IMG/VR virus record: IMGVR_UViG_3300029288_000007 | Span: 27,724 to 91,723 of that record | DNA length: 64,000 bases | Source: a virus | Taxonomy: Duplodnaviria; Caudoviricetes | Strand: one strand, 5' to 3' | Part shown: in pieces, positions 1 to 64,000 of the stretch | Layout of the letters: every line of letters starts with the position of its first letter | Position numbering within the stretch: the first letter of the stretch is position 1 | The notes under the pieces: model-generated | The model's input: only the letters and a program-made list of their open reading frames with translations | Database searches by the model: none | Told to the model about the DNA's origin: nothing | Made by a program: the position numbers and the translations under genes

Positions 1-34
1 AAAACGTAAATATTTTCTCACGTGGGCAATCCTC

Positions 35-244
35 CTACCTTTTCTTTTTATCGTCAAAGTACCCAGTAAGCGCAAGAAGGCCCAACAAGCCGGTCATCTT
101 TCCTGGATTAAAATAACTGCCAACTCTCTGCTGGGTCAAAGAGCCGGACTTTTTCTCGGGAATTGACGGTTCTTCTTTGGTTTGCCGGGCCATTGCTGCG
201 GCTATTCTTTTTTCTCTGCGGTCTGACTTTTTCCCCATTGTCAA
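35..244 (-). CDS. hypothetical protein
   Basis: Basic 69-aa ORF co-directional with neighbours. Confidence 0.55.
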   Translation of the reverse strand: MTMGKKSDRREKRIAAAMARQTKEEPSIPEKKSGSLTQQRVGSYFNPGKMTGLLGLLALTGYFDDKKKR

Positions 245-248
245 ACCT

Positions 249-533
249 CTAAAATTTCATATAAACATCTTTTGCCGGGAAGGGGAGTCTAAGCCTTTTG
301 CATTCCTTCAAAAATTTCCGGTCAAGGTAATTCGGCTTGCCAATGGTGAAAAGAATTTCAACCGGGCCGCGCTTATGACAGGCCCTTTTATAAGTTCTCC
401 TTGTGGCGACAATGCGCAGGTCGTTACTTAAATACTTTGTTGCTTTCCGCGCTTTATGTTTGATAATGCAACGCGCCAATGCCGGGAAATACTTTGTCAA
501 CGACTCATAATCACAACCATTCGTTTTCTTCAT
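249..533 (-). CDS. hypothetical basic protein
   Basis: 94-aa ORF, GGAGG SD, overlaps upstream gene. Confidence 0.6.
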   Translation of the reverse strand: MKKTNGCDYESLTKYFPALARCIIKHKARKATKYLSNDLRIVATRRTYKRACHKRGPVEILFTIGKPNYLDRKFLKECKRLRLPFPAKDVYMKF

Positions 534-720
534 TTGTCAATTCCTCCTTCAATTCCTTTTCATATTTCTCCTTTGCCTCATTCCAACCTTCAGCAAAGCT
601 TTCATAATAGTTCCCCAATTTCCCTTTTTGATAAGGATTGCATTCCTCCATTATAAGTTCCGGAGAAAAGGCATCTCTTCCTTCCCTGCGGAGTCTTGAT
701 GGCGTTTTATGTCCTTTCAT
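511..720 (-). CDS. hypothetical protein
   Basis: GAGG SD; lies just downstream of promoter motif at 739-748. Confidence 0.6.
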   Translation of the reverse strand: MKGHKTPSRLRREGRDAFSPELIMEECNPYQKGKLGNYYESFAEGWNEAKEKYEKELKEELTNEENEWL

Positions 721-738
721 TGTTTTCCTCTAAACTTA

Positions 739-770
739 ATTATACTCCTGAATAGATAAATCCAAAAGCT
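739..770 (-). promoter_or_regulatory. putative phage promoter (GGAGTATAAT family)
   Basis: TTTTGG-N17-TATAAT with GGAG directly before the -10; same motif recurs at other intergenic sites. Confidence 0.65.
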
Positions 771-788
771 TTTATTTTGGCCCGGGCC

Positions 789-1001
789 TTACCACCAGAA
801 AAGAGAATAAAATATAAAGCCCCAAACGATTAAGTTTGCCAATATGATTGTCTTGATTACTGGGATACCATTTATAAAAATATCCATTCCCCAAGCGGAC
901 TCCCAAAATCCAAAACCGCTCACCGAAATCTCAATGGCTTTAAATTGAAATCTTTTTTTATCCTTCTTTAATAATGGAAGAAATCTCCCCAAGGTCGTCA
1001 T
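789..1001 (-). CDS. small membrane protein
   Basis: C-terminal hydrophobic helix; ATGA overlap with upstream gene. Confidence 0.55.
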   Translation of the reverse strand: MTTLGRFLPLLKKDKKRFQFKAIEISVSGFGFWESAWGMDIFINGIPVIKTIILANLIVWGFIFYSLFWW

Positions 1002-1540
1002 TGCTCTTTCTCCTCATACCATTTTGTTCTTAATAGGTTATGAGTGGCGACGGCGGTAAAGGCCAGATAATCAACGCCCATCCTGCCACCATGTTTTTCT
1101 GATTCATTTAAGTCCCCTCCCTTTTGCGGAACAAAAGCATACAATGACGTTTCCAAAAAAGCGGCGGCAACATATCCCTTTGTAAAATCATGCTGCCTGG
1201 TAGCTGGGAAGGTTGTCAATAATAGCCCAACCGCGTTTTGCATTAAAAAACCGGCCCGGGCAAAACCCTTTCCTTCATTCATGGAATGGCCTTTTTCAAG
1301 GTCTTCAGATAATCCATCTAGTTTAACATCCAACCCTTTACTGGCCGCAAAAACATAATGCCCAGCAGTATGAGCGGCAATAGAAGTGACCGCGCCGAGA
1401 GCAACCATCTTCCAGTCCATCTTTTCAATGGCCTTCATATTTATCCCAAAGAAGTAAAAATCGGTTTGTTCAAAAGTATCAGCCTGAGCATTTAAAGACA
1501 AAAACAAAACAAACATTACTGCCAATAATAATTTTTTCAT
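998..1540 (-). CDS. exported/membrane protein
   Basis: Signal peptide MKKLLLAVMFVLFLSLNAQA plus several hydrophobic segments. Confidence 0.65.
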   Translation of the reverse strand: MKKLLLAVMFVLFLSLNAQADTFEQTDFYFFGINMKAIEKMDWKMVALGAVTSIAAHTAGHYVFAASKGLDVKLDGLSEDLEKGHSMNEGKGFARAGFLMQNAVGLLLTTFPATRQHDFTKGYVAAAFLETSLYAFVPQKGGDLNESEKHGGRMGVDYLAFTAVATHNLLRTKWYEEKEQ

Positions 1541-1554
1541 TTCTTGTTCTCCTT

Positions 1555-2094
1555 TTACCTTGCTATCTTTTTTGGTTCTACAAAATTATCATTCAAAAGA
1601 AACTTTGCGTTCATGATTCTCAAATCAGCCATGTTGTCAACATCCGTAACCAATTTGTCCAGAACAGCGTTACTTCCAATCTGAATCTTCATGATAATGG
1701 TATCTTTGCAAGCTTCCAGGTTGGCAACCGCAGCTTCATATTCCGCCATTTCCCGGTTATACTTTTCCAGGGCAACAACATATCCCGGAGGAAGAACAAA
1801 AATACTTTCCGCCTTTAAAGTAACCGTAAAATCATGGCGAGTCCTTCTTTGCCTTCTGTAATTATACTCTTCATCCTCGCTGACAAGCGCATCCTTTGGG
1901 CCAAAATCCAGAACCTTCTTTTTGATTTGAGCCTTTAATTCCTCAATGTCAACGTACCGGATTGAATCATCCAACACGGCGGCAACCAAATAATTATTCA
2001 AAGATGGCCGAACTGGCTCTTTCAATTTATCTGCTTGTTTTTCAAAAGTCCTTTCAACTTGCGCAATCAAGAATTTTCTCTGGTCCTGATTCAT
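1555..2094 (-). CDS. hypothetical protein
   Basis: 179-aa ORF with SD. Confidence 0.7.
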   Translation of the reverse strand: MNQDQRKFLIAQVERTFEKQADKLKEPVRPSLNNYLVAAVLDDSIRYVDIEELKAQIKKKVLDFGPKDALVSEDEEYNYRRQRRTRHDFTVTLKAESIFVLPPGYVVALEKYNREMAEYEAAVANLEACKDTIIMKIQIGSNAVLDKLVTDVDNMADLRIMNAKFLLNDNFVEPKKIAR

Positions 2095-2250
2095 TTTCCT
2101 TCCCCTTTCAAAGCATCGTCGAGCTCATTTTTTAAAAGCTCTACAATAAGATTTTCTACCTCAAACAAAAAAAACATGATAAGATTTTGTTTGAGAAAGT
2201 TCTTCAATCCTTATCATGGCTTCAATTTTCTTGTCTTCGTCTTCGCTCAT
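2091..2250 (-). pseudogene. small gene apparently frameshifted at a T8 run (or assembly indel)
   Basis: ATG at 2250; one extra base in T8 (2167-2174) separates MSEDEDKK...HV from ...FLFEVENL...GEGK, which ends in an ATGA overlap. Confidence 0.35.
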
Positions 2251-2262
2251 TCCATCCCCTTT

Positions 2263-2451
2263 TTACAATTCCAATTTTAATTTAACAGCGTAAATTTCCC
2301 CGGGAGGCTGTTTTCCAATAATCTCGCGTCTGCCTATTTTCAAATCGGCGACCCTCAACCCGGTTGCCAGTTCCAGCCCGAATAAAATGTTGAAAATTTG
2401 CTCTTCCGCATTTTCTTTTAATTCAAAAGCTGCTTTTATTTCCATTTGCAT
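2263..2451 (-). CDS. hypothetical protein
   Basis: 62-aa ORF downstream of promoter motif. Confidence 0.6.
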   Translation of the reverse strand: MQMEIKAAFELKENAEEQIFNILFGLELATGLRVADLKIGRREIIGKQPPGEIYAVKLKLEL

Positions 2452-2467
2452 TTCCTTCCTTAAACTT

Positions 2468-2498
2468 ATTATACTCCCAAATGCATTTTATCAAAAAT
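2468..2498 (-). promoter_or_regulatory. putative phage promoter (GGAGTATAAT family)
   Basis: TTTTGA-N17-TATAAT with GGGAG before the -10. Confidence 0.65.
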
Positions 2499-3169
2499 TA
2501 ATTTTCATACCGGCCAATTTCTTCTGGAGAAATTTTCAACCCCCAAAAATCATCACTGCAACCTAATCTATATTGAGGATTGTAAACAATTCTGTTTATT
2601 CTTTTCCATGTAAACCAAAGCATGGCCTGAAGTTGATTTGGTATCAGCCCATTCCGCCGGGCTACCTTTTTAAAATCATTCGCAATGATATCATACTGGC
2701 CGCTCTTTACCATGGCTGCTTTCATATTTCTAGCTTTGCCAAACCAGATATTATGCATGTGGCCATCAATGGTGATATACTGTTTGTCTTTTGGAGCAAG
2801 GATAGAACAATAAAAATTCCTTATCTTTGGCCCTTTTGTTTCCACAAGGAAATCCTTATTACCAACCACATAATCGTAGGCCCGGTGAAGACAGTGCCGG
2901 TATGTGCTTGTCTTGATTTTGTTGAGTGGCGTTCCCGCATTTATCCCATAAAGTAAGGTTGCTGTTGACTTTAAATTTCCTTTGTAATCATTGTTTGGAG
3001 ATAATGAAACAAATGCAGCAACCGTCTGGACAAACCCAGTTCTGTAATAATCAGCAATGCTTTTCATTAAGTCATGATAATTCTGATAAGCAACAAGACC
3101 TTCTTTTCTGTCTGTCGCGTCAACTTTAGCCAAAACATTTTCTATGTTTGTAATATTGTCTTGCATCAA
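2498..3169 (-). CDS. helical DNA-glycosylase-like phage protein (DUF7178-like)
   Basis: Motifs SLSPNN, GPKIRNFY, ITIDGHM, PNQLQAMLW resemble phage HhH-GPD-fold proteins; promoter variant GGAGTAAGAT at 3184-3193. Confidence 0.5.
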   Translation of the reverse strand: MMQDNITNIENVLAKVDATDRKEGLVAYQNYHDLMKSIADYYRTGFVQTVAAFVSLSPNNDYKGNLKSTATLLYGINAGTPLNKIKTSTYRHCLHRAYDYVVGNKDFLVETKGPKIRNFYCSILAPKDKQYITIDGHMHNIWFGKARNMKAAMVKSGQYDIIANDFKKVARRNGLIPNQLQAMLWFTWKRINRIVYNPQYRLGCSDDFWGLKISPEEIGRYEN

Positions 3170-3218
3170 ATCCCCTTGCTTTTATCTTACTCCTAAAAAC
3201 ATTATTTCCGCAAAATAT

Positions 3219-4706
3219 TTATGTTCCCCTGACAGAAACCATCCCAGCCTCAATCTTGCGGACTGGATATTCTCTATGAATGTAATACCCAACGCTGTCT
3301 GTCAAATGACTCAATTCAGGATTCTTCTTTTTGTCAATTTCCCCAGAACCACCTTCAACCAATTGCACGCCTTCAAAATCCTTGGCAGTGTACTTTGCTT
3401 TACGTGGGTCAACCATCAACCTGATTTTCCCTGATAATGTTAACAGACGAGAATTGACAGAATTTACTCTGTCGCGCTCGGATGGATTAGCAGCCGGAAC
3501 ATTGAAGAAAACCCTTTCCTGACCATAATGATTGTACAAAATCTTTTTGACCAAATCCCAATCTGTACCAGCAATACCAGAAGTCTTTTTTGCTCCGCCG
3601 GTGGCATCTCCATAAACCATTATTCTCCCGCGATGACTTCCCCAATCAGAAATTAGTTTTTTGCAAACCATTGGGGTGTTGCTATTCCTTGGAATATAAA
3701 CTTCTCCAATGATGCCTGTTATTGTTTCCCCTATCAAGGGCATCTTGGTTCCAATATCATAAACCTGTTTTTCCTGTAAAACAACGGCCACGCCCGGGGC
3801 CACGTTAAAGTCAAAACAGAAAACCAATGGCTGGTCTGGGTCATAATCAATCCGTGCACAATGCGTTCTATCAAGGTAAGGATAATAAGCGCGACCCTGG
3901 AAATTAACAAAAGAAGCCTCATACTCCTGTTGATAAGTTAATTCATCCAAATCCTTTTTGGCTGCATCAATTTCGCTCGCTGGCAATATGTCTGCGCTTA
4001 TCCACCAGAAGTAATCCCATTCCCCTGAATCGTTTGCCTGAGCCTCTTTTGCTAAATCATAATAATGATTGCGGCCCTCTGGCACCCCTATTAAATCGCA
4101 CCATCCCTGCCTATCAGATAATGCAGGCCTGACATTCTGACCCCAAGCCTGTTTTTTCATATTGCCAAATTCATCTAATATTCCGCCATCCCAAGGAGAA
4201 CCTTCAATGCGCTCGGGTTTGTCCATTCCCAATACCTGAATAATAGACCCATTGTAAAAGTAAATGATTAAATCTGATTCGTTTGGCGGCTTTGGTTGAA
4301 CCCATTTTGGGACAAGCCTTTTTAAATCATCCCAGTAAATTCTCTTTGCCTGGTCTCTTGTGGGCGCGGCGGCAAAGAACCGGGCATCGTCAAATCTTGT
4401 TCCTTTCCGGGCCGCGCTAACCAGCTTTCTTTTTGCCAGTTCTGTTTTACCAGAGCGCCGTCCAGCCGGGTTGACGTTGAATCTTGCTGGTTTTGTTATT
4501 AATCTATATTGTTCAGGATGGTAACGAAGGAATGTCCATCTGCTTGTTAAAAACTCATATTTCTGTTCTGGGAGAACTGGTCGTCGTATATTGGAGGCTG
4601 ACAAGGCTGATTTCTTGTAATGAGGACAATTGGGGTCTTTGGTTTTGCGCCATCTTTCCCTGGCCGCTTCGGAGCGTGTTCTATTTGACATTTGGCGGCT
4701 TCCCAT
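3219..4706 (-). CDS. terL: terminase large subunit
   Basis: Walker A AGRRSGKT, AAPTRDQAKRI, Walker B GILDEF, nuclease DFNVAP and HLTDSVGY; start may be 4691. Confidence 0.93.
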   Translation of the reverse strand: MGSRQMSNRTRSEAARERWRKTKDPNCPHYKKSALSASNIRRPVLPEQKYEFLTSRWTFLRYHPEQYRLITKPARFNVNPAGRRSGKTELAKRKLVSAARKGTRFDDARFFAAAPTRDQAKRIYWDDLKRLVPKWVQPKPPNESDLIIYFYNGSIIQVLGMDKPERIEGSPWDGGILDEFGNMKKQAWGQNVRPALSDRQGWCDLIGVPEGRNHYYDLAKEAQANDSGEWDYFWWISADILPASEIDAAKKDLDELTYQQEYEASFVNFQGRAYYPYLDRTHCARIDYDPDQPLVFCFDFNVAPGVAVVLQEKQVYDIGTKMPLIGETITGIIGEVYIPRNSNTPMVCKKLISDWGSHRGRIMVYGDATGGAKKTSGIAGTDWDLVKKILYNHYGQERVFFNVPAANPSERDRVNSVNSRLLTLSGKIRLMVDPRKAKYTAKDFEGVQLVEGGSGEIDKKKNPELSHLTDSVGYYIHREYPVRKIEAGMVSVRGT

Positions 4707-5304
4707 AAGTGGATTCTATTTCTCTGCCCATTGCAGCAATCTTGCGCGCCATTTCTCCTTCATCAATATTTTTATTTCCTTCCCAGAACATTCCTAAGTG
4801 GCGACCAACATCCACCAATGCACTCTTTTTATCATACGTTTTGAACTTTAAACCAATCCCATACATCCCAGGTTTTACTTCAATTTCAGAAATAACTGCA
4901 GTTTGCTCCCTAGTTAATTCATTAAAGGGTTTAAGTATAAAGTGATTGCCATCCCAGTTTGCAATGTCTTTTATATTTTGAAATCCGATTAATGCTAATT
5001 CCTTTAGCACCGCTTCTTGTGTTATTTCTGTTCGGGCCGCACGTTCCTCCATCTTTTCTTTTATCATTTGTTGAACGTCTGGGCGATTATAAGCGCGGTT
5101 TGCTTCTGCATTATCTACCCTTGTGTTGCCAGTGATAAACCCGCAGCGTTCCCATGCCCGATGAATATCCAGGTCAATTATATATTCGTCCACAAAGCGC
5201 TTGGCTTTAAAGTATTTTCTCTGCTTGTTTAGTTTGGCAATAACGCCCGGTTTTAATATTTCATCCTGGGGTTTTTGGCTTGAATTCTCGCGTTCGATTT
5301 TCAT
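4681..5304 (-). CDS. terS: terminase small subunit
   Basis: RFVDEYIIDLD...ITQEAVLKELALIGF...DKKSALVDVGRHLGMF; directly upstream of terL. Confidence 0.9.
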   Translation of the reverse strand: MKIERENSSQKPQDEILKPGVIAKLNKQRKYFKAKRFVDEYIIDLDIHRAWERCGFITGNTRVDNAEANRAYNRPDVQQMIKEKMEERAARTEITQEAVLKELALIGFQNIKDIANWDGNHFILKPFNELTREQTAVISEIEVKPGMYGIGLKFKTYDKKSALVDVGRHLGMFWEGNKNIDEGEMARKIAAMGREIESTYGKPPNVK

Positions 5305-5335
5305 AAGGGCAAATTTAACCGAAATTTGCCCTTAT
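5303..5335 (-). promoter_or_regulatory. 14-bp perfect hairpin covering the terS translation start
   Basis: ATAAGGGCAAATTT-aaccg-AAATTTGCCCTTAT includes the first two bases of the ATG. Confidence 0.55.
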
Positions 5336-5424
5336 TTAAAGATATTTTTTTACAATTTGATTATTTTGTATGCGAATTGTTCGTTTTTTAGAAAGATTTA
5401 TTTCAATAAACCATTACATCGCTT

Positions 5425-5640
5425 TTATTCGCCCTTCAAAAACCTATTAATGATTTCCGTATCTCTTGGCGCCGGTTCCAAACCTAAACTCAATGATTTG
5501 CCATAGCATTCATAGTTCCCTTCATTCATTTTGACAAATCCTGCTGATGTAATTCGGCCAGGAAGATTCTCAAACTCATTATGAGGCAAATCATCATCGA
5601 AAATAACCGGTCTGAAATGATTAACCATTACATATTTCAT
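5425..5640 (-). CDS. hypothetical protein
   Basis: SAGFV...CYGKSLSLGL motif typical of small phage proteins. Confidence 0.7.
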   Translation of the reverse strand: MKYVMVNHFRPVIFDDDLPHNEFENLPGRITSAGFVKMNEGNYECYGKSLSLGLEPAPRDTEIINRFLKGE

Positions 5641-5641
5641 A

Positions 5642-6046
5642 TCAACTAACCTTTCTCAATTCATCATCCGCTTTTCTTAAAGCAATATTGATATCTTCAA
5701 TTTTGTCGTTCAATAAACTCTTTTGTCTGATTTTCCTGTATTTAAAGGATTCCAGCGCTTCTTTAATGGTTGGGCAAGCATATCTTTTTGTGGCGTCCCT
5801 CAACACAAATCTTTTAACAGGCGTTAAATTTCCTTCTACTACATAACCATCCCAGCCTAGTATTATCCAAGTGCCTTTTGGAGTATGTTTCAACACTTCA
5901 TATTTTTGTTGATAAAGAGTTATGCCATGGCCGGGATAAGGATTGCCCCACTCATCGCAACCTTTTGATACTCTGAAATAATCATACCGATAAAAATATT
6001 CTTTCATTTCCCCTCTTTGTTTATCTTTTGTAATCTTCTGACCCAT
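5642..6046 (-). CDS. hypothetical protein
   Basis: KRYACPTIKEALESF motif; probable start 6007. Confidence 0.7.
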   Translation of the reverse strand: MGQKITKDKQRGEMKEYFYRYDYFRVSKGCDEWGNPYPGHGITLYQQKYEVLKHTPKGTWIILGWDGYVVEGNLTPVKRFVLRDATKRYACPTIKEALESFKYRKIRQKSLLNDKIEDINIALRKADDELRKVS

Positions 6047-6371
6047 CCCCGGTTTTCCTAACAGGGACTCCCTTTGATTTAAACAACTCTTCTAAATAAT
6101 CAGCAAAGTCTGAGCCGTGGAAGCTGAATTGCCTTTTGCTGGTTATTAATTGCCAGGCAAACCGGCCATTGTGAAGAATGATTTCTTCTCCCTTTATTTC
6201 TAGTTTGACTGTTTCATCCTTATGTTCAATTGTTCGGTCTCCTTCTTCTCGTAGAACGGTGCCGCATTCCGGACACCATACCTTAGCATAAGGATGGCGA
6301 AAGGTATTGGTAGCGCTTCCACAGTTTGGGCATTTCCATAAATTCATGTATTTCATTTTACGTCTCTCCAA
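6021..6371 (-). CDS. zinc-ribbon protein
   Basis: CPNC...CPEC. Confidence 0.6.
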   Translation of the reverse strand: MERRKMKYMNLWKCPNCGSATNTFRHPYAKVWCPECGTVLREEGDRTIEHKDETVKLEIKGEEIILHNGRFAWQLITSKRQFSFHGSDFADYLEELFKSKGVPVRKTGDGSEDYKR

Positions 6372-6640
6372 TACTTATCATCTTGCCTGCATTTAATTGC
6401 TTTTCTTTCCTCATACTCTTTCCAAGCATAATTCTTTGCTTCTACTTCAAAGCGGAAAGTATCCCTGCAGAAATGCCCCTCTTCGCACACCCTGTACCTA
6501 TTGAGGCATTCGCTATACTCTATCTTAAAACCTTCGGGAACTCCATTCCTCCAAGGGATAATATCCAAACACCACAGAACCATCAATATCGACAAGAACA
6601 AATACAAAAGTCCCCAACCTATAATTTTCTTGTTTTTCAT
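6353..6640 (-). CDS. membrane-anchored hypothetical protein
   Basis: N-terminal TM helix. Confidence 0.6.
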   Translation of the reverse strand: MKNKKIIGWGLLYLFLSILMVLWCLDIIPWRNGVPEGFKIEYSECLNRYRVCEEGHFCRDTFRFEVEAKNYAWKEYEERKAIKCRQDDKYWRDVK

Positions 6641-6671
6641 CCTATTTCCCCTTTTTTCTTTGTTGATATAG

Positions 6672-7052
6672 TTAATGTGAACATTTTATCACTCCTTCCC
6701 TTATCGCCATTGCGACAAGTTTACAAAAGCGTTCTGGAGAGTAGAAGAGCCAATCTTCTAAGCTATCCCATTTCTCATGAGCACCAATCCACTCATCTCT
6801 TACAATGTAACTCTTTTTGAATTTTTTATATTCACTTCTATCCACCAACTTTCTGAAGACGTCCATCATGTCCTTGTCGGTGCAGAAGGTTCGGTTTGTT
6901 TTGTAGCGACTTACTTTTTTACCACAGATAATACACTTTTTGGTTTTATCGACAAACAACGCTGAATGACCGTCAACATCATATTCATGCCAGCACTCAC
7001 CAAGCCACTCGGTCAAGAGTTTGCAATCTTCGGTGGTTAGTTTTTCAGTCAT
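6672..7052 (-). CDS. hypothetical protein (CWH...CxxC)
   Basis: WLGECWHE...CIICG motif; overlaps upstream gene. Confidence 0.65.
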   Translation of the reverse strand: MTEKLTTEDCKLLTEWLGECWHEYDVDGHSALFVDKTKKCIICGKKVSRYKTNRTFCTDKDMMDVFRKLVDRSEYKKFKKSYIVRDEWIGAHEKWDSLEDWLFYSPERFCKLVAMAIREGVIKCSH

Positions 7053-7254
7053 TCATCATCTCCTTGATTAAATCTACAAATTCTTGTTCAGGTATTTTTA
7101 TTGATACAGTATCACCTAAACTTCCGTCTTGTTTTGCAAATCCTCTTACTGATATTTCCACCATAGGCTCTATTGAAGCAACTCTATTTATTGACAAATA
7201 TGGAGGTTTATCTATTGGCGGTGTCCATGCTAGTAAATTTGTTTTTACACTCAT
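7045..7254 (-). CDS. hypothetical protein
   Basis: ATGA-coupled to upstream gene. Confidence 0.6.
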   Translation of the reverse strand: MSVKTNLLAWTPPIDKPPYLSINRVASIEPMVEISVRGFAKQDGSLGDTVSIKIPEQEFVDLIKEMMND

Positions 7255-7664
7255 ATCTCAACTCCTTCCTGATGGCAGAGAGCCATTAGGATTGCTTCGG
7301 TGGACGTGCCATAAAAAGATATTTTTTTAGAATTTTCATAGGTATATAAACATACATTACCTTGATTACCTTCATCAGCTATTCTCCACTTAATCCAATC
7401 CAACATTCCCCACAGTCCTCTTTGGTGATTCTCAGCATCAATGGTTTGAGGAATGAGGATAAATCTTTCAATCTTAGTTGTTTCTATAATATTTATTTTA
7501 TTTGAAAGATGGTAATAAACCAGTTCTTCATCATATTCTATTTTAACTAATAATCTTAATCCATCTCGTGATGAATAAAAATAATCTTCAATTTGGTACT
7601 CTCCCATCGCCTTCTTAATTAAAGGCTGAAGGACAACATACATCTTTAATTCGTTTTCAGTCAT
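7251..7664 (-). CDS. hypothetical protein
   Basis: 137-aa ORF in tightly packed operon. Confidence 0.65.
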   Translation of the reverse strand: MTENELKMYVVLQPLIKKAMGEYQIEDYFYSSRDGLRLLVKIEYDEELVYYHLSNKINIIETTKIERFILIPQTIDAENHQRGLWGMLDWIKWRIADEGNQGNVCLYTYENSKKISFYGTSTEAILMALCHQEGVEI

Positions 7665-7668
7665 GGCT

Positions 7669-9591
7669 CTAATCCCTTCTAATTTTCATTGCCGCTCTTA
7701 ATTTTAACTTGTTAACATGATATTCTTCCGCCGTTAAAAGCATTGGCGCCCATTTTAAATATTCGGCCCGGGTGCGAGGGTCTTGAAAGAATTGCTTAAA
7801 ATCTCCAATTTTGTACGCCGAAACGTTAAACAAATATTTTTCATCAACCGTTAAAGAACAAGGAATAGGATTATCATCGCAATAACGATTATAGGCTCTC
7901 CTTTCCCGCGTCCATTTAAAAATTGCCTTCCTTGTCTTTGTCCATTGAACCATTTTAGAAAGATAGCCCGGCCCGGGGTCTCCATAGGGCCTAAATGTTT
8001 TATGATAAAAAAGTCTTCCGCTATGTCTATGAGAATTTTCCATTCTTGCGTTTTCTCGCTCGGCTTCTTTAACTTCCCAAACTCTTTCCTGACCAATAAC
8101 CATTGAATCAACATTTAAAGACGCGTTGCATTTTCTTCTATAAGCTTCAAAATCAGGTTTTTCTCCGGCATATAAAGCATTACAATCATAAATCAATTCA
8201 ATTGCTTCTTTAAAACCGGCTGGAGTCCAGATTTTATACGGCGGATGAGGATGAAATATTGGAGAACGGTCAAACAAACCTTGAACAATAATGGCAATTC
8301 TATTATACTGCTCAATTTCGTTTTGCAACATTCTTAAACAATCATCAAAATACACGCTGCTCTGGTCAAATGGACGCCAATCTTCAATGTCAAAAGAGTA
8401 ATTATGATATGGATTATGCATCCAATGAGCCTCTGGGTTTTCTTCTGTCCATTTCTGCTCTTTAATTTTTTGCTCTTCATATTCTTTACATCGCTCTTCA
8501 TAATCAGTGAGCGTAATCATTTTGTCTATCCGACCGGCAAAAATTTTAACCATCATCGGTTCGCCCGGGCTATACAACGTATGGTCTGGGAACATCATTT
8601 CGCCAAAATCTAATTCACAATTCAACCGATAAACCTGTTCTCCATTTCTCATATAAAGATAAGTAAATTTATCTGCCTGATTTAACTGAAAATTAATAAA
8701 CTCAGTAGATAATGTTCCGTCACTTTCGCGTTCTTTTGAGTGCCGCCGAATTTGCATTGACACAACGCAGCGAGGGAAAGGCATAATCCTATCTCTATTT
8801 ATTGGTTTTGAAATCCATGCATCAAATTCCGAAATGTTTTTAAATTCCATCCCGCCGTGCTGATAATCTAAAAGGCACTCTTCATCCATATATAAACGGC
8901 GCTGCATTATTCGTAACTTTTCGGCATACGGCGCGGGAGAACCGTCGCTACATTGCGTAATCTCCTCAGTCAAACCCGCATACAACTGAACCGAGAATAT
9001 TTTATTTTCTATTTTAGAAATGGATTTTTTGAACACCTTCATTGTGGCTTCAAGAGTTAAAGTATCAGCAGTCAACCACTTTGACAATTCTTCAGCATGA
9101 GAATCAACTTTTTTAAATAGTTCAGGGAGGGTTTTATCTTTGGCCTTGACCAAATCTTTTTTATATTTTTTCACATTATCCGTGCCAGATAAAACAACAA
9201 GGTCGGTGCTGGAAGCTTTGTCTTCAGGCAATAATTGCTGTTCAGAAACGCCCAGTCTTGCGGTAACTTCCCTGATTTCTTCTAAACAATCCTGAATCCT
9301 ATTTTGATGAAACGAAACGTTGTCCTTAATCACTTTTGCAGAATTAGGTTCAAAAACCAAGGTTTCATAAAACTTATCGAAATGAACTCTTTCTTGGTAA
9401 TAACTCCTATGGCCCGGGGAAGTAATCTGAACATAATTGCTGCCAATTTCCGTAATGCAGCCTAACCATCTTTCTTCTTTGTCGCTTCCATCTTCTTTAT
9501 ACACATACCAATACCACTGGCCCAACGAAACATCGTCAGAGGTAGGAATTTTTGAAATAACAGGCTTTTCTTTTTTAACCAAATCCAACAC
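7669..9591 (-). CDS. large hypothetical protein with coiled-coil segments
   Basis: 640-aa ORF; promoter motif at 9613-9622. Confidence 0.75.
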   Translation of the reverse strand: MLDLVKKEKPVISKIPTSDDVSLGQWYWYVYKEDGSDKEERWLGCITEIGSNYVQITSPGHRSYYQERVHFDKFYETLVFEPNSAKVIKDNVSFHQNRIQDCLEEIREVTARLGVSEQQLLPEDKASSTDLVVLSGTDNVKKYKKDLVKAKDKTLPELFKKVDSHAEELSKWLTADTLTLEATMKVFKKSISKIENKIFSVQLYAGLTEEITQCSDGSPAPYAEKLRIMQRRLYMDEECLLDYQHGGMEFKNISEFDAWISKPINRDRIMPFPRCVVSMQIRRHSKERESDGTLSTEFINFQLNQADKFTYLYMRNGEQVYRLNCELDFGEMMFPDHTLYSPGEPMMVKIFAGRIDKMITLTDYEERCKEYEEQKIKEQKWTEENPEAHWMHNPYHNYSFDIEDWRPFDQSSVYFDDCLRMLQNEIEQYNRIAIIVQGLFDRSPIFHPHPPYKIWTPAGFKEAIELIYDCNALYAGEKPDFEAYRRKCNASLNVDSMVIGQERVWEVKEAERENARMENSHRHSGRLFYHKTFRPYGDPGPGYLSKMVQWTKTRKAIFKWTRERRAYNRYCDDNPIPCSLTVDEKYLFNVSAYKIGDFKQFFQDPRTRAEYLKWAPMLLTAEEYHVNKLKLRAAMKIRRD

Positions 9592-9899
9592 TGGTTTTTC
9601 CTTTTTATTTTTATTATACTCCCATCCTGCATTTTTCCTGAAATTATCTTTTGCTCCTCGGCATCAACAATCTCAATTTTAGTATGATAAAGTTCTCTTT
9701 CCAATTTTATCAACTGAATATGATTGTCAACCTTTAATAAAACGGCAGGGACTTGTAAATATTGGCCTCTGAAACACTCAACAGATTGACACCACAATAT
9801 TGGTTCGCCAACATATTCCCGGTAATATTGATGACTGTATTCACTAATTTTTATTTGCAGATTGTTCTCCATTCTTACTTTTTTTATTTTCCTTTTCAA
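9462..9899 (-). CDS. hypothetical protein
   Basis: Probable start 9872; long 3' overlap with next gene makes the end uncertain. Confidence 0.4.
   Translation of the reverse strand: MKRKIKKVRMENNLQIKISEYSHQYYREYVGEPILWCQSVECFRGQYLQVPAVLLKVDNHIQLIKLERELYHTKIEIVDAEEQKIISGKMQDGSIIKIKRKNQCWIWLKKKSLLFQKFLPLTMFRWASGIGMCIKKMEATKKKDG
9613..9645 (-). promoter_or_regulatory. putative phage promoter (GGAGTATAAT family)
   Basis: AATTTCAG...GGGAGTATAAT upstream of the 640-aa gene. Confidence 0.6.
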
Positions 9900-10038
9900 T
9901 TTTCTTCAAACGGTTATATTCTTCTTGCTTCAGCATAATGACGTTGCCATTAGGGTGAACCCACAGAACGACCTTATTTTCCCATACTCTAAAAACGCAT
10001 TGCATAAATTGGTACATTCTTTTCCCGGCTTTAATCAT
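9844..10038 (-). CDS. hypothetical protein
   Basis: 64-aa ORF with SD. Confidence 0.5.
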   Translation of the reverse strand: MIKAGKRMYQFMQCVFRVWENKVVLWVHPNGNVIMLKQEEYNRLKKIEKENKKSKNGEQSANKN

Positions 10039-10050
10039 TTTAGTTTCCTT

Positions 10051-10614
10051 TCATCTTCCAATGATTTTATCATATATCCCTTTTGCTAATTTCGCATCAT
10101 AAAGGGCATCGTGAAGATTATTTTCATCAAACTCAAGACCAAAATACTTTGCCACAGTACTCTGCTTAAAATTCACAAGCTCGTGGCGGCGGCCAATTAT
10201 ATGTTGCATTGCCAAAACCATTAAATCAATCGGCGGATGCCAAAACCAACTACCGTAATAATCATCGCCATTTTTATGATACCATTGACGCATAACCTCT
10301 GAATCAAATTCCGCTCCAAAATTGATAAAATAAAATTTATCATTTTTATCATACTTGTCGATATATCGCCCCAACAGCGCTTGGAATTTGTCAAAGACTT
10401 CGCCCGGGTCTGGCTTTTCAGCCAATTTCTCAATAGTCAAATCATGCATATGCAAGGCCGCTTCATCAATATCGTCCCCTTTAAAGATATCGCACTCAAA
10501 AAGAAACTCCTCAGAACGTTTACCTACCTCAATGATGCCGCCAAATTGCCAAAGGCCACATTTATGACGATTGACACTTGTTGTTTCTGTGTCCAAAAAT
10601 ATTCTTTTAACCAT
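10051..10614 (-). CDS. DEDDh 3'-5' exonuclease (Pol III epsilon-like)
   Basis: ExoI FLDTETT, ExoII NFGAEFD, ExoIII HDALYD. Confidence 0.9.
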   Translation of the reverse strand: MVKRIFLDTETTSVNRHKCGLWQFGGIIEVGKRSEEFLFECDIFKGDDIDEAALHMHDLTIEKLAEKPDPGEVFDKFQALLGRYIDKYDKNDKFYFINFGAEFDSEVMRQWYHKNGDDYYGSWFWHPPIDLMVLAMQHIIGRRHELVNFKQSTVAKYFGLEFDENNLHDALYDAKLAKGIYDKIIGR

Positions 10615-11023
10615 CGCTCAAATCCTTTCGAACTTTCATTAATAATTTGCCCAAATTATTTTGCCCTTTGCCATTATAAACTCCCCAAAACTCATCGCCC
10701 CAATAGTTCCCTTCTATTAATTCTTGAACTCCAGTTTCCAACAACAGGGCCTTTAAATCCGGGTCAGCAAATTTGAGACGCAACCCTTTTTCCATAACTT
10801 CCAATTTAATTTCTTCCCAGTCATAACGCAAAACAAGGTCTCTCCCGGCGCGTTTTGCCTGTCCGGGCCTCATTTGAGAAATTTCCCTTTTGCGAACGAC
10901 GCTAAATGTCTTTTGCGCTTGATAAAAAGCCTCCACAGACAAATAGGCAATTCCTTCATAAACTATTCTGCAAGGATAAAAATTGCTTAAAAAACGATAA
11001 CTCCCTTGAAATTCCTTTATCAT
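10607..11023 (-). CDS. NADAR family (YbiA/DUF1768) hydrolase
   Basis: FLSNFY, SVEAFYQAQK, LIEGNYWGDEFWG, GQNNLGKLLMKVR. Confidence 0.92.
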   Translation of the reverse strand: MIKEFQGSYRFLSNFYPCRIVYEGIAYLSVEAFYQAQKTFSVVRKREISQMRPGQAKRAGRDLVLRYDWEEIKLEVMEKGLRLKFADPDLKALLLETGVQELIEGNYWGDEFWGVYNGKGQNNLGKLLMKVRKDLSDG

Positions 11024-11583
11024 ATAGACACCCTGTCCAAAAAATCATTGACTATTTTACAATTTGGGCAAACGCGGTCGTAACTCTTATCCGGATAAAT
11101 CCGCGACTCAAAACTCTTTTCGCAACTCAAACATAAAACTAACATTGTTTCTTCTTCTTTTTTTCGCGGCCCTCTTTTCTTTTTTTCGCGCTTATAATTC
11201 CCTTCTTTTCTGCGACAAATAATGCAAAAATTAGATTCTTTTAAATTGAATAAGGTTATGGAACGTTGTTGATGACAACCTTCGCAAATTCTCTTGCGAC
11301 CATAATTGCTAATTTTTAAAATATTTCTGCGGATGTGATAAATTAACTTACAATCCATCTTTAGAACAGCGCTGATTTCGCTGTCTAACTTACCTTCTTC
11401 GGCTGACATCCGTCTGATTTTATCGTATAATTCTTGCCTTGCTGGGTCTTGCTTCCCCTGCTTTTCCAGATGCGTCATTATGAATTTTCTCCTTTTTTTC
11501 AGGAACAACTTCGCCCGGGCTTTGAACAATATGAGATTTAACTCCATCATGCGCAAATCTAAAAACCTTATCGCCAATCTCAA
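11020..11583 (-). CDS. HTH plus zinc-finger hypothetical protein
   Basis: Four CxxC pairs; true start probably 11478. Confidence 0.6.
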   Translation of the reverse strand: MRLAIRFLDLRMMELNLILFKARAKLFLKKRRKFIMTHLEKQGKQDPARQELYDKIRRMSAEEGKLDSEISAVLKMDCKLIYHIRRNILKISNYGRKRICEGCHQQRSITLFNLKESNFCIICRRKEGNYKREKKKRGPRKKEEETMLVLCLSCEKSFESRIYPDKSYDRVCPNCKIVNDFLDRVSI

Positions 11584-12124
11584 TTAATTCCTCATCATGC
11601 GTAACTATTATCAATTGCAAGCCTAATTTATGTGAAATTTCCTTGAGAACCCGGCCACCAAGCTGAATAAGCTTGCCCATATTTTTCATTGGTTCATCAA
11701 GAACAATCACATTCCTGCTACGAGGAGTTTGCAACGACCATAAAACTATTCTGAACGCAAAAGAAATAATATCAAGTATGCCGCCACCAACGTCATATTC
11801 CGGGTCGTCATAAATCTTATTCCCTTCTGAAATAAACGGTTTGCACTCCATTCTATTTCTTTTCCGTTCAAACTCCAAATGAAACTCAAAAGGTCTGTCA
11901 AAAACACTCCTTATTGCCACTGTAACCAATCCTTCAACCTTATCCTGGAAGCGCCTCTGGGTCTGTTGAGCAACCTCGGTTAATACCCAACGCGCCTTAA
12001 CCATTCTCTCATATGAAATCTTAAAGGAAGAAAGGCTTTGCTTTTTATTTGAAAGACTGCCCTCAAGCAATTCTTTTTTTGCTTTAATTTGATTGAATTC
12101 ATTAATAATTTCTGGTATTGTCAT
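11420..12124 (-). CDS. SbcC/Rad50 C-terminal half (split gene)
   Basis: Coiled coil, degenerate signature VGGG, Walker B IVLDEP, H-loop VTHD; no Walker A; GAGG SD before ATG 12124. Confidence 0.85.
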   Translation of the reverse strand: MTIPEIINEFNQIKAKKELLEGSLSNKKQSLSSFKISYERMVKARWVLTEVAQQTQRRFQDKVEGLVTVAIRSVFDRPFEFHLEFERKRNRMECKPFISEGNKIYDDPEYDVGGGILDIISFAFRIVLWSLQTPRSRNVIVLDEPMKNMGKLIQLGGRVLKEISHKLGLQLIIVTHDEELIEIGDKVFRFAHDGVKSHIVQSPGEVVPEKKEKIHNDASGKAGEARPSKARIIR

Positions 12125-12795
12125 GATTCCTCTATGTTTGGTTGAAACCAGAACTGGTTTAATTCCGGGCAATACGCGGTTAAATTGCCATACATTTCCT
12201 GATTCTTTACAAAAACACCATTATCAACATGAATAATGTTTGTTTTTCCTTCCTTTAACAAATCTGATTGATTCTCAATATCTGTAATTTTCCAAGGAGT
12301 ATGCCCACATATCAAAAGCTTTTGGGTATCATTAGAAAAAGAACGTTCCCAAAGAAAAATATCTTCTGTGGTTTTTTCTATTGTCCCATTTATCCCGGCG
12401 TGAACACAGATAAACTTTTCTGTCTCATAATAGAGGGGCAAATCGCCAACAAAAGAAACAAAAGTGTCCAATGGAATGTTTGCATTATGAAAAGAAAGGG
12501 CTGTTTGGGCGCCACCATTAGACAGCCACAAAGAAAGGTCTTCTTGCCTTTCCAATTTGTCATCAGCAGGATTTTTGAAATTAATCAAATAAAACTCTTC
12601 ATGATTGCCTTTCAAAAAGATGGTTCCTTTTTTCATTGTTTGTAACAAAGCTAAAACCTCAAATGACCGAGGGCCTCTGTCAATATAATCGCCCAAAAAA
12701 ACGATTACGTCTCTTTTCTTTACGGGCAATTGTTTTAATAATGCCATCAAGGTTGAAAAACAACCATGAACATCCCCAATAACAAAATGTCTCAT
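12121..12795 (-). CDS. Ser/Thr protein phosphatase (lambda-PP-like metallophosphoesterase)
   Basis: GDVHG, GDYIDRG, GNHE, VHAG, GHT. Confidence 0.9.
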   Translation of the reverse strand: MRHFVIGDVHGCFSTLMALLKQLPVKKRDVIVFLGDYIDRGPRSFEVLALLQTMKKGTIFLKGNHEEFYLINFKNPADDKLERQEDLSLWLSNGGAQTALSFHNANIPLDTFVSFVGDLPLYYETEKFICVHAGINGTIEKTTEDIFLWERSFSNDTQKLLICGHTPWKITDIENQSDLLKEGKTNIIHVDNGVFVKNQEMYGNLTAYCPELNQFWFQPNIEES

Positions 12796-13040
12796 CTGTA
12801 TTTCTCCAGCATCTTCCGGGCCGTTTCTATTAATTCGTCCCTTTGTTCTGTCTTGACTTCAATATCGGCCTTCATAGCTTCCAGTTTTTTATAAGCCTCA
12901 TCAATTGTCTCAACAGAAAACTCTTTTTTTATTTGTTCAAGAACGGTTTGTAAAGAGCCTTCATTTTGAGCAATTTCCGTTTTTAGCCTATCAACTTTAC
13001 TTTTCAATTCTTCCAATGTTTTTTCTTCTTTCTCCGCCAT
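12792..13040 (-). CDS. small coiled-coil protein
   Basis: Heptad-rich 82 aa between the SbcC halves. Confidence 0.7.
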   Translation of the reverse strand: MAEKEEKTLEELKSKVDRLKTEIAQNEGSLQTVLEQIKKEFSVETIDEAYKKLEAMKADIEVKTEQRDELIETARKMLEKYR

Positions 13041-13222
13041 TATTCAGGCCCTCCAAAATTTTCTCTGTATTTCAATTCTTTTTTTATTTGTTCACACAAC
13101 ACAAAATTGTTCTCTCTGATATTCTTTTCTCCAATAAACCATTTAAGATAATCTGTCGGAACATCTTCAATATCTTTGCCCCGGTGCTTCCCAAAAGGAA
13201 TTTGACCCATTGACTCAGCCAT
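13040..13222 (-). CDS. DUF3820-like small protein
   Basis: IPFGKHRGKDIEDVPTDYLKW. Confidence 0.75.
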   Translation of the reverse strand: MAESMGQIPFGKHRGKDIEDVPTDYLKWFIGEKNIRENNFVLCEQIKKELKYRENFGGPE

Positions 13223-14120
13223 TCATTATCTCCGACAAAATATCAACAACAGGTTGTTCAATCTTATTTTCCTTAACAAATTGCCATAAATTTTCCTGAA
13301 AAGAAACTCCTTCAACCGCTTTGCTTTCTCCAAGCGCTTCCACAAAATTGTCCAACATTTGTTCCGTTTCCTTCTTGCGTTCTATATGGTCTCTACTCAA
13401 AACCTTTTCCGCCGGAGCGCAAGGGATATCAACCCATTCAATTTCTCTTGTATCTGTATCATACACAACAAACCCCGGGTTGTGTTTAAAATTATATTCA
13501 GTTGCTTCTTGCCGCATCATTGGGCCAACATTGACTATTGCCCGACCTTCCTTTTCAAAACAGAACATGCGGTGAACATCAGCGCAAAGAATTAAATCAT
13601 AATCAGATTTTTCCTTGAGATAAAGCGACATCTCAGAAAACTTATGGTCTGGGTATAAGGCCCTATCAGAAACGGAAGCATGAATAACGCCCACAGTAAA
13701 ACCTTTTCTTGGAACCTTGCCCAAGCTTTGCCCGAAACTTGCCCCAAATACTTGCACCTTCCCTCCATCTAAAACAACCGGCGCTTCAGGATTCAATATT
13801 GTTACCAACCCGGCCTTTTCCAAAACGCCCAAATTGGTTCTATCTCTGGTCTCCTCAGAATACATATAAGTATCATGCTGACCAAACACTCCGTAATAAG
13901 GGACGCCATATTTTTTCATAAATAAAATCAAAAGAGGCAACAAGAACCAACTTCTGGGTTTGTCGCAAAGATCTCCGGCCTGAAAAATAACCGCGCCGAT
14001 TTTTCGAGCATATTCAAAAACAAAAGACAATTTGACCCATTGTTCAACAGTCAAATCATCAAGCCGAGCAACCGGATTTTCAAAAATTAAATGTATATCT
14101 GACAGGCCAACAATTCTCAT
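13215..14120 (-). CDS. SbcD/Mre11-like nuclease
   Basis: SDIHL, AGDLCD, GQHD, ADVH motifs. Confidence 0.88.
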   Translation of the reverse strand: MRIVGLSDIHLIFENPVARLDDLTVEQWVKLSFVFEYARKIGAVIFQAGDLCDKPRSWFLLPLLILFMKKYGVPYYGVFGQHDTYMYSEETRDRTNLGVLEKAGLVTILNPEAPVVLDGGKVQVFGASFGQSLGKVPRKGFTVGVIHASVSDRALYPDHKFSEMSLYLKEKSDYDLILCADVHRMFCFEKEGRAIVNVGPMMRQEATEYNFKHNPGFVVYDTDTREIEWVDIPCAPAEKVLSRDHIERKKETEQMLDNFVEALGESKAVEGVSFQENLWQFVKENKIEQPVVDILSEIMNG

Positions 14121-15364
14121 AAGCTCTTTTCAACCTCTTTCATTTGATTATCCGTCAATGAACAATGAAGAATGCCCGGACAACGTCTTGATTCCTTCAA
14201 CAAGGACATATACCTTTTCCTTGCTTCTTTTAACTGACCATTTCCTTCCTCGCAATTTGCCTGAAACAATCTATAATCCTCCAACAACAAATCAAGAGTT
14301 TGAAGCCGCGTTTTATCTATTGTTACTATTTTACTAGAGAGTCCCGAAAATTCCGTAAAAATCTTTTTCTTTTCTTTTTGGTCTGATGATAATTCCAAAT
14401 AAGCATTGTAAAGATAATTCAATCTGTTAAAAGGCCGGGTATCAAAACTGGATTTTTCTATTTTCCCCAATAATGGTTCCAATTCTGATAATTGAGCAGA
14501 CATCCTTTGTTTTTCATTTTTTAAATTGTCATACTTGCTTAATTGAGACATCAAATTGTGAAACAAATCAATATCTCTTTGCAATTTATCCGCCCGGGAG
14601 ATATATTTCTCTGCTTTAAGAAAAGCCTTCAAATTTTCCTGAGTTCTATACTTCTCTTCATAAACCACCAAATCCCTATCCAAATGGGAATGTTTTATTT
14701 GTAAAGAATTTAATTCCCCTTGAGTAGCCGAGAGCTTGTTTACAATCAATCCAGTTTCGTCCAAATCTGCGTACCGGGCCAATTCTATTTCCCCAAACTT
14801 GATATCCTCCTCGTAAGAGATTATGGACCGATTTACGTCATTTATTTTGGAAGACAAAGTGGACACCCATTCATCCACCTTTTCCAAATTTGTAATTCTA
14901 TTAATTGTCCGGGCAATTTCTCCTGCAGAAGTGGAAATTAAAAAGGGAGAATCAAACTGACGCTGGTCGTTTAATTCTGATAAATTTAACAATTCCTTTA
15001 CTTGGTCTGGTACAGATTCCCCCACGCCGGTGAAGGAAAACTTTTCGCCTTGAACTTCCAGGTTATAGGTTGTTGATTTAAGTTCCTTCTCCCCTTTTTT
15101 AGTCGTCCTGACGTCCTTAATAATTTCAACCTTGCCTTCTGGCAATTCCAAGTCAATTATCGTTTCCCCTTTATCCCCTGCAAAATTTGAAAAGAATCTA
15201 GCGCCAGAGGGCCGGTTGTCAACCAACAGGCGCTTGGCTCTGAGTACGGAAGATTTTCCAACCGTACTCAGGCCCTGCAGCACGTTGACAAAAGGGGAAA
15301 ACTCCAGAAAAGTATCTTCGTGACTTTGAAACTTTCTAATTCTTAATGATTTAAACACGGTCAA
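14117..15364 (-). CDS. SbcC/Rad50 N-terminal half (split gene)
   Basis: IRKFQSH, Walker A GLSTVGKS, Q-loop QRQFD, coiled coil ending in hook-like CPGILHC. Confidence 0.85.
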   Translation of the reverse strand: MTVFKSLRIRKFQSHEDTFLEFSPFVNVLQGLSTVGKSSVLRAKRLLVDNRPSGARFFSNFAGDKGETIIDLELPEGKVEIIKDVRTTKKGEKELKSTTYNLEVQGEKFSFTGVGESVPDQVKELLNLSELNDQRQFDSPFLISTSAGEIARTINRITNLEKVDEWVSTLSSKINDVNRSIISYEEDIKFGEIELARYADLDETGLIVNKLSATQGELNSLQIKHSHLDRDLVVYEEKYRTQENLKAFLKAEKYISRADKLQRDIDLFHNLMSQLSKYDNLKNEKQRMSAQLSELEPLLGKIEKSSFDTRPFNRLNYLYNAYLELSSDQKEKKKIFTEFSGLSSKIVTIDKTRLQTLDLLLEDYRLFQANCEEGNGQLKEARKRYMSLLKESRRCPGILHCSLTDNQMKEVEKSL

Positions 15365-15771
15365 GCCTCTATTATTTTTATTGGATATGTCGCTTCAACC
15401 AATTTCTTTTTTACTTTATAAACATCTGTTCGGCATCCTTTAACATCAACGTACCGAACTGAACCATCGGTCAAAAATTCGACAAAATCAACTACATATT
15501 TCACTCCCCCAGGCAGCAAAATTGGGATTTGCCTCAAAAAATATTTCACTTCTCCCAAATGAACCCGGGCCTTGAGTTCTAAATAATACCTAGATTCCTT
15601 TTTTGATTGAAATTTCATGCCGTCCACTTCTGTCATTATTGCATGGAACTTATTATTGCTGACTGGAGGCGGAGAAAAAAGATTGTCTGCCGGTTTTCCG
15701 CTCTTCATCCGGGCAAGCAATTCTTTTAACGCATTCTCATCTTTTAAATGTAAAATACTATTGCCGGCCAA
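15361..15771 (-). CDS. DUF1064-like PD-(D/E)XK endonuclease
   Basis: FQSKKE...YVVDF...DVKG; TTG start at 15771 with GGAGG SD. Confidence 0.8.
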   Translation of the reverse strand: MAGNSILHLKDENALKELLARMKSGKPADNLFSPPPVSNNKFHAIMTEVDGMKFQSKKESRYYLELKARVHLGEVKYFLRQIPILLPGGVKYVVDFVEFLTDGSVRYVDVKGCRTDVYKVKKKLVEATYPIKIIEA

Positions 15772-16633
15772 TTTGTCCTCCAAAAAAAGAATTTGTCCAC
15801 TTCTTTGTTTCTTCTCCTGACAATAATGACCGGAAACCATATTGACCAAAAGTCAAAGAAAACTTATCCTCGCTGATATTATCTTTTTCAATCCCTGAAA
15901 TCCTTATTGGTTTTCTTCCATTGAAAGGCAATCCAACCAAAGGGATATTAAAATCAATCAAATCTTTTGCGTCATCTATGCTTTTCTTTTTAACCCCATC
16001 CGGCAATAGTCCGGCAACATATTTCGCCGCGCTTGGTTCTGCCACTCCCTTCACTCCGATAACATTATCGGTCTTGCAACCCGCAATTGCTTTGACCCTA
16101 ATCCAATCAAAAGGTTTAAGACCATGCCAGTTTTTAGTAAACCAAGCCTCATCAATCAATTCCTTAAAATCCCATCGTCTGACGGGATTAAACCTATGGT
16201 CAACCAACAATTGCAATAAATCATTATCAGAGGAAACAATAACAGTATCGTCTGGAAACCGGGCTACTATCCAAGCAATCAAATCGTCAGATTCATAGCC
16301 GGTTTGATGAAAAATATTAACAAAACCCATGTATGGCAAAATCTTCTCTCTTAATTCGTCAAATTGAACAAACGCCAATTCAGAATCAGCACGTTCCTCA
16401 TCAGAAGCATATTGCTGCCGGTTTGCCTTATAATCTGGACAAATCAATTTTCTGTAAGATTGTTTAGAGTCCCAACAAAAGATAAAATCCCTTGTTTTAA
16501 AATCATAAGAAAGTTTTAATATTTGTTTTAAAAAGCCAAAAATAACTCCAACCTTCTTTTCATGATAAGAAAGGTTGCCCATTGTGTGTAAAGACCTGTA
16601 TCCTAAATAATTGCAATCAATAATCAATCTCAT
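15758..16633 (-). CDS. 5'-3' exonuclease / flap endonuclease
   Basis: LIIDCN, YKANR, ESDD, SSDNDLLQL, GCKTDNVIGVKGV. Confidence 0.92.
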   Translation of the reverse strand: MRLIIDCNYLGYRSLHTMGNLSYHEKKVGVIFGFLKQILKLSYDFKTRDFIFCWDSKQSYRKLICPDYKANRQQYASDEERADSELAFVQFDELREKILPYMGFVNIFHQTGYESDDLIAWIVARFPDDTVIVSSDNDLLQLLVDHRFNPVRRWDFKELIDEAWFTKNWHGLKPFDWIRVKAIAGCKTDNVIGVKGVAEPSAAKYVAGLLPDGVKKKSIDDAKDLIDFNIPLVGLPFNGRKPIRISGIEKDNISEDKFSLTFGQYGFRSLLSGEETKKWTNSFFGGQIGRQ

Positions 16634-16636
16634 CCG

Positions 16637-17779
16637 TCAATACCTTTTTGCTCTGTCAGGTTTAATCGCATTTTCAACTTCGTTCCAGGCCTTTTCCGTT
16701 CTATCAATCAATTCGTCCTGAAGATTTTCCGTTTCAATTTTACTTATCAATTCCGCCCGGCCATATTGCCGACCACCGGCTTCTATTTCCTTCTTGGATA
16801 AATTATCCCAATTGATTTTCTCTACTTTTGGCCCATATAAATAAGCCAAGCAAGAAGAAATATCATCAAGACCATAATCAAAAAGAATTTGAAATTCTGC
16901 TTCTCTAAAGGGTTTTGACACCTTGCTTCTTTCAATTACGGCCCGGGTGCGGACTCCATACACCCTGTCCTCTCCCCGGAAAGTCCTTTTCATTTTTTCT
17001 TCAGTGTATAACCACGGAACAACATGAGTATAAAAATTTAAAGCTTTTCCTCCGTTCCGTTTGTACTTTTTCCCATATGTAATCCCCATCGCTTCTCGAA
17101 TTTGAGAGACAATAATGAGGGTAACGTCCTTGCCTTCCATTTTATCGCATATGTTCCCGAAAAAAGAATCGCTCAAATATTTTGCCTTCTCTGCTCCGGC
17201 GCCATACGAACCATCTTCATCCTTCCCTTTCTTCGCGGCCTCATCAAACCGTTTTTGACTTTCAGAAGTGCACAACGCATCCAAAGAGTCCAAAATATAA
17301 AGCAAACACTCTCCCGGTTTATTCGCGTCAATTTCTCTCGTAAGTCTTCTCCCCCATTCTTGAACCGTTGATGAACGAACATAATCCGGACTCCCGGGTT
17401 TTGGAAAAACAGATTCCTTGAACTCCTTCCCATACATTTCTTCAATAGGGAAGTCCATAACCCCTTCAACGTTGTCGTAAATTATTTTTATTTTTTTTAT
17501 TTGAGGGAAATATTTTGATTTAATTTTTTTCCAATTATGAAAAAGCCAAGCGCAGACTTCTAAACACAACATTGTTTTCCCGCTTGAACCATCGCCAACA
17601 ACATTGCTGATTCGACCCCGGGGCCAACCGCCATTTTTCCCCAATTGAGAAATGGCCAAATTCAAAAGAGTGCAACATGTATTAAAAAATTCCAAAGCAA
17701 CAGAGCTTTTCTTTACTTCTGTAACAACTTCTTCTGGCTTATTGCTATCATCATCCTTGATGTCCCGACCAATTTTCAT
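16637..17779 (-). CDS. RecA/UvsX-like recombinase
   Basis: GGWPRGRI, Walker A GDGSSGKT, ILDSL, SQIRE, GGKALNFY. Confidence 0.9.
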   Translation of the reverse strand: MKIGRDIKDDDSNKPEEVVTEVKKSSVALEFFNTCCTLLNLAISQLGKNGGWPRGRISNVVGDGSSGKTMLCLEVCAWLFHNWKKIKSKYFPQIKKIKIIYDNVEGVMDFPIEEMYGKEFKESVFPKPGSPDYVRSSTVQEWGRRLTREIDANKPGECLLYILDSLDALCTSESQKRFDEAAKKGKDEDGSYGAGAEKAKYLSDSFFGNICDKMEGKDVTLIIVSQIREAMGITYGKKYKRNGGKALNFYTHVVPWLYTEEKMKRTFRGEDRVYGVRTRAVIERSKVSKPFREAEFQILFDYGLDDISSCLAYLYGPKVEKINWDNLSKKEIEAGGRQYGRAELISKIETENLQDELIDRTEKAWNEVENAIKPDRAKRY

Positions 17780-17799
17780 AATCACCTCTATTAAAGTAA

Positions 17800-17859
17800 G
17801 CGAGAGCCGGGTCAGGACTGGGGCTCCCCGGATGGTCCGTCAACGCCGGACTCTCTCGC
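17800..17859 (-). terminator. GC-rich branched hairpin after SSB gene (terminator or processing site)
   Basis: GCGAGAG...CTCTCGC outer stem with inner stems. Confidence 0.45.
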
Positions 17860-17869
17860 CACAAAAGAA

Positions 17870-19045
17870 TTATCTGGCTGCGCGCTCAAGCCTGTCGCTT
17901 TCTTTGGCGCATTCCTTCCATGCGTTGCACTTCTCGCATTCCGGTTTTTCATCAATGTCCTTGCCAAACTCATGGCCAGAAGGGCATTCGTTCCCGGTTG
18001 ACGCCGGAGGAGGCGGAGGAGGCGGAGGAGTGTCTGTTGCCAACGGCGTTTTTGCTTTTTCCTGATTATCTTTGTTTTTCTTTGATTTTATTTCTGCCAA
18101 ACGTCTTTGAAGAATTGCTTCTTCGTCTTCTGGTTCAGCAGCAGGAGGAGCAGTTGTTGCTGCTGGCGGTTCTTCCGTTTTTGCTTTTCCCAAAGAAGCA
18201 GGGATGTCTTCCTTCTTTTCATACTTCGGAGAACGTTTCTCTGACGGCGGCGCTGATGCAGCCTGCTGGACAGCCGCGCCGTTCATCGGGACTCCCCAGA
18301 AAGATTCATATAAACTTGGCATTGTTGGCCAGGCAATCAATTCGTCCAGGGGTTGAGCGGCATCCGCAACTTCGTTTGTAATCGGAGAACGGCGGTCTTC
18401 GAATTTAACGCCAATAAACTTCGTTTTTTCATCAGTTCCCTGTCGCTCAAAGGAAATTGATTTGCCATCTTCAATATCCATATAAGCGATGTAATTTTCC
18501 AAAGAACTCATTTCGCCGGGCAAAGTAGATTTCTTTGAAATAACATCGAGAAACTGTTGCAGCAAATATGAAGAAGTTTCCCAAACTTGGCAACCTGCGC
18601 CCGGGTCTCGGCGGTCAAAAACGTTATAAATCGTGCGCGGCCAATTTGCGTAACGAAGGTTGTCCGTTTCTTCCTTTGTTGCTCCCTTGGCAACCTTTGC
18701 CCGATATTCCTTGCAAACTGGGCAATAACAACCTTTTCCGAAAATTTCTTCTCTCCGTTTAACATCCTTGAAAGTTTGCTCAATGCAAATTATATCTCCG
18801 CCGTCCTGGGCCGCGCCTTTATGTAAGAATATTCTCAAAACATACGCCATTGATTCTGCGGCGATGGGGTCAAATTTTCCCGACAAATAGGCGAGAATAT
18901 CAATCAAATTCGGGCCTTCCTTACACTTAAAAAACTTTGCCTGAATATCAGAACGGAACAAACTCCCTCTCCTTTGATAATGAGTTTGTTCTGTCTCCAT
19001 CCTTTTTTTCATTTCCTCTTTCATGCTACGTCTGCTATCTCTCAT
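17870..19045 (-). CDS. gp32-like single-stranded DNA-binding protein
   Basis: H..C..CPVC zinc site, YNVFDR, Pro/Ala linker, C-terminal Cys domain; AAGGAGG SD before ATG 19045; synteny with RecA. Confidence 0.7.
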   Translation of the reverse strand: MRDSRRSMKEEMKKRMETEQTHYQRRGSLFRSDIQAKFFKCKEGPNLIDILAYLSGKFDPIAAESMAYVLRIFLHKGAAQDGGDIICIEQTFKDVKRREEIFGKGCYCPVCKEYRAKVAKGATKEETDNLRYANWPRTIYNVFDRRDPGAGCQVWETSSYLLQQFLDVISKKSTLPGEMSSLENYIAYMDIEDGKSISFERQGTDEKTKFIGVKFEDRRSPITNEVADAAQPLDELIAWPTMPSLYESFWGVPMNGAAVQQAASAPPSEKRSPKYEKKEDIPASLGKAKTEEPPAATTAPPAAEPEDEEAILQRRLAEIKSKKNKDNQEKAKTPLATDTPPPPPPPPASTGNECPSGHEFGKDIDEKPECEKCNAWKECAKESDRLERAAR

Positions 19046-19202
19046 CTTTCTTTGCCTCCTTACGGTCAAATTTTATTTTTTTGACAAACCATAACTTTGC
19101 TTGAAAATAACTCCTGGCAGCGCCATAAGTTAAAAGCCTCCAAACAACGTATATAAACAAAATAATAAACGGCAAAAACACCAACTTGGTTTCAATCTCC
19201 AT
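19035..19202 (-). CDS. small membrane protein (55 aa, not in ORF track)
   Basis: MEIETKLVFLPFIILFIYVVW... fills the gap; GAGG SD. Confidence 0.55.
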   Translation of the reverse strand: MEIETKLVFLPFIILFIYVVWRLLTYGAARSYFQAKLWFVKKIKFDRKEAKKDER

Positions 19203-19205
19203 TGG

Positions 19206-19712
19206 TCATCCCCTCTTTATTTTTGACCTTAAAATAAGGTCTGCTTTTTCAGATTCTTCATTGATATTATGAACAGACTCCCGATATTGTTCTTTATACC
19301 CATCTGGCATATCTTTGCCAATTTTTTTATCCTTTGACAATTCTTCAAGAGACTTGCCTTTTTCAACCAAAGACCATTTTATTCCGCTTAATATGTTCAC
19401 ACGTTCTTCGGCAATAATCAACCTTGCTGAAACATCTCTATATCTTGGGTCAGCGTGAACTTCCACGTCGCATCTTGTATCTGAGGGAGCTTTCCCGTTT
19501 TCTGTTAATTTCACCCGGGCCTCTTTAAATAAAACGGCCTTTAAAACCTTCTTCTCAAGCCAAATCTCATCTTTTTTTCTTAATTCCCGAGCGAATTGTT
19601 CACACCAATAATTGTAATTCGCAGGCCTTTTTGCCCATTCAGCATCAAGATTATTTCTGTTGATATTTACATCTTCTTGACAATTAAAAACGTTTTCCAT
19701 TCCGTCCGACAT
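19206..19712 (-). CDS. UvsY-like recombination mediator
   Basis: DVNINRNNLDAEW..P..Y, all-helical; position upstream of SSB and RecA. Confidence 0.6.
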   Translation of the reverse strand: MSDGMENVFNCQEDVNINRNNLDAEWAKRPANYNYWCEQFARELRKKDEIWLEKKVLKAVLFKEARVKLTENGKAPSDTRCDVEVHADPRYRDVSARLIIAEERVNILSGIKWSLVEKGKSLEELSKDKKIGKDMPDGYKEQYRESVHNINEESEKADLILRSKIKRG

Positions 19713-19734
19713 TTAAAATTCCTTCCTTAAATTT

Positions 19735-19768
19735 ATTATACTCCCTTTTCCTAATTTCCATCGAAATT
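19735..19768 (-). promoter_or_regulatory. putative phage promoter (GGAGTATAAT family)
   Basis: AATTTCGA...GGGAGTATAAT. Confidence 0.62.
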
Positions 19769-20678
19769 AAGTGACGCTGTAAAAACAATCTTTTGTCAGC
19801 CCGGCCTTGCCAATATACATGTATGAATCCTGAAAGTTTTTAATTAAACCTGCGGCAAGTTCCATATTTTTTGGGTTCGCCGACAACAATACAGAATTCA
19901 TATATCCCAATATTGCCATTCTTACCCTTTCAGGGTCATCTTTCAAGGCTTTTAATATAACAGCAACTTCCGACCATTTCCGCTGGTCTAAAAGAGCGCG
20001 GCATAAATCTATTACTTCTTTGTGAACAGCAGACCGAATCAAAGAGATTGCGTCTTCATCATTTTCAACACCGCGAACAGTATCAAGAGTCACCAATATT
20101 TCTCTTGGAATTCCCTCGCAACTTTCAACAATTGTTTGCCTCACCGTTGGGGAAACCTTGAACCCTTCTTCGTGACAGACCCATTTGATAAGAAATTTCT
20201 GTTCGTCTTCAGTTAATGGCTGAACCTCATAACATTTACAACGGCTCTTCATTGTTGCAGAAACCTTTTGCAACTCAGTAGTGCAAAGGACAAAATAACA
20301 ATGTTGAGGCGGATTTTCCAAAGTCTTTAAAAGGGAGTCCGATGCCGCGCCGCTCAACCGATGACATTCGTCAATAATATAAATTTTAAATTTGCCTCCC
20401 AAAGGAGAATACTGAGCGGCCTCCTTAATCGCCCGGGCATTATCAATGCCTGTATTATCTGCCGCGTCAATCTCACAAAAATCAATTGGAGCAACATTAA
20501 TGTGATTGCCTATCAATCGAGCAATCGTTGTTTTGCCGCATCCTCTCGGGCCGTAAAACAAAAACGTTCTTGACCTTGGAATTGCCGCCAACAAAGATTC
20601 CTTTAAAACCCGATATCCTATCAATTCGTCAAACGTTTTCGGTCTGTACTTTAAATGAAGCTCAACTCTTTCCGCCAT
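19767..20678 (-). CDS. clamp loader (DnaX gamma/tau-like AAA+)
   Basis: KYRPKTFDE, GPRGCGKTT, IIDECH, LLKTLENPP, SRC. Confidence 0.92.
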   Translation of the reverse strand: MAERVELHLKYRPKTFDELIGYRVLKESLLAAIPRSRTFLFYGPRGCGKTTIARLIGNHINVAPIDFCEIDAADNTGIDNARAIKEAAQYSPLGGKFKIYIIDECHRLSGAASDSLLKTLENPPQHCYFVLCTTELQKVSATMKSRCKCYEVQPLTEDEQKFLIKWVCHEEGFKVSPTVRQTIVESCEGIPREILVTLDTVRGVENDEDAISLIRSAVHKEVIDLCRALLDQRKWSEVAVILKALKDDPERVRMAILGYMNSVLLSANPKNMELAAGLIKNFQDSYMYIGKAGLTKDCFYSVT

Positions 20679-23600
20679 TATTTGAATCCTCCCATTGATT
20701 TTATTTTATCTGCAAAACTTCTTATCCCTTCTTCAAAAAGCATTTTATTTTCTGGACGATGCAATACAGCAGAAGGATGCAATCCCCAACAAACCCAAAT
20801 GCCTTTGTTTTCAATCCACTCCATTGAACCAGACAATTTTGTAATTCCTCCATCAATCCCCTTAAAATATTTTAAGGGAGTATTGCCCAAGGCCAAACAC
20901 AACCTCGCATTTGCATTCTTAATCTCTGCATCAAGCCATTTTGAACAAGCTGAAATATGCTCTGCTTTCGGAGTCCTAATATTCCCGGGATAACATTTGC
21001 AAGTATTTGTGACATGGAATTGTCGCCGGGTCAAACCGTATTTAAACAATTCCTTCCATAACAAATCGCCTGCTTTGCCAACAAAACCTTTTCCTTCTTC
21101 ATTTTCGTCCCTCCCCGGAGCTTCTCCAATTATAAAAACATTATAAATTCCGCAAGAGGGCAAAACCGGCTGTTTTGCTTCTGTTCTTAATTGACAATCC
21201 TTGCAATATAAATTTTCAGGATTTCTCCACCGCTTTTGAATAAAATAACATTCTTTTTCTTTTTGTTCTTTATTTGTTATTGTAGAAACATCAAAAGAAA
21301 AATATTTTGAAATATCATCTTTTGGAGGAGACCCATCTGCGCCAATTGCTTCCATCAACTTTCCTATTTTCCCTGTTGGTTTTGCTTTGCCTAAATCAAA
21401 AAAAGCATCAGCGGCAGGTTGCTTATATTTCGAACAGTCTTCCGCCGTTTTTTCGCCAATCCCCTTTACTTCAATAAAAGGAACATAAATATTCCCGTCT
21501 TTAACAGTCCATACTTTCGCGTCTGACACGCCAATCCGGGGCAAAACAACATTCAATCCAACTCTTTGGGCCTCTTTAACAATTTCTTCTTTTTTTTCTG
21601 CTGCAACAAACGTCAAATTGGCACATAAAAATTCAGCCGGGAAATATAATTTCAGCCAAGCGCACCAATATGAAATCATTGCGTATTCAACAGAATGAGA
21701 TTTATTAAAAGAATACCTAGCATGATTCTGAAGCGCCTCCCAAAACTCATCTGCTTCTTCCTTGGAAAACGTTTTGCTCTTTAAACAACCTTCAACAAAG
21801 GCATCCTTGTATGGTTTAAATTCCTTCGCGTCCCTTTTCTTCCCTATGATTTTTCTAATTTTATCGGCGGTGGAATAAGGCAAACCGGCGACAAGATTTA
21901 TAACCTGCATTACCTGTTCCTGATAAACTATAATCCCAAAGGTGTCTTTTGTTATTTCTTCATAAATGGGGTGCTTCTTTTTCCATTTAGTCCCATGCTT
22001 GCGCTTTATAAAATCGGCCGTCATTCCGCTGTCATAAGGGCCAGGCCTTACCAAAGCGACAACGTCCCCCATAGATTCAAAACTTTCAATTCCAATTTGT
22101 TTGACCAATTTTGTTGTTGCCCAAGTATTAAATTGGAAAACGCCAACCGTTTCTCCTCTTGATAACATTTCAAAAACTTGTTTATTATTCAAATCAATAG
22201 ACTCAAAACAAATTTCCTTATTGTGATTCTTTTTAATTAATCGTTTGGCCTCATTCAATATCGACAAAGTGCTCAATCCAAGGATATCCAATTTCATCAA
22301 ACCCATATATTCAGCATCGTCCTTACTCCAATTAACAACTTCTTGGTCCGATCGCACAGCAAGATTTCCCCTTGTCCCTTGAGTCAAATCCTCTGCGGAA
22401 ACAATAAGCGCGGCGGCATGTTGACTACAACCGCGAATTTGACCTTCCAGTCTTATTGCATAATCAACAACAGAAGGGTATTTTTTCGAAAAGGCCGCGC
22501 CTTCCTTTGTTTCCTTGGCAGCCTGCTCAACAGAATTGTTTTCATTATCTTCATCAAATATGGCTTTTGCAAATTCATCCACATCTTTATAAGGAACATC
22601 GAAAACTCTTGAAACGTCCCGTATCACCGCCCGGCCCTTCATTTTCATAAAAGTAGAAACTGAAGCAATATTGTTCTTGCCGTATAATTCTTCCAAGTGT
22701 TGCCTTATCAACGGACGCTTAACATCTTCAAAGTCAATATCCACATCAGGATAATCAATGCGGTTTTCATCAATAAAACGCGAAAAAAGGAGATTATATT
22801 TAATTGGGTCAACATTTGTTATCCCTATAAGATAAGCTATCAAGCTGCCGCCAACAGAACCTCGGCCCGGGCCGGTCATAATATCGTTCTTTTTGCACCA
22901 CTGGATAAGCTCATGAACCAATAAAAAATAACGAACAAATTTCTTATTGCAAATCAATTCAAACTCTTCCTTGCAACGGTCATAATATTGACCTGACAAC
23001 GGCCCGCAAAATATTTTTTTGTAGCCATCTTCAAAAAGAAATTCCAAATGAGCTTCTTCTGCAACAGAAGAATCCAGTCCTGATATTTTAGGAAGCCAAA
23101 CATCCTTTCTTTTAATTTCAAAAGAAGAACACTTTTCCGCAACTTCCATTGTATTCCTCAATGCCATTAACCGGGCCGCTTTTGTTAATTGCCCCTGCTC
23201 CAAAAAGGCTTGAGCCATTTCTTCCTCTGAACGCAGATGCAAACCGCCAATTTCAAATTTGAATCGGTCTTTCTCGTTCCATTTTGCCTTGGTTTGTATT
23301 GCTAAAAGAACCTCATGTAAATTAGCATCTTCTGATTTAATATAATGACAATCGTTTGTGGCAACTAAAGGAAAATCAAATTCGTCTTTCCAATCAAGAC
23401 AAATTTTATTAATAATTTTTTGTTGCTCATAATCATGAGGCATTATTTCCAAATAAAAGTCATCTGGATTTTTCTGATTCAATTGGATTAAAAAATCCCG
23501 GCCATTTTGCAAGGCCAAAGGACTTTTCGAACACCCAGTCAAAAAAACTAATCCTTCAGAAAATTCAAGGATGGTTTTGAAATCGGTTCTCGGCCTGTAA

Positions 23601-23932
23601 TAAAAACCTTGTAAATTTGCCCTTGTCAATATTCTACAAAGATTTTGAAAACCAATATCATTTTTTATCAAGGCCGTCATATGGAAACGACGCTCAATCT
23701 TATCTTTGATTAAGCAATCCGGGACAACATAAAGCTCGCAACCAAAAACTGGTTTAATGCCCGCTTTCTTCGCCGCAGATTGAAAATCTAAAAAGCCATC
23801 TATATTTCCATGATTCGTAAGCGCCAAATGAGATTGTCCCAACTCTTTTGCGCGCTTTAAATAATCTTCTGCCTTACCAAAACCATCAAGAATAGAAAAC
23901 TCATTATGAACGTGAAGATGACAAATCATCAA
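20678..23932 (-). CDS. dnaE: DNA polymerase III alpha (DnaE-type) with C-terminal family-4 uracil-DNA glycosylase domain
   Basis: PHP HLHVH, GRGS, PDVDID, KLDILGL, YSFNKSH; then CKDC, GEAPG, FVGKAG, TNTCKC, HPS. Confidence 0.92.
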   Translation of the reverse strand: MMICHLHVHNEFSILDGFGKAEDYLKRAKELGQSHLALTNHGNIDGFLDFQSAAKKAGIKPVFGCELYVVPDCLIKDKIERRFHMTALIKNDIGFQNLCRILTRANLQGFYYRPRTDFKTILEFSEGLVFLTGCSKSPLALQNGRDFLIQLNQKNPDDFYLEIMPHDYEQQKIINKICLDWKDEFDFPLVATNDCHYIKSEDANLHEVLLAIQTKAKWNEKDRFKFEIGGLHLRSEEEMAQAFLEQGQLTKAARLMALRNTMEVAEKCSSFEIKRKDVWLPKISGLDSSVAEEAHLEFLFEDGYKKIFCGPLSGQYYDRCKEEFELICNKKFVRYFLLVHELIQWCKKNDIMTGPGRGSVGGSLIAYLIGITNVDPIKYNLLFSRFIDENRIDYPDVDIDFEDVKRPLIRQHLEELYGKNNIASVSTFMKMKGRAVIRDVSRVFDVPYKDVDEFAKAIFDEDNENNSVEQAAKETKEGAAFSKKYPSVVDYAIRLEGQIRGCSQHAAALIVSAEDLTQGTRGNLAVRSDQEVVNWSKDDAEYMGLMKLDILGLSTLSILNEAKRLIKKNHNKEICFESIDLNNKQVFEMLSRGETVGVFQFNTWATTKLVKQIGIESFESMGDVVALVRPGPYDSGMTADFIKRKHGTKWKKKHPIYEEITKDTFGIIVYQEQVMQVINLVAGLPYSTADKIRKIIGKKRDAKEFKPYKDAFVEGCLKSKTFSKEEADEFWEALQNHARYSFNKSHSVEYAMISYWCAWLKLYFPAEFLCANLTFVAAEKKEEIVKEAQRVGLNVVLPRIGVSDAKVWTVKDGNIYVPFIEVKGIGEKTAEDCSKYKQPAADAFFDLGKAKPTGKIGKLMEAIGADGSPPKDDISKYFSFDVSTITNKEQKEKECYFIQKRWRNPENLYCKDCQLRTEAKQPVLPSCGIYNVFIIGEAPGRDENEEGKGFVGKAGDLLWKELFKYGLTRRQFHVTNTCKCYPGNIRTPKAEHISACSKWLDAEIKNANARLCLALGNTPLKYFKGIDGGITKLSGSMEWIENKGIWVCWGLHPSAVLHRPENKMLFEEGIRSFADKIKSMGGFK

Positions 23933-23942
23933 GAATCTCCTT

Positions 23943-24986
23943 TTAAACGACCAGGGCTAAAATGCTTTCAAAATCGCCTTCTTTTATTAACAGATAACGA
24001 TTTTCCTTCAAATAAAAATCCCGGCCCAGCGACAACATTCTGTTTAAGAGCTTCGGATTGATTTTTAAAGTAACGTTTTTTGGGAAAGACCATTTGTCGT
24101 CCTTCAAAATTTTCTCTTTTATTTCTCCGTATTGTTTGGCGCCGGTGACCAATAAATTATCTTTGGCATCCAAAGTTAAATCAATATATTCGGATCCCTC
24201 ATTTGAGAATGTCAAAATTGAAGCCATCTCGATAGACTGAGATAACTTCTCCGGGAAAGAATATTTCTCTCCAAGAACAGATGGGTCAACCGAACAAAAC
24301 TCCCTGATTGCCTGGCGAGGGAAATCAATCTTGACTTGCCGCATGCTAAATTGCAACCCTGTCTTTGACTTGAAATGAATCCAGGCTTCTCCAACCGAAA
24401 ATTCATCAACGTCTTCAAACTTTATCAACTCTGTAACCGCGCCGATGGGTAATACTATTTCCTTTTTGAGAGAACGGACTTCCATTGAGTAAAACCCGGC
24501 CCTGAATCTGTCGCTGGCTGCTAATCCATCCCGGGCAACCGAAACGCCGCAAAGAGAAGAATATGCCTTATCTGTTGTGGCAAAGCTGGAAGTAAGGCGC
24601 AAAGCACTGATAAAATTCGCCGGGAGTTTGACCCATTTAATCCCGTCCAAAGCAAGATTATCAACCAAAGCAAGAATGGAAGAACTGTCTGACGAAACCA
24701 TTTTCAAGGTGGTTTTGCCTCCTGACAATTGTAACTTGCCGTCATCCAGCATAATCATCTTGATTTCATCACTTTCAATCCGGGAAACAACTTTGAAAAA
24801 TTCCTGCGCCTTAACCAAACATTTGATTCCTGAATCAAAAGGATAACTGGCCGAAATTTCATTGTTAAACGTTTTGACCCATTTATCATCAAACATAAAA
24901 GAATCAGCTCCTTCAAGAAGGGCATTCTTTTCTTCCACGCCAGGCATAACTTTTCTCAAAGCTTCCAACAATTCAGTTCTCTTCAT
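23943..24986 (-). CDS. beta sliding clamp (DnaN-like)
   Basis: 347 aa, ASDRFR motif, adjacent to DnaE and clamp loader. Confidence 0.78.
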   Translation of the reverse strand: MKRTELLEALRKVMPGVEEKNALLEGADSFMFDDKWVKTFNNEISASYPFDSGIKCLVKAQEFFKVVSRIESDEIKMIMLDDGKLQLSGGKTTLKMVSSDSSSILALVDNLALDGIKWVKLPANFISALRLTSSFATTDKAYSSLCGVSVARDGLAASDRFRAGFYSMEVRSLKKEIVLPIGAVTELIKFEDVDEFSVGEAWIHFKSKTGLQFSMRQVKIDFPRQAIREFCSVDPSVLGEKYSFPEKLSQSIEMASILTFSNEGSEYIDLTLDAKDNLLVTGAKQYGEIKEKILKDDKWSFPKNVTLKINPKLLNRMLSLGRDFYLKENRYLLIKEGDFESILALVV

Positions 24987-25014
24987 AATATTTCTCCTTC
25001 AGTAAAATTTTAAA

Positions 25015-26475
25015 TTATTTTATAACTTCCCCAACAAATTTCTTAGAAAAATTCTTATCCCAATCCCGGTATTCATAAACAACATCTTGATTTTGGTCAA
25101 CCCCAACCGGGTGCATCACGCCGGCAAAATAAATATAAGGACTCCGAGGATGATATGGGTCATTCCACTTGTTGCGCATAGCATCGCCAAAGGTAAAATA
25201 CTTGCGGACTCTTTTGGAATGCCAACCGCCACAATTGTACATTTCGACCGCCTTAACCTTATGGGCCCATTCTGGAGCCCAATCCAAATAATTTACTTGG
25301 CGACGAATGCCTCTGTCAAAATCCCTTTTCATTTCATAAACAACATTTGTCAATTGACGGCGACTCCAATGCCCAAAAATTGGGTCATCTGGCAAAATGC
25401 CGCAGCAACAACCGGTATCGTTGAATTCTTTGAAATGAGGGTCGCTACAAGCAAAAACCATTCCCAGTTTATGAGCATAATCTCTGACTTTCGCGGTCAT
25501 GTCAAATTTGTAATCTCGACTCCCTCGACGACATGCCTCAACAGACTTGCTCATCGCATTCCATTTGTCCCCAAACTTGACGTCCCCCATTGCCTTAAAC
25601 ATATGGTGATACATTATCTTCTGTCGCGTTGTTGGCGCTGATTCCAAAAAGATAAATTCAAAGCTTACTGCTTTTGCCCCGGCGTCAGCCGCCTTGTCCA
25701 ACAACCTTTTCCATCCGTTGTTATAATCGGACAACCCGGGCAAGAAGGGCCGGAAACGCACGCTACAAGGGTGACCAGCCTTTGAATAAGCTTTCATTGC
25801 GGCAAAACGTTCCGTTGCGTTCGGCGCTCCGACATCAACCGATGTCAACAAATCGTCATCTGCAGAAATGATACTAAAAGCGAACCAAAATTTTTCAGGA
25901 GTCAAATGAAACAAATCTCGGTATTGTTTAAGCATCATCGTCCTTGCTCCTTTTGTTCCTACTCGAACAGGAACATTATATTTCTGGAACAAAGGAATTG
26001 CCTTTAACAACCACCCACGATGACTTTCAATTTCGTCCAAAGGATCTCCAAGAGCGCCAAGTTGAACTGGACAACCTTGATTTAACAAAGGATACATTGT
26101 TTTCGCAATGCCTCCAAGTTCGCGATTCAAAAACTTCTCCAAATGGCCAATCTTCCATTCAGAATACAACGTCCCTTTTTCAAACAACTTCCTGATTTTA
26201 TCAGGATTACGGTCAGGCGCTCGCATAAGGTTATTGGCAAAACAATAACTGCAACCGTAACTGCAACCTGAATGGCTGTCAATAGAAATGGGTAATGCGC
26301 AATCCATTGCGTCACTTGTAAAACGCACTCCGTTATAGTCGTCCGGCATTGGCATGTTCAAAATTTCTTCCCGGCGCTCATCAGAGACATAAGGAAGGCA
26401 TACTCCCTTCTCGCACAATTCGGCCATCCTTGAAGGACAACCTTTACAAACATAATGCAATTCTTTATTATTCAT
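25015..26475 (-). CDS. radical SAM enzyme, SPL-like (paralog 3)
   Basis: CSYGCSYC, LGALGDP, GTK, GAPNATERF, RFRPFLPG, C-terminal CCC; extra N-terminal Cys cluster. Confidence 0.88.
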   Translation of the reverse strand: MNNKELHYVCKGCPSRMAELCEKGVCLPYVSDERREEILNMPMPDDYNGVRFTSDAMDCALPISIDSHSGCSYGCSYCFANNLMRAPDRNPDKIRKLFEKGTLYSEWKIGHLEKFLNRELGGIAKTMYPLLNQGCPVQLGALGDPLDEIESHRGWLLKAIPLFQKYNVPVRVGTKGARTMMLKQYRDLFHLTPEKFWFAFSIISADDDLLTSVDVGAPNATERFAAMKAYSKAGHPCSVRFRPFLPGLSDYNNGWKRLLDKAADAGAKAVSFEFIFLESAPTTRQKIMYHHMFKAMGDVKFGDKWNAMSKSVEACRRGSRDYKFDMTAKVRDYAHKLGMVFACSDPHFKEFNDTGCCCGILPDDPIFGHWSRRQLTNVVYEMKRDFDRGIRRQVNYLDWAPEWAHKVKAVEMYNCGGWHSKRVRKYFTFGDAMRNKWNDPYHPRSPYIYFAGVMHPVGVDQNQDVVYEYRDWDKNFSKKFVGEVIK

Positions 26476-26729
26476 TTGTCTGCCTTTCTAATCAATTCCG
26501 CCAGCGCGACAGAATTCATATCTGGATGAGATTTAACATGAGGATTTGACTTTGACAACTTTGATAGAACCAAATCATAATCCTTTTCATCGTCGAAATA
26601 AAAAATCAAAAACTTGCGCAACCCATTATCTGTTTTGCCTTGAATATCAGCAGGAAACGAAAAAAGGCCCGATTGCGCTTTCACATTTTTTTCGCCGTTG
26701 TCTATACCAGAATAATCATCTTTTGCCAT
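26472..26729 (-). CDS. hypothetical protein (QSGLF clamp-binding-like motif)
   Basis: 85 aa, GGAGGAG SD, ATGA-coupled to radical SAM gene. Confidence 0.65.
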   Translation of the reverse strand: MAKDDYSGIDNGEKNVKAQSGLFSFPADIQGKTDNGLRKFLIFYFDDEKDYDLVLSKLSKSNPHVKSHPDMNSVALAELIRKADK

Positions 26730-26745
26730 AACTCCTCCAAATTAT

Positions 26746-27507
26746 TTATTCCCAAGAATAAATTTTATTTATTTTGACTGGATTCAATTTTGTTTTGAAA
26801 CGATATAAATTTTCATCATCCAAACAACCACCGTCGTTGACCAATTTATTCTTATTTAAAATTTCCGGGTCAGTATAAAAAAGAAGTCTCATATATTCGC
26901 TTAAAAATTGCCCGGGTTTACAAAAGCAATATCGGAAATTGACATACATATAGTTCTCATCCCAAATATTCAACCCATAAATATTGCCGTACTGGTCCAA
27001 TAAAACTTTTCCATTCTCGCATTCGTTCAAGTAATTCAAAATAACTTTATCATCATAAATTACAACATCGTCCGGTTTGCCTTCCAACCACTGGCAAAGG
27101 ATATCTGGCAACGCGACAATTAAATTGCCATCGGTCTGTTTAAGATTAATATAACTCATTTTTTTATCAGGATTCCGATTGACAAATTTGCGGGAATTTT
27201 TTCTGAAGGTCTGAAAATCTCCTCCAGATAAATCAGAAAAGCGCTTTGGGTCGTAAATAAAATTATAATCCAAAAACTTTCCTTCCTTGCTCCCAAGACC
27301 GGCCCATGCTCCCGTGGACAATTTAAACATTTCTCCAGTCGCAAAATCAATCAAAGGCAACATCAAAAAGCCATCTCCATCTAAAACGCCAACAAGGCCG
27401 CCTTCTTCAAGATTTTCCCAACCGGCCTTCTCAAAATATTCCTCAGAACACCAGAAATTTGGCTCAATATTAAGCTTTTGGAGAGTCTCAAGATATTTAT
27501 TTCCCAT
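26746..27507 (-). CDS. DUF2156/MprF-C-like GNAT-fold protein (putative aminoacyl-tRNA-dependent transferase)
   Basis: NFIYDPKRFSDLSGGDFQTFRKNSRKF and VNDGGCLDDENLYRFKTKLNP match my recollection of the DUF2156 pattern DYIY..L..L.G.K....RN..N.F / N...DLG..GLR..K..Y.P. Confidence 0.62.
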   Translation of the reverse strand: MGNKYLETLQKLNIEPNFWCSEEYFEKAGWENLEEGGLVGVLDGDGFLMLPLIDFATGEMFKLSTGAWAGLGSKEGKFLDYNFIYDPKRFSDLSGGDFQTFRKNSRKFVNRNPDKKMSYINLKQTDGNLIVALPDILCQWLEGKPDDVVIYDDKVILNYLNECENGKVLLDQYGNIYGLNIWDENYMYVNFRYCFCKPGQFLSEYMRLLFYTDPEILNKNKLVNDGGCLDDENLYRFKTKLNPVKINKIYSWE

Positions 27508-27628
27508 CTAAATCCAATCCCTTTTGGCCGTCTGATTTTCTTATTGCGTTCCTTTTTGCCTTGCCGCTTTTAATTCTGTCAATCAACTTCTTTGACACTT
27601 GGCCGCCTTTTCTTGATTTGCCGCCCAT
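27497..27628 (-). CDS. 43-aa basic Gly/Lys/Arg peptide (not in ORF track)
   Basis: MGGKSRKGGQVSKKLIDRIKSGKAKRNAIRKSDGQKGLDLDGK, GGAGG SD, overlaps next start. Confidence 0.6.
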   Translation of the reverse strand: MGGKSRKGGQVSKKLIDRIKSGKAKRNAIRKSDGQKGLDLDGK

Positions 27629-27673
27629 TTTTATTTCCTCCATATTTTGATTGAGCCAGATATTGCCCGGCCC

Positions 27674-28384
27674 TTATTGGACAACTTTGAAATCTCCCAT
27701 TTCGTCAAATAAGCACCAACTCAAAATTCCTGTTAGTCCGGTAATCTTTCCCTTCACAATAAAATAATTCATTTCCGGGACAAAAGAAAAGGTCAACTCC
27801 CTGTCATAACTGAAAAGGGCATCAAGGTCAACCGTTCTCAGGCCCATCGGAGAAAACGGAGCCAACTTGTCAACATCAATTAAGTCAAGCCCGGCTTTAT
27901 CCTTTGTAATTTCTATTACTGTTCCGGAAAAAATATCCCTTTGAATTACTTTGAGACCATTATCATAATGTATTTCCACATGGGACAAATCGTCTTGTAG
28001 AAGTCCCATTATTTCTCTGCGCAATGTGAAAATTGACGTCGTTTTCTTCCGACTGTAACGATAATACATCGTGGAGATTGAATCAAAATCTAACGACTTA
28101 TTTGACCCGCATTTCTTTTTACGAACATAGCCATCTGCCGTCGTTTTAAAAACGACAGAACCTCCCTCAACATAAAAATTCGAGGAATCATAATCATTCG
28201 CGTCAAAAACAATTTTTTCCTTGAACTCCGGGCAAACTTTCGGCAACACAAAACTCAACAAAATTGTTTTGTCAAAATTAACAATAAAAATTTCCCTTTC
28301 GTTACAAAGAATTGTATTCTTCATTTTCCCGGCCTGGTCCAACGATGCGGCATATTGAAAAATATTTTCAAGTTCCTTTTCCAT
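27674..28384 (-). CDS. hypothetical alpha/beta protein (possibly clamp-like)
   Basis: 236 aa within the radical SAM cassette. Confidence 0.65.
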   Translation of the reverse strand: MEKELENIFQYAASLDQAGKMKNTILCNEREIFIVNFDKTILLSFVLPKVCPEFKEKIVFDANDYDSSNFYVEGGSVVFKTTADGYVRKKKCGSNKSLDFDSISTMYYRYSRKKTTSIFTLRREIMGLLQDDLSHVEIHYDNGLKVIQRDIFSGTVIEITKDKAGLDLIDVDKLAPFSPMGLRTVDLDALFSYDRELTFSFVPEMNYFIVKGKITGLTGILSWCLFDEMGDFKVVQ

Positions 28385-28613
28385 CTTCCTTCTCCCTTTT
28401 TCTTCTATTTTCTTCCATTTTTTTATTATGACAAGGAATACAAAGATTTCGCCCTTCGCAATCCTCTAATGTTTTTGCTTTTGCGTAAAATTCATTCACT
28501 GGTTTCACTTTCCCGCAAGAACCTTTCCCCGTGCACTCCTTCTGGGCAATGCCGCCCGGGTACAAAATACAATCCAAAGGAGCAGGCTTAATAAAATTCT
28601 TTTTCTCCGTCAT
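28368..28613 (-). CDS. small zinc-finger protein
   Basis: KEC..CGKVKPVNEFY...CIPC. Confidence 0.6.
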   Translation of the reverse strand: MTEKKNFIKPAPLDCILYPGGIAQKECTGKGSCGKVKPVNEFYAKAKTLEDCEGRNLCIPCHNKKMEENRRKREKEDGKGT

Positions 28614-30010
28614 ATCAATTTCTCCAACATTTCCTGACGAAAATCCTTACTGGAATCAAAAGTCCAAAGCAAACCGTCCTTGTCCTGTCCAACCGGGATT
28701 AAACCTGCCGCATGGTCCAAACTGAAAGAAATATCTCCTGACAAATTCCACAACTGTTTAACCTCATTTTTAAATGCAGGAGAAAGAAAACCATTATGGC
28801 TTTCAACGTGCTTTTCAAAATCGCCCCAACTTGTCTTCCGGCCCTCTCCGCCTGCAATAAATCTTATCGCGCTTGTAGTATTACCTTGACAAAATTTCCC
28901 CATGCCAAATAAATCACTTACAGAACAACAAACATTGTCATCGTTAATTGGAACGTTGCCAGCGTCAAAAGTCGAACACTGAATCCCGGCCTGTTGAAAA
29001 TAATCCATATATTTTCCTAACAACAAAGAGCCCAACCACTGGGCCTTGGACATAACTTCGTACATCCGCTCAAAATCATATCCCATCCGGGCAAAATTAT
29101 TTTTCACGCCTGTTCCGGCTGCCGAATAACTATAAGTATCAAATGTCATGTGCTTTATTCCAGCCATGACCATATGGTCAATGTAATCGTCAACCATCCC
29201 TTTCTCATCATTCAAAAAAACCATAAATGGTTCAATCCTGGCAACAACCCGAATACCGCCATCGACTAAATTCTTACAGGCGCGCATGCGTTCTTTAAAT
29301 TTCGGAGCGCCGGGCTCAAGATTTTTCAAAAAAGTTTCGTTCGATGAAATCATTGTAACGTGAACCGCCGCGCCAGCTTTATTGCGGGCAAAAGCCTTGA
29401 CATATTCATCGTCGCCAACCAAATCTGATTTTGTGTTGACCATAACCGGGTAATCATTATCGGCGAGATAATTTAACATTGACAATGCGACTTTATGTTT
29501 TGTTTCTATTGGGCGAACAAAATCCTCAAATCTGATTCCTAATCTTATTGGCATTTCCATAGAAATTGCCTTTGGAACCTCAGCCAGTTCTTTTTTGGAA
29601 CCGCGATACTTAAAAAGAGAGTCAAGTTCCGCCTTAAAAAAATCAGGACTGCAAACCCTCATCCCCATTCCTTTTGTATTATCAAAAAACGAAGAATACA
29701 AACTGGCCCGGGCATAATCAGCAAAACAATACTTACAATGATAAGGACACATCTTTGAATCATAAATATCAATATTCAAAGACATTGGACAAGCCTGAGA
29801 GCGCAGACTAACTTCAATAAAAGATTTCATTTCTTCCAAGTTTAAAAGGCGCTCTTTTTTTAACAAATCCCCTTTCAAAATATCAAATTGAAAATAATTC
29901 GTTTTCCGGCCCTTTTCTTTTACAAGACTTTGCTTTTCCTTTTGTTCTATAAAAACAGAAAGTCTTGGTATCAACTTTGAAACTATTTTGCGCAATTCCC
30001 AATAATTCAT
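28610..30010 (-). CDS. radical SAM enzyme, SPL-like (paralog 2)
   Basis: CPYHCKYC, NTKS, LEPGAPKFKER, RIEPF, C-terminal CC; TAATG coupling gives start 30010. Confidence 0.88.
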   Translation of the reverse strand: MNYWELRKIVSKLIPRLSVFIEQKEKQSLVKEKGRKTNYFQFDILKGDLLKKERLLNLEEMKSFIEVSLRSQACPMSLNIDIYDSKMCPYHCKYCFADYARASLYSSFFDNTKGMGMRVCSPDFFKAELDSLFKYRGSKKELAEVPKAISMEMPIRLGIRFEDFVRPIETKHKVALSMLNYLADNDYPVMVNTKSDLVGDDEYVKAFARNKAGAAVHVTMISSNETFLKNLEPGAPKFKERMRACKNLVDGGIRVVARIEPFMVFLNDEKGMVDDYIDHMVMAGIKHMTFDTYSYSAAGTGVKNNFARMGYDFERMYEVMSKAQWLGSLLLGKYMDYFQQAGIQCSTFDAGNVPINDDNVCCSVSDLFGMGKFCQGNTTSAIRFIAGGEGRKTSWGDFEKHVESHNGFLSPAFKNEVKQLWNLSGDISFSLDHAAGLIPVGQDKDGLLWTFDSSKDFRQEMLEKLI

Positions 30011-30846
30011 TAAGCACCTATATTCCAAAATAAAATCGGTTTTTTAAATCTAATATTATTATACTCCGTTTCCTTATAATCCATTAAAAATTTATATGCC
30101 TTTAAATCGTAATATGGATTGCAAGGGAATGGAGCAAAAAAATCAACCTTTTGAGTGTATTCATAACCCAAATCAACCATCTGGAAAAAATCATCATTTA
30201 AAACCGCGCCTGCCATTCCCAAAATTAAAGATTTCTTTTGTCTGATTTTCTTTGATGGACGACAAAGAACTCCAATCACCTGCGCTTTTGATTTTGTCTT
30301 CAATACTCCTTTTAAAACTCCTGCCGCCATGGTCCCGCTGCCAACACACATTACAATGGTATTAAATTTTTTACATTTACTCAAAGCAAATTCAAGATAA
30401 ACCTCTCTTATTGTTTCTATGAAAGGAAGGCCAAGAGGAAGCATTACTGCGCCCGGGCCGTATTGTTCTCTTAATATATTTTTTGATATGTGATAATTCA
30501 CTTTTGCCATCCCGGCAGGGATATCAATCATCTTCGCGCCAAACTCAATCCACTTTGAACGATGTAAAGTCAAAACCTCATTCGGCGTTTTATAAATAGG
30601 ATTAAAAATAACAGCAGTCATCCCCAATTGCTTTGCCATCCAAGCAACACCCCATCCAGCCATTGAGATACTGGTTTCAGTGTAACCAATTGTTTCCACG
30701 CCTTTTGCCTTTAACGCAAGCAAGCGCGAATATAATCCGCGAACCTTAGCAAAGGGAGGCCCGGGAGGAAAACAGGCTAAATCCTCTCTTTTGACGTAAA
30801 TGTCGCCATACTTCTCAATTGGAGTATTGTTCTGTATCAATTCCAC
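30010..30846 (-). CDS. fold-type II PLP-dependent enzyme (ACC deaminase/D-cysteine desulfhydrase-like)
   Basis: IYVKREDL, AKVRGL (Schiff-base Lys), VGSGTMAAG, PYYDLKA, LFWNIG. Confidence 0.85.
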   Translation of the reverse strand: MELIQNNTPIEKYGDIYVKREDLACFPPGPPFAKVRGLYSRLLALKAKGVETIGYTETSISMAGWGVAWMAKQLGMTAVIFNPIYKTPNEVLTLHRSKWIEFGAKMIDIPAGMAKVNYHISKNILREQYGPGAVMLPLGLPFIETIREVYLEFALSKCKKFNTIVMCVGSGTMAAGVLKGVLKTKSKAQVIGVLCRPSKKIRQKKSLILGMAGAVLNDDFFQMVDLGYEYTQKVDFFAPFPCNPYYDLKAYKFLMDYKETEYNNIRFKKPILFWNIGA

Positions 30847-31882
30847 AATCCTTTAAAGAATAAACTTTTTCGTTTTTGCCTAAAATCGCAGCCAGGCCCT
30901 CATGATAATCTCCAACGCCATCCCAACAAAACTTCATAGTTTCCTCAAAAGAATTCCCCGCCAACAACATTCTTTTAACGGTCATCACATTAAATGTCGT
31001 TGGATTAGGGACATCAATCCCGCAACAAGTATTTGTCTCTTCGCAATAACTTCCTGAATTAACAAAATCCGGGCAGCCCAAAATCACGCCGTTCTGTTTT
31101 GCAATATCAATCAATTTCTGTAAAATTGGCTTCCAGTGTTCATCCTGATTATAATGCCATATTTTTTCAATATCAATCCCAATATTGTGCAACCGCTTAG
31201 CAACAAAATCATTAAAATGAAAATTGTAAGTATTGTAATTTTTTATTCCCCACGACTTCAATCTTTTAACGATATCCTCAAATTGCTTAATGGTATGATA
31301 CCCAGGGATAAAAGGTTCTCCATTAACGGCGACAGAAACTCCCCTTGCCCTCAAATAACACAAAAAATCAATTCTTTCCTGAACAGGGGTTGTTCTGGTG
31401 CGTTCCAAGATTTCCCAATCATTCTCCGCGCCGGGAGAAATTATCGGTTGAACAAAAATCAAATGTTTATTTTCAATAATAAAATCTCTGTGTGGAATCA
31501 AATTCTCGGTGAACATTGTTTGGATTAAAAAAGACCAATTCAAACCAACAAGAATTTCCAAAACCCGGGCTGATACTTTATGCTCAAGTTCTGCTGGTTG
31601 GAATGGGTCTGCCTTATTCCCAAAACGGATTGTTTTCTTCTGTCTCAAAGCCCAAGACAATGGCGACTTCGGCTCTTTGTTTTTTAAACCATTGATTAAC
31701 GTTCTTTCAAAATTCTCAACGTCCAATGGGCGCAAATCTTTCCCCCAAACATGATTTAATCGTCTCAAATAACAATGATGACAATTCGCTTGACAATTCC
31801 AATAACTGTCAAGAGAAAGACTCAAAGGACAATAAAGAGAGTCTCCGCGAATAGTTAAACCATTTTGAAGATTTTTACTCAA
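30815..31882 (-). CDS. radical SAM enzyme, SPL-like (paralog 1)
   Basis: CQANCHHC, GNKADPFQPAE, EPFIPG, GCPD...TCCG; probable TTG start 31882 after GAGGA. Confidence 0.88.
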   Translation of the reverse strand: MSKNLQNGLTIRGDSLYCPLSLSLDSYWNCQANCHHCYLRRLNHVWGKDLRPLDVENFERTLINGLKNKEPKSPLSWALRQKKTIRFGNKADPFQPAELEHKVSARVLEILVGLNWSFLIQTMFTENLIPHRDFIIENKHLIFVQPIISPGAENDWEILERTRTTPVQERIDFLCYLRARGVSVAVNGEPFIPGYHTIKQFEDIVKRLKSWGIKNYNTYNFHFNDFVAKRLHNIGIDIEKIWHYNQDEHWKPILQKLIDIAKQNGVILGCPDFVNSGSYCEETNTCCGIDVPNPTTFNVMTVKRMLLAGNSFEETMKFCWDGVGDYHEGLAAILGKNEKVYSLKDCGIDTEQYSN

Positions 31883-31901
31883 AAAACATTCCTCAACAAA
31901 A

Positions 31902-31939
31902 TTAATGAAGGGCAGCAGGGGCAAACCGCCCTTCATTAA
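31902..31939 (-). terminator. intrinsic terminator/attenuator hairpin
   Basis: 12-bp stem TTAATGAAGGGC/GCCCTTCATTAA followed by U-rich run. Confidence 0.65.
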
Positions 31940-31965
31940 CAAATTTTAAAATTCTGGCCGAAAGA

Positions 31966-32544
31966 TTATTTAATGCAAACTTTTCCGTCGTCCAGACGTA
32001 TGGCGCCGAAACCCTTCAACACAGACAACGCGACATTCGTTGCCCACTTAGATTCCTTCTCATTGGACTTGCCGCCTTCCTTGGCGTAAGCTTCATCTGC
32101 CGCTTTTACAATAGCAGCAACTTCAACGCCGGACGTATTCAACGAAGAAAGAATTGTCTCGCCTGTAACTTCCAGCCGGTTCTTTTTGGCCGGTTTTGGC
32201 GCTTTGGGTTCTTTGGCCGGTTTTGGCGCTTTGGGTTCTTTGGCCGGTTTTGGCGCTTTGGGTTCTTTGGTTGCTTTGGACTTCTCGGGAGTCTTTTCAA
32301 CAACCTCGGCCACGGTGATTTTCTGATAATAAACGGCCACACTCTCCGGCCCTTTCCAGTTCCCCTGGTCGTCGTCCGGGATGGACAACACGCCTTTTAT
32401 AAAATCGTCAACGATTTCCTGTTTGCTTTTCCCGACAGTAACAATCTTGGGAGTCAATAACTCGCAAGCATTGAGGTCTTTAACTGCCGCCGCCAGTTCT
32501 TTGAACTGAATTTTTCCAATTTCAATTGTTTTAACCATCTTCAT
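31966..32544 (-). CDS. histone-H1-like repeat DNA-binding protein
   Basis: (KEPKAPKPA)x3 linker between two small domains; own promoter and terminator. Confidence 0.65.
   Translation of the reverse strand: MKMVKTIEIGKIQFKELAAAVKDLNACELLTPKIVTVGKSKQEIVDDFIKGVLSIPDDDQGNWKGPESVAVYYQKITVAEVVEKTPEKSKATKEPKAPKPAKEPKAPKPAKEPKAPKPAKKNRLEVTGETILSSLNTSGVEVAAIVKAADEAYAKEGGKSNEKESKWATNVALSVLKGFGAIRLDDGKVCIK
32185..32270. repeat. 27-bp coding tandem repeat x3
   Basis: tttggccggttttggcgctttgggttc repeated three times. Confidence 0.9.
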
Positions 32545-32595
32545 TCTCCTTTTCTTTTTGTCTTATTTTTTTTGTTCTTTTCCCCTTATGATTTT

Positions 32596-32630
32596 ATTAT
32601 ACTCCCGAATGCATAAAATCCAAAAATTAT
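32596..32630 (-). promoter_or_regulatory. putative phage promoter (GGAGTATAAT family)
   Basis: TTTGGA-N17-TATAAT with GGGAG before the -10. Confidence 0.68.
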
Positions 32631-32642
32631 TTTATGATATTT

Positions 32643-34166
32643 TTAATCTTTTTTTATCCACTCGTCATCTAAAAACGGTTGACCCAACGCAAGTGATTGT
32701 AATACCATAACTTCTCCTGCAAAACTAAATTCCTCATGACGATGTGCAATAACACTTATTCTAGAAACCCCTTGTTCTTTTTCTTCTGGGGTTTGATTAA
32801 TTCCATATAACAAATCTACATGGGCCAATTTACGAATATCCTCGGCTGTATCTTCCTGCTCTAAACTTTTTTTGCTAATAGATTTCCGCGTACTTTGAAG
32901 CACCGTAGCCACTAAACAATGGCGCTTGGATGCCTGTCCTTTTCCTTTCTTCCAAACATAATCTGCCACGGCCCTTTCTGATAGACCGCTCATTCCGCTC
33001 CCCGGGTTTGATATGTCAAAATAATCATAACAAATTAAATCTGGAACAAAATTTTCTTGAGTCTCAAGTTCATCCAAATCGCGTTCTGCATCATCAAAAG
33101 AAGCGGAAAAAGAAGGGTATGCCATAATCCTCAAATTGTCGCCATAGAGCATTCTGAAATCTTTTACCTTTTTACTGACGGCCCTTGAATCAAATTCTTT
33201 GGTTTGATGTTGTATGGACCACCACGTAGCTGTTTCATAATCAGAGTTTTCATTCGCCCTGCAATATTGACAAGCCTTATAATCCTTAAATCGCTTGAAC
33301 TCCGGAGTTGGCGCTCCCGGCGCTTTAATTGAAACATTACAAGTTCTCTCGTCCTTTTTACAAGTCCCGTCCTGATTCTTTTGACAATCAAAAATCGGAT
33401 ATTTGTGGTCTCCCGTATAAGAGGCCAAGGAAGCCAAACGTTTATACAACCTTTTTGAAATGGCAATTTTATTCATCTCAAAAGAAAAATATGCAACCTT
33501 CAATCCGTTTTCCAACGCCATAATAGCAAGTTCCTGCAACCACCAACTCTTGCCGCGCTTCATTGGCGCCATAAAAGCAATCAACCAATCCCTTTCAAAT
33601 GGACCAGAAAGTTCTCCAAGATTGCCGGACAATTTAAAAAGCCGATTTGTTTCATCTTCAGCAAACACCTGATTAACACTGTTGACATCAAGAGGATTGA
33701 ACCAAGCACTCATATCCTTTGCAACTTTATTAAAATTTCTTAATTCTGCCTCGGCCTGGTCTAATTGTCCTTTAGCAAGCAAACCCTTTATCCTGTCAGA
33801 AAGTAAATCCAAAGCACGCTCTCTAAAATAATCTCTGGAATGGTCTTTTAATAAACCAGAATGGGGGTTTGAAGAATCAAAACTATCTGACAATTCTGAA
33901 AGGAATATTTTAATCAATTCGCTTTCAGCTTCTTTTAATTTTTCCTGCTCAACAAGGAAAATATTTTGGATGTCTTTGCCCGGAGCTTTTTTGTACAATT
34001 TATAATAATCAGAACACCAAGAAAAAACTTGCCGGGCATAATCCATTTTAAAATATTGTTTTTTGGCCATCTTAACTATTTGGCCACAGAAAATATTATC
34101 TGTAATAATGCCTGTTATAATTCTCTTTTCTATTTCCCCTGAAGAAACTCCGCGCCTAATAATCAT
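32643..34166 (-). CDS. DnaB-like (SF4) replicative helicase
   Basis: Walker A APMKRGKS, SFEM, YDYFD, TVLQS, AEDIRK; Cys-rich insertion. Confidence 0.85.
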   Translation of the reverse strand: MIIRRGVSSGEIEKRIITGIITDNIFCGQIVKMAKKQYFKMDYARQVFSWCSDYYKLYKKAPGKDIQNIFLVEQEKLKEAESELIKIFLSELSDSFDSSNPHSGLLKDHSRDYFRERALDLLSDRIKGLLAKGQLDQAEAELRNFNKVAKDMSAWFNPLDVNSVNQVFAEDETNRLFKLSGNLGELSGPFERDWLIAFMAPMKRGKSWWLQELAIMALENGLKVAYFSFEMNKIAISKRLYKRLASLASYTGDHKYPIFDCQKNQDGTCKKDERTCNVSIKAPGAPTPEFKRFKDYKACQYCRANENSDYETATWWSIQHQTKEFDSRAVSKKVKDFRMLYGDNLRIMAYPSFSASFDDAERDLDELETQENFVPDLICYDYFDISNPGSGMSGLSERAVADYVWKKGKGQASKRHCLVATVLQSTRKSISKKSLEQEDTAEDIRKLAHVDLLYGINQTPEEKEQGVSRISVIAHRHEEFSFAGEVMVLQSLALGQPFLDDEWIKKD

Positions 34167-34183
34167 CCATTAATCCCTTTCAA

Positions 34184-35539
34184 TTATAGAAAATCTGCCG
34201 CTGACAATGCTCCATTTGAATCTGCCGGTACTTTTGTTTTAAATCTTGAGGGTTGATTGCTAGAATCCCAACCCGGGACAATATAACCAATCTCCTTTAA
34301 AAAAGGAGTCAAGTCATCTGTAAAAAATTGTTCTCCTTGAATCCAATATGGAATTGATTTAAAATCATAATCTTTCTTTTCCTTTAAAAATCTCCATATA
34401 AAATTTACGCAAGTGTAAGGCAATTTGTTGTTGTGAGAATTGTCCTTTTTAAAATCCTTCAATCCAACAAAGTAATTATAAGTCCTTTCTGCGGTTTTCC
34501 TTAGAATATTTTTATCCCTCAATGTAAACCGTTTTTCGCCGGGCCATGTATTTGTTAGCGCTTCTGTTATATCTGGCCTCTTGTCTTTATATTCCTTTGA
34601 GTAACGTTCTTGTAAATCTCCCCAATTCAACGAACATTCGTCAAACCAACTTGTAATATTAATTCCGATTTTCTTTAAATTTTCAACCGCTGTTTTTATC
34701 GGTCTAAAAAAATCAGGCAGACCAACAACAACTCCATAAAATCCATTATTTATTTTTGAATATGGCATTGATAATAACATTTGGTAATGGAATATGGCTT
34801 TTTTTATATCTTTTGCAGAATTCCCCATATTCAATGCAAATTCAATAGCATCCAAAGCTTTATGGAATTGTTTTGTTTTTGGATTTAAAGTATGTTTTAT
34901 AAGTGGAGATGGCAACGAATTCCAAAATAACATAATTTCTTTTGCTTCCTTTGTGTGACCAGGAAAAATAAGAAATTCTTCTATTGTAAGGATGTCAGGA
35001 TTTATTTTGCCTCTGTTTATTTTTACAGGAGAGTTACTTACAATAGAATTATCAGCGGCGGGACTGGTTGCGTCAGCAACCATTTCTACTTCGTTAGAAG
35101 TAGAAAGTATTATTTCTTTATTATTATTTATCCCGCATTTTGCGGTATCTAGTTCCCGCATTTTGCGGTATCTGGGCAAATCATTTGCAATTTCTTTTAG
35201 CCGTTCGTCTATATATTCAATCATTTTAATAGAATCAATCTTATAAAAGTTTTTTGCTGGACAGCCGCGCCGTTCCTTTTGCAATATTTTTAATTCTTCA
35301 AAATATTTTATAAAATTTGATTGTTTATCTGGAGCAATACCGGTCTGGTCATAAATATATTCTTGAGTTATGAAAAAGAAATCGTCCTCTGGAAGGTTAT
35401 TCTGCTCCATTAACATGCCGCGCCAATCATATAAAACAGCCATCCATACAGCTTTTTCAACGCCAAAAACACGAACAGAAGATTTATTTATACCCCAGTA
35501 ACCGCCGCTCAAAACATTTGATAGATTATTGTTATTCAT
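34184..35539 (-). CDS. replication initiator protein (N-terminal wHTH)
   Basis: FFITQEYIYDQTGI...ERRGCPAKNFYKID; internal repeats; upstream of helicase. Confidence 0.7.
   Translation of the reverse strand: MNNNNLSNVLSGGYWGINKSSVRVFGVEKAVWMAVLYDWRGMLMEQNNLPEDDFFFITQEYIYDQTGIAPDKQSNFIKYFEELKILQKERRGCPAKNFYKIDSIKMIEYIDERLKEIANDLPRYRKMRELDTAKCGINNNKEIILSTSNEVEMVADATSPAADNSIVSNSPVKINRGKINPDILTIEEFLIFPGHTKEAKEIMLFWNSLPSPLIKHTLNPKTKQFHKALDAIEFALNMGNSAKDIKKAIFHYQMLLSMPYSKINNGFYGVVVGLPDFFRPIKTAVENLKKIGINITSWFDECSLNWGDLQERYSKEYKDKRPDITEALTNTWPGEKRFTLRDKNILRKTAERTYNYFVGLKDFKKDNSHNNKLPYTCVNFIWRFLKEKKDYDFKSIPYWIQGEQFFTDDLTPFLKEIGYIVPGWDSSNQPSRFKTKVPADSNGALSAADFL
35111..35173. repeat. two 20-bp iteron-like direct repeats plus AT-rich tract (putative origin)
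   Basis: tcccgcattttgcggtatct at 35131 and 35154. Confidence 0.65.
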
Positions 35540-35556
35540 TTGATTCTCCCGGAAAT

Positions 35557-35715
35557 AAAAAACCTCAACACATGAGGCCGGTCAGCTTGCCGGCGTGACA
35601 AATATACAGAGACACAAACAAAAAAAAGCACCACTGTAAAAATGCAAACCGGCCTCATCTATTGAGGTTTTGCAAAGTGTTTGTCGTCTCCAATTACTAT
35701 CTGCTCGCCAGCATC
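35557..35715 (-). promoter_or_regulatory. structured leader of initiator gene
   Basis: Long stem aaaacctcaa..atgaggccggt / accggcctcat..ttgaggtttt; loop complementary to flanking sequence. Confidence 0.55.
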
Positions 35716-35755
35716 GTAAATATAGACTATTTTGCCGGCGAATAAAAGATATTTT

Positions 35756-36694
35756 TTAATTAAAAATAATTTGGCGAATTTCCATTGCTTCCTGGAAAGT
35801 TTGTTCCCCGGGGTCTCCATTTGTCAACTGCAAAATTTCAACGTAAGGGAATGTCCCGCAAATGTTATTCGCTAATTCTTCAGATTGTTTAATCGCATCT
35901 GGGTCATACAAAATAAAAACCTTTTTTGGCGCCTTCTTTTTTAATAAAAGTATTTGTTCGTGAGTCATTCCTTTGCGCCACGTACAAATAAAACCCGGCC
36001 CCATACGCCAAACATCCGTTGCTCCCTCAACAATAACAGCAATGTCTTTAACAGAATCAATATTATAAAGGCAAGCATTGACAGGGATAATGGCTTCCTC
36101 TGGAGTGCAATTTAAGTATGGAACAACTCCTTCTTTGCGAAGGGTTGCAGCGGCGACAAAAGAAACAACTTTGCCATTTATGATATTTGGAATGATTATT
36201 CTAAAACGATACTTTTGAGTTCCAGTATTATAAACAGCCTTCAACTGATATTGTTTTATTAAAAGGTCTGGGTCAAAATTTCTTCCAATAAGATAATTCC
36301 TATGTGGCTCAGGCAAGTAATCCAATATCCCTTGGGGCAAGTGTAAATTTCCACTTGCTTTCTCCTTTTTTGTGTTTAGGGTTCCACTTTGTTCTTGAGG
36401 TTGGGCAATTATATCTCCATCGCAAAAAGGAGCAACAAGAACGTAAATATTCTTGTCTTTAAAAATCTCCATTTCCTTTAACAAATGGGTAATATATTTT
36501 TCCTTGCCTTCGTCACAAACCCAGCAATGCCAACCAAGACTGGACAAATTAATTCCGCAATGAAAAGATGAATCTCCGCAAAAGGGACATACTTCAAGAT
36601 TAATCCAGCCGCGCGAAACGTTTTTGCCCCGGTCTTTAAAGGAAATATCATGTGCCGTCAAAAAGGCTTTGATGTCAAGATTTTCAATCCCCAT
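35756..36694 (-). CDS. DNA primase (zinc finger + TOPRIM)
   Basis: CPFCGD..HCWVC, IVEGATD, YDPD, DPG. Confidence 0.88.
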   Translation of the reverse strand: MGIENLDIKAFLTAHDISFKDRGKNVSRGWINLEVCPFCGDSSFHCGINLSSLGWHCWVCDEGKEKYITHLLKEMEIFKDKNIYVLVAPFCDGDIIAQPQEQSGTLNTKKEKASGNLHLPQGILDYLPEPHRNYLIGRNFDPDLLIKQYQLKAVYNTGTQKYRFRIIIPNIINGKVVSFVAAATLRKEGVVPYLNCTPEEAIIPVNACLYNIDSVKDIAVIVEGATDVWRMGPGFICTWRKGMTHEQILLLKKKAPKKVFILYDPDAIKQSEELANNICGTFPYVEILQLTNGDPGEQTFQEAMEIRQIIFN

Positions 36695-36969
36695 TATTTT
36701 AAAAAATAACTTTCTTCTTTTCTACTTCTTGCGGTCTGGAAAGTCTCAATGGTTATTTTTTTGCCTCTTTCTCTTAGAGTCTTAAATATTTTGGAAAAAT
36801 CAAGACTCATCTTTCTGGCAAAGGAGGCTCTTGCGGTATCATCTTTGATGCCATCAATTTCTATTCCATTCGCAGCCAGAGTTTTTGCAATAAGCGCCGC
36901 CATTATTGATTTGCCTTCTTTACAACCGCCAACAATTATAATTCTCATACTTTTCTCCTTTACATCCAT
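36694..36969 (-). CDS. small P-loop-like protein
   Basis: IIIVGGCKEGKS; probable start 36948. Confidence 0.55.
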   Translation of the reverse strand: MDVKEKSMRIIIVGGCKEGKSIMAALIAKTLAANGIEIDGIKDDTARASFARKMSLDFSKIFKTLRERGKKITIETFQTARSRKEESYFLK

Positions 36970-38423
36970 CCATTTTCAACGTAAATTTTTATTCTTTGAA
37001 TTGCGTGTTGGGCCAAAAAATCGTATGGGTCTAAAAAATCGACAAGCAATAAAAAACGTTTTGTCTCTGTTGTTCTAAGACCACGGCCAGGGCCTTGCAA
37101 TGTCATAATTTCAGCCTTGTATCCGCCGCCATTAATAACACAATCCAAAGAAGGAATGTTAAGTCCTTCTCGCCAGGCGTCAGTAGCAATAACGCCCATC
37201 GCTTGTTTTAATTTTAACTCCTCTTTTATTTTTTCCCGGATTTTTCCTGGAGTATTACCCTGAACAATTTTCACAGGAGTGTTATAAATTTCTTCAGCAA
37301 ATGATTTTATCATTTCCGCTTGACCGCCTACTACATCCTTAATCATAACAAGAACGGATAATCCTTGAGAATTTTGAAAACTGATTTCTTTGGCAATCAA
37401 CCGATTTCGCTGTCTGTTTTTTATAATTCCAGCAGTATAAACACCGTCAACAGTAACGTATTCTCCTTCTTCGTTTTTCTTTATCAAATCTTTATAATGA
37501 CGGATTGAAGCAATAGCCGGGCTTATTGGCACAGGGATTAATTTCACCCGGGGTTGGGCGATTATCTTTTTTTTAATGCCTTCTTCCATTGTCAATTCTC
37601 CTATTATGGGGCCTAGATATCCTTCACATACCAGCCCGGCCTTCCCTTTTGCAGTTGTGGCGGTGAAACCAATTCGGATGGGAGCAAGGCAATTTTTAAA
37701 GACAATTGCATATTGCCCATCTTCTTCCGTAATATGGTGCGCCTCATCAGTAATCATTATGTCTGCATCAGCAAGCAATTCCTCAAGGGCTAATTTATTG
37801 GCAAGCAATTCCTCAGAAGTTAATTTGGTTGAAGATTCTTTTTTATTTGACAATAAATTCCGGGCCGTTTGAATCATAATTACATTCACGCGCTCAATTG
37901 AAAACTGTTCATCGCCAATAGTGCCAACGGTGCCAAACCACTTTTTGAATTCTTCTATTGATTGAGTGAACAATGATTTTGTATGAACAATAAAAACAGC
38001 CTTGGATTTTGGAGCCATGGAAATGACGCCGCCAGCCATAACTGTCTTCCCTGAGCCGGTTGGAGATTTGATAACCCCTTGACGATGGATTTTAACGGCA
38101 TTTAGGTTGCGGGACTGGTCTTCTCTAAAAACAATTCCGGGCAAGCAAGGTTCTCCCAATGAGAAGTCATCGGGCAATGGGATAATTTCCAGTTCTATTC
38201 CATTCCGCTGACAATATTCTTTGACCCGGGGTAAAAGGCCCGTAAGTAAAGTCCCTTTCGCCCGGCGAACATCGTGCTTACATAGATATGATTCTCTTTC
38301 TTCCTTGACTTTATTGTATGGCCCTTGTTTCCAATGATGAGATGGGTATTTTAAACAATCCTTAATTGCGTGAATATCCGAACATTCCGCTCTGACAGGG
38401 TCAATAAATTTTATTGTAACCAT
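36960..38423 (-). CDS. SF2 DEAH helicase (UvsW-like)
   Basis: PTGSGKT, DEAH, TAT, EGLNIP, QGPGRGLR. Confidence 0.9.
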   Translation of the reverse strand: MVTIKFIDPVRAECSDIHAIKDCLKYPSHHWKQGPYNKVKEERESYLCKHDVRRAKGTLLTGLLPRVKEYCQRNGIELEIIPLPDDFSLGEPCLPGIVFREDQSRNLNAVKIHRQGVIKSPTGSGKTVMAGGVISMAPKSKAVFIVHTKSLFTQSIEEFKKWFGTVGTIGDEQFSIERVNVIMIQTARNLLSNKKESSTKLTSEELLANKLALEELLADADIMITDEAHHITEEDGQYAIVFKNCLAPIRIGFTATTAKGKAGLVCEGYLGPIIGELTMEEGIKKKIIAQPRVKLIPVPISPAIASIRHYKDLIKKNEEGEYVTVDGVYTAGIIKNRQRNRLIAKEISFQNSQGLSVLVMIKDVVGGQAEMIKSFAEEIYNTPVKIVQGNTPGKIREKIKEELKLKQAMGVIATDAWREGLNIPSLDCVINGGGYKAEIMTLQGPGRGLRTTETKRFLLLVDFLDPYDFLAQHAIQRIKIYVENGWM

Positions 38424-38427
38424 GATT

Positions 38428-38691
38428 TTAAAACGGGACTTTGGCCAATTCCGCCTCTTCTATTTTTTGTAACTCTTCTTCAGTTAAAGGATTATCTTTG
38501 TCATATTTCCTGTGGCAATGAGGGCACAATAATCTGAACCGTTCTTTTTTATATTTTTTTATGTCAAGTGTTCTTCGGTTTTTCCCTCTGCTTTCTCCAA
38601 AATTATATCGAAAACCTATTTTTATGAGCGAATTGTAATTTATAAATATCATTTTCTGGGCATTCTTCGCATTTTGCCCCAAATTCTTCAA
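38428..38691 (-). CDS. hypothetical protein (LLCPHCH)
   Basis: C-terminal CxxCH; start uncertain. Confidence 0.4.
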   Translation of the reverse strand: MKNLGQNAKNAQKMIFINYNSLIKIGFRYNFGESRGKNRRTLDIKKYKKERFRLLCPHCHRKYDKDNPLTEEELQKIEEAELAKVPF

Positions 38692-38787
38692 TTAATTCTA
38701 ATCTTAATTTCCGAACACGCTCGTTTGAGCTATGTTTTGACTTGTAATTTTCTTGGCTTTCTGACATTAATTAAAATTCCTTTCGGG

Positions 38788-38944
38788 AAGCAGGGAGGGG
38801 TTTGATACCCTCATGAGGTTAGTTTGGGCTCTCACCACGTTTCTTCTGGTATCTAGTGCACTAGCCAGATTAACATTCGTCCCTCAGTTTTCAGCAAGTC
38901 TTATCCCTCGCCTTATCCGCGTCTGTACTCTTCCGCCACCTGCT
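38788..38944 (-). ncRNA. tRNA-Leu-like RNA with ~105-nt insert replacing anticodon and variable arms
   Basis: AGCAGG/CCTGCT acceptor, TGGCGGAA..AGACGC D-arm, GAGGG-TATCAAAC-CCCTC T-arm; begins ~7 nt after the -10 at 38952-38957. Confidence 0.6.
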
Positions 38945-38951
38945 AACTTTT

Positions 38952-38985
38952 ATTATACTCCCATTAAAACAATTCTACAAAACTT
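38952..38985 (-). promoter_or_regulatory. putative phage promoter (GGAGTATAAT family)
   Basis: TTTTGT...GGGAGTATAAT directly upstream of the tRNA-like RNA. Confidence 0.65.
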
Positions 38986-39347
38986 TCTATTTCGCGAACT
39001 GTTTTCTTCGCATAAGCGCGGTCTTGCCACTTCTTTGCCAAGTAAGTAACCAGCCGGGTTCTGATAACAGAGGCCTTACCCCAGCGTCCATTGGGAGTAA
39101 AGAACACTTCTGCCATTTCCCTTGGGCTGTTTAAAACGATTTCAATAATCTGTTTTGCTTCATCAGACATTTCTTTATATCTTTCAGAAATGGCCATCTC
39201 CTCTTCCTTTCTTTCAAGCAAAGATAGAGGGTTGTTTTCATCTGTCAACACGTTGCACAATTCTGGCAAATCATATGTGACATAGTTATTAATGTCTGCT
39301 GCGACTAAAGCGGCGTTGAACGATATGGTATCAATTGGTCTCCCCAT
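38964..39347 (-). CDS. hypothetical helical protein (possible transcription factor)
   Basis: AAGGAGG SD; MSDEAKQIIEIVL weakly resembles sigma region 4 starts. Confidence 0.6.
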   Translation of the reverse strand: MGRPIDTISFNAALVAADINNYVTYDLPELCNVLTDENNPLSLLERKEEEMAISERYKEMSDEAKQIIEIVLNSPREMAEVFFTPNGRWGKASVIRTRLVTYLAKKWQDRAYAKKTVREIESFVELF

Positions 39348-39595
39348 GATTTGTGGCCTCCTTTGCCTTTAAAAAGTTGAATATCATTTTCCCCTTTTTG
39401 CAACTCTTGCAGCCCAGATAATTTTTTGATTTTCTATTCATGCACGCTTTGACATCCAACTGGTAATTCCTTTTATTGCAATAAATTGTTTGGGCCAATT
39501 TAAAATCTTTACAAATCTTTTCCCCCTTTGCAAGTTGGGTAATCTAAGCATAAATTACACGTCATTGCGGGCAGCGTTTGTCTTGTTATTTCCAT
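39331..39595 (-). pseudogene. Cys-rich small gene with +1 frameshift in G5A4 run
   Basis: AAGGAG SD, MEITRQTLPAMTCNLCLDYPTCKGG continues in +1 frame KICKDF...GCKSCKKG...; 265 nt = 88 codons + 1. Confidence 0.5.
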
Positions 39596-39752
39596 GTTTC
39601 TGCTCCTTTTTAGATATTCGCCGGGCTGCTTTTTCTAAAATATCAGAAAACAATTTGGTTTCTGATATCACTCTCTTCTTTGCTTCCATGGCCAATACTT
39701 GCCTTGCCGTTTTTAAAATATAAGCAGATACCACAATTTTACTTGATGGCAT
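39555..39752 (-). CDS. ribbon-helix-helix-like small protein
   Basis: GGAGG SD before MPSSKIVVSAYI; strand-helix-helix pattern. Confidence 0.55.
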   Translation of the reverse strand: MPSSKIVVSAYILKTARQVLAMEAKKRVISETKLFSDILEKAARRISKKEQKHGNNKTNAARNDV

Positions 39753-39787
39753 GATTAAACCCTCCATAAATGTTTTTTGATTTTTGC

Positions 39788-39862
39788 CTGGCACGGCAGG
39801 ATTTTAACCTGCGCTCCCATCCCGGTTGGGACAGTGTCCTGACCACATTAAACGACGTGCCA
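39788..39862 (-). ncRNA. tRNA-Gln-like pseudo-tRNA without canonical anticodon loop
   Basis: TGGCACG/CGTGCCA acceptor, G73, D-arm, 7-bp stem with AACC tetraloop, T-arm GCAGG-TTAAAAT-CCTGC. Confidence 0.68.
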
Positions 39863-39908
39863 AACAAAAAGTTTTTAAAGCTTTTTTAAAAAAAAGTAAA
39901 GATATTTC

Positions 39909-40688
39909 TTAAAAATAAAAGGCCCGGCGCATGGCGCTTTCAATCGCGGCCTTCTTCAAATGACTCTCCACCCGGTGCGTAACATATTGGCAAAGAATAT
40001 TAAAGAACAGCCATACAGATAGAGTTCTCAATTTCATTGCGTCCATTGTTATTCCGGAGGAGACTTCAACCTCTTCCCCGATTGCCGCAACGTCTTTATT
40101 TGCCAATGGAAGCGCATTTATCACTCGCTCATATTCGTTGGGCATTGTGATTCTGTCAACCCATTTTTCCCAAATGCGTTTCTGTTCAGATAAATGCTCC
40201 ATTGAAGAAATCAATGTCGCCGATACGTTCTCTGCGTTGAAAGAGGTATCGTGCCGTGTTTTGTATGCAAAAATCTTTTCGCCGATTGTCAAACCGTTCT
40301 TACAAACAAGCCTGTATGCGCCAAAGAAAATCTTGCGCGCCCATCCCAAATCATAACTGTTAAGCATATCAATTTGAGGATGAAGTAAATCGTGTTTGCC
40401 AACGTTGACTTCGACTTCTTCAAAGACATAAGTCGCTCTCATTTTCGCGCCGCCATCGTATAATTTAATTGTTTCAGTTGGCTTGCCGTATTCTGGCATT
40501 TTTGCCATGACCTGGTGAATGGTTTCAATCATCTGCTCGTGAGGAGTCAAAACGTAATCCTCGCTGACAACGCTAAAAACATTCCCGTTGTCAGGGTTGA
40601 TGATTGCTTTGTATCCATCTATCTTCGACCCGGGCCTGCCTAATTGAGTCAAGAAAACCGGCCTTTGTTCTACTTTTGGAAAATCCAT
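39909..40688 (-). CDS. DUF932-family protein
   Basis: VVSEDY..H, NSYD, RLVCKNGL, RH motifs. Confidence 0.8.
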   Translation of the reverse strand: MDFPKVEQRPVFLTQLGRPGSKIDGYKAIINPDNGNVFSVVSEDYVLTPHEQMIETIHQVMAKMPEYGKPTETIKLYDGGAKMRATYVFEEVEVNVGKHDLLHPQIDMLNSYDLGWARKIFFGAYRLVCKNGLTIGEKIFAYKTRHDTSFNAENVSATLISSMEHLSEQKRIWEKWVDRITMPNEYERVINALPLANKDVAAIGEEVEVSSGITMDAMKLRTLSVWLFFNILCQYVTHRVESHLKKAAIESAMRRAFYF

Positions 40689-40727
40689 AATTTTCTCCTT
40701 TCAAAAAATTAATTGTTAAAAATCTTT

Positions 40728-40859
40728 TTATCCCCAATTTGCCTTTCTTGCTTTTTGCTCCCTTTTATATTTATCATACTCCGGCCTTAATTCCCAGCCG
40801 ATATATAATCCGCAAGCCGCAATTACTAATCCCCAAAACAACAATTCGATAAATGTCAT
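40728..40859 (-). CDS. small membrane protein (43 aa, not in ORF track)
   Basis: AGGAGG SD, MTFIELLFWGLVIAACGLYIGW; contains promoter variant GGAGTATGAT at 40773-40782. Confidence 0.55.
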   Translation of the reverse strand: MTFIELLFWGLVIAACGLYIGWELRPEYDKYKREQKARKANWG

Positions 40860-41077
40860 GATTTTTCCTCCTTGATTTTAAATTTATTAAGTACCGCCAA
40901 AGCTTTTCCGTGAACAGCGCGGCCCTTATGATAAAGAGTATCAAAGCGCCGGGACGCCCATTCACTACTTAAATGATACGTATATGATTTACTGGACTTG
41001 TCGTCATTGACAATTATAACAGAAATATCAATCAAGCCCTCTGGCCATCTTACTGTTGACTCATGTATCAAATACAT
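40856..41077 (-). CDS. hypothetical early protein
   Basis: AAGGAG SD before MYLIHEST. Confidence 0.6.
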   Translation of the reverse strand: MYLIHESTVRWPEGLIDISVIIVNDDKSSKSYTYHLSSEWASRRFDTLYHKGRAVHGKALAVLNKFKIKEEKS

Positions 41078-41078
41078 T

Positions 41079-41231
41079 TCATTTCTCCTTTGGTAAATTT
41101 CTGATATCAGCAAACCTCTCTATTTGAAAATTTGAATAGTTTGAAATCTTTTCCATTAAGTAAACAAACCGTCCCCTCTTTGTCTTTTTTGGAATTATTC
41201 CCAACAGTTTTTTTCTCCTTGCTTCCCCCAT
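41079..41231 (-). CDS. small basic protein (50 aa, not in ORF track)
   Basis: AGGAG SD, MGEARRKK. Confidence 0.55.
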   Translation of the reverse strand: MGEARRKKLLGIIPKKTKRGRFVYLMEKISNYSNFQIERFADIRNLPKEK

Positions 41232-41250
41232 GAGAATTCTCCTTTCCTGT

Positions 41251-41700
41251 TTATAAATTGATTAAATCAAAACCAGGGTTCTTATAAAGGTTCGGCATTG
41301 CCGCGACATAAGTTACTTTTTTGTATTCCCCCATGTCCTGACCTTTAATCAATCTCGTTTCTTTAAAAAAACCATCATTAACAATTCTGTGGGTACAACC
41401 AAAGCCAAAGTCGCCAAGACAATCGCTTGTCGGTTTGTAGGACGCCATAACTTCATCTACGGAAGTAACAATCCCCTTTTGAAGTTGCCGGTATGGCCGC
41501 CCTGTCCACAAGGTCATAAAAACATCCCCTAACTTTAATTCTTCACCATGAAGAGGAGTTCCCTTTTCCCATTCCTGAGCAAGTCTTTTCTGTTTTTCTA
41601 TAAAAGAATGCTTTGGGCAGTTTTTAGCAAATTGTAAAAATTTATTGACTGACTCTCTTTTCCTTCTTTTTACTTCCATAAAAGATAATTGCTCTTTCAT
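41251..41700 (-). CDS. hypothetical early protein
   Basis: AAGGAGG SD; N-terminal QLSF motif. Confidence 0.7.
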   Translation of the reverse strand: MKEQLSFMEVKRRKRESVNKFLQFAKNCPKHSFIEKQKRLAQEWEKGTPLHGEELKLGDVFMTLWTGRPYRQLQKGIVTSVDEVMASYKPTSDCLGDFGFGCTHRIVNDGFFKETRLIKGQDMGEYKKVTYVAAMPNLYKNPGFDLINL

Positions 41701-41712
41701 TTTTCGGCCTCC

Positions 41713-41949
41713 TTATTTTACCTTTCTTGCTTTTGTGATTATGGTAGGGTATATGTATTTTTGGTAATCCTCTTTGTTCATTGTTGCGTCAGATGTAATA
41801 CGCATAGGAACGTTAATTTCTCCAATATTAAATCCGCCAATAACAACACGTACCGTTCCTTTATCGTTGTGAGTTACGGTAACAATCTGTTCATTAAGCT
41901 TAAATTGCGAAGATATAGGCGCTGGCATAACATACTCTTCTATTTTCAT
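41713..41949 (-). CDS. hypothetical early protein
   Basis: Same leader AAGGAGGCCGAAAAATG as next gene; start MKIEEY. Confidence 0.65.
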   Translation of the reverse strand: MKIEEYVMPAPISSQFKLNEQIVTVTHNDKGTVRVVIGGFNIGEINVPMRITSDATMNKEDYQKYIYPTIITKARKVK

Positions 41950-42135
41950 TTTTCGGCCTCCTTTATAAAAGGCGCGGTTGGAGTGTCCTGACTCCTGACC
42001 AGTTTTCAACTTGTACTTTTTGTTGACATCTTTGCCAAGTTCGGTCTTCGTGGGCTCCCTGTAATCTCCAACCGCTCCAATCTCTATTTGGATAAATAGC
42101 GTTTTTTGTTTATTGACATTTTTGTTTCTTTTCTA

Positions 42136-42267
42136 TTAATTGCCGCAGAAGTTCCAAATTTTCTTTTTTCTTTCTGCTCCTTGAATCCGTTTTTCTTTGG
42201 CGTGTCTTACTATCTCTTTTCTTTCCTTTTCGCTATGGCTTGCCAGAGTCTTCGGTTTTGCTTTCAT
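42136..42267 (-). CDS. small basic protein (43 aa), first early ORF (not in ORF track)
   Basis: AAGGAGG SD, MKAKPKTLASHSEKERKE. Confidence 0.5.
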   Translation of the reverse strand: MKAKPKTLASHSEKERKEIVRHAKEKRIQGAERKKKIWNFCGN

Positions 42268-42550
42268 AAATCCCTCCTTTTTCTCGTTTGGCTTATAAAA
42301 ATTTATTCAAAACCATTATAGAGTGGTCTGCATCCCGTCGAATCGCCCGGGAATCTCCCTGTAGTCTTATAATGGGTTTGATAAGTTCTTATTGCTTGCC
42401 TGAGCATCATCAGGATTAACGCACCTTTGGTGCGGGTTCGCCCCACAACTAGATTTGTGGTTCCACCATTTTCAAAAACCAGTCAGCCGTTTTTTATTCG
42501 CTTCAAAATTTGGTTCGGACACCGCCCTGCAACCTCTTTCTGATATTTAT

Positions 42551-42608
42551 TTTTCAAAGAACCTTTCTTCCTTGCCCTTTAGTATAGTAATCTTTTTAGA
42601 AAAGTAAA
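42551..42608 (-). promoter_or_regulatory. putative early sigma70 promoter followed by boxA
   Basis: TTTACT-N16-TATACT (42608-42581), then GTTCTTTGAAAA (42562-42551). Confidence 0.6.
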
Positions 42609-42675
42609 GGAATATTTTTGGAAAGTCGGAAAGTATTTTGGCTTTTCAAATTATATCAAAGAGTTATAGACGAAG

Positions 42676-42733
42676 ATTTTTAAGTTTTTTAAAAGTTTTT
42701 TAAAAGTTTTTTAAAAGTTTTTTAAAAGTTTTT
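42676..42733. repeat. 11-bp tandem repeat AAAAGTTTTTT, about 5 copies
   Basis: Seen directly; helically phased A/T tracts. Confidence 0.85.
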
Positions 42734-42734
42734 C

Positions 42735-42811
42735 CAAAAAAGATGCCCCGGTAGGGAAAGGATAAAAGCTACCGGGGCAAAGAAGTCAGGCCGGGGGAAA
42801 GTCAGCCTGAC
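42735..42811 (-). terminator. double hairpin ending the late operon (intrinsic terminator)
   Basis: GTCAGGC/GCCTGAC stem, then TGCCCCGGTAG/CTACCGGGGCA stem followed by U6. Confidence 0.78.
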
Positions 42812-42814
42812 GAG

Positions 42815-43507
42815 TTATTCATTTGGGAATGGCGTATAGTAAGCAGAAACAGTTCCTTTATCCACGCCTCCACTCATTGCTGCCTTTTTCCAAGTCAAAT
42901 TACCGCTGGTTTCGGCCAACGCAATTGAATTTCCTGCTGTACCTGCAACGGTTGCGTTAACAATTAACGTCGTTGCATCAACCGTCGATGCGGTTGCAGA
43001 CGGATGAGCCGCAGCGCAATTATAAGCAATTCCATCTCCCGTTGCTCCAATGGAACTACGATTAATGGCAATCTTTAAGTATGCCAACGCGGTTGCCGCT
43101 GAACCGCCAATCAACACATAACCTTCCGATGCCAGACTTGCTGTTTGAAATTTATATCTTTTGGTATCAATGGTAACAGTATCTCCCGACGTCAAAGCGC
43201 CTCCGGCGGTCAAAGTTGATGTTGCTGCTGTTCCAGAATTGTAAATTGTGATATTCGCCCTGACATATTCTGCCGGTTTGTCAGAGGCATAAATTACTTT
43301 GCCTCCAGCTGTAAAATCAGCAGCAACAAAATCTCTTGTCGCAACAGTACTCCACAAATTGCCACTAATGCTGATTTCCAAGCTTACAGACAAACTTGCA
43401 AACGTTCCAGAAGCAACGATTTCCAAAGAATGAATCGCTTGGGGGGATTGCAATTTTACGCCAGCGCCAGCGCCAGCAACAACAGCAGCATTTAATAATC
43501 TTTTCGT
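42815..43507 (-). CDS. Ala/Thr/Gly-rich virion or decoration-like protein
   Basis: In-frame extension to ACG at 43507, 6 nt after AGGAGG; GDTVTID beta-domain motif. Confidence 0.65.
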   Translation of the reverse strand, partial: TKRLLNAAVVAGAGAGVKLQSPQAIHSLEIVASGTFASLSVSLEISISGNLWSTVATRDFVAADFTAGGKVIYASDKPAEYVRANITIYNSGTAATSTLTAGGALTSGDTVTIDTKRYKFQTASLASEGYVLIGGSAATALAYLKIAINRSSIGATGDGIAYNCAAAHPSATASTVDATTLIVNATVAGTAGNSIALAETSGNLTWKKAAMSGGVDKGTVSAYYTPFPNE

Positions 43508-43539
43508 TTTTATCCTCCTGAGAATTTATTCCCGTTATT

Positions 43540-43776
43540 TTATTTGCTTTCCCAACAAGTCAGAGTTTCTTCCAATTTGAAAGAATAATCTGATAGTGTT
43601 AAATTAAACTTTGTCAGAGTTTTAACCAAGTTTTCTCCTTCCAATTTATCAGGAACAATCAACGTTGGGCGGACTGGTCTTGAACAATATTTAACAATCG
43701 GAGGAATTACAGCCGGGCCGTTACCTGCGCAACCCATTATTAAAATAATCAACAACGTCATTAATAATTTTTTCAT
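43540..43776 (-). CDS. o-spanin lipoprotein (Rz1-like)
   Basis: Lipobox IMG-C, Pro-rich, overlaps i-spanin. Confidence 0.8.
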   Translation of the reverse strand: MKKLLMTLLIILIMGCAGNGPAVIPPIVKYCSRPVRPTLIVPDKLEGENLVKTLTKFNLTLSDYSFKLEETLTCWESK

Positions 43777-44110
43777 CGCCTTTCTCCATTATGCATTTTG
43801 TTTTTATTTTTTCAACTTCCCTCATCAACTTTGCAGTATCGTTTGTAATCTTTTGATGAGCCAACGCCTGTTTTTTTAATTGTCCAACTTGGTCCTCGTA
43901 ACCTTTTATTTGACACATCAAGGCTTGTTGAGTCTTTTTTAATGCCTCGATATCCTTCGCCTGTTCCACAACCTTGGTTTTTTGTACAGCGATTGTAGTA
44001 CGCTGCAGCAATATCCACCCGGACGCAATTATCAACAAAATGCCCAGAATTAGCAAGCCAAGGTTTTTCGGATTTTTAACAAATCCCCAAATTAAAGATA
44101 ACCAATTCAT
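43721..44110 (-). CDS. i-spanin (Rz-like)
   Basis: N-terminal TM plus coiled coil, follows endolysin. Confidence 0.78.
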   Translation of the reverse strand: MNWLSLIWGFVKNPKNLGLLILGILLIIASGWILLQRTTIAVQKTKVVEQAKDIEALKKTQQALMCQIKGYEDQVGQLKKQALAHQKITNDTAKLMREVEKIKTKCIMEKGDEKIINDVVDYFNNGLRR

Positions 44111-44889
44111 TTTATCCTCCTTTCTAATTTTACATCATCGTATGCATAAGCATTTTCTATTTCTGAAAGGGAAATTTTATCCCTTTGAAACCAAAAAACA
44201 TATGTGGTTGGCAATTTCATATTGTATTTTTGAGAATATTTATAAATCTTTTCTGGGTACGAATAATTAACTTCACAAAAACTCAACCATCGTTTCTTTT
44301 CCCCTTTACCTACCCAAACGCCGCCGCGTACGCAATACTTAAACATTTCCCTGTTTTCACAAACATATTCTCCTTTTTGTTTTAATCCAGCCTCGTAAAA
44401 AAACCAATATCCTCCATTGTAAAAACGATAAGCATCGGCAAGGTTGTTCCCGCAAACTTGAACATATTTATTTGGAGAAATATGATATTTGCTTTTTCCA
44501 ACAGTTATGTTCTCTTGTTTAAACTTTTTATTGATAATCAAACTCATATAAAAAGCCTGTCCTCTGATACTTGATATAGGATTAAGAGGGTCAACAACAA
44601 TATTGTATTTTTGAATATCTTTTAACACCCCCGTGGAAGGAGTAAATTGATATAGACCCTTCCCTCCATCAAAACTAACCAAATCAGCGCGACAATTTGT
44701 TTCTGCTATTGCGCAACCAACGTTGTAATAATAAGGGAAATCCAAACCCAAATATTGAATCGCGGACTGGCGGATATCAGGAATAAAATCCTGGCATCTA
44801 TCAAGACCATAAACAATCGTTTTGATAAGACCAAATAACATAACCAAAACAATTATCCCGATAAAAATTAGTTTTGTTCTGTTACTCAT
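44107..44889 (-). CDS. endolysin, lytic transglycosylase (SLT) with N-terminal signal anchor
   Basis: AETNC catalytic Glu, SFDGGKGLYQFTPST, YNGG; hydrophobic N-terminus. Confidence 0.82.
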   Translation of the reverse strand: MSNRTKLIFIGIIVLVMLFGLIKTIVYGLDRCQDFIPDIRQSAIQYLGLDFPYYYNVGCAIAETNCRADLVSFDGGKGLYQFTPSTGVLKDIQKYNIVVDPLNPISSIRGQAFYMSLIINKKFKQENITVGKSKYHISPNKYVQVCGNNLADAYRFYNGGYWFFYEAGLKQKGEYVCENREMFKYCVRGGVWVGKGEKKRWLSFCEVNYSYPEKIYKYSQKYNMKLPTTYVFWFQRDKISLSEIENAYAYDDVKLERRIK

Positions 44890-44891
44890 TA

Positions 44892-45206
44892 TCAACCACC
44901 CCGGGCAAAGCCCCAAACAATAACTGCATACATGACAATTATCATTAAATTATTGGTCCATTCCTTTTCTGTCTTGAAATTTATGTAACTATACATTAAT
45001 TTTCTTGTTACAAGAAAAACAATGTTTCCCATGCTTATCAAAATGATTTTTGTCATGAGCAATGCGATGAATGCCATTTTTGCCTCATATGAAACGTATT
45101 TTTCTGGGGCCTGCAAAAATAAAAATAAAATAATAAAAATGCAAAATAAATCAAAACTGATTCTCTTTATTCCTATAAAAAAATTCTTTACAAATTGGGC
45201 AAACAT
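44892..45206 (-). CDS. holin (3 TM)
   Basis: Three hydrophobic helices, directly upstream of endolysin. Confidence 0.65.
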   Translation of the reverse strand: MFAQFVKNFFIGIKRISFDLFCIFIILFLFLQAPEKYVSYEAKMAFIALLMTKIILISMGNIVFLVTRKLMYSYINFKTEKEWTNNLMIIVMYAVIVWGFARGG

Positions 45207-45253
45207 TTTTTGCTTTCCTCCTTTAAATTATTTTTAGTGAATAGAAATTTTAT

Positions 45254-45751
45254 TTACGGCCCGGGGCCGCCCCGAATAAATTTTAATAGCTTGCCAAAAG
45301 AAACATCTTGAGCAATCAGTAAAAACAAAATGATTAAAAGAATCAATGTGAAAAAAGCCCATGGCAAATTATTGCGCAAAGTGGTCATCTTTTTTCTGAA
45401 CCAACTAAAATCTTCCAATTCCATTAGGCGCTTGTTGAATCTCATTTCCTTAAATTCTTGAATAAAATCTCCCAACTGTTTCATATAAGTTGATTGATTT
45501 TCTTCTATGGCGGTCAATCGTTCAAGGATGTTCGTATTGATATCGCGACATTCATTATGTTTGGCATACAAATCGTTGATTTGTCCTTCGTGAGTCTCCA
45601 CTTTGTCTTTTGCCAATGAAGCTTTCGTTTCTGCATTCGCTAGACGCTCATTAACTCTTTCGTGATGCGGGCATGGCATTGTCTGTGGGGGCATCGCATT
45701 CCTCCTATTTGGAAATTTAATTTCTTCATCTTTTGAACGAATACTGGTCAT
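45254..45751 (-). CDS. coiled-coil membrane protein (lysis-associated)
   Basis: CPHH, coiled coil, C-terminal TM. Confidence 0.6.
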   Translation of the reverse strand: MTSIRSKDEEIKFPNRRNAMPPQTMPCPHHERVNERLANAETKASLAKDKVETHEGQINDLYAKHNECRDINTNILERLTAIEENQSTYMKQLGDFIQEFKEMRFNKRLMELEDFSWFRKKMTTLRNNLPWAFFTLILLIILFLLIAQDVSFGKLLKFIRGGPGP

Positions 45752-45903
45752 TTTGTTTTTTCTTTGTCCTTTTGCAACTGAACTTGAGGTTGAATTTGTC
45801 CATCAATCTCAACAATTAATGGATTGACCTCGATCCATGGTTTAGAAAATAAATACTGCATAATTTTATCAATCGTCTCTTTTTTTAATTTCAAATCTTC
45901 CAT
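45748..45903 (-). CDS. small protein (51 aa, not in ORF track), possible fibre chaperone
   Basis: MEDLKLKKETIDKIMQYLFSKPWIEV; ATGA overlap with next gene. Confidence 0.6.
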   Translation of the reverse strand: MEDLKLKKETIDKIMQYLFSKPWIEVNPLIVEIDGQIQPQVQLQKDKEKTK

Positions 45904-45932
45904 TTCTTTTCCCCTTTCCTTTTTTATTTTTA

Positions 45933-46964
45933 TTATGACGCTACGGCAATGCCGTTGTTTATCAAAGCTGTTCTGATATTATTCAACAAAGTAATCATAG
46001 CATCACGATGAGCCGCCGTGTCAAATGCTCCTGCTGTCGCCCCTGTTCCCCCGGCAGGACACGCAGCACCAATCACTGCAGAACTCTGCGGAGTGGCCGC
46101 ATTGCAACCGAATTTCCCTCCAAGCCGCACGTCACCGCTGCCGGTGTAAATGGCATAATTGTTTGTACCGCCGGAAACGTTGCCGATGTTAATGCCATAA
46201 TTATTAGTAGAAGCACCGGATATTGCTCCAAGGGCTATGCCGTATTTTGTTGTCTGTGTGCCGGACAACGAACCGATACTAATACCTACGGCGAGCGTTC
46301 CTGTTCCGGCCATGGCAGCAACGCTCAGACCGTAACGGTTGGTCATCGTGCCTGTCACTCCGGTATTACTGACGTAGGCGCCATATGCAGTAGTGATCGT
46401 GCCGTCTGCGTCAGCGTTCAGTATTTCAAAATATCCGCCATATGCGATGTTGACAGTGCCGCCGACACCGCACGCATAAATGCCTGCTCTGCCAAAGATG
46501 CCTATCTGACTGTTAAGCGTGCCGCAAAATGATTCTGATCTAATGTAGGCATCTAAACGTATACCACAAAGATAGCCACTGTTGGTTATGCCCGCATCAA
46601 GAGTATAATTAGCCATGAAGATATCATGTCCATAATGATAATGTGTCGCGTTCTTAGTTTCCGAGATCGTCCCGGTGATTTTAGCGATTGCGCCCGTGGC
46701 GTTTGTTATTGTCGCGGTATGATTGGTCGCCAGTTTCTCGCTTTCCAGTTCATCGATAGCATCCTGTACGGTGACGGCTTCCAGCGCACCGGATGGCGTA
46801 TAGGTGAGATAATCGGCGATGATACTTTTCGAGTCAACACCATCATGGTCATGCCCTGTTGATGTATTTTCTATCGCCGCCGCAAGATTCGTTAAATTTG
46901 AATCGAATTCAGTTGCGTTGAGTGGGGAACCTTTTGATGCTCGGGTTACAATTACAATAGCCAT
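45933..46964 (-). CDS. tail fibre / receptor-binding protein
   Basis: TRASKGSPL..EFDSN N-terminus, HDHDG, YGI.IG..SG beta-helix-like repeats, IRTALINNG C-terminus. Confidence 0.75.
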   Translation of the reverse strand: MAIVIVTRASKGSPLNATEFDSNLTNLAAAIENTSTGHDHDGVDSKSIIADYLTYTPSGALEAVTVQDAIDELESEKLATNHTATITNATGAIAKITGTISETKNATHYHYGHDIFMANYTLDAGITNSGYLCGIRLDAYIRSESFCGTLNSQIGIFGRAGIYACGVGGTVNIAYGGYFEILNADADGTITTAYGAYVSNTGVTGTMTNRYGLSVAAMAGTGTLAVGISIGSLSGTQTTKYGIALGAISGASTNNYGINIGNVSGGTNNYAIYTGSGDVRLGGKFGCNAATPQSSAVIGAACPAGGTGATAGAFDTAAHRDAMITLLNNIRTALINNGIAVAS

Positions 46965-46967
46965 GAT

Positions 46968-47198
46968 TTATCCCTCCTTATTTTGCTCCTTTATTTTTAC
47001 TTTTGCTTCTTTTATTTTCTCTTTTATCTCTTCCATTTCTTTGTTTACTTTTTCCAGACCAGCTCTCAATTTCGCATTGTCTTCTGTCAACTGACCAATC
47101 TGTTCGTTGGAGGCAAGTAGTTGCGCATCTCTCTGAGCAATAATTGCCGCCAACATCTGTTCATTCCTTATCTCCTGTACTGTTGTTTTCACTTCCAT
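46968..47198 (-). CDS. small coiled-coil protein
   Basis: Heptad pattern; follows tail tip gene. Confidence 0.6.
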   Translation of the reverse strand: MEVKTTVQEIRNEQMLAAIIAQRDAQLLASNEQIGQLTEDNAKLRAGLEKVNKEMEEIKEKIKEAKVKIKEQNKEG

Positions 47199-47218
47199 TT
47201 CTTTTCCCCTTTCTTTTT

Positions 47219-50200
47219 TTATTGGTCGGCAACTTTTTTCCAAGTTGTCGAACCGTTTGTATTGATGTATAAAACCCCTGCTGATGTAACAAAAAGAGAT
47301 CCTTTAAGAGCAGCATGGCTTGGAGCAGACGCGCTTAATGCCGGGTCTAATACAATCGGAGCGGTTCCCCCATGCGCCCAAACACCATAACAATAAGTTC
47401 CTCCGGCATCATGTGTATCGGCATAAACTCCATAATTGTAATCTCCATTCACCGCATAAAAACGAGCGCCGCAATTTATAAGGTCATTTGCTCCTGCTGA
47501 TTTGGTGGTATAATTCAACCCCTTTAAGGGGTAAGTATATCTATCTGCGGCATTACAATTACAACTCCCTCCCAAATTGATATAAAAAGGAGAAACATTT
47601 GCCGCTACCCCCTCAGTTGCCTCTGCTGCATATACCATTACTTGATAACCTGATGTTTCAGATGCTCCAATAATGAGTTCCGCAACCCCTCCTGAATTGT
47701 AAAAATAAAATTTATTGGTTGAGGATAGGAATTCCAGTCTCTCCCCGGTCGTCCCTGTTTTAATATCGCCCACAACTGTTAAAGTCGTTCCATTCCAATT
47801 CAAATAAGAAGAAGTATCCCCAATATAAAACTTCGGAGTGGTGCCACTCAAACCAAGAATAAATCCTTCCTCTGTATTGTCAAATTTTGTTTTTCCGCAA
47901 GCGATATATGAGTTACTCCCGGCCAGGGTTATTGTTTGTGATGTTATAGTCCCTGATGTCAATTTTGTTGCTGATAAATCCGTAATTTTCGCACTGGTAA
48001 TCGTAGCGTCTTTGATTTGGGCAGTGTATTTAATATAAATTTCATCTGCGGCAAGGGAATCTGCGATAATCGAACCGTCAAGAATAAGGTCTCCATTTAT
48101 TCCTACCGCAGTATTGCCTTCAATTGTTCCAACAGTAAATACAGCTTTTGGAGCTAAAGTATCCGAGTTGTTTACTACCATAAATTTCTCAGCAACTATG
48201 ACAAATTCTGAAGGCGTGCTGTCGCTCAGCATCAATCCAAACCCGGCCACCCGATTATTGACATTTAACTTGACGGTATATTGAGAAAGTAAACCGGCTG
48301 TAATTTCTGTCCAATATACCGATGGAGTCCCGGGGGTTTTATTTAACGCGGTTTTAATACAGCGATAAAATTTGGTAGAGTATAATACAATATCTCCCGG
48401 GGAATAAGTGGTTGCCGCGCTATATGTCGGTGCTGAATTTGTATCATATACCTCCAACCTATTTTCCAAAGCGGCCACCCTCAAATACCCGTTGGCATCT
48501 TCCTGGTCGGTTTCATAGCTGGTTGTTGCCAGCTTGCCAAGAATGCTTGCCCATGTTCCTTCTTGCCCGGCAGTGATATCTTCCTGGGCTGTTGACATAC
48601 TGGAATTTAAACTGCTGATGGAAGCAGCATGAGATTCAATGCTTGCAGAATTTTCATCAACCATTATCCCAATTGCTGCTATATTGGAAACAGCGTCATC
48701 AAGGTCTGTCTTTGCTGCTTTCAATAAAATCAAACCTTCCGCCGCGTCGATATCTATCTCAGCGGTTGATATTCTGCCTGTAAGCCCTTCAATCAGAGAA
48801 GTGTGTAAAGAAATGCTTGATTCAATTCCCATAATATCGATTGCTGCCTCGGATATCCGACAATCAACCCCGATAATATCTCCTATATCAAAAACTACAA
48901 CGCCATCTTCAACGATGGTCTCGGAAGAAAGTAAAGCAATATCTCCAATAATAGCTGTTGAATATAAAGAAATAGAATCTGTTGCTATCTCTAATTCATT
49001 CATTAAGGCAACAAATTGGTCTGAGAAAGGACTTTCTTCCCAGTACTCCGCATCAGTCGGCAGAGGGGCCGGGGTAAAATCAATTGTCTTGATACATTTG
49101 TATGAATCTCCTTCATACATGACATAATCATTCGTGGCGTAGCTGCTGGCTGTATCAAAATCAGGTAAAAATAAATTTGTAAAAGCATCGAAATCGGTTT
49201 GCAAAACCCGGAGAGCAATATCTCCGCTGTGTTGGTCAATCGTGCTTTCTGCCAAAGACACCCTATTATCAAGAGCATTAAAAGTCGCCATTGTTACCGT
49301 ATTAATAATTTGCCCTTCGAGAGTGTCCACTCGGGTTTCAACTTCAGTTAATAAAGTGATAACAGAATCAAATTCTTCCCAATAAGCAACATCTGACCCA
49401 GGAGTCTTTACCGTTGGATAGGAATAAGCTTGAATACAACGATAAACCTTCTCGTCATAGGTGACATAATTTCCGATGACATAAGAGCCAGTAGCGCTCC
49501 ATGGCGATGTAGTCAATCCTGCTATTTCCCCCATCATTGCCGTTATGTCATTGGCGGCTGAAGAGGCAAATTCTAACAAAGTATCAATATTTTCTTTGTG
49601 AGAAAGAGCAAGGTCAAATAATCCTGAATAGGCCCCTGCCATCCCTGTAATAATGTCATCTTCTTCAAAAAGGTCATCTTCAACAACAAAAGTTTGTTGG
49701 TCTATCCAATCTATTCTTCCGTTCAAAGTACTGGTCAATTCATCTTCTGATATATTGCCAGTAAGAATTGTCAAATAATCTTCTGGATCCGTGGAAGTCT
49801 GTCCAACCGTCCCACCGGTTGCTGACGTGGCATACCAATCGCCAAGATTGCCAAAAATATCTTTTGTTCTTACCCAATAATATTTTATGTCAATTAAATC
49901 CAATCCACTGTGAGTCCAAACCGGAGATAAGGATTCTCCAACTTTAATGGCATCTTCTCTATTATTTGTATCTGAAGCCCATATTTCAATGCAACTAAAT
50001 CCTACAAAATCAACATAGGTAATTTCCAATTTTATTGCGTATGTCAATCCTGTTGCGACAATGCCTGTTGGAGTAGTTCCTTCTATAATTGATAAAGAAG
50101 TCGTTGCAGTCGATGAACTATTTCCACATACGTCTGTGGCGCTCACGCTAAACTCTTTTGAACCAGACCAATCGACTCTCTCTGAATATGTTTGAGCATT

Positions 50201-53200
50201 AATCGCCACCCCATTAACTGTATAATAAGCTATCGGAAGAGAAGTGGTACAGTCTGCCCAAGACAATACTGCCAATTCTCCAACGGTGTCAATAGTCAAA
50301 GAAGGAGTGTCTGGGACTTCAACAGTTATCGAGGCAGAAGCAGTAGGAGCGCTTTCTCCTCCCCTTGTAACTGCGCATAACGTAAAATTATATGTTCCTG
50401 CTGTTAACAATCCCGAATAGACATATTGATTGCCATTGTAATTTGTAATCACAGCAGTACCATTTAAATAAATAGTATGACCAATAATTGTGACATCTGC
50501 TGGCTTTGTCCAACTGAGAACTATTGTCTGCCCGATTAAATATGCCGTCAGACCTTCTGGAGTTGTAGGCTTGGCCGCAATCGCGTGACCAGTGACAGTT
50601 AAAGATACCGTAATACCATCTTCCGGGTTTGTCGTATGGCTAACACAAAAAGTATAGTTGGAACTGCCCGGTGGCAATTTATCTATCCGATAAAATGGAG
50701 TACTGGTCGTCCCTGCATAAATATATCTTGAACTTGTAGATATCTTATAAAAAACATACCATGCAGTGGCAAATCCAGTCCATGATAAGTGAATATCTGT
50801 ATCTGGACTTCCATTCCATTGTTGGACTTCAACAGCCTTTAAATGAGATTCATACGTTGGTTCTTCAGGTTCTTCTGGGGGTTCAAGAGTTCCGTTATCA
50901 ACATAAATATCGGGATTGTATTCCAAACAAATTAATTTTCTTGTAAGGTCTCCGGCCCGGGTTGTTCTGATTAAACGAAATGATTTTGTCAAAGAATCGC
51001 TTGACGTCAAAACCCATTTATCATGTAAAACAGGAACTGTATCAAAAGTACCAACTATTCCCAAGGAAGACGTTTCTGTTATATCTCCAACAGTTGCCAA
51101 AGTATATTCATGAATGACATCGTCTATAATTGTTTGGGTCTTTAAAGTATACGTTGTTTCAGGAAGAAGAGTTATGGTTTTGTCCACAACAATTGTACTT
51201 GCCGAAGCAGAAAGAACGCGGCCCCCGTCTCCCCACAAAGTAACATCATGTTGGACTTCAATCACATCCCATGGCATACAAGCAAGAGCATCGATATCTG
51301 TATCAAAAGTTGCAGTAATGGTTTGCAACCTGTTGCAATTCAAAGCAAAATTTCCATGGCATAATGCTTCTTCTCTGGACGTGCATCCTCTCAAAGTTAC
51401 TTGTGATTTCTTGACCTCTGTAGTCATCGAATCAAAATCAATCGCATGAATTTCCAAGGTCTTCTGCTTATAATCATCATCTTTGTCCCAATAAGTCACA
51501 TCGACTGCGTTTGCTCTATCGACCATTGGCATATATTCTAATTGAAAAGATTTGGCCGCAATATTGGAAACATTAAACAAAAATGATTGAGTCGGAGTGT
51601 CTTCTAATTTATCAATAAAACAAGTAAAATAACTTCCTTGTTGAACTGTATTTCCTCTCCCCAAAGCCCCTATCATATTCAAGGTTTCTCGAAGATTAAA
51701 TGCTTCGTCAATATATAAATTGCATTTAAAACTTACTGAAGAGGCAACTCCCGTTGTCATATAATGAGTATCGCAATTATTTGCCCATGCAAGAAAATCA
51801 GCATAAATCATTTTGCTATAAGAAATTCCGCCTCCATATCTAGCATTATGCAAAACATCGTAAGATGCCCATGCCGGATTGCTGGCAGACTTGCTGACAT
51901 ATGCAGAACCATTCCACACCTGAACAGTTGAGCGAGTAGCAATAAAAGAAACAATTGGCATTCCCCCAGACAATTTGTCTGTTGCCAAGGCCCTTAAAGC
52001 AAGTAAAGAAGACCCGGGATACGAGAAATCATCATAAATAATTGATTCAACATAATCAAAATAAACCACATTGAAATGACGAGTGCTATTTGACGGACAA
52101 ACTCCATTTGCATACCTTGCCCGGACTTGATATTCGCCCGCAGGAATTCTATCGACATAAAAGACCCTTCTCATAGCGGTCGTTCTTTCTTCGCTAAAAG
52201 AGATATAATTATTGACAAGGGTGTCGGCATTTTGGACAGTGTCATCAACGGCAACCCAATGCCATTCATGTCTCATTCTGTCGTGACCATCATTGATATA
52301 TACATATGGCTTGCCGGCGTAAATTTCCCCTTCTTCATAGGCATTTGGATCTGTTGAACCCTCTTCAAGAGTTGTCCAATCGTCATGATGCCAATAACCG
52401 GCAACCCAACGCGCTTCTGTGACCACTTGATCTGTTGCTTCATAAGTTGATATGGCTGTCCAGACTACATCGCCTACCTTTTTATATTGGACTTCAATAT
52501 CAACTTCTTCTGTGCTTAATCCTCCGTCATTGTGGGTGTGGTATAATCCGTAAGGAAAACTAAAAGCGATCCCTAACCCTTCAATGGCGGCACCATCTGC
52601 ATCAACCGTGACCCAATCATTTTCACAAGCGGTCCAATAAGCCCCTTCTTCAGGAGTAACATCGCTACAATTTTGAATACACTCCCATGCCTGGTCGCTA
52701 TGCGAAACTTTATTCCCAACTACATAGCTTTCATCGTCATCGTAATCTGCTATTTTTGGTAACACTACTCCGCAAGCTTTGGTTGTTCTTGTATCATTGA
52801 AATATTGCAATGGTTTTTGATTTGTCGTCCCGTAGCGGACTTCCCAATCAATAAAATTATCCGCATCTGCATTTTTAACAACAGAATTGCCATTAATTAG
52901 CATACTTGTATTATCGATAGAAGTAATAGCGTGGTCTGCAATGGCATAAAGAACATTTAGATATTGTTTATCATCGACCACCTCTATGTATTTTGCAAGA
53001 ATTGGAGGAGTAATCCTCATTGTTCCATACAAAACAGGCCATACAACCCCTTCTTTATTTATATTTGCTGGAGCATCCCATGAATATGTTGCAGATTCAC
53101 TTTTTTCTTTTTCTGTATCTAAAGGGCAAAGAGCATTAATTAATAAATTCCCGGCCACTGAAATCGCCATACCCACTGCGGAACCAACCGCCAACGATCC

Positions 53201-53584
53201 CCAAGTTGCAGCATTACCTGCACCAACGATCCATCCTCCGGCCCCTCCAACGTACCAAGTTGCCACGGCAGCCACAATTGTAACCACCAATTGCAAAATC
53301 ATTCTTCCTGTATTCTTGCCTCCGCCGCCTCCCCCTTGAGGAACGGCACAGAGAACAACATTTCCTTTGGGGTAAATAAGAGAATAATCAAAATCTTGAG
53401 GGACTATCTCCCCATTAATTGCTGCTACATAAAAACAATTATCGTACGGACTTCTGACCAAATCAATACATTCTTTTAAAGATACATTGGCAGGGATTGA
53501 ATGAAATTCCCGACTATTGATTGCATCAAACGGATTTACAATATTTACTAAATTGATATTTGGTCTTTCTATTAATCCAACCAT
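47219..53584 (-). CDS. tail tip / host-specificity protein (gpI-gpJ-like fusion) with FN3 and four CBM-like repeats
   Basis: VPQGGGG, PVLYGT, SNPAW, FN3 LSWT motifs, VAGFGL..SEF...AEKF; four Y..G(N/D).V.Y....Y.C-type repeats. Confidence 0.9.
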   Translation of the reverse strand: MVGLIERPNINLVNIVNPFDAINSREFHSIPANVSLKECIDLVRSPYDNCFYVAAINGEIVPQDFDYSLIYPKGNVVLCAVPQGGGGGGKNTGRMILQLVVTIVAAVATWYVGGAGGWIVGAGNAATWGSLAVGSAVGMAISVAGNLLINALCPLDTEKEKSESATYSWDAPANINKEGVVWPVLYGTMRITPPILAKYIEVVDDKQYLNVLYAIADHAITSIDNTSMLINGNSVVKNADADNFIDWEVRYGTTNQKPLQYFNDTRTTKACGVVLPKIADYDDDESYVVGNKVSHSDQAWECIQNCSDVTPEEGAYWTACENDWVTVDADGAAIEGLGIAFSFPYGLYHTHNDGGLSTEEVDIEVQYKKVGDVVWTAISTYEATDQVVTEARWVAGYWHHDDWTTLEEGSTDPNAYEEGEIYAGKPYVYINDGHDRMRHEWHWVAVDDTVQNADTLVNNYISFSEERTTAMRRVFYVDRIPAGEYQVRARYANGVCPSNSTRHFNVVYFDYVESIIYDDFSYPGSSLLALRALATDKLSGGMPIVSFIATRSTVQVWNGSAYVSKSASNPAWASYDVLHNARYGGGISYSKMIYADFLAWANNCDTHYMTTGVASSVSFKCNLYIDEAFNLRETLNMIGALGRGNTVQQGSYFTCFIDKLEDTPTQSFLFNVSNIAAKSFQLEYMPMVDRANAVDVTYWDKDDDYKQKTLEIHAIDFDSMTTEVKKSQVTLRGCTSREEALCHGNFALNCNRLQTITATFDTDIDALACMPWDVIEVQHDVTLWGDGGRVLSASASTIVVDKTITLLPETTYTLKTQTIIDDVIHEYTLATVGDITETSSLGIVGTFDTVPVLHDKWVLTSSDSLTKSFRLIRTTRAGDLTRKLICLEYNPDIYVDNGTLEPPEEPEEPTYESHLKAVEVQQWNGSPDTDIHLSWTGFATAWYVFYKISTSSRYIYAGTTSTPFYRIDKLPPGSSNYTFCVSHTTNPEDGITVSLTVTGHAIAAKPTTPEGLTAYLIGQTIVLSWTKPADVTIIGHTIYLNGTAVITNYNGNQYVYSGLLTAGTYNFTLCAVTRGGESAPTASASITVEVPDTPSLTIDTVGELAVLSWADCTTSLPIAYYTVNGVAINAQTYSERVDWSGSKEFSVSATDVCGNSSSTATTSLSIIEGTTPTGIVATGLTYAIKLEITYVDFVGFSCIEIWASDTNNREDAIKVGESLSPVWTHSGLDLIDIKYYWVRTKDIFGNLGDWYATSATGGTVGQTSTDPEDYLTILTGNISEDELTSTLNGRIDWIDQQTFVVEDDLFEEDDIITGMAGAYSGLFDLALSHKENIDTLLEFASSAANDITAMMGEIAGLTTSPWSATGSYVIGNYVTYDEKVYRCIQAYSYPTVKTPGSDVAYWEEFDSVITLLTEVETRVDTLEGQIINTVTMATFNALDNRVSLAESTIDQHSGDIALRVLQTDFDAFTNLFLPDFDTASSYATNDYVMYEGDSYKCIKTIDFTPAPLPTDAEYWEESPFSDQFVALMNELEIATDSISLYSTAIIGDIALLSSETIVEDGVVVFDIGDIIGVDCRISEAAIDIMGIESSISLHTSLIEGLTGRISTAEIDIDAAEGLILLKAAKTDLDDAVSNIAAIGIMVDENSASIESHAASISSLNSSMSTAQEDITAGQEGTWASILGKLATTSYETDQEDANGYLRVAALENRLEVYDTNSAPTYSAATTYSPGDIVLYSTKFYRCIKTALNKTPGTPSVYWTEITAGLLSQYTVKLNVNNRVAGFGLMLSDSTPSEFVIVAEKFMVVNNSDTLAPKAVFTVGTIEGNTAVGINGDLILDGSIIADSLAADEIYIKYTAQIKDATITSAKITDLSATKLTSGTITSQTITLAGSNSYIACGKTKFDNTEEGFILGLSGTTPKFYIGDTSSYLNWNGTTLTVVGDIKTGTTGERLEFLSSTNKFYFYNSGGVAELIIGASETSGYQVMVYAAEATEGVAANVSPFYINLGGSCNCNAADRYTYPLKGLNYTTKSAGANDLINCGARFYAVNGDYNYGVYADTHDAGGTYCYGVWAHGGTAPIVLDPALSASAPSHAALKGSLFVTSAGVLYINTNGSTTWKKVADQ

Positions 53585-54021
53585 TTATAAAATCCTTTTA
53601 TCTTTCGTCGCCAATATCTATCGTCAATTCGAGAAATGATGACGCCCGGTTCTTCTAGGATATGAATAAATTTCCCCTCTCCGATGTAAACTCCAAGATG
53701 TTGTATTTTGTCTGGTTTAAAAGAATCGATCGCCATTGTTACTGCACATCCTTCAATTGGTTCGTCAATTTTTTGCCAATGACCACTTTTCAATTCCTTT
53801 TCGATGGAAGAACAATCAATATCTGTATAAGGATATTGTTCTCTTGCAAGAGCTGCAACAACTTCTTCCACCGCCAGCATCTCTATATTTCCAACCTGCA
53901 CTTTATTCCCAAAAATATTCATTGCTTCAACAAACAAACTTTTGCAATCAAGCCCATTCTGGGGGTCTGTTCCTCCACGCTGATATTTTGCTTTACAAAG
54001 CTCATGTAATGTCAAACCCAC
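53572..54021 (-). CDS. NlpC/P60 tail protein (gpK-like)
   Basis: GLDC, HLGVYIGEGKFIH. Confidence 0.88.
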   Translation of the reverse strand: MGLTLHELCKAKYQRGGTDPQNGLDCKSLFVEAMNIFGNKVQVGNIEMLAVEEVVAALAREQYPYTDIDCSSIEKELKSGHWQKIDEPIEGCAVTMAIDSFKPDKIQHLGVYIGEGKFIHILEEPGVIISRIDDRYWRRKIKGFYKWLD

Positions 54022-54667
54022 TTTGTCCTACCCCCGGCGCGTTACCGAATCTTTCTGAATTATTTCTTGCCCTGCATTGAATCAATGTATGGTCGCAAGT
54101 TGCAATGGCTCCTGAATATCCGCAAAGACCATCCGAACCTTTAAAAATATATCGACAATGATTTCTCAAAATTCTATTTTGGGGAAATCTTTTTAAATAA
54201 GGGTTACTGGCCGACAAAACAAAAGTTGCCCATCGAGAATCGCACTTTGGCTGTTTTAATTCAAATTCATGGTCAACCTCTGGAGCAGCTGTTGCATCTG
54301 CCGCGATTACTTTTGTATTGATTATACAAATAGAAACTGTGATAGGAGAATATCCATTTGCCTTAACATAATCATCATAATATTGAATGTAAACATCCAT
54401 TGCTCTACTGATATTGCTTACTTTAACGTCAACCCGGGGGATTTCCCCTGTAGAATTATCGGTAATTTCTTCTATCTCAAAAGGGAATGAAACATAACTC
54501 GCTGGACTGGAATCTGATGGATGTTGCCAGGAAATATTCTCTGAATTGTGGACAAGTCTTAAAGGTTCTTCAATCCCGGGAACGACTATTCTTAAACAAA
54601 CAAGAAAAACGCTGTCTGTTGCAAGTTTATTTTTTTCCTCAATAGCGATATTGCTAAAATTTAACAT
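54002..54667 (-). CDS. minor tail protein L-like
   Basis: CRY.FK...CGY...CDHTLIQC. Confidence 0.85.
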   Translation of the reverse strand: MLNFSNIAIEEKNKLATDSVFLVCLRIVVPGIEEPLRLVHNSENISWQHPSDSSPASYVSFPFEIEEITDNSTGEIPRVDVKVSNISRAMDVYIQYYDDYVKANGYSPITVSICIINTKVIAADATAAPEVDHEFELKQPKCDSRWATFVLSASNPYLKRFPQNRILRNHCRYIFKGSDGLCGYSGAIATCDHTLIQCRARNNSERFGNAPGVGQSGFDIT

Positions 54668-55008
54668 TACAATTCCTCTATTGGCAATGTCACATTTTCT
54701 CTTGTATTTGGATATTTGCCAACTTTGCCTTTTAATTCATCCGAAGAAAAAACACAAGTATAAACAGACAACGAAACTGGATGAGTCCACGTAAAACTCA
54801 AGCCTTGATTTGCTTTAAAAAAAGTCAAAAGAGATTGATAATCCGTTTCAGACAACGTGTTCCAAACCAAAGTCCATTTAGACCGATCCCTGGTCGCCGT
54901 CTTGCGCGTTTGAACATAATTGTTTTCAAACTCTGTTTTTATTTTCGGCAAATAAACGACTTCTTCCAATCCTCTCGATGGATTTGCAATTGAAGGGAAC
55001 GCTGACAT
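54667..55008 (-). CDS. distal tail protein (gpM-like)
   Basis: FENNYVQTR, FTWTHP; follows tape measure. Confidence 0.8.
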   Translation of the reverse strand: MSAFPSIANPSRGLEEVVYLPKIKTEFENNYVQTRKTATRDRSKWTLVWNTLSETDYQSLLTFFKANQGLSFTWTHPVSLSVYTCVFSSDELKGKVGKYPNTRENVTLPIEEL

Positions 55009-58000
55009 TATCGTTTACCTCCTCCCAATACATCTCTCATACCGCCCACATTACGCTCAAGGGCATCTAGAAAAACAGTTACTACATACTGTTGACCATC
55101 AAATTGGGCTCCCGTATTCTGAGTCGCTTGCACTGCAGTCCCAGACTGATTGACAATTTTAACTGTTACCGGTTGGCCTTTTGTTGAATCTTTTTCTTTT
55201 TCTGCATCTCTCTTTGATGTAACTTTTTCGCCTCTTTCCAAAATGGCTGGAAATTCACCGGCCCTTAATCCTTCATGTAATCTAGGAGCATTATAAAATA
55301 AAGCTTCTGGCACTCCTTGACCATAAGAACGAAAATCTCTTCCAACAACGCCGCCAAGATGAAAAGTTTGGGGAGTAATTTGAGGAGTTCCGCCACTAAA
55401 CATAGACACATTAGAAGCCGCCCCTGCATAAGATGGCGTTGTGCTTCCCGCACCACTGCCAAATAAAAATCCCATTATTGACGATCCTAAAGAACCGACT
55501 CCACTTTGTCCTCCTTGATTATTAAAAAGGGCATTTGCCAAAGTCGATAATTGCGCTTTAATCACCATATTTGTCAAATCTCGAATTACAGACTGCGCGA
55601 ACGAGGAAAAATCAGCCTTGCCATTCATACAGAAATCTGTTATAACATCTGCCATTCCATTAAAAGTAGTGGCTGTAAAATCATACATTTGCTTTCCGAT
55701 ATCATTGTAATCATTCGCAAGTTCATTTATCTTATATTTTACCGCTCCATAAGGGTCTGCCAACGCAATTTCTTTTTTAAGATTAAGCAATTCTTTTTCA
55801 TTTTCATTGACTACCTTCTGTTGAGAAATATACCCAGACAAATCTTTATTTTTGTCTGTCGTTTTTAAAATTTCCTTTTCTAAATCCAAACTTTGCTTTC
55901 GGAAATTCAATCTTTCTTGCAAAGTAGATAAATGAGAACGGCCTTCCATTTCCTCTTTATCAAGCAGAAAAATAGCATCATTGATTTCAGATTGCCTCAA
56001 AGTGGCCAATTCTTCTTTATTCTTTTTTTCTTGTTCTCTGTCATCTTTTTTAATGAGAGAAAGTTTTTTCTCTGCATTTATAATCGCTTCCTTTTGAGCT
56101 TTAATTGTTTTGTCGTCGATGGGAACATTTGCAGATTGTAAATAAGTCAAAAGTTCTTTTTCAAATGCAACTAAATCTTCAGCCGCAGTCAATCTGTCTC
56201 CAATTGTTTCTTTATGCAGAGTCCCTTCATTTTCGGCAAGGTCAAGTAAAGTTGTCCTTCTTTCAATTTCTCTTTCCCCTTCTTCCTTAATCAAAGCAAA
56301 GCGATTTTTATCTTCCTCCAGTTGAGCTTTTGCTATCATTTTTTCTTCTAGCAATATAGACTTGTTATATATCTCTGACCCGGGTTTTTCTCCTCCAATT
56401 TTCCCATATTCTTTGCGCAGGGAAGCTCCTTCTTTCTTTGCCTCTATAACGGCCTTCTGATATGCAGATTCCTCCGTTAAATCCAAAGTTGCCAATTTGG
56501 CATCGATATCAATCCTTTTCTTTTCCCATGATTCCCTCAATGATTTTATCCCAGAATCTTCATCTTCCGTGGTCTTTTTATCTTTTGGAAGCCAACTTGC
56601 ACCGGAGCCAGAACCTTTTTGATTGTCTTTTACAAAACGCAAAAGCTGTTCTGTTCCTTCTTCCTTCGAACCAACAGAAACAACTGTTTGGGTATATCGG
56701 TTCCCTTTATTCCCCTTTCTCATGTAAGCATCAGTCTCTGGCGTTGCCAATTGAAAACCCTGTTCTCTCATGGCAAGAGTCTGAACAGCCTTTTCTGATT
56801 CCATATATCTTTGACGATACTCTTCGTTTTTACCTGCCCACTTATCTCTCGTTTCCTTTTTAAACGATGTCAATAATTGAAGAGAAGTAAAAGTCCCTCC
56901 AATTTTGTCAAGCAACATTCCCAGTCTATAAACATCGGCAATAATAGAATTTATTCCTCTTTTGAATTTATCAATACCGGATAAAAATTCCGGATTCCAA
57001 TTGATTCTTTTTGTCTTTTCGTCAATTGTTACCATTGAATTTGCAAAACTTTGCATTTCATACTTTATCGCTTCAAATAAAGGTTCAAAGCCGCGTCCCA
57101 TGCCTTGGAGCATAATATCTTTTGTATTTGACCACAAACCGGCCCAAGTAGTTTGAGCGGCAACCCCAGCTGTCCGATAAGCATCAAGCTTTTGCATTAA
57201 AAAATCAAACAGACCTTGAGCATCCCCTTTAAATTTTCGGATATCTTCATTTCTTAATCCTAAAACTGTTGCAATTCTACTATTTCTTGGATTAATTGAT
57301 TCTGTCAATAAAGACCGGGTTTCTTCCCCCAATTGTTCCATCGGTAAACCAATCGCTCCTGCAGCTTGAACCATAGCAACAGTGAAGTCTTTGACTTGAG
57401 TACGGTCAAAACCTTTTGCAAGAGCAACCGGCAACGTTACTTGATAAGCATTTATCAATTGGTCTAAAGTAGCAATCGTTTTTAAATTTGCAAATTCGAG
57501 GTCTTTAATTATTGCAGCAGAATCTGCTTGAGAAGCCCGTAAAGCCTCCGAAGCATCAAGGGCCTTCCCTGTCAACTTATCGACATAAGTTCCTCCAGTC
57601 ATGTAAGCTGCCGCGATGCCCAGCGTAGCAGTTTCTATTTCGGACAAGTAACCAATTCCTGATTTTGCAACCTTAAAAGCGGCCCCCATAGCAATTGAAA
57701 GGGTTATCCACGTTCCAATCATCGAACCAACATTTTTATTTAAAATACCAACCTTTTTTGAAAGCATGTCTGTTTCGACAGAGGAAATACCCAAAGTTTT
57801 ATTTAACTTGTCGATTTCTGTTTTTGACATTCCAACAGAAGAAGCCAATCTTTGGGAAGCAGCCGACGCCGCGTCCATCCCTAATTTATTGACTGTCCGG
57901 GCCTCTAATTCTTTTATTTGGGTACTCGTAAGCTTTGAAGTCAAACCCAATTTTTCAAGGTCTGCTCTCAATTTGCTTACTGCTAATTGAGCATCTTCTG

Positions 58001-58028
58001 TAGAGACTTTTATTTTGATTCCAGGCAT
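55008..58028 (-). CDS. tape measure protein
   Basis: 1006 aa helical, lambda-type C-terminus DFSSFAQSVIRDL, FHLGG, AILERGE. Confidence 0.9.
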   Translation of the reverse strand: MPGIKIKVSTEDAQLAVSKLRADLEKLGLTSKLTSTQIKELEARTVNKLGMDAASAASQRLASSVGMSKTEIDKLNKTLGISSVETDMLSKKVGILNKNVGSMIGTWITLSIAMGAAFKVAKSGIGYLSEIETATLGIAAAYMTGGTYVDKLTGKALDASEALRASQADSAAIIKDLEFANLKTIATLDQLINAYQVTLPVALAKGFDRTQVKDFTVAMVQAAGAIGLPMEQLGEETRSLLTESINPRNSRIATVLGLRNEDIRKFKGDAQGLFDFLMQKLDAYRTAGVAAQTTWAGLWSNTKDIMLQGMGRGFEPLFEAIKYEMQSFANSMVTIDEKTKRINWNPEFLSGIDKFKRGINSIIADVYRLGMLLDKIGGTFTSLQLLTSFKKETRDKWAGKNEEYRQRYMESEKAVQTLAMREQGFQLATPETDAYMRKGNKGNRYTQTVVSVGSKEEGTEQLLRFVKDNQKGSGSGASWLPKDKKTTEDEDSGIKSLRESWEKKRIDIDAKLATLDLTEESAYQKAVIEAKKEGASLRKEYGKIGGEKPGSEIYNKSILLEEKMIAKAQLEEDKNRFALIKEEGEREIERRTTLLDLAENEGTLHKETIGDRLTAAEDLVAFEKELLTYLQSANVPIDDKTIKAQKEAIINAEKKLSLIKKDDREQEKKNKEELATLRQSEINDAIFLLDKEEMEGRSHLSTLQERLNFRKQSLDLEKEILKTTDKNKDLSGYISQQKVVNENEKELLNLKKEIALADPYGAVKYKINELANDYNDIGKQMYDFTATTFNGMADVITDFCMNGKADFSSFAQSVIRDLTNMVIKAQLSTLANALFNNQGGQSGVGSLGSSIMGFLFGSGAGSTTPSYAGAASNVSMFSGGTPQITPQTFHLGGVVGRDFRSYGQGVPEALFYNAPRLHEGLRAGEFPAILERGEKVTSKRDAEKEKDSTKGQPVTVKIVNQSGTAVQATQNTGAQFDGQQYVVTVFLDALERNVGGMRDVLGGGKR

Positions 58029-58036
58029 TTGTTTTC

Positions 58037-58375
58037 CTATTCCTTTTCTTTAAGTTTTGCCATCTCTGGGTAAAAAACATTCTCCAAGTATATTGCCTTT
58101 TCAAAATCTTCCAAAGTCAAATCGTATAATTCGCACATTTGAGCAAAAACAGCTCTTGGTATTTTGCCCGGGCCAAAACCATGATTTGGCCTGTCACTTT
58201 CATTTAACTGATGCCAAAGTTCCCATGCTGAATAATTTTCCGGCATAACCTTCGGCATTTCACAACCCTCCTCAGTTTCACAAGGAGGTTTTTCTTTTTT
58301 ATAAGCCCTGCGACAACCTTCGCAATCCGCAATTTTCGGATTTACGTTCCAGATTGCGCAGGCTTCAAGTTTTTT
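58037..58375 (-). CDS. tail assembly chaperone -1 frameshift extension (gpGT-like)
   Basis: -1 frame is open from A AAA AAC (58375-58369) into ORF 58037..58258. Confidence 0.85.
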   Translation of the reverse strand, partial: KKLEACAIWNVNPKIADCEGCRRAYKKEKPPCETEEGCEMPKVMPENYSAWELWHQLNESDRPNHGFGPGKIPRAVFAQMCELYDLTLEDFEKAIYLENVFYPEMAKLKEKE

Positions 58376-58746
58376 AATTCGTCCTCAGCTTTCTTTTGAA
58401 GAAAAGAAGATAATTTTTCAGTTTCTTCAAGAACCTTATCGATAAATTCAGGATTGTTTAAATAAACATTTTCCAAATTCTTCTCATTGAATTCCAGGGA
58501 ATTGCCGTCTTCGTCTTCGACGCCTTCCCACCCAAGAATAATTTCTTTAATTTTGAGTATTTTGTATTTGAAAAAATCAACATCGACAAAGCGCTGTCCT
58601 TTTTCCCACTCTGTTTCGGTTGCTCTTTTCATCAAATTGTTAATTTCCTTTGGCGTCAAAGGATTAACAAAAAATTTTGCCGTCTCGTCTGCAGTTGCTC
58701 CCTGAATGGTAATCCAAATTTTATTTCTTTTTGTTTTCAGTTTCAT
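58342..58746 (-). CDS. tail assembly chaperone (gpG-like)
   Basis: ILGWEGVEDEDG...LKN; GGAGG SD before ATG 58746. Confidence 0.85.
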   Translation of the reverse strand: MKLKTKRNKIWITIQGATADETAKFFVNPLTPKEINNLMKRATETEWEKGQRFVDVDFFKYKILKIKEIILGWEGVEDEDGNSLEFNEKNLENVYLNNPEFIDKVLEETEKLSSFLQKKAEDELKNLKPAQSGT

Positions 58747-58784
58747 TTCAATTCCTCCCGGTTTGATTCCCGGATTATTTTTCA

Positions 58785-58846
58785 CCGAGGCGAGACATGA
58801 TGCCGGGATTCATCATTAAAACCAGAAATCTGGTCTCCCGCCTCGG
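58785..58846 (-). promoter_or_regulatory. branched RNA structure between tail tube and chaperone genes
   Basis: CCGAGGCG/CGCCTCGG outer stem enclosing two hairpins. Confidence 0.5.
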
Positions 58847-58857
58847 CAAATTTTATT

Positions 58858-60252
58858 TTAACGAATAACTATTTCACAACTATCTTCGCCGACTGTACCA
58901 AGGGCCTTCATGGGAATTGTCAACTCGACCGCTGGCGCCGCCAATTCGATAGTCGGAACAGCAAGCTGACATTTCTTCATATAAACATCCACAATTGAAC
59001 CTGCCGTGTCTCCGAACGTGAAGAGGACAGTGGCTTCATTTCCTTCAATGCCATCCGCGAAATATTTGGCGTCAGCCTTCCGGAAATAAACCTTGATATC
59101 CGACGTAATTTCCCTCTTATCTTCAAGGAAATCTTCCGGATAATCAGTTCCAATTTCATCGGTTATGAATTTTTTGGGAACGGCAAATTTTAAAGAACCT
59201 GTTTTAATTGAACCTGAAACGCCGTCAATTTGGACGGTTGTATCTTTGGATTCAATGGCGTCGCCAATAACTGTTGCGTCCGCAGGCAGATATCCTCGAA
59301 TAGTATCTCCTGTCGCGCCTGTACAGCCAAGCGCCCGGCTCAATGTAATTGTATTCGCCGTTAAATCGACCGAAGATATGGCAGAATAAGAAGCGGCTGT
59401 TCCTGCATCATGCTTTGTTTGATTGTAAATATAAGCACCGGCAGAAAACAGACTGGCATCCGCAACATGAAGGTGGGTATTGGTCGCCAAACTGTTTGAT
59501 GTTAATGTTGAAGAACCAGCGAAAACCATTTTCATACCCTCTCCGCTGAAAACCAATTTGACTGCGCCTTCATTCGAAACATCAATTGAAAGTTCTTGAA
59601 CCGCCGCGCCTTGTATTCCCTGAACAAAATGGTCTGTTTCCAACCATATTGACAAAGACGGAGTTTCGGTTTCCTGTTTGTAAAAAATACAAGATATTGT
59701 TGCTGTCGAACCAGATGCCTTTGTTGCGGCTGTCGAGGATTTGTATCCCCTTGTACAACCCGTCAAAGTTGCGGTTGTGGAACTTCTCAAAACCCGGGTT
59801 ATGCCAGTGTAATGAATATATTCTCCGCCAACAATGATAACTCCTTTTTCAGGAAGAACACCACCTGCAATCGTTGATACTTTCACAGAGCTTGTAGTCG
59901 TTGCCAATGCTGCACTCAAAACCATTGTGATTGTCGCAATACTCGAGCCTTGCAATGATTTTAACAGCGCGTGTCCTTGCGGTTTATTCATTAATGTTCC
60001 AGAGGGTCTTAAATACATTGGGATTGACCATTTTGCCGGGGGCATGGCATTCTGGAACTGGTCAAGAACATCCAAACTATTTTGAATTTCATCGGAGTCA
60101 ACAAATGCAGGATTTTGATTAATACTCGCATTTCCAGCTGGACGAATAAAATCAGTGGTTCCTACCGGAAACTCCAATGTCCCAAAAGTTGTTTCAACTA
60201 AAGCAAAGAGCCTTTGCTTCCTCGCTAATCCGACATTTGCATTTACTGACAT
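58858..60252 (-). CDS. major tail tube protein with inserted domains
   Basis: ALVETTFGT N-terminus, synteny, AGGAGG SD; two Ser/Thr-rich insertions. Confidence 0.82.
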   Translation of the reverse strand: MSVNANVGLARKQRLFALVETTFGTLEFPVGTTDFIRPAGNASINQNPAFVDSDEIQNSLDVLDQFQNAMPPAKWSIPMYLRPSGTLMNKPQGHALLKSLQGSSIATITMVLSAALATTTSSVKVSTIAGGVLPEKGVIIVGGEYIHYTGITRVLRSSTTATLTGCTRGYKSSTAATKASGSTATISCIFYKQETETPSLSIWLETDHFVQGIQGAAVQELSIDVSNEGAVKLVFSGEGMKMVFAGSSTLTSNSLATNTHLHVADASLFSAGAYIYNQTKHDAGTAASYSAISSVDLTANTITLSRALGCTGATGDTIRGYLPADATVIGDAIESKDTTVQIDGVSGSIKTGSLKFAVPKKFITDEIGTDYPEDFLEDKREITSDIKVYFRKADAKYFADGIEGNEATVLFTFGDTAGSIVDVYMKKCQLAVPTIELAAPAVELTIPMKALGTVGEDSCEIVIR

Positions 60253-60285
60253 AATAAATATCCTCCTTTGAATATTCTTAAAATT

Positions 60286-60684
60286 TTATGATTCTCCAAC
60301 CCATGCTGTAAAATCAACAGACATATTTGCGCCATAATAACCATTTTCGTCCAACCCGATTATGTTGGTGCTGGGTTCATTAAAAACAATATTTGAAATT
60401 TCTTTTCTTCTGAACATCCTCTCAAGCCGGGCCGCATAGTTTAATAAAGAAATTGTTCCTTTGCCGGCCAAGTCAAATATCGATACAATTAACACCCCTG
60501 TTCTCATGCCTAGTCCATCTTCTCCTAATTCTCCCACTAAGGTGTCCCCCATTTTTATCGTTGGTCTTATCCAAACCTGTTGGGGAGAAACGAAAGGTTG
60601 ATTTGGCCAACATATCGGAGTTGCCGTAGCCCATGAAGCCATTATAGAAGAAGAAATCTCAGCTCTTATCTCGTTTGGTGTCAT
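60286..60684 (-). CDS. tail terminator protein
   Basis: WPNQPF..WIRPTI..G.L.V.IF...G.G. Confidence 0.8.
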   Translation of the reverse strand: MTPNEIRAEISSSIMASWATATPICWPNQPFVSPQQVWIRPTIKMGDTLVGELGEDGLGMRTGVLIVSIFDLAGKGTISLLNYAARLERMFRRKEISNIVFNEPSTNIIGLDENGYYGANMSVDFTAWVGES

Positions 60685-60685
60685 T

Positions 60686-61177
60686 TTATCCCTCTATATC
60701 AAAAGGATTAATATCCTTAATTGCCATTACATCAAGTTGCAAATACGCTCCAATTTCCATTAAAGCCATCATATAAATTCCCAATGGAGCTTGAGAACTC
60801 CATCCTTGCTCAAGTCTTTCTGCATAAGGCAAATTGTTATAAAGCCAAATATTGCCGTCTCCCAATTTCCAAGACCAAGCAACTTTTTCTTTAGATAACG
60901 GATTTATGCATTTGCCATCTTTATCTTTTTTTGCATTGATGTTCTTTTTAATTCCAACAGTATCCCCGGGGTCAAAGTTGGCAATCCCATGACTTGCTCT
61001 GTAAGCGCCTGTGTCCACAGGAGAACGTTTTATAATATTTGCATAAACCCTCAGAATTGACGCGCGAATAATTTTACTAACATCTCCATTAAGGGCCTCC
61101 GCAGCTTCTTTTAATTGAGAAGAAAACTCATTTGCTGATGTCGTCAATTCTGAATATAATTCTGCAGAATTCATCAA
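60686..61177 (-). CDS. HK97-gp10-like neck protein
   Basis: SPVDTGAYRAS, NNLPYAERLEQGWSSQAP. Confidence 0.88.
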   Translation of the reverse strand: MMNSAELYSELTTSANEFSSQLKEAAEALNGDVSKIIRASILRVYANIIKRSPVDTGAYRASHGIANFDPGDTVGIKKNINAKKDKDGKCINPLSKEKVAWSWKLGDGNIWLYNNLPYAERLEQGWSSQAPLGIYMMALMEIGAYLQLDVMAIKDINPFDIEG

Positions 61178-61350
61178 ATATTATCCTTTATTTTTCTATC
61201 AATTTTTTTTGCAGTTGCCGCTTCTCTTTTTTCTTCCTTTAAAGCTGCATTCTCAAGTGTTAATTCAGAAATTTTATCCTCATTGGTACGGATAATTTTT
61301 TTGAGATCTTCAATTTCCTTAATCAACGCAAGCTCTCTTGTTCTAGCCAT
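61174..61350 (-). CDS. small coiled-coil protein (58 aa, not in ORF track)
   Basis: GGAGG SD, MARTRELALIKEIEDLKK. Confidence 0.6.
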   Translation of the reverse strand: MARTRELALIKEIEDLKKIIRTNEDKISELTLENAALKEEKREAATAKKIDRKIKDNI

Positions 61351-61362
61351 TTTTTATTCCTC

Positions 61363-61719
61363 CTATTTCATATCAATGGTGAACAGAATTGCTGTTCCTC
61401 CAGGTTTTAACGGAACTATCTTTGCCGGTTTCCATATTGTCGATCCGTAAACTATTCTGAAATCAAGCTCCGATAAGGATGCCGGCAAACCATCCGGAGA
61501 AACGAGAAGTCTTACCCTATCAGATTTCCCATATTCCCCCTCATCATTTTGAACCGTTGGATTTGAAATAACAGCCTTTATATCGTATGTGGCAACAGTC
61601 GCAGCGAAAGAATCCAAAGTTCCATTATAAGCACCATTGGTCGTAATCTCTAAAAGCATATCGACGCCGTATTTATCAATATTTTTCTTGGCAGAATTTA
61701 CTTGTCTTGTGTAATCCAT
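61363..61719 (-). CDS. head closure protein
   Basis: IDKYG..., PLKPGG; synteny. Confidence 0.75.
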   Translation of the reverse strand: MDYTRQVNSAKKNIDKYGVDMLLEITTNGAYNGTLDSFAATVATYDIKAVISNPTVQNDEGEYGKSDRVRLLVSPDGLPASLSELDFRIVYGSTIWKPAKIVPLKPGGTAILFTIDMK

Positions 61720-62255
61720 TACGTCCTCAAAATATTAGCAAAACCTTGGGATGAACCATTCGCATTTGTTATCAAATCTTTTATAAAACCCTCAATTGTC
61801 CGATAAATCGTTTTTGAAGAACCTTTTTCGAAGTATTCTGTTTCTATCACATCAATCTTCTCTCTTTTTACGTTTGTGGTTTCGTTTGCCTGTAATACAC
61901 CGGGAGACATCGCCTCTTCATAAGCTGCGCGACAACAAGCATTTTTTAAGGCCCGGGGAATTTCCTGATAATATTCTTCGTCTTCTGGCTCCAAATTAAT
62001 TTCATCATATACTCCAACCCGGGGCCATTGCATAGGAGAATCGTAAGAATATTTTGCTCCTTTGAAATGATATTCAGCATCAACAAACGCGCAAGCGCGA
62101 ATAATCGCTGTAATTTTGTCAGAATTATCAAAATTCTCCCAATCCGATAATCCATGATTCGCACAAAACTGATTTGCTTCTGCTACCGTAATATAACTAT
62201 TGGCTGAATATGACGAAGCAGTTCCATCTTCTATTATTAATGTTGCCGTAGCCAT
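61719..62255 (-). CDS. head-tail adaptor
   Basis: IIEDGT..ANSY.TVAEA, WPR, IPRALKNAC, REKIDVIETEY. Confidence 0.85.
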   Translation of the reverse strand: MATATLIIEDGTASSYSANSYITVAEANQFCANHGLSDWENFDNSDKITAIIRACAFVDAEYHFKGAKYSYDSPMQWPRVGVYDEINLEPEDEEYYQEIPRALKNACCRAAYEEAMSPGVLQANETTNVKREKIDVIETEYFEKGSSKTIYRTIEGFIKDLITNANGSSQGFANILRT

Positions 62256-62264
62256 ATGAGCCTC

Positions 62265-62561
62265 CTATTTCTCTTCCACTGGCAAAGTAACATCCTGTTC
62301 AAACTTCTCTCCAATGCTGGTTGTTATTTGACATGTTATTTTATAGTCTTGACCAGTCTGACCTCCGCGCACCCAAATATAAACATTTGGGGAAGTAACA
62401 GTTTGTTTAGAGGTATCAATTAAATTTGTCGTAACCGTTGCCAAAGAACTATCATAGGCAACAACTGTGGCCGAAGCTACGGTTGCAGAACCAATCACAT
62501 TTGTAAAATCAATGGCCACATAATACTCTTCGAATGGTTGTTTTGAACTAAATTTTGCCAT
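62265..62561 (-). CDS. fibre/neck adaptor-like virion protein
   Basis: KQP.E...IDF...WVRGG..G..Y.ITC. Confidence 0.7.
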   Translation of the reverse strand: MAKFSSKQPFEEYYVAIDFTNVIGSATVASATVVAYDSSLATVTTNLIDTSKQTVTSPNVYIWVRGGQTGQDYKITCQITTSIGEKFEQDVTLPVEEK

Positions 62562-62579
62562 TGCTCTTCTCTCCTTTTA

Positions 62580-62762
62580 TTAAATTGATGTCGTTCTGCT
62601 AGACACCGTCATGCTTTTTGTTCTTGCATTTACCAAAGAACTTTTTGTTCTGCTACTCACCGAAATTGTTTCTTGCGGATCTATTGTTTCTAACTGAAAA
62701 ACCTGCCAGAAACGAACCGGCCAAAATGGATAATCTATTGGAAAAAATCCTGTTGCAAACAT
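62580..62762 (-). CDS. hypothetical protein
   Basis: Aromatic N-terminus, VSSRT repeats. Confidence 0.55.
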   Translation of the reverse strand: MFATGFFPIDYPFWPVRFWQVFQLETIDPQETISVSSRTKSSLVNARTKSMTVSSRTTSI

Positions 62763-62763
62763 T

Positions 62764-63408
62764 TTAAGTCAAGTCCAAAGTAATTGATGAGCGATTTCCG
62801 CCAACATCTACAGTAGCGGTCACTCTGGTTTTATTTCCATCCAAACTCTTAAATTTGATTTCCGTCGTTCCTCCGCCTGTTGATATCCCTCCCAAAACTC
62901 CAAACAACAATCTCAAAGCGTGACGCAATCCATAAGCATCTTCGGCAACTTCATCCAGTACCGCATCGGCAATTTTTGTCAATGTCAAACTCGCCAAACT
63001 TGCCGATAATGAAGAATCAACGCCATCAACAACGGTCTTGATTGCGGCAACGCTTGCTTTGGTTGAACAATTATCAACAACGGTCTTGATTGCGGCAACG
63101 CTTGCTACAGATGCCGCCAAATCAACGTTCGACCATGTTATTGGTATAATCGCAATTCCCGTCGTTGGAGTAGAGCCTCCAATGGTATTAAAATAACAAT
63201 TGTTATCGCTAGTTGCTACCGTCGCGCAATAAACTCCTTTTAAATTTGTTGCATCAACTTCAACAAAATCAGCAGTCGAGGGAGTATATTCCACCCCGTC
63301 GGCAATTCCTTTCAATATTATTTTTGCTGCCTCGCCTGTTTTCCCGCATTGATTTGTTGTATCCCAAGCGACAACAGGAACTTTTACTGATGTATTTTTT
63401 ATTGGCAT
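62764..63408 (-). CDS. virion (whisker/collar-like) protein
   Basis: IADAVLDE, RVTATVD..GNR; 34-bp internal repeat at 63025 and 63073. Confidence 0.65.
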   Translation of the reverse strand: MPIKNTSVKVPVVAWDTTNQCGKTGEAAKIILKGIADGVEYTPSTADFVEVDATNLKGVYCATVATSDNNCYFNTIGGSTPTTGIAIIPITWSNVDLAASVASVAAIKTVVDNCSTKASVAAIKTVVDGVDSSLSASLASLTLTKIADAVLDEVAEDAYGLRHALRLLFGVLGGISTGGGTTEIKFKSLDGNKTRVTATVDVGGNRSSITLDLT

Positions 63409-64000
63409 TATATAATCCTCCCAACAAATAAACCAAATGGAGTTTTCACCTCTGATGCAGGGGCATTTAATAAATAACGAATAATTACTATTCCAGAACC
63501 GCCATTTCCACCAACTCCACTCGCTCCACCGCCACCACCGCCTCCTGTATTTGTTGCACCATTTTCTCCAGCGGCAGTCAGACTCCCGTCACCACCGCCA
63601 CCATTGCCTCCTGTTCCACCGCCAGATGGAGTCCATCCATCATAACCACCTGCTCCGCCGCCACCAGAATAATAATTGCCGGAATCAGCAGGCCACTCTA
63701 TGCCGTCTCCGCCATTTCCACGATTACCACCAGAAATACCGTCTCCACCAACTCCACTCGCTCCACCGCCACCACCAGACCTACCAGCCGTACTTGTTCC
63801 TCCAGCGTCTCCACCATCATATCCTTGGCCAGCACTTCCAGCTCCGCCTTGAGTAGGGGAATATACCTGAGCACCACCGCCAGAACCACCAGCGTCACCG
63901 GCGTCATTTCCGGAAGTACTACCACCACCGCCTCCGCCGCCAGTTGATTCGACCTCTTGTGCTCCGCCATCATCTAATGCAGAATTTCCACCTTTACCGC
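63408..64000 (-). CDS. glycine-rich domain virion protein (5' truncated by window; not in ORF track)
   Basis: Open frame 63998-63408: GGGGG runs ending GGNGGSGIVIIRY; TAATG coupling to next gene. Confidence 0.85.
   Translation of the reverse strand, partial: GKGGNSALDDGGAQEVESTGGGGGGGSTSGNDAGDAGGSGGGAQVYSPTQGGAGSAGQGYDGGDAGGTSTAGRSGGGGGASGVGGDGISGGNRGNGGDGIEWPADSGNYYSGGGGAGGYDGWTPSGGGTGGNGGGGDGSLTAAGENGATNTGGGGGGGASGVGGNGGSGIVIIRYLLNAPASEVKTPFGLFVGRII

Follow-up and report, generated by a model that had tools for sequence, protein, structure and literature searches.

Background

The 5-NedU pathway of phage M6 (Yuavirus) uses the dUMP hydroxymethylase gp58, the kinase gp54 and the glycine:DNA transferase gp51, and is finished by the radical SAM isomerase gp53 and the PLP decarboxylase gp52, a glycinyl-thymine decarboxylase (PMC8989533). 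In PaMx11 (Abidjanvirus) the pathway to 5-AcNmdU comprises the transferase gp46, the flavin lyase gp47, the acetyltransferase gp48 and the kinase gp49 (PMC8989533). The amino-acid thymidine hypermodifications that we found described in the literature all begin with hydroxymethyluracil taking the place of thymine throughout the genome. A published survey used the kinase gene to look for such pathways (PMC8989533), and the module reported here would have escaped it. Moreover, tRNA-to-DNA transfer of amino acids, which the first-pass annotation of our locus proposed as part of a different entry chemistry, has a precedent: Mom of phage Mu is a GNAT that uses Gly-tRNA to place glycine on N6-adenine of dsDNA (PMC13219725).

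We report on a nine-gene cassette in the complete genome (91.7 kb) of an uncultured landfill phage, where it lies in a window of 64,000 nucleotides. The cassette combines M6-type tailoring enzymes with no known entry enzyme, in support of the candidate DNA hypermodification pathway suggested in the first-pass annotation. Specifically, conserved co-occurrence of the genes, set beforehand as a test, was seen in many phages, and a search for hmU genes in the remainder of the genome turned up neither a canonical kinase nor a canonical transferase; the suggestion thus survived two of the three refutation tests proposed with it. Judging from gene content and predicted folds, we lean towards reading the cassette as a post-replicative DNA hypermodification module that would modify the phage's own DNA by attaching an amino acid (glycine being the most likely) to the 5-methyl group of a pyrimidine, namely thymine, with no prior formation of 5-hydroxymethyluracil.

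Results

Organization of the cassette

All nine open reading frames of the run are real and lie on the minus strand, and their coordinates, order, strand and junctions agree with the earlier description of nine coupled genes between the helicase and the clamp/DnaE genes (Table 1). The junctions range from -32 to +45 nt with overlap at six of the eight, indicating tight coupling, and the run is flanked by DnaB (plus a 192-aa basic protein) on one side and clamp/DnaE on the other. A 59.8-kb contig from the probable source run covers the whole cassette with zero differences. For rSAM1 the most likely start is the TTG at 31882, behind a GAGGA site and the 16-bp hairpin, and for rSAM2 most likely the ATG at 30010, which gives 466 aa and matches the protein-collection entry. 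A promoter scan gave a signal near chance level. No tRNA gene was predicted in the genome at the default threshold, with calls only at a relaxed threshold; related loci carry scattered tRNAs of many kinds.

Table 1. Genes and signals of the cassette and its borders (positions refer to the window)
Feature	Position	Strand	Remark
Replicative clamp gene	23943..24986	-	downstream slot border, 51/51 loci
rSAM3, 486 aa	25015..26475	-	optional add-on; own family
85-aa protein, rSAM3 partner	26472..26729	-	co-travels with rSAM3
DUF2156/MprF/FemX-type double-GNAT protein, 253 aa	26746..27507	-	predicted aminoacyl-tRNA-dependent transferase; core
Basic peptide with N-terminal MGGKSRK, 43 aa	27497..27628	-	core; candidate aminoacyl carrier or adaptor
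Private sliding-clamp-fold protein, 236 aa	27674..28384	-	predicted fold; core
Zinc-ribbon-like protein, 81 aa	28368..28613	-	incidental
rSAM2, 466 aa, SPL-like radical SAM	28610..30010	-	survey anchor
PLP fold-type II enzyme, M6 gp52 homologue	30010..30846	-	swappable tailoring slot
rSAM1, 355 aa, SPL-like radical SAM	30815..31882	-	core position; profile match to M6 gp53
16-bp terminator-like hairpin	31901..31940	-	immediately before rSAM1 ribosome-binding site
Lys/Glu-rich protein, 192 aa	31966..32544	-	upstream slot border; outside cassette

Core and optional genes

The survey was anchored on rSAM2 (525 homologues) and covered 51 non-redundant loci. Two radical SAMs, the private PCNA-fold clamp and the DUF2156/MprF-fold transferase form a core present in 51/51 loci, with rSAM1 at the core position in 44 and a sister clade standing in for it in the other seven. 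The module amounts to five core genes and one tailoring gene, and the tailoring enzyme was not recognised in four loci. The cassette occurs with PolA in 38/51 loci and with DnaE in 12/51. Some of the genes listed earlier drop out. The zinc finger, found in 3/51 loci, is incidental and was rejected as a pathway part, and a triplicate radical SAM as the defining feature of the pathway is not supported: rSAM3 and the 85-aa gene are present in only 4/51 loci and the pair also occurs without the cassette. The idea that three radical SAMs act in one pathway was therefore rejected, and by its distribution the pair is an independent add-on. Single-protein scans of viral contigs with rSAM2, the PLP enzyme and the clamp gave no matches, and no cultured phage with the core was found.

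Known entry enzymes

The window had been noted to show no kinase, amino acid:DNA transferase or dUMP hydroxymethylase, and the same is true of the whole genome. M6 and ViI, where included in these searches as positive controls, were matched. The amino acid:DNA transferase (aGPT-Pplase2/ADDT) was found in 0/30 carrier records (M6 control, E 2e-48), and the same search picks up divergent transferases in related phages; gp51 had no tblastn match, and gp54 was found in none of the 30 carrier records. Neither the 5-hmdU DNA kinase nor its helical partner (PF18748 and PF18723) was detected in the 13 near-complete carriers (M6 and ViI controls positive), where the matches to ADDT, HMUDK_HMUD1, HMUDK_hel and gp54 number zero. 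A dUMP hydroxymethylase of the thymidylate synthase family is missing from the complete genome (M6 control positive), while 3/30 carrier records have a match to that family. Finally, aGPT-Pplase3 and Tet_JBP matched nowhere, in searches run without a positive control.

Radical SAM enzymes

Spore photoproduct lyase (SPL) is a precedent for action on DNA, abstracting hydrogen at a thymine lesion. The CX3CX2C motif is present in rSAM1, rSAM2 and rSAM3 and invariant across the families of all three, whose best family matches are SPL-like (PA0069/Rv2578c and PHROG 13321), not SPASM. Although the SPL and PA0069/Rv2578c families are the nearest for all three, the scores stay far below the cut-offs, with 12.9-17.5 bits against at least 400 for spore photoproduct lyase (TIGR04070/TIGR03886) and at most 59.5 bits against 360 for the SPL and PA0069/Rv2578c families. 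Unlike members of these families, the cassette enzymes carry extra Cys and Cys-Cys motifs and sit in a biosynthetic gene context. All the radical SAM clades share with M6 gp53 an extra Cys before CX3CX2C and a C-terminal Cys, and rSAM1 matches gp53 in hhalign (prob 96.6, E 6.5e-10), fitting its profile better than does rSAM2, the other core enzyme. Because identities to gp53 are 17-24% over partial matches and gp53 forms a long branch of unsure placement in our quick tree, orthology to gp53 is not established.

PLP enzyme and the tailoring slot

The PLP enzyme has a PALP fold and is a full-length homologue of M6 gp52 (36.9% identity over 99%, E 8e-41), with profile E-values of 5e-93 to gp52 and 5e-9 to ViI gp226; its Lys34 aligns with gp52 Lys36, the predicted aldimine lysine. 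Its earlier assignment to the pathway holds in so far as it is an M6-type tailoring homologue, but it is optional, being present in 28/51 loci and missing from approximately 45%. The slot is otherwise occupied by a PaMx11 gp47 homologue, a methyltransferase fold or a reductase. In some relatives the flavoprotein (L009) matches, at 28% identity and with E 3e-23, the gene that sits between PaMx11_46 and the acetyltransferase, and rSAM1 is retained in loci with the gp47-like enzyme, though the substrate of gp47 is the un-isomerised product. By homology, gp52 and gp47, the two characterised enzymes with activity on glycinyl-thymine in DNA, thus both have counterparts in this slot.

In common with M6, the cassette lies among replication genes and pairs a full-length gp52 homologue, aldimine Lys included, with a gp53-family radical SAM sharing the extra cysteines. 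It differs in having two core radical SAMs, remote from gp53, in lacking homologues of gp51, gp54, gp55 and gp58, and in having a clamp, an invariant peptide and an aminoacyl-tRNA-type transferase of its own. With PaMx11 it shares the logic of one entry step followed by exchangeable finishing enzymes, the gp47 homologue replacing the PLP enzyme in some relatives; however, the PaMx11 entry enzymes are missing, and the window carries the PLP version, not the flavin version.

A private clamp, a double-GNAT protein and an invariant peptide

The 236-aa protein, previously listed without function, is predicted to have the two-domain sliding-clamp fold (PCNA/9-1-1/gp45; Z 15.4, rmsd 3.8, 206 aligned; pLDDT 88.8, two of the helices being short), and the first-pass annotation thus overlooked a dedicated clamp. 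It is a second clamp-type gene next to the replicative clamp, is present in 51/51 loci and belongs to a family of 218 clusters at 50% identity. It is not related to M6 gp55.

For the 253-aa protein the earlier DUF2156-like reading agrees with the predicted DUF2156/MprF double-GNAT fold (pLDDT 96.2; Z 21.0 to 2HQY, rmsd 3.0, 244 aligned), and the top fold matches that follow 2HQY consist entirely of aminoacyl-tRNA transferases (MprF Z 14.7, Sbb17 12.5, FemX 12.4). It shares the whole-chain fold with the DUF2156/MprF C-domain, FemX and Sbb17 (2HQY, 4V36, 4II9, 9WQX; Z 11-15 to the characterised enzymes), together with what may be the same C-terminal Phe-Lys and basic helix, but differs in being soluble, having no membrane domain and falling under the Pfam cut-off (PF09924, 16.1 bits against a gathering threshold of 27.5; some homologues carry a precomputed hit). 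Phe237-Lys238 and Arg102-Lys103 are invariant in 109 homologues, and the former would correspond to Phe304/Lys305 of FemX (PMC9351520), an equivalence suggested by motif position, not by residue-level superposition. There is no hit to the Mom family (PF25680), and Mom is absent among the fold matches listed.

The 43-aa product, recorded before simply as a basic peptide, turned out to be an invariant core component: the N-terminus MGGKSRK and Leu15 are conserved at 77/77 loci, and the peptide occurs only in core-bearing loci. Its N-terminus is invariant while synonymous sites vary freely, with both Ser codon families used. The median net charge of the peptide is +9, and the clamp and the transferase are acidic (-5). 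A literature search covering non-subscription papers gave no description of the module or of the peptide motif.

Slot context and genome composition

Sister phages were reached via the clamp loader. Among the 24 sister loci that have the same replisome and no cassette, a phage TGT-like gene occupies the slot in 20 and FolE, QueC or QueE in 16, and Mom is found in the same slot at one rSAM3 locus; by gene content, sister phages hence keep 7-deazaguanine or Mom genes where the carriers have the cassette. The Lys/Glu-rich protein forms the upstream border in carriers and sister phages alike. The genome strongly avoids GATC (O/E 0.11) and also avoids 6-mer palindromes (mean 0.67); as this avoidance persists, restriction protection is at best partial. 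Comparison of di-, tri- and tetranucleotides between carriers and deazaguanine sisters, in which G+C and kinship are confounding factors, did not point clearly to any base as the modified one.

Discussion

Sequence, predicted folds and gene order show which parts make up the module and how they fold, that they are linked, that their slot is one also used by known DNA-modification genes, and that the canonical entry enzymes are missing. DNA, in whatever form, is very probably the target of the module; the base and the amino acid we infer. In the reading that we lean towards, the private clamp likely holds the enzymes on newly made DNA, and the DUF2156 enzyme quite probably takes an amino acid from aminoacyl-tRNA. 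The amino acid would be placed directly on the base or on the invariant peptide (e.g. esterified to Ser5 or amide-linked to Lys4/Lys7), a carrier role that we consider unlikely. An SPL/gp53-family radical SAM, probably rSAM2, might strip hydrogen from the base methyl, a step on which we stand slightly to the doubtful side, to give the reactive methylene that M6 reaches via hydroxymethylase, kinase and transferase. More tentatively, rSAM1 might carry out a gp53-like N-to-C shift or a C-C coupling. The PLP enzyme would then remove CO2 as gp52 does, leaving an aminoethyl-type base, and other phages would finish with the gp47-like flavoenzyme, the reductase or the methyltransferase. In its most specific form, which we regard as improbable, the tRNA-dependent transferase would load glycine on the 43-residue carrier and the clamp-tethered radical SAMs would activate the methyl group of thymine and join the glycine to it, with neither oxygen nor nucleotide replacement; sister enzymes would then do without oxygen the work of TET/JBP, or that of hydroxymethylase plus kinase.

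Mu Mom is, like the prediction for the 253-aa protein, a GNAT-superfamily enzyme that uses a charged tRNA for DNA modification, and its glycine transfer to N6-adenine in dsDNA (PMC13219725), the Mom gene in the slot of a sister phage and the pairing of a basic peptide with an acidic clamp and transferase are all consistent with entry at another base. The DUF2156 enzyme would then use aminoacyl-tRNA directly to acylate adenine or cytosine of the DNA at an exocyclic amine, which would again be DNA hypermodification though not at thymine; the radical SAMs and tailoring enzymes would rearrange and trim the product, and the peptide would be an adaptor or DNA-binding subunit only. This is distinctly improbable, since the transferase matches the MprF/FemX double-GNAT clan, a gp52-type decarboxylase would find no free carboxyl on amide-linked glycine, and a glycine-methylpyrimidine link is what the homologues of gp52 and of gp47 indicate. 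Moreover, Mom is a single enzyme without radical chemistry, whereas the 253-aa protein is a double GNAT always accompanied by two radical SAMs, a clamp and a peptide.

That the MGGKSRK peptide is itself the final substrate, aminoacylated from tRNA, cross-linked by radical SAMs and trimmed in RiPP-like fashion to act on host or replisome, appears very improbable. An invariant peptide next to radical SAMs, its free synonymous change and its confinement to core-bearing loci would fit, as would the acylation of peptides or small molecules by FemX, ATE1 and Sbb17-type enzymes; however, every locus has a dedicated clamp, the known homologues of the tailoring enzymes act on DNA, the radical SAMs are SPL/gp53-type and not SPASM-type, the slot otherwise holds DNA-modification genes, and neither peptidase nor exporter genes are found clustered with the core.

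The position among polymerase genes, the SPL-family matches and the source annotation of the proteins as 'DNA repair photolyase' could also point to enzymes that supply the phage polymerase with a modified dNTP or to SPL-like lesion repair at the fork. We give this little credence, as the cassette accompanies PolA as well as DnaE, the genes clustering with it include neither a nucleotide kinase nor a dNTPase, and repair needs neither an aminoacyl transferase nor swappable tailoring enzymes. A known hmU pathway whose entry enzymes have diverged beyond detection or come from the host, for which unannotated genes in the genome, the clade-3 transferase family search lacking a positive control and the three thymidylate-synthase-family matches could be cited, is hardly credible given the zero counts in 13 near-complete carriers with M6 and ViI controls positive and an ADDT search that does detect divergent transferases in related phages.

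If the thymine-directed reading is correct, hundreds of uncultured phages (to judge by the rSAM2 homologues and clamp clusters) would install such bases by a different start, radical SAM chemistry would build on an unactivated base in DNA, and the use of charged tRNA in DNA modification would extend beyond Mom, with possible tools for labelling ordinary DNA; the peptide-carrier form would moreover mean that DNA can be modified by way of a carrier peptide and that radical SAM enzymes carry out a further, new reaction on DNA.

Finally, rSAM3 and the 85-aa protein would form a separate plug-in making a second, independent change. Comparison of the 85-aa protein with the small partner of the rSAM3 sister clade gave a best E of 0.027, which does not establish homology, and no thymidylate-synthase-type gene was found in the three near-complete records of that clade. 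The neighbours of the sister clade include transferases dependent on hydroxymethyl bases: its members adjoin TAGT glycosyltransferases, amino acid:DNA transferases and kinases, lying upstream of TAGT-cluster glycosyltransferases in 9/17 loci and with an amino acid:DNA transferase and a P-loop kinase-like gene in two, an observation that bears on the relatives of rSAM3 and not on rSAM2.

The cassette and its genomic setting

We judge the module described here (the cassette, nine genes in this genome) to be a real, widespread and undescribed predicted variant of phage DNA hypermodification, and its entry step is probably new. The virus record comprises 91,723 bases with direct terminal repeats and its completeness is rated 100%; the window runs from its position 27724 to 91723. 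Moreover, positions 19000-32214 are spanned with zero differences by one 59.8-kb contig from the best-matching sequencing run, a landfill metagenome that is probably the source of the record, and hence the region is neither an assembly artefact nor a piece of a fragment. The first-pass annotation placed nine genes between the helicase and the clamp/polymerase genes, and this is borne out: all nine are on the minus strand, with overlaps at 6 of the 8 gene junctions. The cassette is bordered by a 192-aa Lys/Glu-rich protein (after DnaB) on one side and the replicative clamp on the other; this place is referred to as the slot.

Genes of the cassette, with positions in the window and predicted identity
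Gene	Position	Strand	Assignment
rSAM1	30815-31882	-	SPL-like radical SAM
PLP enzyme	30010-30846	-	M6 gp52 homologue
rSAM2	28610-30010	-	SPL-like radical SAM
Zinc ribbon	28368-28613	-	
236-aa protein	27674-28384	-	sliding-clamp fold
Peptide (MGGKSRK)	27497-27628	-	
253-aa protein	26746-27507	-	DUF2156-type tandem GNAT fold
85-aa protein	26472-26729	-	rSAM3 partner
rSAM3	25015-26475	-	SPL-like radical SAM

The 192-aa protein (window 31966-32544) carries KAPKPAKE-type repeats and is kept just before the slot whatever the slot contains. A 16-bp terminator-like hairpin (window 31901-31940) overlaps the stretch immediately preceding the ribosome-binding site of rSAM1 and may tune cassette expression.

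Conservation across loci

Scanning with an rSAM2 alignment yielded 165 loci. All come from uncultured sources; five sit in bacterial bins and resemble phage contigs in their gene content. Conservation was counted in 51 dereplicated loci with full flanks, including the present locus. The clamp-fold protein, the transferase and the replicative clamp are each present in 51/51, as is a second radical SAM, which is rSAM1 in 44 loci and a sister clade together with DUF362 in 7; the gene-neighbourhood survey proposed earlier thus gave conserved co-occurrence, with the core in 51/51 loci. The three radical SAMs had been regarded as one set; rSAM3, with the 85-aa gene, is found in only 4 of the 51 loci. 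The zinc ribbon is present in 3/51, and the tailoring genes vary: PLP enzyme (28/51), methyltransferase-fold protein (15/51), aldo-keto reductase (9/51) and flavoprotein (1/51). Of the 51 loci, 38 have PolA as their polymerase and 12 have DnaE. At eight surveyed loci (L122:6717-9635, L141, L014, L031, L064, L091, L116 and L158) the sister radical SAM and DUF362 replace rSAM1 and the PLP enzyme; some loci of this type have a further glycosyltransferase-like gene, and the peptide motif is unchanged.

By direct search, MGGKSRK lies between the clamp-fold and transferase genes in 77/77 non-redundant loci. Its codons vary freely, and Ser5 is drawn from both serine codon families, which indicates that selection acts on the peptide. 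In an independent DNA-pattern scan, 64 of the 80 matches listed are inside the cassette, 3 further listed matches have a transferase approximately 2 kb downstream, and the remaining 13 are without the extended motif. The peptide was not found in 31 loci of the rSAM3-related sets or in 24 cassette-free sister loci. By eye, short Gly-Leu/Phe motifs ending many peptides and some radical SAMs look like clamp-docking tails. The peptide may serve as a carrier, a substrate or an adaptor.

Predicted functions of the cassette proteins

The three radical SAMs share 22-24% pairwise identity and all match SPL-like families with scores far under the family cut-offs; the rSAM1 profile matches M6 gp53 with a probability of 96.6, and the rSAM2 profile does so with 70. 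An extra Cys before CX3CX2C and a C-terminal Cys are common to all radical SAM clades and gp53, while the C-terminal motif is Cys-Cys in the cassette proteins and Cys-His in gp53. Since gp53 holds approximately 9 Fe (PMC8989533), these extra cysteines may, judging from the sequences, bind a second cluster.

The model of the 253-aa protein (pLDDT 96) shows the DUF2156 type of tandem GNAT fold (2HQY, Z 21.0), and the next fold matches, MprF, Sbb17 and FemX, are all aminoacyl-tRNA transferases. Its Phe237-Lys238 pair is invariant among 109 homologues and is, by motif position, the putative equivalent of FemX Phe304/Lys305 (PMC9351520). The 236-aa protein is predicted to adopt a sliding-clamp fold, with Z scores of 15.4 to 9-1-1 and 14.0 to T4 gp45, and belongs to a closed family of 218 clusters; carrier phages therefore encode a clamp-type protein in addition to the replicative clamp.

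The PLP enzyme is homologous to M6 gp52 over its full length (36.9% identity, E 8e-41), with Lys34 aligned to gp52 Lys36. A profile built from 45 PLP enzymes of such cassettes gives E 5e-93 on gp52 versus 5e-9 on ViI gp226. M6 gp52 decarboxylates C-alpha-glycinyl-thymine in DNA (PMC8989533). A homologue of the tailoring flavoprotein is encoded at the gp47 position in PaMx11-like phages, and N-alpha-glycinyl-thymine is the substrate of PaMx11 gp47 (PMC8989533). Homologues of gp52 and gp47, two enzymes known to act on glycinyl-thymine DNA, thus share a single tailoring position, and on this the case for a glycine-pyrimidine intermediate chiefly rests.

The slot in sister phages

Sister phages, reached via the clamp loader, keep the order DnaB, basic protein, slot, clamp, polymerase and loader. 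Among 24 cassette-free sister loci, three of which are near-copies, 20 have a TGT-like phage gene in the slot and 16 have FolE, QueC or QueE. The TGT-like gene, which matches the PaMx25 tRNA-ribosyltransferase at 37%, is presumably of the DpdA type. One locus has a Mom gene in the slot. Exclusion is not strict, as a TGT-like gene is also found in two cassette loci. It is in the slot that these phages carry their DNA-modification genes. In L292 (1-5415), L296 and L328, all sister phages, 7-deazaguanine and glycosyltransferase-like genes lie together in the slot, which possibly encodes glycosylated deazaguanine variants.

rSAM3 and its sister clade

rSAM3 is a family of its own, and is found with its 85-aa partner directly upstream in four loci without the cassette. 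In L391 (7672-10677) an 85-aa-type partner and rSAM3 lie beside a Mom gene with the rest of the cassette missing; a PAPS-reductase gene is nearby in L391 and L394. A sister clade (quick-tree support 94, approximately 30% identity to rSAM3) is preceded by a small gene of its own and, in many cases, accompanied by another gene of 240-280 aa, taken for a clamp by appearance only. L348 (610-4809) and L366-L390 have this radical SAM and its small partner in the same slot, mostly without a thymidylate-synthase-type gene.

At 9/17 loci the sister-clade radical SAM is followed by TAGT-cluster glycosyltransferases, and in L378 (11795-13974) and L387 (10050-12760) by an amino acid:DNA transferase and a P-loop kinase-like gene. 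TAGT glycosyltransferases and amino acid:DNA transferases need a hydroxymethyl-pyrimidine, and a thymidylate-synthase-type gene was not found in three near-complete sister-clade records or the L378 terminal-repeat record; a Tet_JBP search that had no positive control gave no match. The simplest inference from these neighbours is an oxygen-independent activation of pyrimidine methyl groups in DNA by radical SAMs of this family, and the sister-clade enzyme is a candidate oxygen-independent base hydroxylase; for rSAM2 the argument is indirect.

Entry step, proposed route and alternatives

The first-pass annotation saw no kinase, amino acid:DNA transferase or dUMP hydroxymethylase in the window, and the search proposed beforehand extends this to the whole genome, where no homologue of M6 gp51, gp54, gp55 or gp58 was found. 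Among 30 carrier records the amino acid:DNA transferase family (ADDT) and gp54 were each found in none, and two kinase-related families in 0/13 near-complete carriers. The present genome has no thymidylate-synthase-family gene, which was found in 3/30 carriers. M6 and ViI, the positive controls, were detected wherever included; the known entry route is therefore absent. The cassette would work like the M6 and PaMx11 pathways, but it is not a member of them, because their defining entry enzymes were looked for and not found.

In the route we propose, clamp-tethered machinery would act on DNA after replication, radical chemistry would couple a tRNA-derived amino acid, probably glycine, to the methyl group of thymine, and optional finishing enzymes would act after coupling. 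Where the PLP enzyme takes part, the pathway might end in 5-aminoethyl-uracil, which is already known, or in a relative; the base is therefore not necessarily new, although the route would be. Counted against this reading are the large distance from gp53 to the cassette radical SAMs, the retention of rSAM1 beside the gp47 homologue, the persisting avoidance of GATC and palindromes, and word statistics that point to no particular base.

Among the alternatives, Mom-like acylation of A or C, Mom being one precedent for tRNA-dependent DNA modification (PMC13219725), is unlikely. We give a low probability to modification of a peptide, and consider a role in nucleotide synthesis or repair quite improbable; that canonical enzymes are present but hidden is very improbable. 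No description of the module was found in the open-access literature searched, and its core was not found in any cultured phage.

Other features of the genome

The genome as a whole strongly avoids GATC (O/E 0.11) and shows a mild enrichment of CCGG (1.36); avoidance of GATC is seen in 11/49 carrier loci and is thus not tied to the cassette. By inspection, the portal-terminase interval just before the window (genome 15095-27385) holds nucleotide-sugar-like genes, i.e., epimerases, a DegT-type aminotransferase, an acetyltransferase and dehydrogenases, and a glycosyltransferase follows the capsid genes (genome 1209-2492). The DnaE polymerase (window 20678-23932) has a C-terminal family-4 uracil-DNA-glycosylase-like domain, and relatives have Pfam UDG on DnaE or PolA. 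Finally, a DUF7178 gene (window 2498-3169) belongs to a family that two related phages also carry inside their replication block, and a NADAR domain gene (window 10607-11023) adjoins an exonuclease and metallophosphoesterases.

Follow-up and report, generated by a model that had tools for sequence, protein, structure and literature searches.

A stand-alone DUF2156-type tandem-GNAT protein in a phage replisome operon and its possible part in tRNA-dependent DNA modification

Introduction

What does a soluble relative of the MprF synthase domain do among the DNA-replication genes of a phage? The question is raised by one gene of an uncultured phage with a complete genome of 91.7 kb (~92 kb), and it is followed here from the window, i.e., the whole stretch of 64,000 nucleotides of this genome that was analysed. 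An earlier note, based on the letters of the window, had read the gene as a DUF2156-like aminoacyl transferase which functionally replaces an amino acid:DNA transferase. To our knowledge, a charged tRNA serves as a donor for DNA modification in Mu Mom alone (2023 preprint, 2026 paper), and we know of amino-acid-derived hypermodifications only downstream of 5-hydroxymethyl-dU.

The transferase gene and its neighbours

The gene lies between DNA-replication genes, as the earlier note had described, and is embedded in a replisome operon. The features of the cassette and its flanks are the following:

20678..23932, (-), DnaE-type Pol III alpha with C-terminal UDG domain, flank (PF07733, PF17657, PF02811, PF03167)
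23943..24986, (-), beta sliding clamp, flank (family profile against PDB beta clamps, E 2e-24)
25015..26475, (-), third SPL-like radical SAM enzyme, 486 aa, a lineage-specific extra
26472..26729, (-), 85-aa protein accompanying the third radical SAM enzyme (no family match)
26746..27507, (-), stand-alone DUF2156-type tandem-GNAT protein, putative aminoacyl-tRNA-dependent aminoacyl transferase (ATG start, 253 aa)
27497..27628, (-), conserved micro-ORF, 43 aa from an internal Met (a longer reading starts at 27643)
27674..28384, (-), second sliding-clamp-fold protein, two domains, PCNA/9-1-1/gp45-like by predicted structure, 236 aa
28368..28613, (-), Cys-rich small protein, zinc-ribbon-like, 81 aa (weak PF24734 and phrog_5558 matches only)
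28610..30028, (-), core SPL-like radical SAM enzyme, 472 aa, CxxxCxxC, PA0069/Rv2578c type
30010..30846, (-), PLP enzyme of PALP fold, homologue of M6 gp52 (PF00291 E 1e-14, phrog_7093 E 5e-47)
30815..31942, (-), second SPL-like radical SAM enzyme, 375 aa (phrog_13321, NF033668)
32643..34166, (-), DnaB-like helicase, flank on the opposite side of the cassette (TIGR00665 and TIGR03600, weak)

The order radical SAM enzyme, PCNA-like protein, transferase, beta clamp is fixed throughout 80 viral loci with identities as low as 33%; stops and starts of neighbouring cassette genes often overlap, and in relatives the start of the beta clamp gene is often coupled to the transferase stop. The DnaB-like helicase is syntenic in 47 of the 80 loci. 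The core radical SAM enzyme (mean column identity 52%) matches M6 gp53 by hhalign with a probability of 90.8% (E 1e-6), and all 71 untruncated loci carrying it also carry the transferase. The second radical SAM enzyme matches M6 gp53 by BLASTP (E 1e-7) and has BLAST homologues in 49/80 loci, while the PLP enzyme is optional (about 31/80 loci) and aligns to M6 gp52 by tblastn with 37% identity over 99% coverage (E 8e-41), in a search that also matched 66 M6-like phages. The PCNA-like protein (AF2 pLDDT 87.8; Foldseek to PCNA E 4e-8; VIA Z 15.1, rmsd 3.8, 206 aligned) is encoded next to the transferase in 74-75 of 80 loci; the predicted complex of the two proteins scores 0.04, which is evidence neither way. 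Only the window, L001 and L009 have the third radical SAM enzyme as best match, its 85-aa companion occurs outside the window in L001 and L009 only, and the 81-aa Cys-rich protein, with BLAST homologues in 2/80 loci, is not a core part.

Fold and motifs of the transferase

Judged by its sequence, the transferase gives a weak DUF2156 signal. Its sole Pfam match is PF09924 (E 0.0063, residues 82-144), at 16.1 bits against a curated cut-off of 27.5 bits; 2hqy is the sole PDB entry picked up by its family profile (E 0.0075), and hhalign against canonical MprF and stand-alone domains reaches a probability of 58% with the helix region alone aligned. Yet the signal is not due to chance, since 21 of 44 relatives match PF09924 (E<=0.1, best E 1e-6) and a confident model fits DUF2156 structures over the full length of the protein. 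The AF2 model (pLDDT 94.3) is a tandem GNAT, so that the fold proposed in the earlier note holds. In VIA-align it superimposes on 2hqy_B, a DUF2156 protein of Bacteroides, with a Z of 21.2 (rmsd 3.0, 244/253 residues; Foldseek to the DUF2156 structure E 2e-8), followed by MprF (14-15), Sbb17 (12.8) and FemX (12.4; Fem fold range 11-12.4), whereas acetyl-CoA GNATs score 10.6 or less (tandem ones 8-10.6).

Altogether 211 homologues were recovered, and 44 diverse family members share 29 invariant columns. Both DUF2156 motif blocks that had been claimed are present. The first, G..W..FRKN.RKF, forms the helix between the GNAT halves (residues 96-111) and aligns to MprF and 2hqy; R102, K103 and N104 are invariant, K107 is near-invariant, and the net charge of the helix is +3 to +9 in 44/44 members. 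In DUF2156 enzymes, this helix binds the aminoacyl-tRNA (PMC7334510). The second block, VNDGG...L..FK.KLNP at the C-terminus, corresponds to VN..ED..EGLRK.K..Y.P in stand-alone DUF2156 proteins and to GLREYKDKF.P in MprF; in a comparison by eye against 10 canonical DUF2156 domains, the motif GL.x[FY]K.K..P is kept, with L234, F237, K238 and P243 invariant. A CoA loop [RQ]xxGx[GA] is not conserved in the family, and aminoacyl-tRNA is the predicted donor.

The protein is thus a real, conserved, stand-alone DUF2156/MprF-C-type tandem-GNAT protein. It shares the whole-length tandem-GNAT architecture, the basic helix between the halves and the C-terminal L..FK.K..P with 2hqy, a stand-alone protein of Bacteroidota of unknown function, and with the MprF C-domain (PF09924). 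It differs from both in being about 50 residues shorter, about 12-15% identical and restricted to phages, and, like the stand-alone group, it is devoid of the roughly 30-residue insertion of MprF. While the MprF synthase domain stands beside a flippase and behind an N-terminal integral-membrane domain, the transferase is found in a replisome and DNA-modification context and contains no membrane segment (maximal Kyte-Doolittle 19-residue mean 1.47), in agreement with the earlier note; longer or fused homologues were searched for and none were found, which is weak evidence. FemX/FemABX, the peptide synthases Sbb17 and Sba18, and VlmA, soluble tRNA-dependent transferases acting on non-lipid amines or hydroxyls, share the superfold (Z 11-13), but the transferase resembles DUF2156 proteins proper more closely in structure than this group, its genomic setting differs, and it has no Fem family Pfam match at E<=0.1.

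Distribution, gain and loss of the cassette

More than 100 uncultured phages, sampled from landfill, wastewater and sediment-type material, carry the cassette, and no published description of the cassette was found in the literature. Among cultured phages no transferase homologue was found, and the core radical SAM enzyme gave a single weak match. The transferase family is confined to viral contigs: among 185,579 species genomes it appears in just two MAG contigs, both phage-like.

Related loci were gathered via radical SAM and clamp-loader alignments. A related clamp loader is present in at least 367 phages, and in 39 of 40 clamp-loader loci with enough flank the transferase, the radical SAM enzyme and the PCNA-like gene are all absent; four sister genomes (>=90% complete) contain no homologue anywhere. 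A role of the transferase as a core replisome subunit is therefore ruled out, because close sister phages do without the gene. The cassette is an accessory and mobile element, inserted between helicase and beta clamp in the replication operon. In relatives, this genomic slot is occupied by other genes for DNA modification, namely TAGT, N6/N4 methylases, Dam, ThyX or a DUF5591 domain. On the clamp-loader tree 18 transferase changes are needed, with at least nine gains or losses on well-supported branches. In nine independent pairs the radical SAM and PCNA-like genes follow the transferase 8.7-8.9 times and the opposite never occurs (p about 0.004), bearing in mind that adjacent genes are also gained and lost together for physical reasons. 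Two lineages (L037; L049/L050, with L049 a complete genome) keep an intact transferase, with 26 of the 29 invariant residues, and carry neither radical SAM, PCNA-like nor peptide genes; the function of the transferase is therefore not strictly dependent on them.

DNA-modification enzymes present and absent

In phage M6 the pathway to 5-(2-aminoethyl)-dU comprises the amino acid:DNA transferase (ADDT) gp51, the PLP enzyme gp52, proven to decarboxylate DNA-bound glycine, the SPL-like radical SAM isomerase gp53, which acts on DNA, and the 5-hmdU kinase gp54 (PMC8989533). The complete 91.7-kb genome shares with M6 a full-length gp52 homologue, SPL-like radical SAM enzymes distantly related to gp53, and tailoring genes whose presence varies combinatorially between relatives. 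It differs from M6 in encoding a DUF2156 transferase, a PCNA-like clamp, a micro-peptide and two to three radical SAM enzymes, and in the absence of a ThyA-like dUMP hydroxymethylase (PF00303), a 5-hmdU DNA kinase (PF18748) and ADDT (PF18724); M6 gp51 and gp54 as queries gave no match, and no Mom gene is present. Since gp52-like and gp53-like enzymes are encoded in a genome without amino acid:DNA transferase, kinase and hydroxymethylase, the DUF2156 protein is the only candidate for the amino-acid-delivering step.

In this respect the proposed replacement of the amino acid:DNA transferase stands, but not with regard to its chemistry. An amino acid:DNA transferase lets an amine displace the phosphate on 5-PmdU. 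This is impossible here, because the phage has no route to 5-hmdU and the product of a DUF2156 enzyme would be an ester or amide joined via the carboxyl group. Aminoacyl transfer from tRNA to DNA does exist: Mu Mom transfers glycine from Gly-tRNA to the N6 of adenine in dsDNA (PMC13219725).

Proposed role in DNA modification

Fold, motifs, gene set, co-inheritance and homology to M6 gp52 and gp53 are observed directly, and everything on the transferase beyond its fold rests on association. We assign a probability of roughly one half to the reading that it is tRNA-dependent and either provides or tailors a DNA base modification derived from an amino acid. We infer a tRNA as donor and DNA as acceptor: the soluble transferase would take the aminoacyl group off a host aminoacyl-tRNA and place it on the phage's own DNA, either directly on a base, in the manner of Mu Mom, or on a group pre-installed by the neighbouring enzymes. 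It would work within a set of one to three SPL-like radical SAM enzymes, the PCNA-like clamp, the Lys-rich peptide and often the PLP enzyme, in which the second clamp would hold the cassette enzymes on DNA and the M6 gp52-type PLP enzyme would trim the amino acid once it is attached. This would lead to a base hypermodification of amino-acid origin, made without 5-hydroxymethyl-dU, which may shield the phage DNA from host nucleases. In its narrower form, in which a canonical base of the replicating phage DNA is aminoacylated directly from host aminoacyl-tRNA and the adduct is then remodelled by clamp-tethered SPL-like radical SAM enzymes with or without the PLP enzyme, the scheme is tentative; it would be a 5-hmdU-independent, kinase-free pathway and a second class of tRNA-to-DNA transferases, structurally unrelated to Mom. 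The order of steps is uncertain, because a gp52-type decarboxylase requires a free carboxylate and a carboxyl-linked aminoacyl adduct offers none; the transferase may thus act as a late tailoring step.

The proposed working principle is that of Mu Mom (PMC13219725), and no sequence homology is detectable between the two proteins (hhalign probability 0.2%). Mom is a single-GNAT dimer with an HTH-like insertion which works alone, whereas the transferase is a tandem GNAT with no recognisable insertion of this DNA-binding kind, encoded beside radical SAM, PLP and clamp genes. The missing insertion and the acidity of the transferase count against DNA as the acceptor.

Alternative acceptors and donors

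Among the alternatives, the one that fares best, though it is unlikely, places the amino acid on the 43-aa peptide or another protein. The amino acid of an aminoacyl-tRNA would be joined to a Lys, a Ser or the N-terminus, as by FemX, L/F-transferase or in "pearlin"-like scaffold-peptide pathways, and the radical SAM and PLP enzymes, which commonly tailor peptides, would process the appended residue. The N-terminus of the micro-ORF, MGGKSRK.G..SK.LI, is rich in Lys, Ser and Gly, its C-terminus carries a GL.L/LFD motif, and the gene overlaps the transferase start by 11 nt in the window and also in many other loci. The MGGKSRK motif is found in 75/78 transferase-positive loci, being missing only from L037, L049 and L050, which are also without the radical SAM enzyme and the 236-aa PCNA-like protein; of the 80 loci anchored on the clamp loader (L177-L256), L197 alone has the motif and L197 alone is transferase-positive. 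Moreover, both lineages lacking the peptide have a substitution at W68, a residue of the acceptor-side GNAT half that is invariant elsewhere. However, L037 and L049 have an intact transferase and no peptide, and where the genes are spread apart (L010, L015-L020, L030-L036) the micro-ORF accompanies the PCNA-like gene rather than the transferase. The set also includes a sliding-clamp-fold protein, and its radical SAM and PLP enzymes resemble SPL/M6 gp53 and M6 gp52, the two M6 enzymes having DNA as their substrate.

Quite improbable is an aminoacylation of host lipids or small molecules, as by MprF on phosphatidylglycerol, ErgS on sterol, or VlmA and Sbb17 on metabolites, that would serve host takeover or superinfection and be unrelated to the DNA neighbours. 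All characterised DUF2156 enzymes use such acceptors (PMC7334510, PMC8913301; PDB titles), and the argument of the earlier note that a protein without a membrane domain should not act on a lipid is weak, because ErgS, a DUF2156 enzyme that is likewise soluble and freestanding, uses sterols as aminoacyl acceptors (PMC8913301). The acidity of the transferase (pI 4.8; family median 5.6) and its occurrence without radical SAM, clamp and peptide genes also fit a lipid or small-molecule acceptor. Against it stand the fixed position between two clamp genes of a replisome operon in 80 loci, the repeated joint gain and loss with SPL-like radical SAM enzymes and the PCNA-like protein, and the restriction of the family to viral contigs.

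Least probable is a protein that does not use aminoacyl-tRNA, be it a tandem GNAT dependent on acyl-CoA or a replisome accessory that keeps the fold for a structural or regulatory role and has no catalytic activity: the Pfam score under the cut-off, the tandem acetyl-CoA GNATs among the fold matches and the statement of the Mom paper that structure alone does not predict a GNAT co-substrate (PMC13219725) would allow it, but the scores of the tRNA-dependent enzymes (Z 21, 15, 13, 12) are clearly above those of the acetyl-CoA GNATs, the basic helix and the FK.K..P motif are conserved while the CoA pyrophosphate loop is not, the invariant columns argue for catalysis, and sister phages replicate without the gene.

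Significance and a minor observation

The cassette unites a different tRNA-type transferase with tailoring enzymes of the M6 type and a PCNA-like clamp of its own, and the known entry enzymes are absent. If the DNA-modification reading is true, it would imply a modified base and a radical chemistry on DNA that are both new, and it would add a function to the large DUF2156 family, in which stand-alone proteins like 2hqy have yet to be characterised; a use in enzymatic DNA labelling may be possible.

A phage-encoded tRNA-like RNA as dedicated carrier was rejected as a conserved partner, because of two transferase-bearing relatives one is complete and has no tRNA match and the other has an ordinary tRNA. 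The window itself contains a real tRNA-like gene at 39788-39862 (RF00005, 36 bits); ARAGORN calls no tRNA.

A Stand-Alone DUF2156-Type Protein with a Tandem GNAT Fold

The open reading frame at 26746-27507 (-), encoding 253 aa, lies exactly where the earlier note had placed it. Its sole Pfam match is PF09924 (LPG_synthase_C/DUF2156; E 0.0063, residues 82-144), with a score of 16.1 bits that stays below the cut-off of 27.5 bits, while PHROGs and NCBIfam returned no match, and on sequence searches alone the assignment would be weak. A large protein collection holds 211 homologues of 240-300 aa, nearly all unnamed and many encoded on contigs of 55-92 kb; a search for longer, fused forms found none. 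An alignment of 44 homologues contains 29 invariant columns, 21 of these 44 proteins match PF09924 (best E 1e-6), and the family profile retrieves one sequence from the PDB, 2hqy, a stand-alone DUF2156 protein of Bacteroides thetaiotaomicron.

The AlphaFold2 model built with this alignment has a mean pLDDT of 94.3 and a pTM of 0.91. Foldseek ranks 2hqy first (E 2e-8), followed by MprF synthase domains, the aminoacyl-tRNA-dependent peptide synthases Sbb17 and Sba18, and FemX. VIA-align against 48,161 chains gave Z 21.2 for 2hqy_B (rmsd 3.0, 244/253 residues), 13.9-14.9 for MprF, 12.8 for Sbb17 and 11.1-12.4 for FemX/FemA. The tandem GNAT fold, on which the earlier note had staked its reading, is present in the predicted structure by both methods, and a stand-alone DUF2156-type protein is confirmed by the PF09924 matches of the relatives, the profile match to 2hqy and the fold match over the whole length.

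The motif G..W..FRKN.RKF, in which R102, K103, and N104 are invariant, lies in helix 96-111 between the GNAT halves. The alignments to MprF and 2hqy fall on this helix, whose net charge is +3 to +9 in all members of the family alignment; the protein as a whole is acidic (pI 4.8). In DUF2156 enzymes, the positively charged inter-GNAT helix binds aminoacyl-tRNA, the acceptor is recognised by GNAT I and transfer is performed by GNAT II (PMC7334510). The C-terminal block VNDGG...L..FK.KLNP resembles VN..ED..EGLRK.K..Y.P of stand-alone DUF2156 proteins and GLREYKDKF.P of MprF, both taken from Bacteroidota genomes. The sequence contains no hydrophobic segment and no obvious DNA-binding insertion.

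The Transferase Operon and a Second Clamp-Fold Protein

Around the transferase gene, all genes lie on the (-) strand. The gene is part of one long operon which, as the earlier note had recognised, carries DNA-replication genes; these are clamp loader, DnaE, beta clamp, and DnaB-like helicase.

Genes of the transferase operon, from downstream to upstream relative to transcription
19767-20678 (-): clamp loader (PF13177)
20678-23932 (-): DnaE-type Pol III alpha (PHP, core, fingers) with C-terminal UDG-superfamily domain (PF03167, E 1.5e-28)
23943-24986 (-): beta clamp (profile vs PDB, E 2e-24)
25015-26475 (-): third spore photoproduct lyase (SPL)-like radical SAM enzyme (rSAM), 486 aa (family profile matches)
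26472-26729 (-): 85-aa protein, no known family
26746-27507 (-): putative transferase, 253 aa
27497-27628 (-): micro-ORF, 43 aa (MGGKSRK.G..SK.LI ... GL.L/LFD)
27674-28384 (-): 236-aa protein with sliding-clamp fold (predicted structure)
28368-28613 (-): 81-aa Cys-rich protein
28610-30028 (-): core rSAM, 472 aa (family profile matches)
30010-30846 (-): PLP enzyme (family profile matches)
30815-31942 (-): rSAM, 375 aa (family profile matches)
31966-32544 (-): 192-aa Lys-rich protein
32643-34166 (-): DnaB-like helicase (NCBIfam)

All three rSAMs belong to the PA0069/Rv2578c/spore-photoproduct-lyase-like group. The third one and the 85-aa protein travel together, occur only in the window and its closest relatives (L001, L009), and may form a further tailoring step. 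In most relatives, DnaE appears split or lacks the C-terminal UDG domain.

The 236-aa protein matches no sequence family. Its model (pLDDT 87.8) is a two-domain sliding clamp of the PCNA/9-1-1/gp45 type (Foldseek E 4e-8; VIA-align Z 15.1, rmsd 3.8, 206 residues), so that the phage has a second clamp-fold protein beside its beta clamp. This PCNA-like protein may serve as a dedicated platform for DNA-modifying enzymes. Gains and losses of its gene are always shared with those of the SPL-like rSAMs.

Conservation and Mobility of the Cassette

A scan of IMG/VR identified 108 viral stretches encoding a relative of the transferase, 80 of which were fetched. Gene order is the same in these 80 loci down to 33% identity: helicase, [192-aa protein], rSAM, [PLP enzyme], rSAM, PCNA-like protein, transferase, beta clamp, DnaE, clamp loader, frequently with overlapping stops and starts. 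Of these 80, 78 encode the beta clamp, 74-75 the PCNA-like protein and about 31 the PLP enzyme. Conversely, the transferase is encoded in each of the 71 untruncated loci that were found via the core rSAM. No homologue was found in cultured phages, and among 185,579 species genomes a relative occurs on only two MAG contigs, both resembling binned phage contigs.

IMG/VR contains at least 367 relatives of the clamp loader. Of the fetched clamp-loader loci, 40 extend at least 7 kb upstream; 37 of these encode a beta clamp homologue and 39 lack the transferase, rSAM, and PCNA-like genes. Four sister genomes (at least 90% complete), including the transferase-negative relative closest to the window, encode no homologue anywhere. 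A clamp-loader tree with 84 rows, a single gene tree that need not equal genome history, requires 18 changes in transferase presence, at least nine of them forced by well-supported branches. In nine phylogenetically independent pairs, the rSAM and PCNA-like genes change with the transferase 8.7-8.9 times and oppositely 0 times (sign test ~0.004), a pattern to which adjacency alone may also contribute, as neighbouring genes come and go jointly for physical reasons too. The cassette is an accessory element whose genes move together.

The micro-ORF overlaps the transferase start, and its peptide MGGKSRK.G..SK.LI is encoded in 75/78 transferase-positive loci; of 80 clamp-loader-anchored loci, only the sole transferase-positive one, L197, encodes it. 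Where the genes are spread apart, the micro-ORF is found at the PCNA-like gene's end and not beside the transferase. Absence of the peptide coincides exactly with absence of the rSAMs and the PCNA-like protein, in lineages L037 and L049/L050 (the L049 record is a complete genome). Their transferase is intact (26/29 invariant residues), indicating that it can work without the rest; W68, an otherwise invariant residue of the acceptor-side half, is changed in both lineages. By analogy with M6 versus PaMx11, persistence of the transferase alone would fit an installing enzyme with optional tailoring, and it would equally allow an independent role. The C-terminal motif GL.L/LFD of the micro-ORF resembles short clamp-binding motifs.

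Relation to Known DNA Hypermodification

The PLP enzyme matches 66 cultured phages, each over at least 80% of its length, and the matches listed are M6-like Pseudomonas phages and their relatives. Its identity to gp52 of phage M6 is 37% across 99% of the length (E 8e-41). In annotated cultured-phage records, a gp52-type gene adjoins the gene of the amino acid:DNA transferase (ADDT). M6 gp52 was shown experimentally to be a PLP decarboxylase of C-alpha-glycinylthymidine in DNA, and gp53 is an SPL-like radical SAM isomerase working on DNA (PMC8989533). The rSAMs of the window are distant gp53 relatives (hhalign probability 90.8%, E 1e-6; BLASTP E 1e-7 and 0.002).

The window's genome is a complete record of 91,723 bp with terminal repeats. 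It contains no ThyA-like hydroxymethylase (PF00303), 5-hmdU DNA kinase (PF18748) or ADDT (PF18724), no match to M6 gp51 (ADDT) or gp54 (5-hmdU kinase), and no Mom. Unlike M6, this phage combines a gp52-like PLP enzyme and gp53-like rSAMs with the absence of the known entry enzymes. Among the products of the cassette, only the DUF2156-type protein is a candidate supplier of an amino acid. A precedent for the principle of tRNA-to-DNA transfer is Mu Mom, a GNAT which takes glycine from Gly-tRNA and attaches it to N6 of adenine in double-stranded DNA (PMC13219725; bioRxiv 10.1101/2023.03.24.534169). Homology of the transferase to Mom was ruled out (hhalign probability 0.2%).

Putative Function of the Transferase

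We give a probability of about 0.5 to a DNA-directed, tRNA-dependent transferase, with aminoacyl-tRNA as putative donor and DNA as putative acceptor. Decarboxylation by a gp52-type enzyme depends on a free carboxylate, and a carboxyl-linked aminoacyl adduct has none. The transferase may hence come late in the pathway instead of first, using an amine that the other enzymes have produced. A peptide or protein as acceptor appears unlikely. A lipid or small molecule is somewhat less likely still, given the fixed place of the transferase between clamp genes in a replication operon. Activity without any tRNA is improbable, as acetyl-CoA GNATs reach only Z ≤10.6 compared with 21.2 for 2hqy and the CoA loop [RQ]xxGx[GA] is not conserved in the family.

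Full-text literature searches returned no paper that deals with phage DUF2156 proteins, and Mom was the only case of tRNA-dependent DNA modification they turned up. Both tRNA-dependent DNA hypermodification (Mom) and M6-type tailoring are already known; new here would be their combination in a pathway that uses a transferase of another fold and a dedicated clamp and does not start from 5-hmdU.

A Variable Slot and Further Observations

Upstream of the transferase, L037 encodes a TET-associated glycosyltransferase (L037:4710-5855 (+), PF20691, E 5e-40), which hints at a different base modification in this locus, where the rSAM, clamp-fold, and peptide genes are absent. Relatives carry other genes in the same slot:
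L049:6301-7698 (+): two N6/N4 DNA methylases
L078:2375-3151 (+): Dam-type methylase
L018:3641-4396 (+): ThyX
L183:4469-5380 (+): DUF5591 domain protein
With these occupants, the cassette region of the replication module gives the impression of a variable slot for DNA-modification genes.

In the early/replication region of the window, a NADAR-domain protein (10607-11023 (-), PF08719, E 3e-25) adjoins an RNase T/DEDD exonuclease (10051-10614 (-)); NADAR domains undo ADP-ribosylation of DNA bases in some systems. A tRNA-like gene at 39788-39862 (-) scores 36.1 bits against RF00005, is not called by ARAGORN, has an odd T-loop and anticodon arm, and is not conserved in transferase-bearing relatives.

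Follow-up and report, generated by a model that had tools for sequence, protein, structure and literature searches.

An RNA of about 157 nt with the frame of a tRNA-Leu is probably transcribed, as judged from sequence, from its own promoter on the minus strand of the phage DNA considered here. This window, the whole stretch of DNA that was analysed, covers 64,000 nt of a 92-kb genome. With a probability of about 0.5, the element is best explained as a non-decoding, tRNA-Leu-framed RNA of the kind represented by RNA1 and RNA2 of phage T5 and species 1 RNA of phage T4, residing in a small mobile HNH cassette.

Anatomy and predicted fold of the RNA

The features of the element and its surroundings, in the order in which they would be transcribed, are listed below in window coordinates.

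39347-38964, minus strand: ORF127, a conserved upstream backbone gene forming the left border of the phage-specific insert
38980-38951, minus strand: phage promoter, with a -35-like TTGTAG (38980-38975), a 17-nt spacer and GGGAG-TATAAT-A
38957-38952, minus strand: the -10 element TATAAT, 7 nt before U38945
38945-38789, minus strand: tRNA-Leu-shaped RNA of about 157 nt, comprising acceptor, D-arm, insert and T-arm
38944-38939 and 38794-38789, minus strand: acceptor stem, AGCAGG with CCUGCU, 6 bp, all Watson-Crick
38936-38919, minus strand: Leu-type D-arm with a 3-bp stem, GCG(G)-AAGAGUACAGA-CGC
38917-38813, minus strand: insert of about 105 nt between D-arm and T-arm, studied by minimum-energy folding and shuffle tests
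38912-38893, minus strand: first insert hairpin, GGCGAG-GGAUAAGA-CUUGCU, anticodon-arm-like in the minimum-energy fold
38886-38814, minus strand: three-way arm within the insert, predicted in the minimum-energy fold, closed by UGAGG/CCUCA
38869-38845, minus strand: long insert hairpin, UCUGG-CUAG-UGCA-CUAG-AUA-CCAGA
38864-38853, minus strand: 12-nt palindrome CTAGTGCACTAG within the long hairpin
38836-38827, minus strand: small insert hairpin, GGU-GAGA-GCC
38812-38795, minus strand: T-arm, GAGGG-UAUCAAAC-CCCUC, with a 5-bp stem and an 8-nt loop
38788-38768, minus strand: linker with an SD-like AAGGAA, followed by the AUG of the HNH ORF
38767-38428, minus strand: small HNH homing-endonuclease gene with a +1 frameshift in an A5 run (38626-38615)
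38423-36960, minus strand: SF2 helicase (Pfam ResIII, DEAD, Helicase_C), a conserved downstream backbone gene forming the right border of the insert

The original prediction described a tRNA-Leu-like RNA with a 6-bp acceptor, a Leu-type D-arm and a T-arm with an 8-nt loop, and the minus strand has every one of them. The acceptor, D and T stems consist of Watson-Crick pairs throughout (14/14), while the loops that are normally invariant are altered: the D-loop AAGAGUACAGA lacks GG (G18G19), and the T-loop UAUCAAAC does not conform to UUCRANY. When the RNA is folded in a 260-nt context, the acceptor pairs have probabilities of 0.81-1.0. The 3' tail reads UCCCGAAA; the base following the acceptor stem is not A73 and CCA is not encoded.

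Where a canonical tRNA-Leu would have some 35 nt, the element has an insert of about 105 nt. This insert had been thought to stand in place of the anticodon arm; its size holds, but in the minimum-energy fold it forms a hairpin resembling an anticodon arm and then, where the variable arm would be, a branched structure of about 75 nt. The first hairpin is the nearest thing to an anticodon arm, with an 8-nt loop, GGAUAAGA, in which U33 is not in position. The hairpin foreseen within the insert was found at 38869-38845. In shuffle tests the z-score was -1.55 for the fold of the whole element (p ~0.06), -1.8 for the insert, -2.5 for the long hairpin and -3.6 for the first hairpin, GGCGAG/CUUGCU.

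Likeness to tRNA-Leu

A class II, Leu-type D-arm (3-bp stem, GCGGAA...AGACGC) follows an acceptor strand of 7 nt and UG. The first 32 nt of the element, at its 5' end, align with positions 4-27 of E. coli leuV at a score of 28, against 14.4 +/- 2.6 for shuffled sequences (z ~5), and this match ranks first among 6112 genome windows, with a lead of only 3 units over the next best (25). Leu is also the best of 35 tRNAs compared with the element, which scores 12 against E. coli Leu and no more than 6 against 33 others. The element thus has the 5' half of a canonical bacterial class II tRNA-Leu (RF00005), AGGUGGCGGAA..GUA.AGACGCG, together with the same arrangement of acceptor, D and T stems. Unlike the canonical molecule, it is without an anticodon arm, G18G19, TΨC, A73 and CCA.

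ARAGORN and Rfam, both named in the original prediction, recognize no known tRNA, tmRNA or RNA family at the element. ARAGORN at default settings (tRNA and tmRNA) makes no call there, in the window or in the whole 92-kb genome; Rfam gives nothing relevant at the gathering threshold, or at E <=10 in searches of 801 nt and 171 nt, and in the 171-nt search the tRNA model RF00005 does not match even at E 10. An anticodon arm of 5 bp with a 7-nt loop, U33 and a Leu anticodon is absent from the element. None of 5539 internal deletions yields an ARAGORN call at default thresholds (0/5539), so that the element qualifies neither as a decoding tRNA nor as one with an intron; splicing of an intron had been named beforehand as an alternative. 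A relaxed ARAGORN search (-ps80 -i) does propose a tRNA-Leu(aag) with a 69-nt intron, which is noise since the same setting makes 129 such calls in the 92-kb genome. As had been proposed, both a tmRNA and a group I intron can be dismissed: ARAGORN calls no tmRNA, G-U pairs are missing from the acceptor, a tmRNA would be longer than 157 nt, and no Rfam intron family matches. No Rfam riboswitch or leader family matches at the element either. An inner second copy of tRNA-Leu, hinted at by MAFFT, is not significant (p = 0.54).

Promoter and transcript

The element was expected to start about 7 nt after a promoter and hence probably to be transcribed, and the sequence agrees: a standard phage promoter, with TATAAT at 38957-38952, is so placed that transcription should start at the acceptor 5' strand or 1 base before it. 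The promoter word GGGAGTATAATA occurs about ten times on the minus (coding) strand with <=2 mismatches, 15-25 nt ahead of a ribosome-binding site and ATG. At the element, the promoter lies directly 3' of the ORF127 stop codon (38966-38964), and a similar promoter follows the ORF127 homolog of one relative, L003. A terminator scan found no site anywhere in 38000-40000; the RNA would therefore be the first part of a transcript running on into the HNH and helicase genes. An ORF on the plus strand (38813-39049) has no family match and is antisense to all genes.

The cassette and its relatives

The original prediction did not extend to the setting of the RNA, which opens a phage-specific insert shared with a frameshifted HNH gene and has precedents in T5 RNA1 and RNA2 and T4 rnaC. 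The RNA and the HNH gene, whose ORF starts 21 nt downstream of the RNA, together make up an insert of about 540 bp between ORF127 and the helicase, and related phages are without it. In 12 related contigs a homolog of ORF127 immediately precedes the helicase gene, the helicases of relatives being 47-61% identical. A group I intron in a split gene is rejected, since both ORF127 and the helicase are complete in relatives.

With its frames joined across the shift by reading AATA as N (P0001), the HNH protein matches PHROG families 3106 (E 6e-9) and 2255 (E 3e-8), and the matches span the frameshift. It has no close homolog among 5.8 billion proteins, and searches with ORF127 and the HNH protein yielded no useful relatives carrying the RNA. 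In the same gap, the relative L015 has a tRNA-like mini element of 59 nt, with GCCA and without an anticodon arm. A second non-canonical tRNA-like gene is found 850 nt upstream of the element (39788-39862), where the tRNA model scores 36 bits; the Rfam scan at gathering threshold missed this match.

No homolog of the element was found by blastn against a phage collection, in E. coli genomes, by nhmmer and blastn against 80 metagenome loci of helicase relatives, or by blastn in 301 genomes of the order Syntrophales. Exact patterns in IMG/VR gave five matches, all of them chance occurrences inside coding sequence, and no homolog. For the insert, the searches of the phage collection, the 80 metagenome loci and the Syntrophales genomes likewise gave no homolog.

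A covarying family of tRNA-Leu-like RNAs

A search seeded on the 5' end of the element did recover an unannotated family of tRNA-Leu-like RNAs, termed R1, with inserts of 55-190 nt, located in Syntrophales prophage regions and on two IMG/VR contigs (members L098, L103, L104, L105, L141 and L142). Collecting homologs and examining covariation had been suggested: the element has no close homolog, but the acceptor stem of R1 covaries, 5 of its 7 pairs changing on both sides with a score reached by none of 500 shuffles. ARAGORN calls no R1 member as a tRNA, and no Rfam family was found in scans of the phage element and L098. In one case (V141), 650 nt separate the RNA from an HNH gene downstream of it.

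An R1 model built without the phage sequence matches 38945-38787 with 27.6 bits (E ~1.5e-4), although the family was seeded from the element's own 5' motif. The element is the sole match in the genome, the next in the window scoring 10.4 bits. True tRNA-Leu genes score 17-23 bits with this model, the held-out member G018a 29.9 and core members 80-130; the lead of about 5 bits that the element has over true tRNA-Leu is inflated, because R1 was found with a pattern from the element's 5' end.

R1 and the element share the acceptor core GCAGG/CCUGC followed by UG, as well as GCGG-AA...GUAGACGC and a large insert between D-arm and T-arm, and R1 members, like the element, are carried on phages or prophages. 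The T-stems, CAGGG/CCCUG in R1 and GAGGG/CCCUC in the element, differ by one compensatory pair change. The T-arm of R1 is GCAGGG-UGCAAAU-CCCUGC (6 bp, 7-nt loop), whereas that of the element has 5 bp and the 8-nt loop UAUCAAAC; the R1 D-loop, AAUAGGUAGA, retains the GG, whereas the element has AAGAGUACAGA. Several R1 members stand alone as genes, each with a terminator of its own, and one member ends in ACCA. The inserts of R1 and the element are unrelated, and ORF127 has no relative among the ORFs that precede R1 members. On the evidence of the model, the phage element is a likely candidate for membership of the R1 family.

Comparison with known phage tRNA-like RNAs

Phage tRNA-like stable RNAs, among them species 1 and 2 of T4 and RNA1, RNA2 and others of T5, were sequenced decades ago. 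We know of no function assigned to those of T4 and T5. The element has their shape, with an acceptor beside a T-arm, a large middle insert and a length within 100-170 nt, and also their setting, with a tRNA-model match 850 nt upstream and an HNH ORF 21 nt downstream; T5 RNA1, T5 RNA2 and T4 rnaC all lie among HNH or GIY-YIG genes.

T5 RNA1 (rna1, NC_005859 30501-30644) is annotated as 'tRNA-like stable RNA with unknown functions'. It is 144 nt long against about 157 nt for the element, and in each a 6-bp acceptor formed from both ends is followed by UG and a Leu-type 3-bp D-arm, GCCGG-AAUUGGUAGA-CGG in T5 RNA1 and GGCGG-AAGAGUACAGA-CGC in the element. Both have a large structured insert between D-arm and T-arm and a 5-bp T-stem adjoining the 3' strand of the acceptor, neither encodes CCA, and each has HNH homing-endonuclease genes for neighbours. 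T5 RNA1, whose D-arm reads GCCGGAAUUGGUAGACGG, has its insert of about 47 nt inside the anticodon loop and retains the canonical D-loop GG and T-loop UUCAACU; it also has an anticodon stem, and its variable arm is of the normal class II type. The element, by contrast, has lost GG and UUC and its insert is branched. Outside the tRNA frame the similarity between the two is not significant (middle parts p = 0.33). T5 RNA1 is found in a large tRNA cluster, whereas the element lies between replication genes.

Species 1 RNA of T4 (rnaC, NC_000866 70908-71046) has 139 nt, about 100 of them in its middle part, besides a T-arm and an acceptor-like stem, and adjoins a tRNA gene and the segB homing-endonuclease gene. 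It differs from the element in that it lacks a Leu-type D-arm and its T-loop, UUCGAAU, is canonical, and there is no detectable sequence homology between them. YrlA and other bacterial Y RNAs are likewise non-decoding, have tRNA-like D and T features and also occur in phages. However, the 5' and 3' ends of YrlA form a Ro-binding stem rather than an acceptor, whereas those of the element form an acceptor, and Rfam finds no Y RNA match to it.

A possible route to a stable RNA

In the predicted fold, the 6-bp acceptor formed from both ends stacks on the 5-bp T-stem and the Leu-type D-arm is retained. The resulting acceptor/T minihelix may be the feature recognized by tRNA end-processing enzymes, with RNase Z, or RNase E together with exonucleases, acting at the 3' side and RNase P at the 5' side of transcripts reading through from upstream. 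Freed from the mRNA by these cuts, the RNA, of about 157 nt, would be stable and build up. As it has no anticodon loop, CCA, A73 or D-loop GG, and its T-loop is of 8 nt, we infer that it neither decodes nor is efficiently charged. Instead, the tRNA frame might serve as a stabilizing, processing-competent scaffold that displays the 105-nt insert to a protein or RNA partner, by analogy with the engineered tRNA scaffolds that carry foreign RNAs. The frameshift in the adjoining HNH gene fits a decaying cassette and counts against this explanation.

Alternative explanations

The serious rival to the scaffold is that the element is a decaying relic of a tRNA-Leu gene, brought in with the homing-endonuclease cassette, which has gained insertions, lost its anticodon arm and loop signatures and is functionless, being transcribed only through its position behind the helicase promoter. 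This is possible, if on balance unlikely. It would accord with the element being a singleton, absent from all relatives and without close homologs, with the broken state of the neighbouring HNH gene, with the loss of the D-loop GG and T-loop UUC, with the marginal z-score of the fold, and with the resemblance of the L015 element to another truncated tRNA at the same spot. Against decay stand the intact acceptor, D and T stems (14/14 pairs) beside changed invariant loops, and the coincidence of the start of the element with the predicted start of transcription. The GC content of the element is 0.50, compared with 0.39 in the genome and 0.33 in the adjoining HNH gene, and its insert is structured, so that the sequence has not drifted toward genome composition. 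The combination of a tRNA frame with a large insert is moreover conserved with covariation in R1, and T5 RNA1 has the same design. An improbable alternative is that the element is never released and acts in cis as a structured 5' leader through which translation of the HNH and helicase mRNA, or its stability, is controlled. It does lie between a promoter and the first ORF, with no terminator and with an SD and AUG 21 nt after the structure, and leader hairpins are known from work on I-TevI and mobE to restrain translation of T-even homing-endonuclease genes. However, folding leaves the SD, AAGGAA, unsequestered, with at most a 2-4-bp hairpin possible there; no such leader precedes the helicase of relatives, which is expressed from the same promoter region; no riboswitch or leader family matches; and the specific tRNA-Leu frame is left unexplained.

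The original prediction favoured an active tRNA mimic, which could take three forms: a decoy or sponge for a host defence nuclease that targets tRNA, a ligand of the leucyl-tRNA synthetase (LeuRS), or a molecule carrying an amino acid for a phage transferase that depends on aminoacyl-tRNA. We consider this quite unlikely. A decoy for an anticodon nuclease is not supported, there being no Leu anticodon loop to cut, and charging by LeuRS is doubtful because A73, CCA, the D-loop GG and a UUCRANY T-loop are all missing. Septu and retron-Eco7 cleave class II tRNAs in the variable loop and are countered by phage tRNA variants, and homing endonucleases travel with such phage tRNA genes (PMC13096335). 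In the phage itself, two tRNA-like RNAs lack a normal anticodon loop. It also encodes a protein with a match to LPG_synthase_C/DUF2156 (E 0.006), which is weak and below threshold (16 bits, the Pfam threshold being 27.5). No Ro60/TROVE gene was found in the phage, and nothing connects the RNA to any nuclease or synthetase. A version in which a released class II tRNA mimic acts in trans during infection, as a sponge for a host factor directed at tRNA-Leu, for example LeuRS or a defence nuclease cleaving class II tRNAs, or as a dedicated non-ribosomal carrier for the DUF2156-like enzyme, and is spread or amplified by the HNH endonuclease as anti-defence cargo, is equally unlikely; were it true, the gene at 39788-39862, the L015 mini element and R1 would be parallel solutions to the same problem. 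Least probable by far is a functional tRNA-Leu gene whose intron is removed to yield a decoding tRNA. The tRNA-Leu-like ends and the relaxed ARAGORN proposal speak for it, but the frequency of such calls and the outcome of the deletions, both given above, speak against it, as do the lack of a flanking anticodon stem around the insert, the absence of an Rfam intron match, the length of 105 nt, less than a group I intron needs, and the failure to find an RtcB ligase gene in the phage.

Implications

The tRNA-Leu-framed element is probably a further case of a long-known class of phage tRNA-like stable RNAs, and should be unable to read codons. A tRNA-Leu frame with a structured insert beside a homing endonuclease has now been seen in a phage lineage that is uncultivated and distant from the coliphages, and the association with homing endonucleases would explain the spread of such RNAs. 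In practice they escape routine annotation, and R1, a covarying tRNA-Leu-like prophage family, is passed over by standard tRNA finders and, in the member scanned, by Rfam. Should the tRNA frame be a natural scaffold by which a cargo RNA is stabilized and processed, then the variable inserts are where function would be sought, and their possible roles include antisense action, protein sponging and anti-defence.

Genome setting and anatomy of the element

The source is a 91.7-kb IMG/VR virus record that has direct terminal repeats; the window covers the right-hand 64 kb. Its genes are all encoded on the minus strand. The features listed in the original prediction are all present on that strand, and the observation of a tRNA-Leu-shaped RNA with a large insert is real. 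The element and its neighbours are as follows.

39788-39862, minus: second non-canonical tRNA-like gene, 850 nt upstream of the element; Rfam tRNA 36.1 bits
38957-38952, minus: TATAAT, 7 nt ahead of U38945
From 38945, minus: 5' end of the element; U-AGCAGG, the acceptor 5' strand, then UG
Minus: D-arm of the element; GCGG-AAGAGUACAGA-CGC
Minus, from D-arm to T-arm: insert of the element, ~105 nt
Minus: T-arm of the element; GAGGG-UAUCAAAC-CCCUC
Minus: 3' end of the element; CCUGCU, the acceptor 3' strand, then UCCC
Minus, 21 nt past the element: start of a small ORF; AUG preceded by an AAGGAA Shine-Dalgarno sequence
38767-38428, minus: this same ORF, an HNH endonuclease gene; a +1 frameshift at an A5 run (38626-38615) interrupts it

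At minimum energy the region folds into a cloverleaf-like form: acceptor, D-arm and T-arm are all there, the D-arm is followed by a 6-bp hairpin closing an 8-nt loop, and a ~75-nt branched arm takes the place of the variable arm. In a 260-nt context, the acceptor pairs form with probabilities of 0.81-1.0. Measured against shuffles, the whole fold is modest (z -1.55), and sub-hairpins reach -2.5 and -3.6. The Watson-Crick stem pairs are complete (14/14), although the loops are altered: the D-loop GG and T-loop UUC have been lost. An anticodon loop, CCA and A73 are all absent from the element sequence. Its GC content is 0.50, compared with 0.39 for the genome and 0.33 for the adjacent HNH gene.

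Positions 4-28 of the element align to positions 4-27 of E. coli leuV (AGGUGGCGGAA..G.GU..AGACGCG) with a score of 28, against 14.4 +/- 2.6 for dinucleotide shuffles, and the element ranks top of 6112 windows from both genome strands (runner-up 25). The 5' half was compared with 35 tRNAs (those of E. coli, T4, T5 and the phage's own); E. coli tRNA-Leu stands well clear of the others, scoring 12 where they reach 6 at most. The 3' half, consisting of T-arm and acceptor, is weakly like tRNA-Leu (p ~0.012). An inner second tRNA-Leu copy suggested by MAFFT was not significant (p = 0.54). By a rough estimate, an acceptor/D/T frame of this size alone would be expected about once by chance in the phage genome; it is the combination of Leu-specific sequence, exact placement at the transcription start, GC content and complete stem pairing that lifts the element above chance.

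Promoter and transcript

A promoter had been proposed ~7 nt ahead of the element, and this is confirmed by the TATAAT box and by a promoter word, GGGAGTATAATA, that recurs throughout the phage. Approximately 10 copies are found genome-wide on the coding strand (for example at window positions 32606, 30068, 19745, 9623 and 2478, minus), every one with a TTGnnn element 17 nt upstream, and normally with a ribosome binding site and ATG within 15-25 nt downstream. This recurrence and spacing mark it as a genuine promoter type of the phage. At the element only, unlike the other copies, it is followed by a leader of ~180 nt. Its position would have transcription begin at the acceptor 5' end. A terminator scan found no terminator-like sites in 38000-40000, so that the element constitutes the first part of a transcript continuing into the downstream HNH and helicase genes.

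Relationship to tRNAs, tmRNAs and introns

The Rfam and ARAGORN checks proposed with the original prediction were run and gave no known family and no tRNA or tmRNA match. ARAGORN reported 0 tRNA and 0 tmRNA across the whole phage genome, and Rfam returned nothing for the element at gathering thresholds; relaxing the limit to E 10 brought up no relevant match, even with the search confined to 171 nt. With thresholds at 80% and introns allowed, ARAGORN calls a 'tRNA-Leu(aag) with a 69-nt intron'; as the same setting yields 129 calls in 92 kb, this call carries no weight. A hidden intron was also sought by internal deletions of 30-124 nt, and none of the 5539 variants was accepted as a tRNA under ARAGORN defaults. 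RtcB ligase was not found in the phage. A tRNA gene from which an intron is removed is effectively excluded, and an intron in a protein gene is ruled out because the flanking ORF127 and helicase genes are both complete in relatives.

The second tRNA-like gene (39788-39862) exceeds the Rfam tRNA gathering score of 29 bits, and was missed both by ARAGORN and by the whole-window gathering scan. It has a perfect 7-bp acceptor, a UUAAAAU T-loop and an anticodon arm of 18 nt with an 8-nt loop, CCAACCGG, that is closable to a tetraloop. It is missing at the equivalent position in the related contigs L003 and L094. Elsewhere in the phage, a 253-aa protein (26746-27507, minus) matches Pfam LPG_synthase_C (DUF2156) with E 0.006 and 16 bits, below the 27.5 cut-off; a PLP-dependent enzyme and two proteins with weak radical SAM matches are encoded next to it.

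A variable gap between ORF127 and the helicase gene

When the HNH gene is read through, it matches PHROG HNH families 3106 and 2255 (E 6e-9 and 3e-8), and these matches span the frameshift, which could reflect a pseudogene, a homopolymer assembly error or a programmed event. No close homologs of the protein were found among 5.8 billion proteins. Relatives of the helicase, with 47-61% identity, were recovered from Logan, JGI and ENA assemblies, and in 12 related contigs an ORF127 homolog immediately precedes the helicase gene. The intervening gap varies.

L005, L014, L018: gap of 13-40 nt
L003, L006, L016: a different small gene
L094: a long rod-like hairpin
L015: a tRNA-derived element of 59 nt that has no anticodon arm

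Sequence similarity to the element is absent in all relatives compared at this locus; the promoter therefore belongs to the backbone, while the RNA and HNH gene form a ~540-bp lineage-specific insert at a hot spot.

The L015 element (GGGUG-UA-GGC-UAUUGGUAGGG-GCC-AAGAUUCA-GCAGG-UUCAAUU-CCUGC-CAUCC-U-G-CCA; Ga0172381_10000216, 2924-2982) has a canonical D-loop, an acceptor G-U pair and an encoded GCCA, and lies directly after a TATTAT box in a related phage. The gap hairpin of L094/L095 (2898-3000) spans ~75 nt, with GGAAGGGGU/ACCCCUUCC paired at its base and a U-rich tract after it; it possibly serves as a terminator or processing site. One helicase homolog, P0037 (749 aa), carries an intein (PF14890) and HNH_3 domains, and thus homing elements reach the helicase region of this phage group by more than one route.

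The R1 family

A seed search with an exact pattern from the 5' end of the element (AGCAGGTGGCGGAA-N2-7-GTAGACGC), covering one genome per GTDB species, gave a single match, in a Smithellaceae MAG. Instead of a canonical tRNA-Leu, the site encodes a ~140-nt RNA built like the element: GCAGG-UG-GCGG-AAUAGGUAGA-CGC, an ~85-nt insert, a T-arm GCAGGG-UGCAAAU-CCCUGC and then CCUGCC. Two integrases, a primase-like gene and a tRNA fragment lie next to it. Four further full copies of this family, termed R1, occur in three Syntrophales-order genomes, one copy having a fully compensated acceptor (CUGUGG/CCACAG). The searches also recovered two partial 3' ends, and an exact pattern finds 2 copies in IMG/VR viral contigs. 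The nearest look-alikes of the element are in Syntrophales-order genomes, in contrast to the helicase homologs P0018 and P0025 (47-48% identity), whose source records say Patescibacteria/Paceibacterota.

L098: 5361-5502
L103: 1222-1398 and 1414-1543
L104: 1500-1627, minus
L105: 1500-1596, minus
L141: 568-796
L142: 3836-4027

At prophage edges in three bacterial genomes, the R1 RNA and a genuine tRNA-Leu gene are convergently oriented, 120-170 nt apart. In the viral contig V141 it ends in ACCA, with an HNH gene (phrog_99, E 1e-62) 650 nt downstream. The inserts, 55-190 nt, are hypervariable and mutually unrelated. In a model-guided alignment of 8 sequences 93.7% of cells pair, against 39-53% in slid controls, a figure that leans toward structure as the alignment was fitted to the model. 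In the acceptor, 5 of 7 pairs change on both sides, and none of 500 shuffles reaches the observed values. R1 is rare (2 of 151 genomes by model), and the one member scanned against Rfam, L098, gave no match. R1 is an unannotated, covarying tRNA-Leu-like family in prophages.

A covariance model was built from six members, leaving out the phage sequence. In the phage genome the element is its only match, full length, at 27.6 bits (E ~1.5e-4; next 10.4 bits). True tRNA-Leu genes score 17-23 bits, T5 RNA1 19.4, a held-out divergent member 29.9 and core members 80-130; the element thus sits just above the tRNA-Leu background, and its lead is partly circular because R1 was found via the element's own 5' motif. 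Two points independent of that motif favour membership: its 3' part is closer to R1 than to any real tRNA-Leu, and one T-stem pair is compensatory between the two (C-G versus G-C). The T-arm, however, has 5 bp and an 8-nt loop, against 6 bp and 7 nt in R1, and the D-loop also differs. The match in design is firm, and the element likely belongs to R1.

Precedents and possible function

In phage T5, several RNAs that GenBank annotates as 'tRNA-like stable RNAs with unknown functions' are interspersed with tRNA genes and five HNH genes. T5 RNA1 is a 144-nt RNA of tRNA-Leu type, with a 6-bp acceptor, UG, GCCGG-AAUUGGUAGA-CGG, ~47 nt replacing the anticodon-stem loop, a class II variable arm and a canonical T-arm. 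In T4 species 1 RNA (rnaC, 139 nt), which adjoins segB, a middle of ~100 nt is combined with a T-arm and an acceptor-like stem. The element shares this design, but is more derived in having lost the D-loop GG and T-loop UUC, and beyond the tRNA frame its similarity to T5 RNA1 is not significant.

The acceptor/T-stem stack and Leu-type D-arm are predicted to form. If tRNA end-processing enzymes recognise the acceptor/T minihelix, the RNA would probably be cut from the mRNA and persist as a stable species. The tRNA frame may act as a scaffold and the 105-nt insert as functional cargo, by analogy with engineered tRNA scaffolds, where, in designs described in PMC3753655 and PMC3401473, foreign RNA takes the place of the anticodon arm. 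A homing endonuclease would explain the arrival and spread of the RNA/HNH cassette; SegB-type and HNH enzymes are regularly tied to phage tRNA regions (PMC2330249; PMC13096335).

The main rival to a scaffold with cargo is a decaying tRNA-Leu relic, carried in with a now-broken HNH gene. Such a relic fits the singleton status of the element and the loss of loop signatures, but sits poorly with perfect stems, high GC and a structured insert. A purely cis-acting leader is possible, though the Shine-Dalgarno sequence is not sequestered. The original prediction was right as to kind, a non-decoding tRNA look-alike; the specific roles it offered, as nuclease decoy, synthetase ligand or amino acid carrier, are unsupported. 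Support for a decoy or carrier is confined to two indirect points: tRNA-targeting defences exist, and one phage protein has a sub-threshold DUF2156 match. Regardless of its role, the element adds a new and divergent member to a class of phage RNAs that is already known but functionally unexplained.
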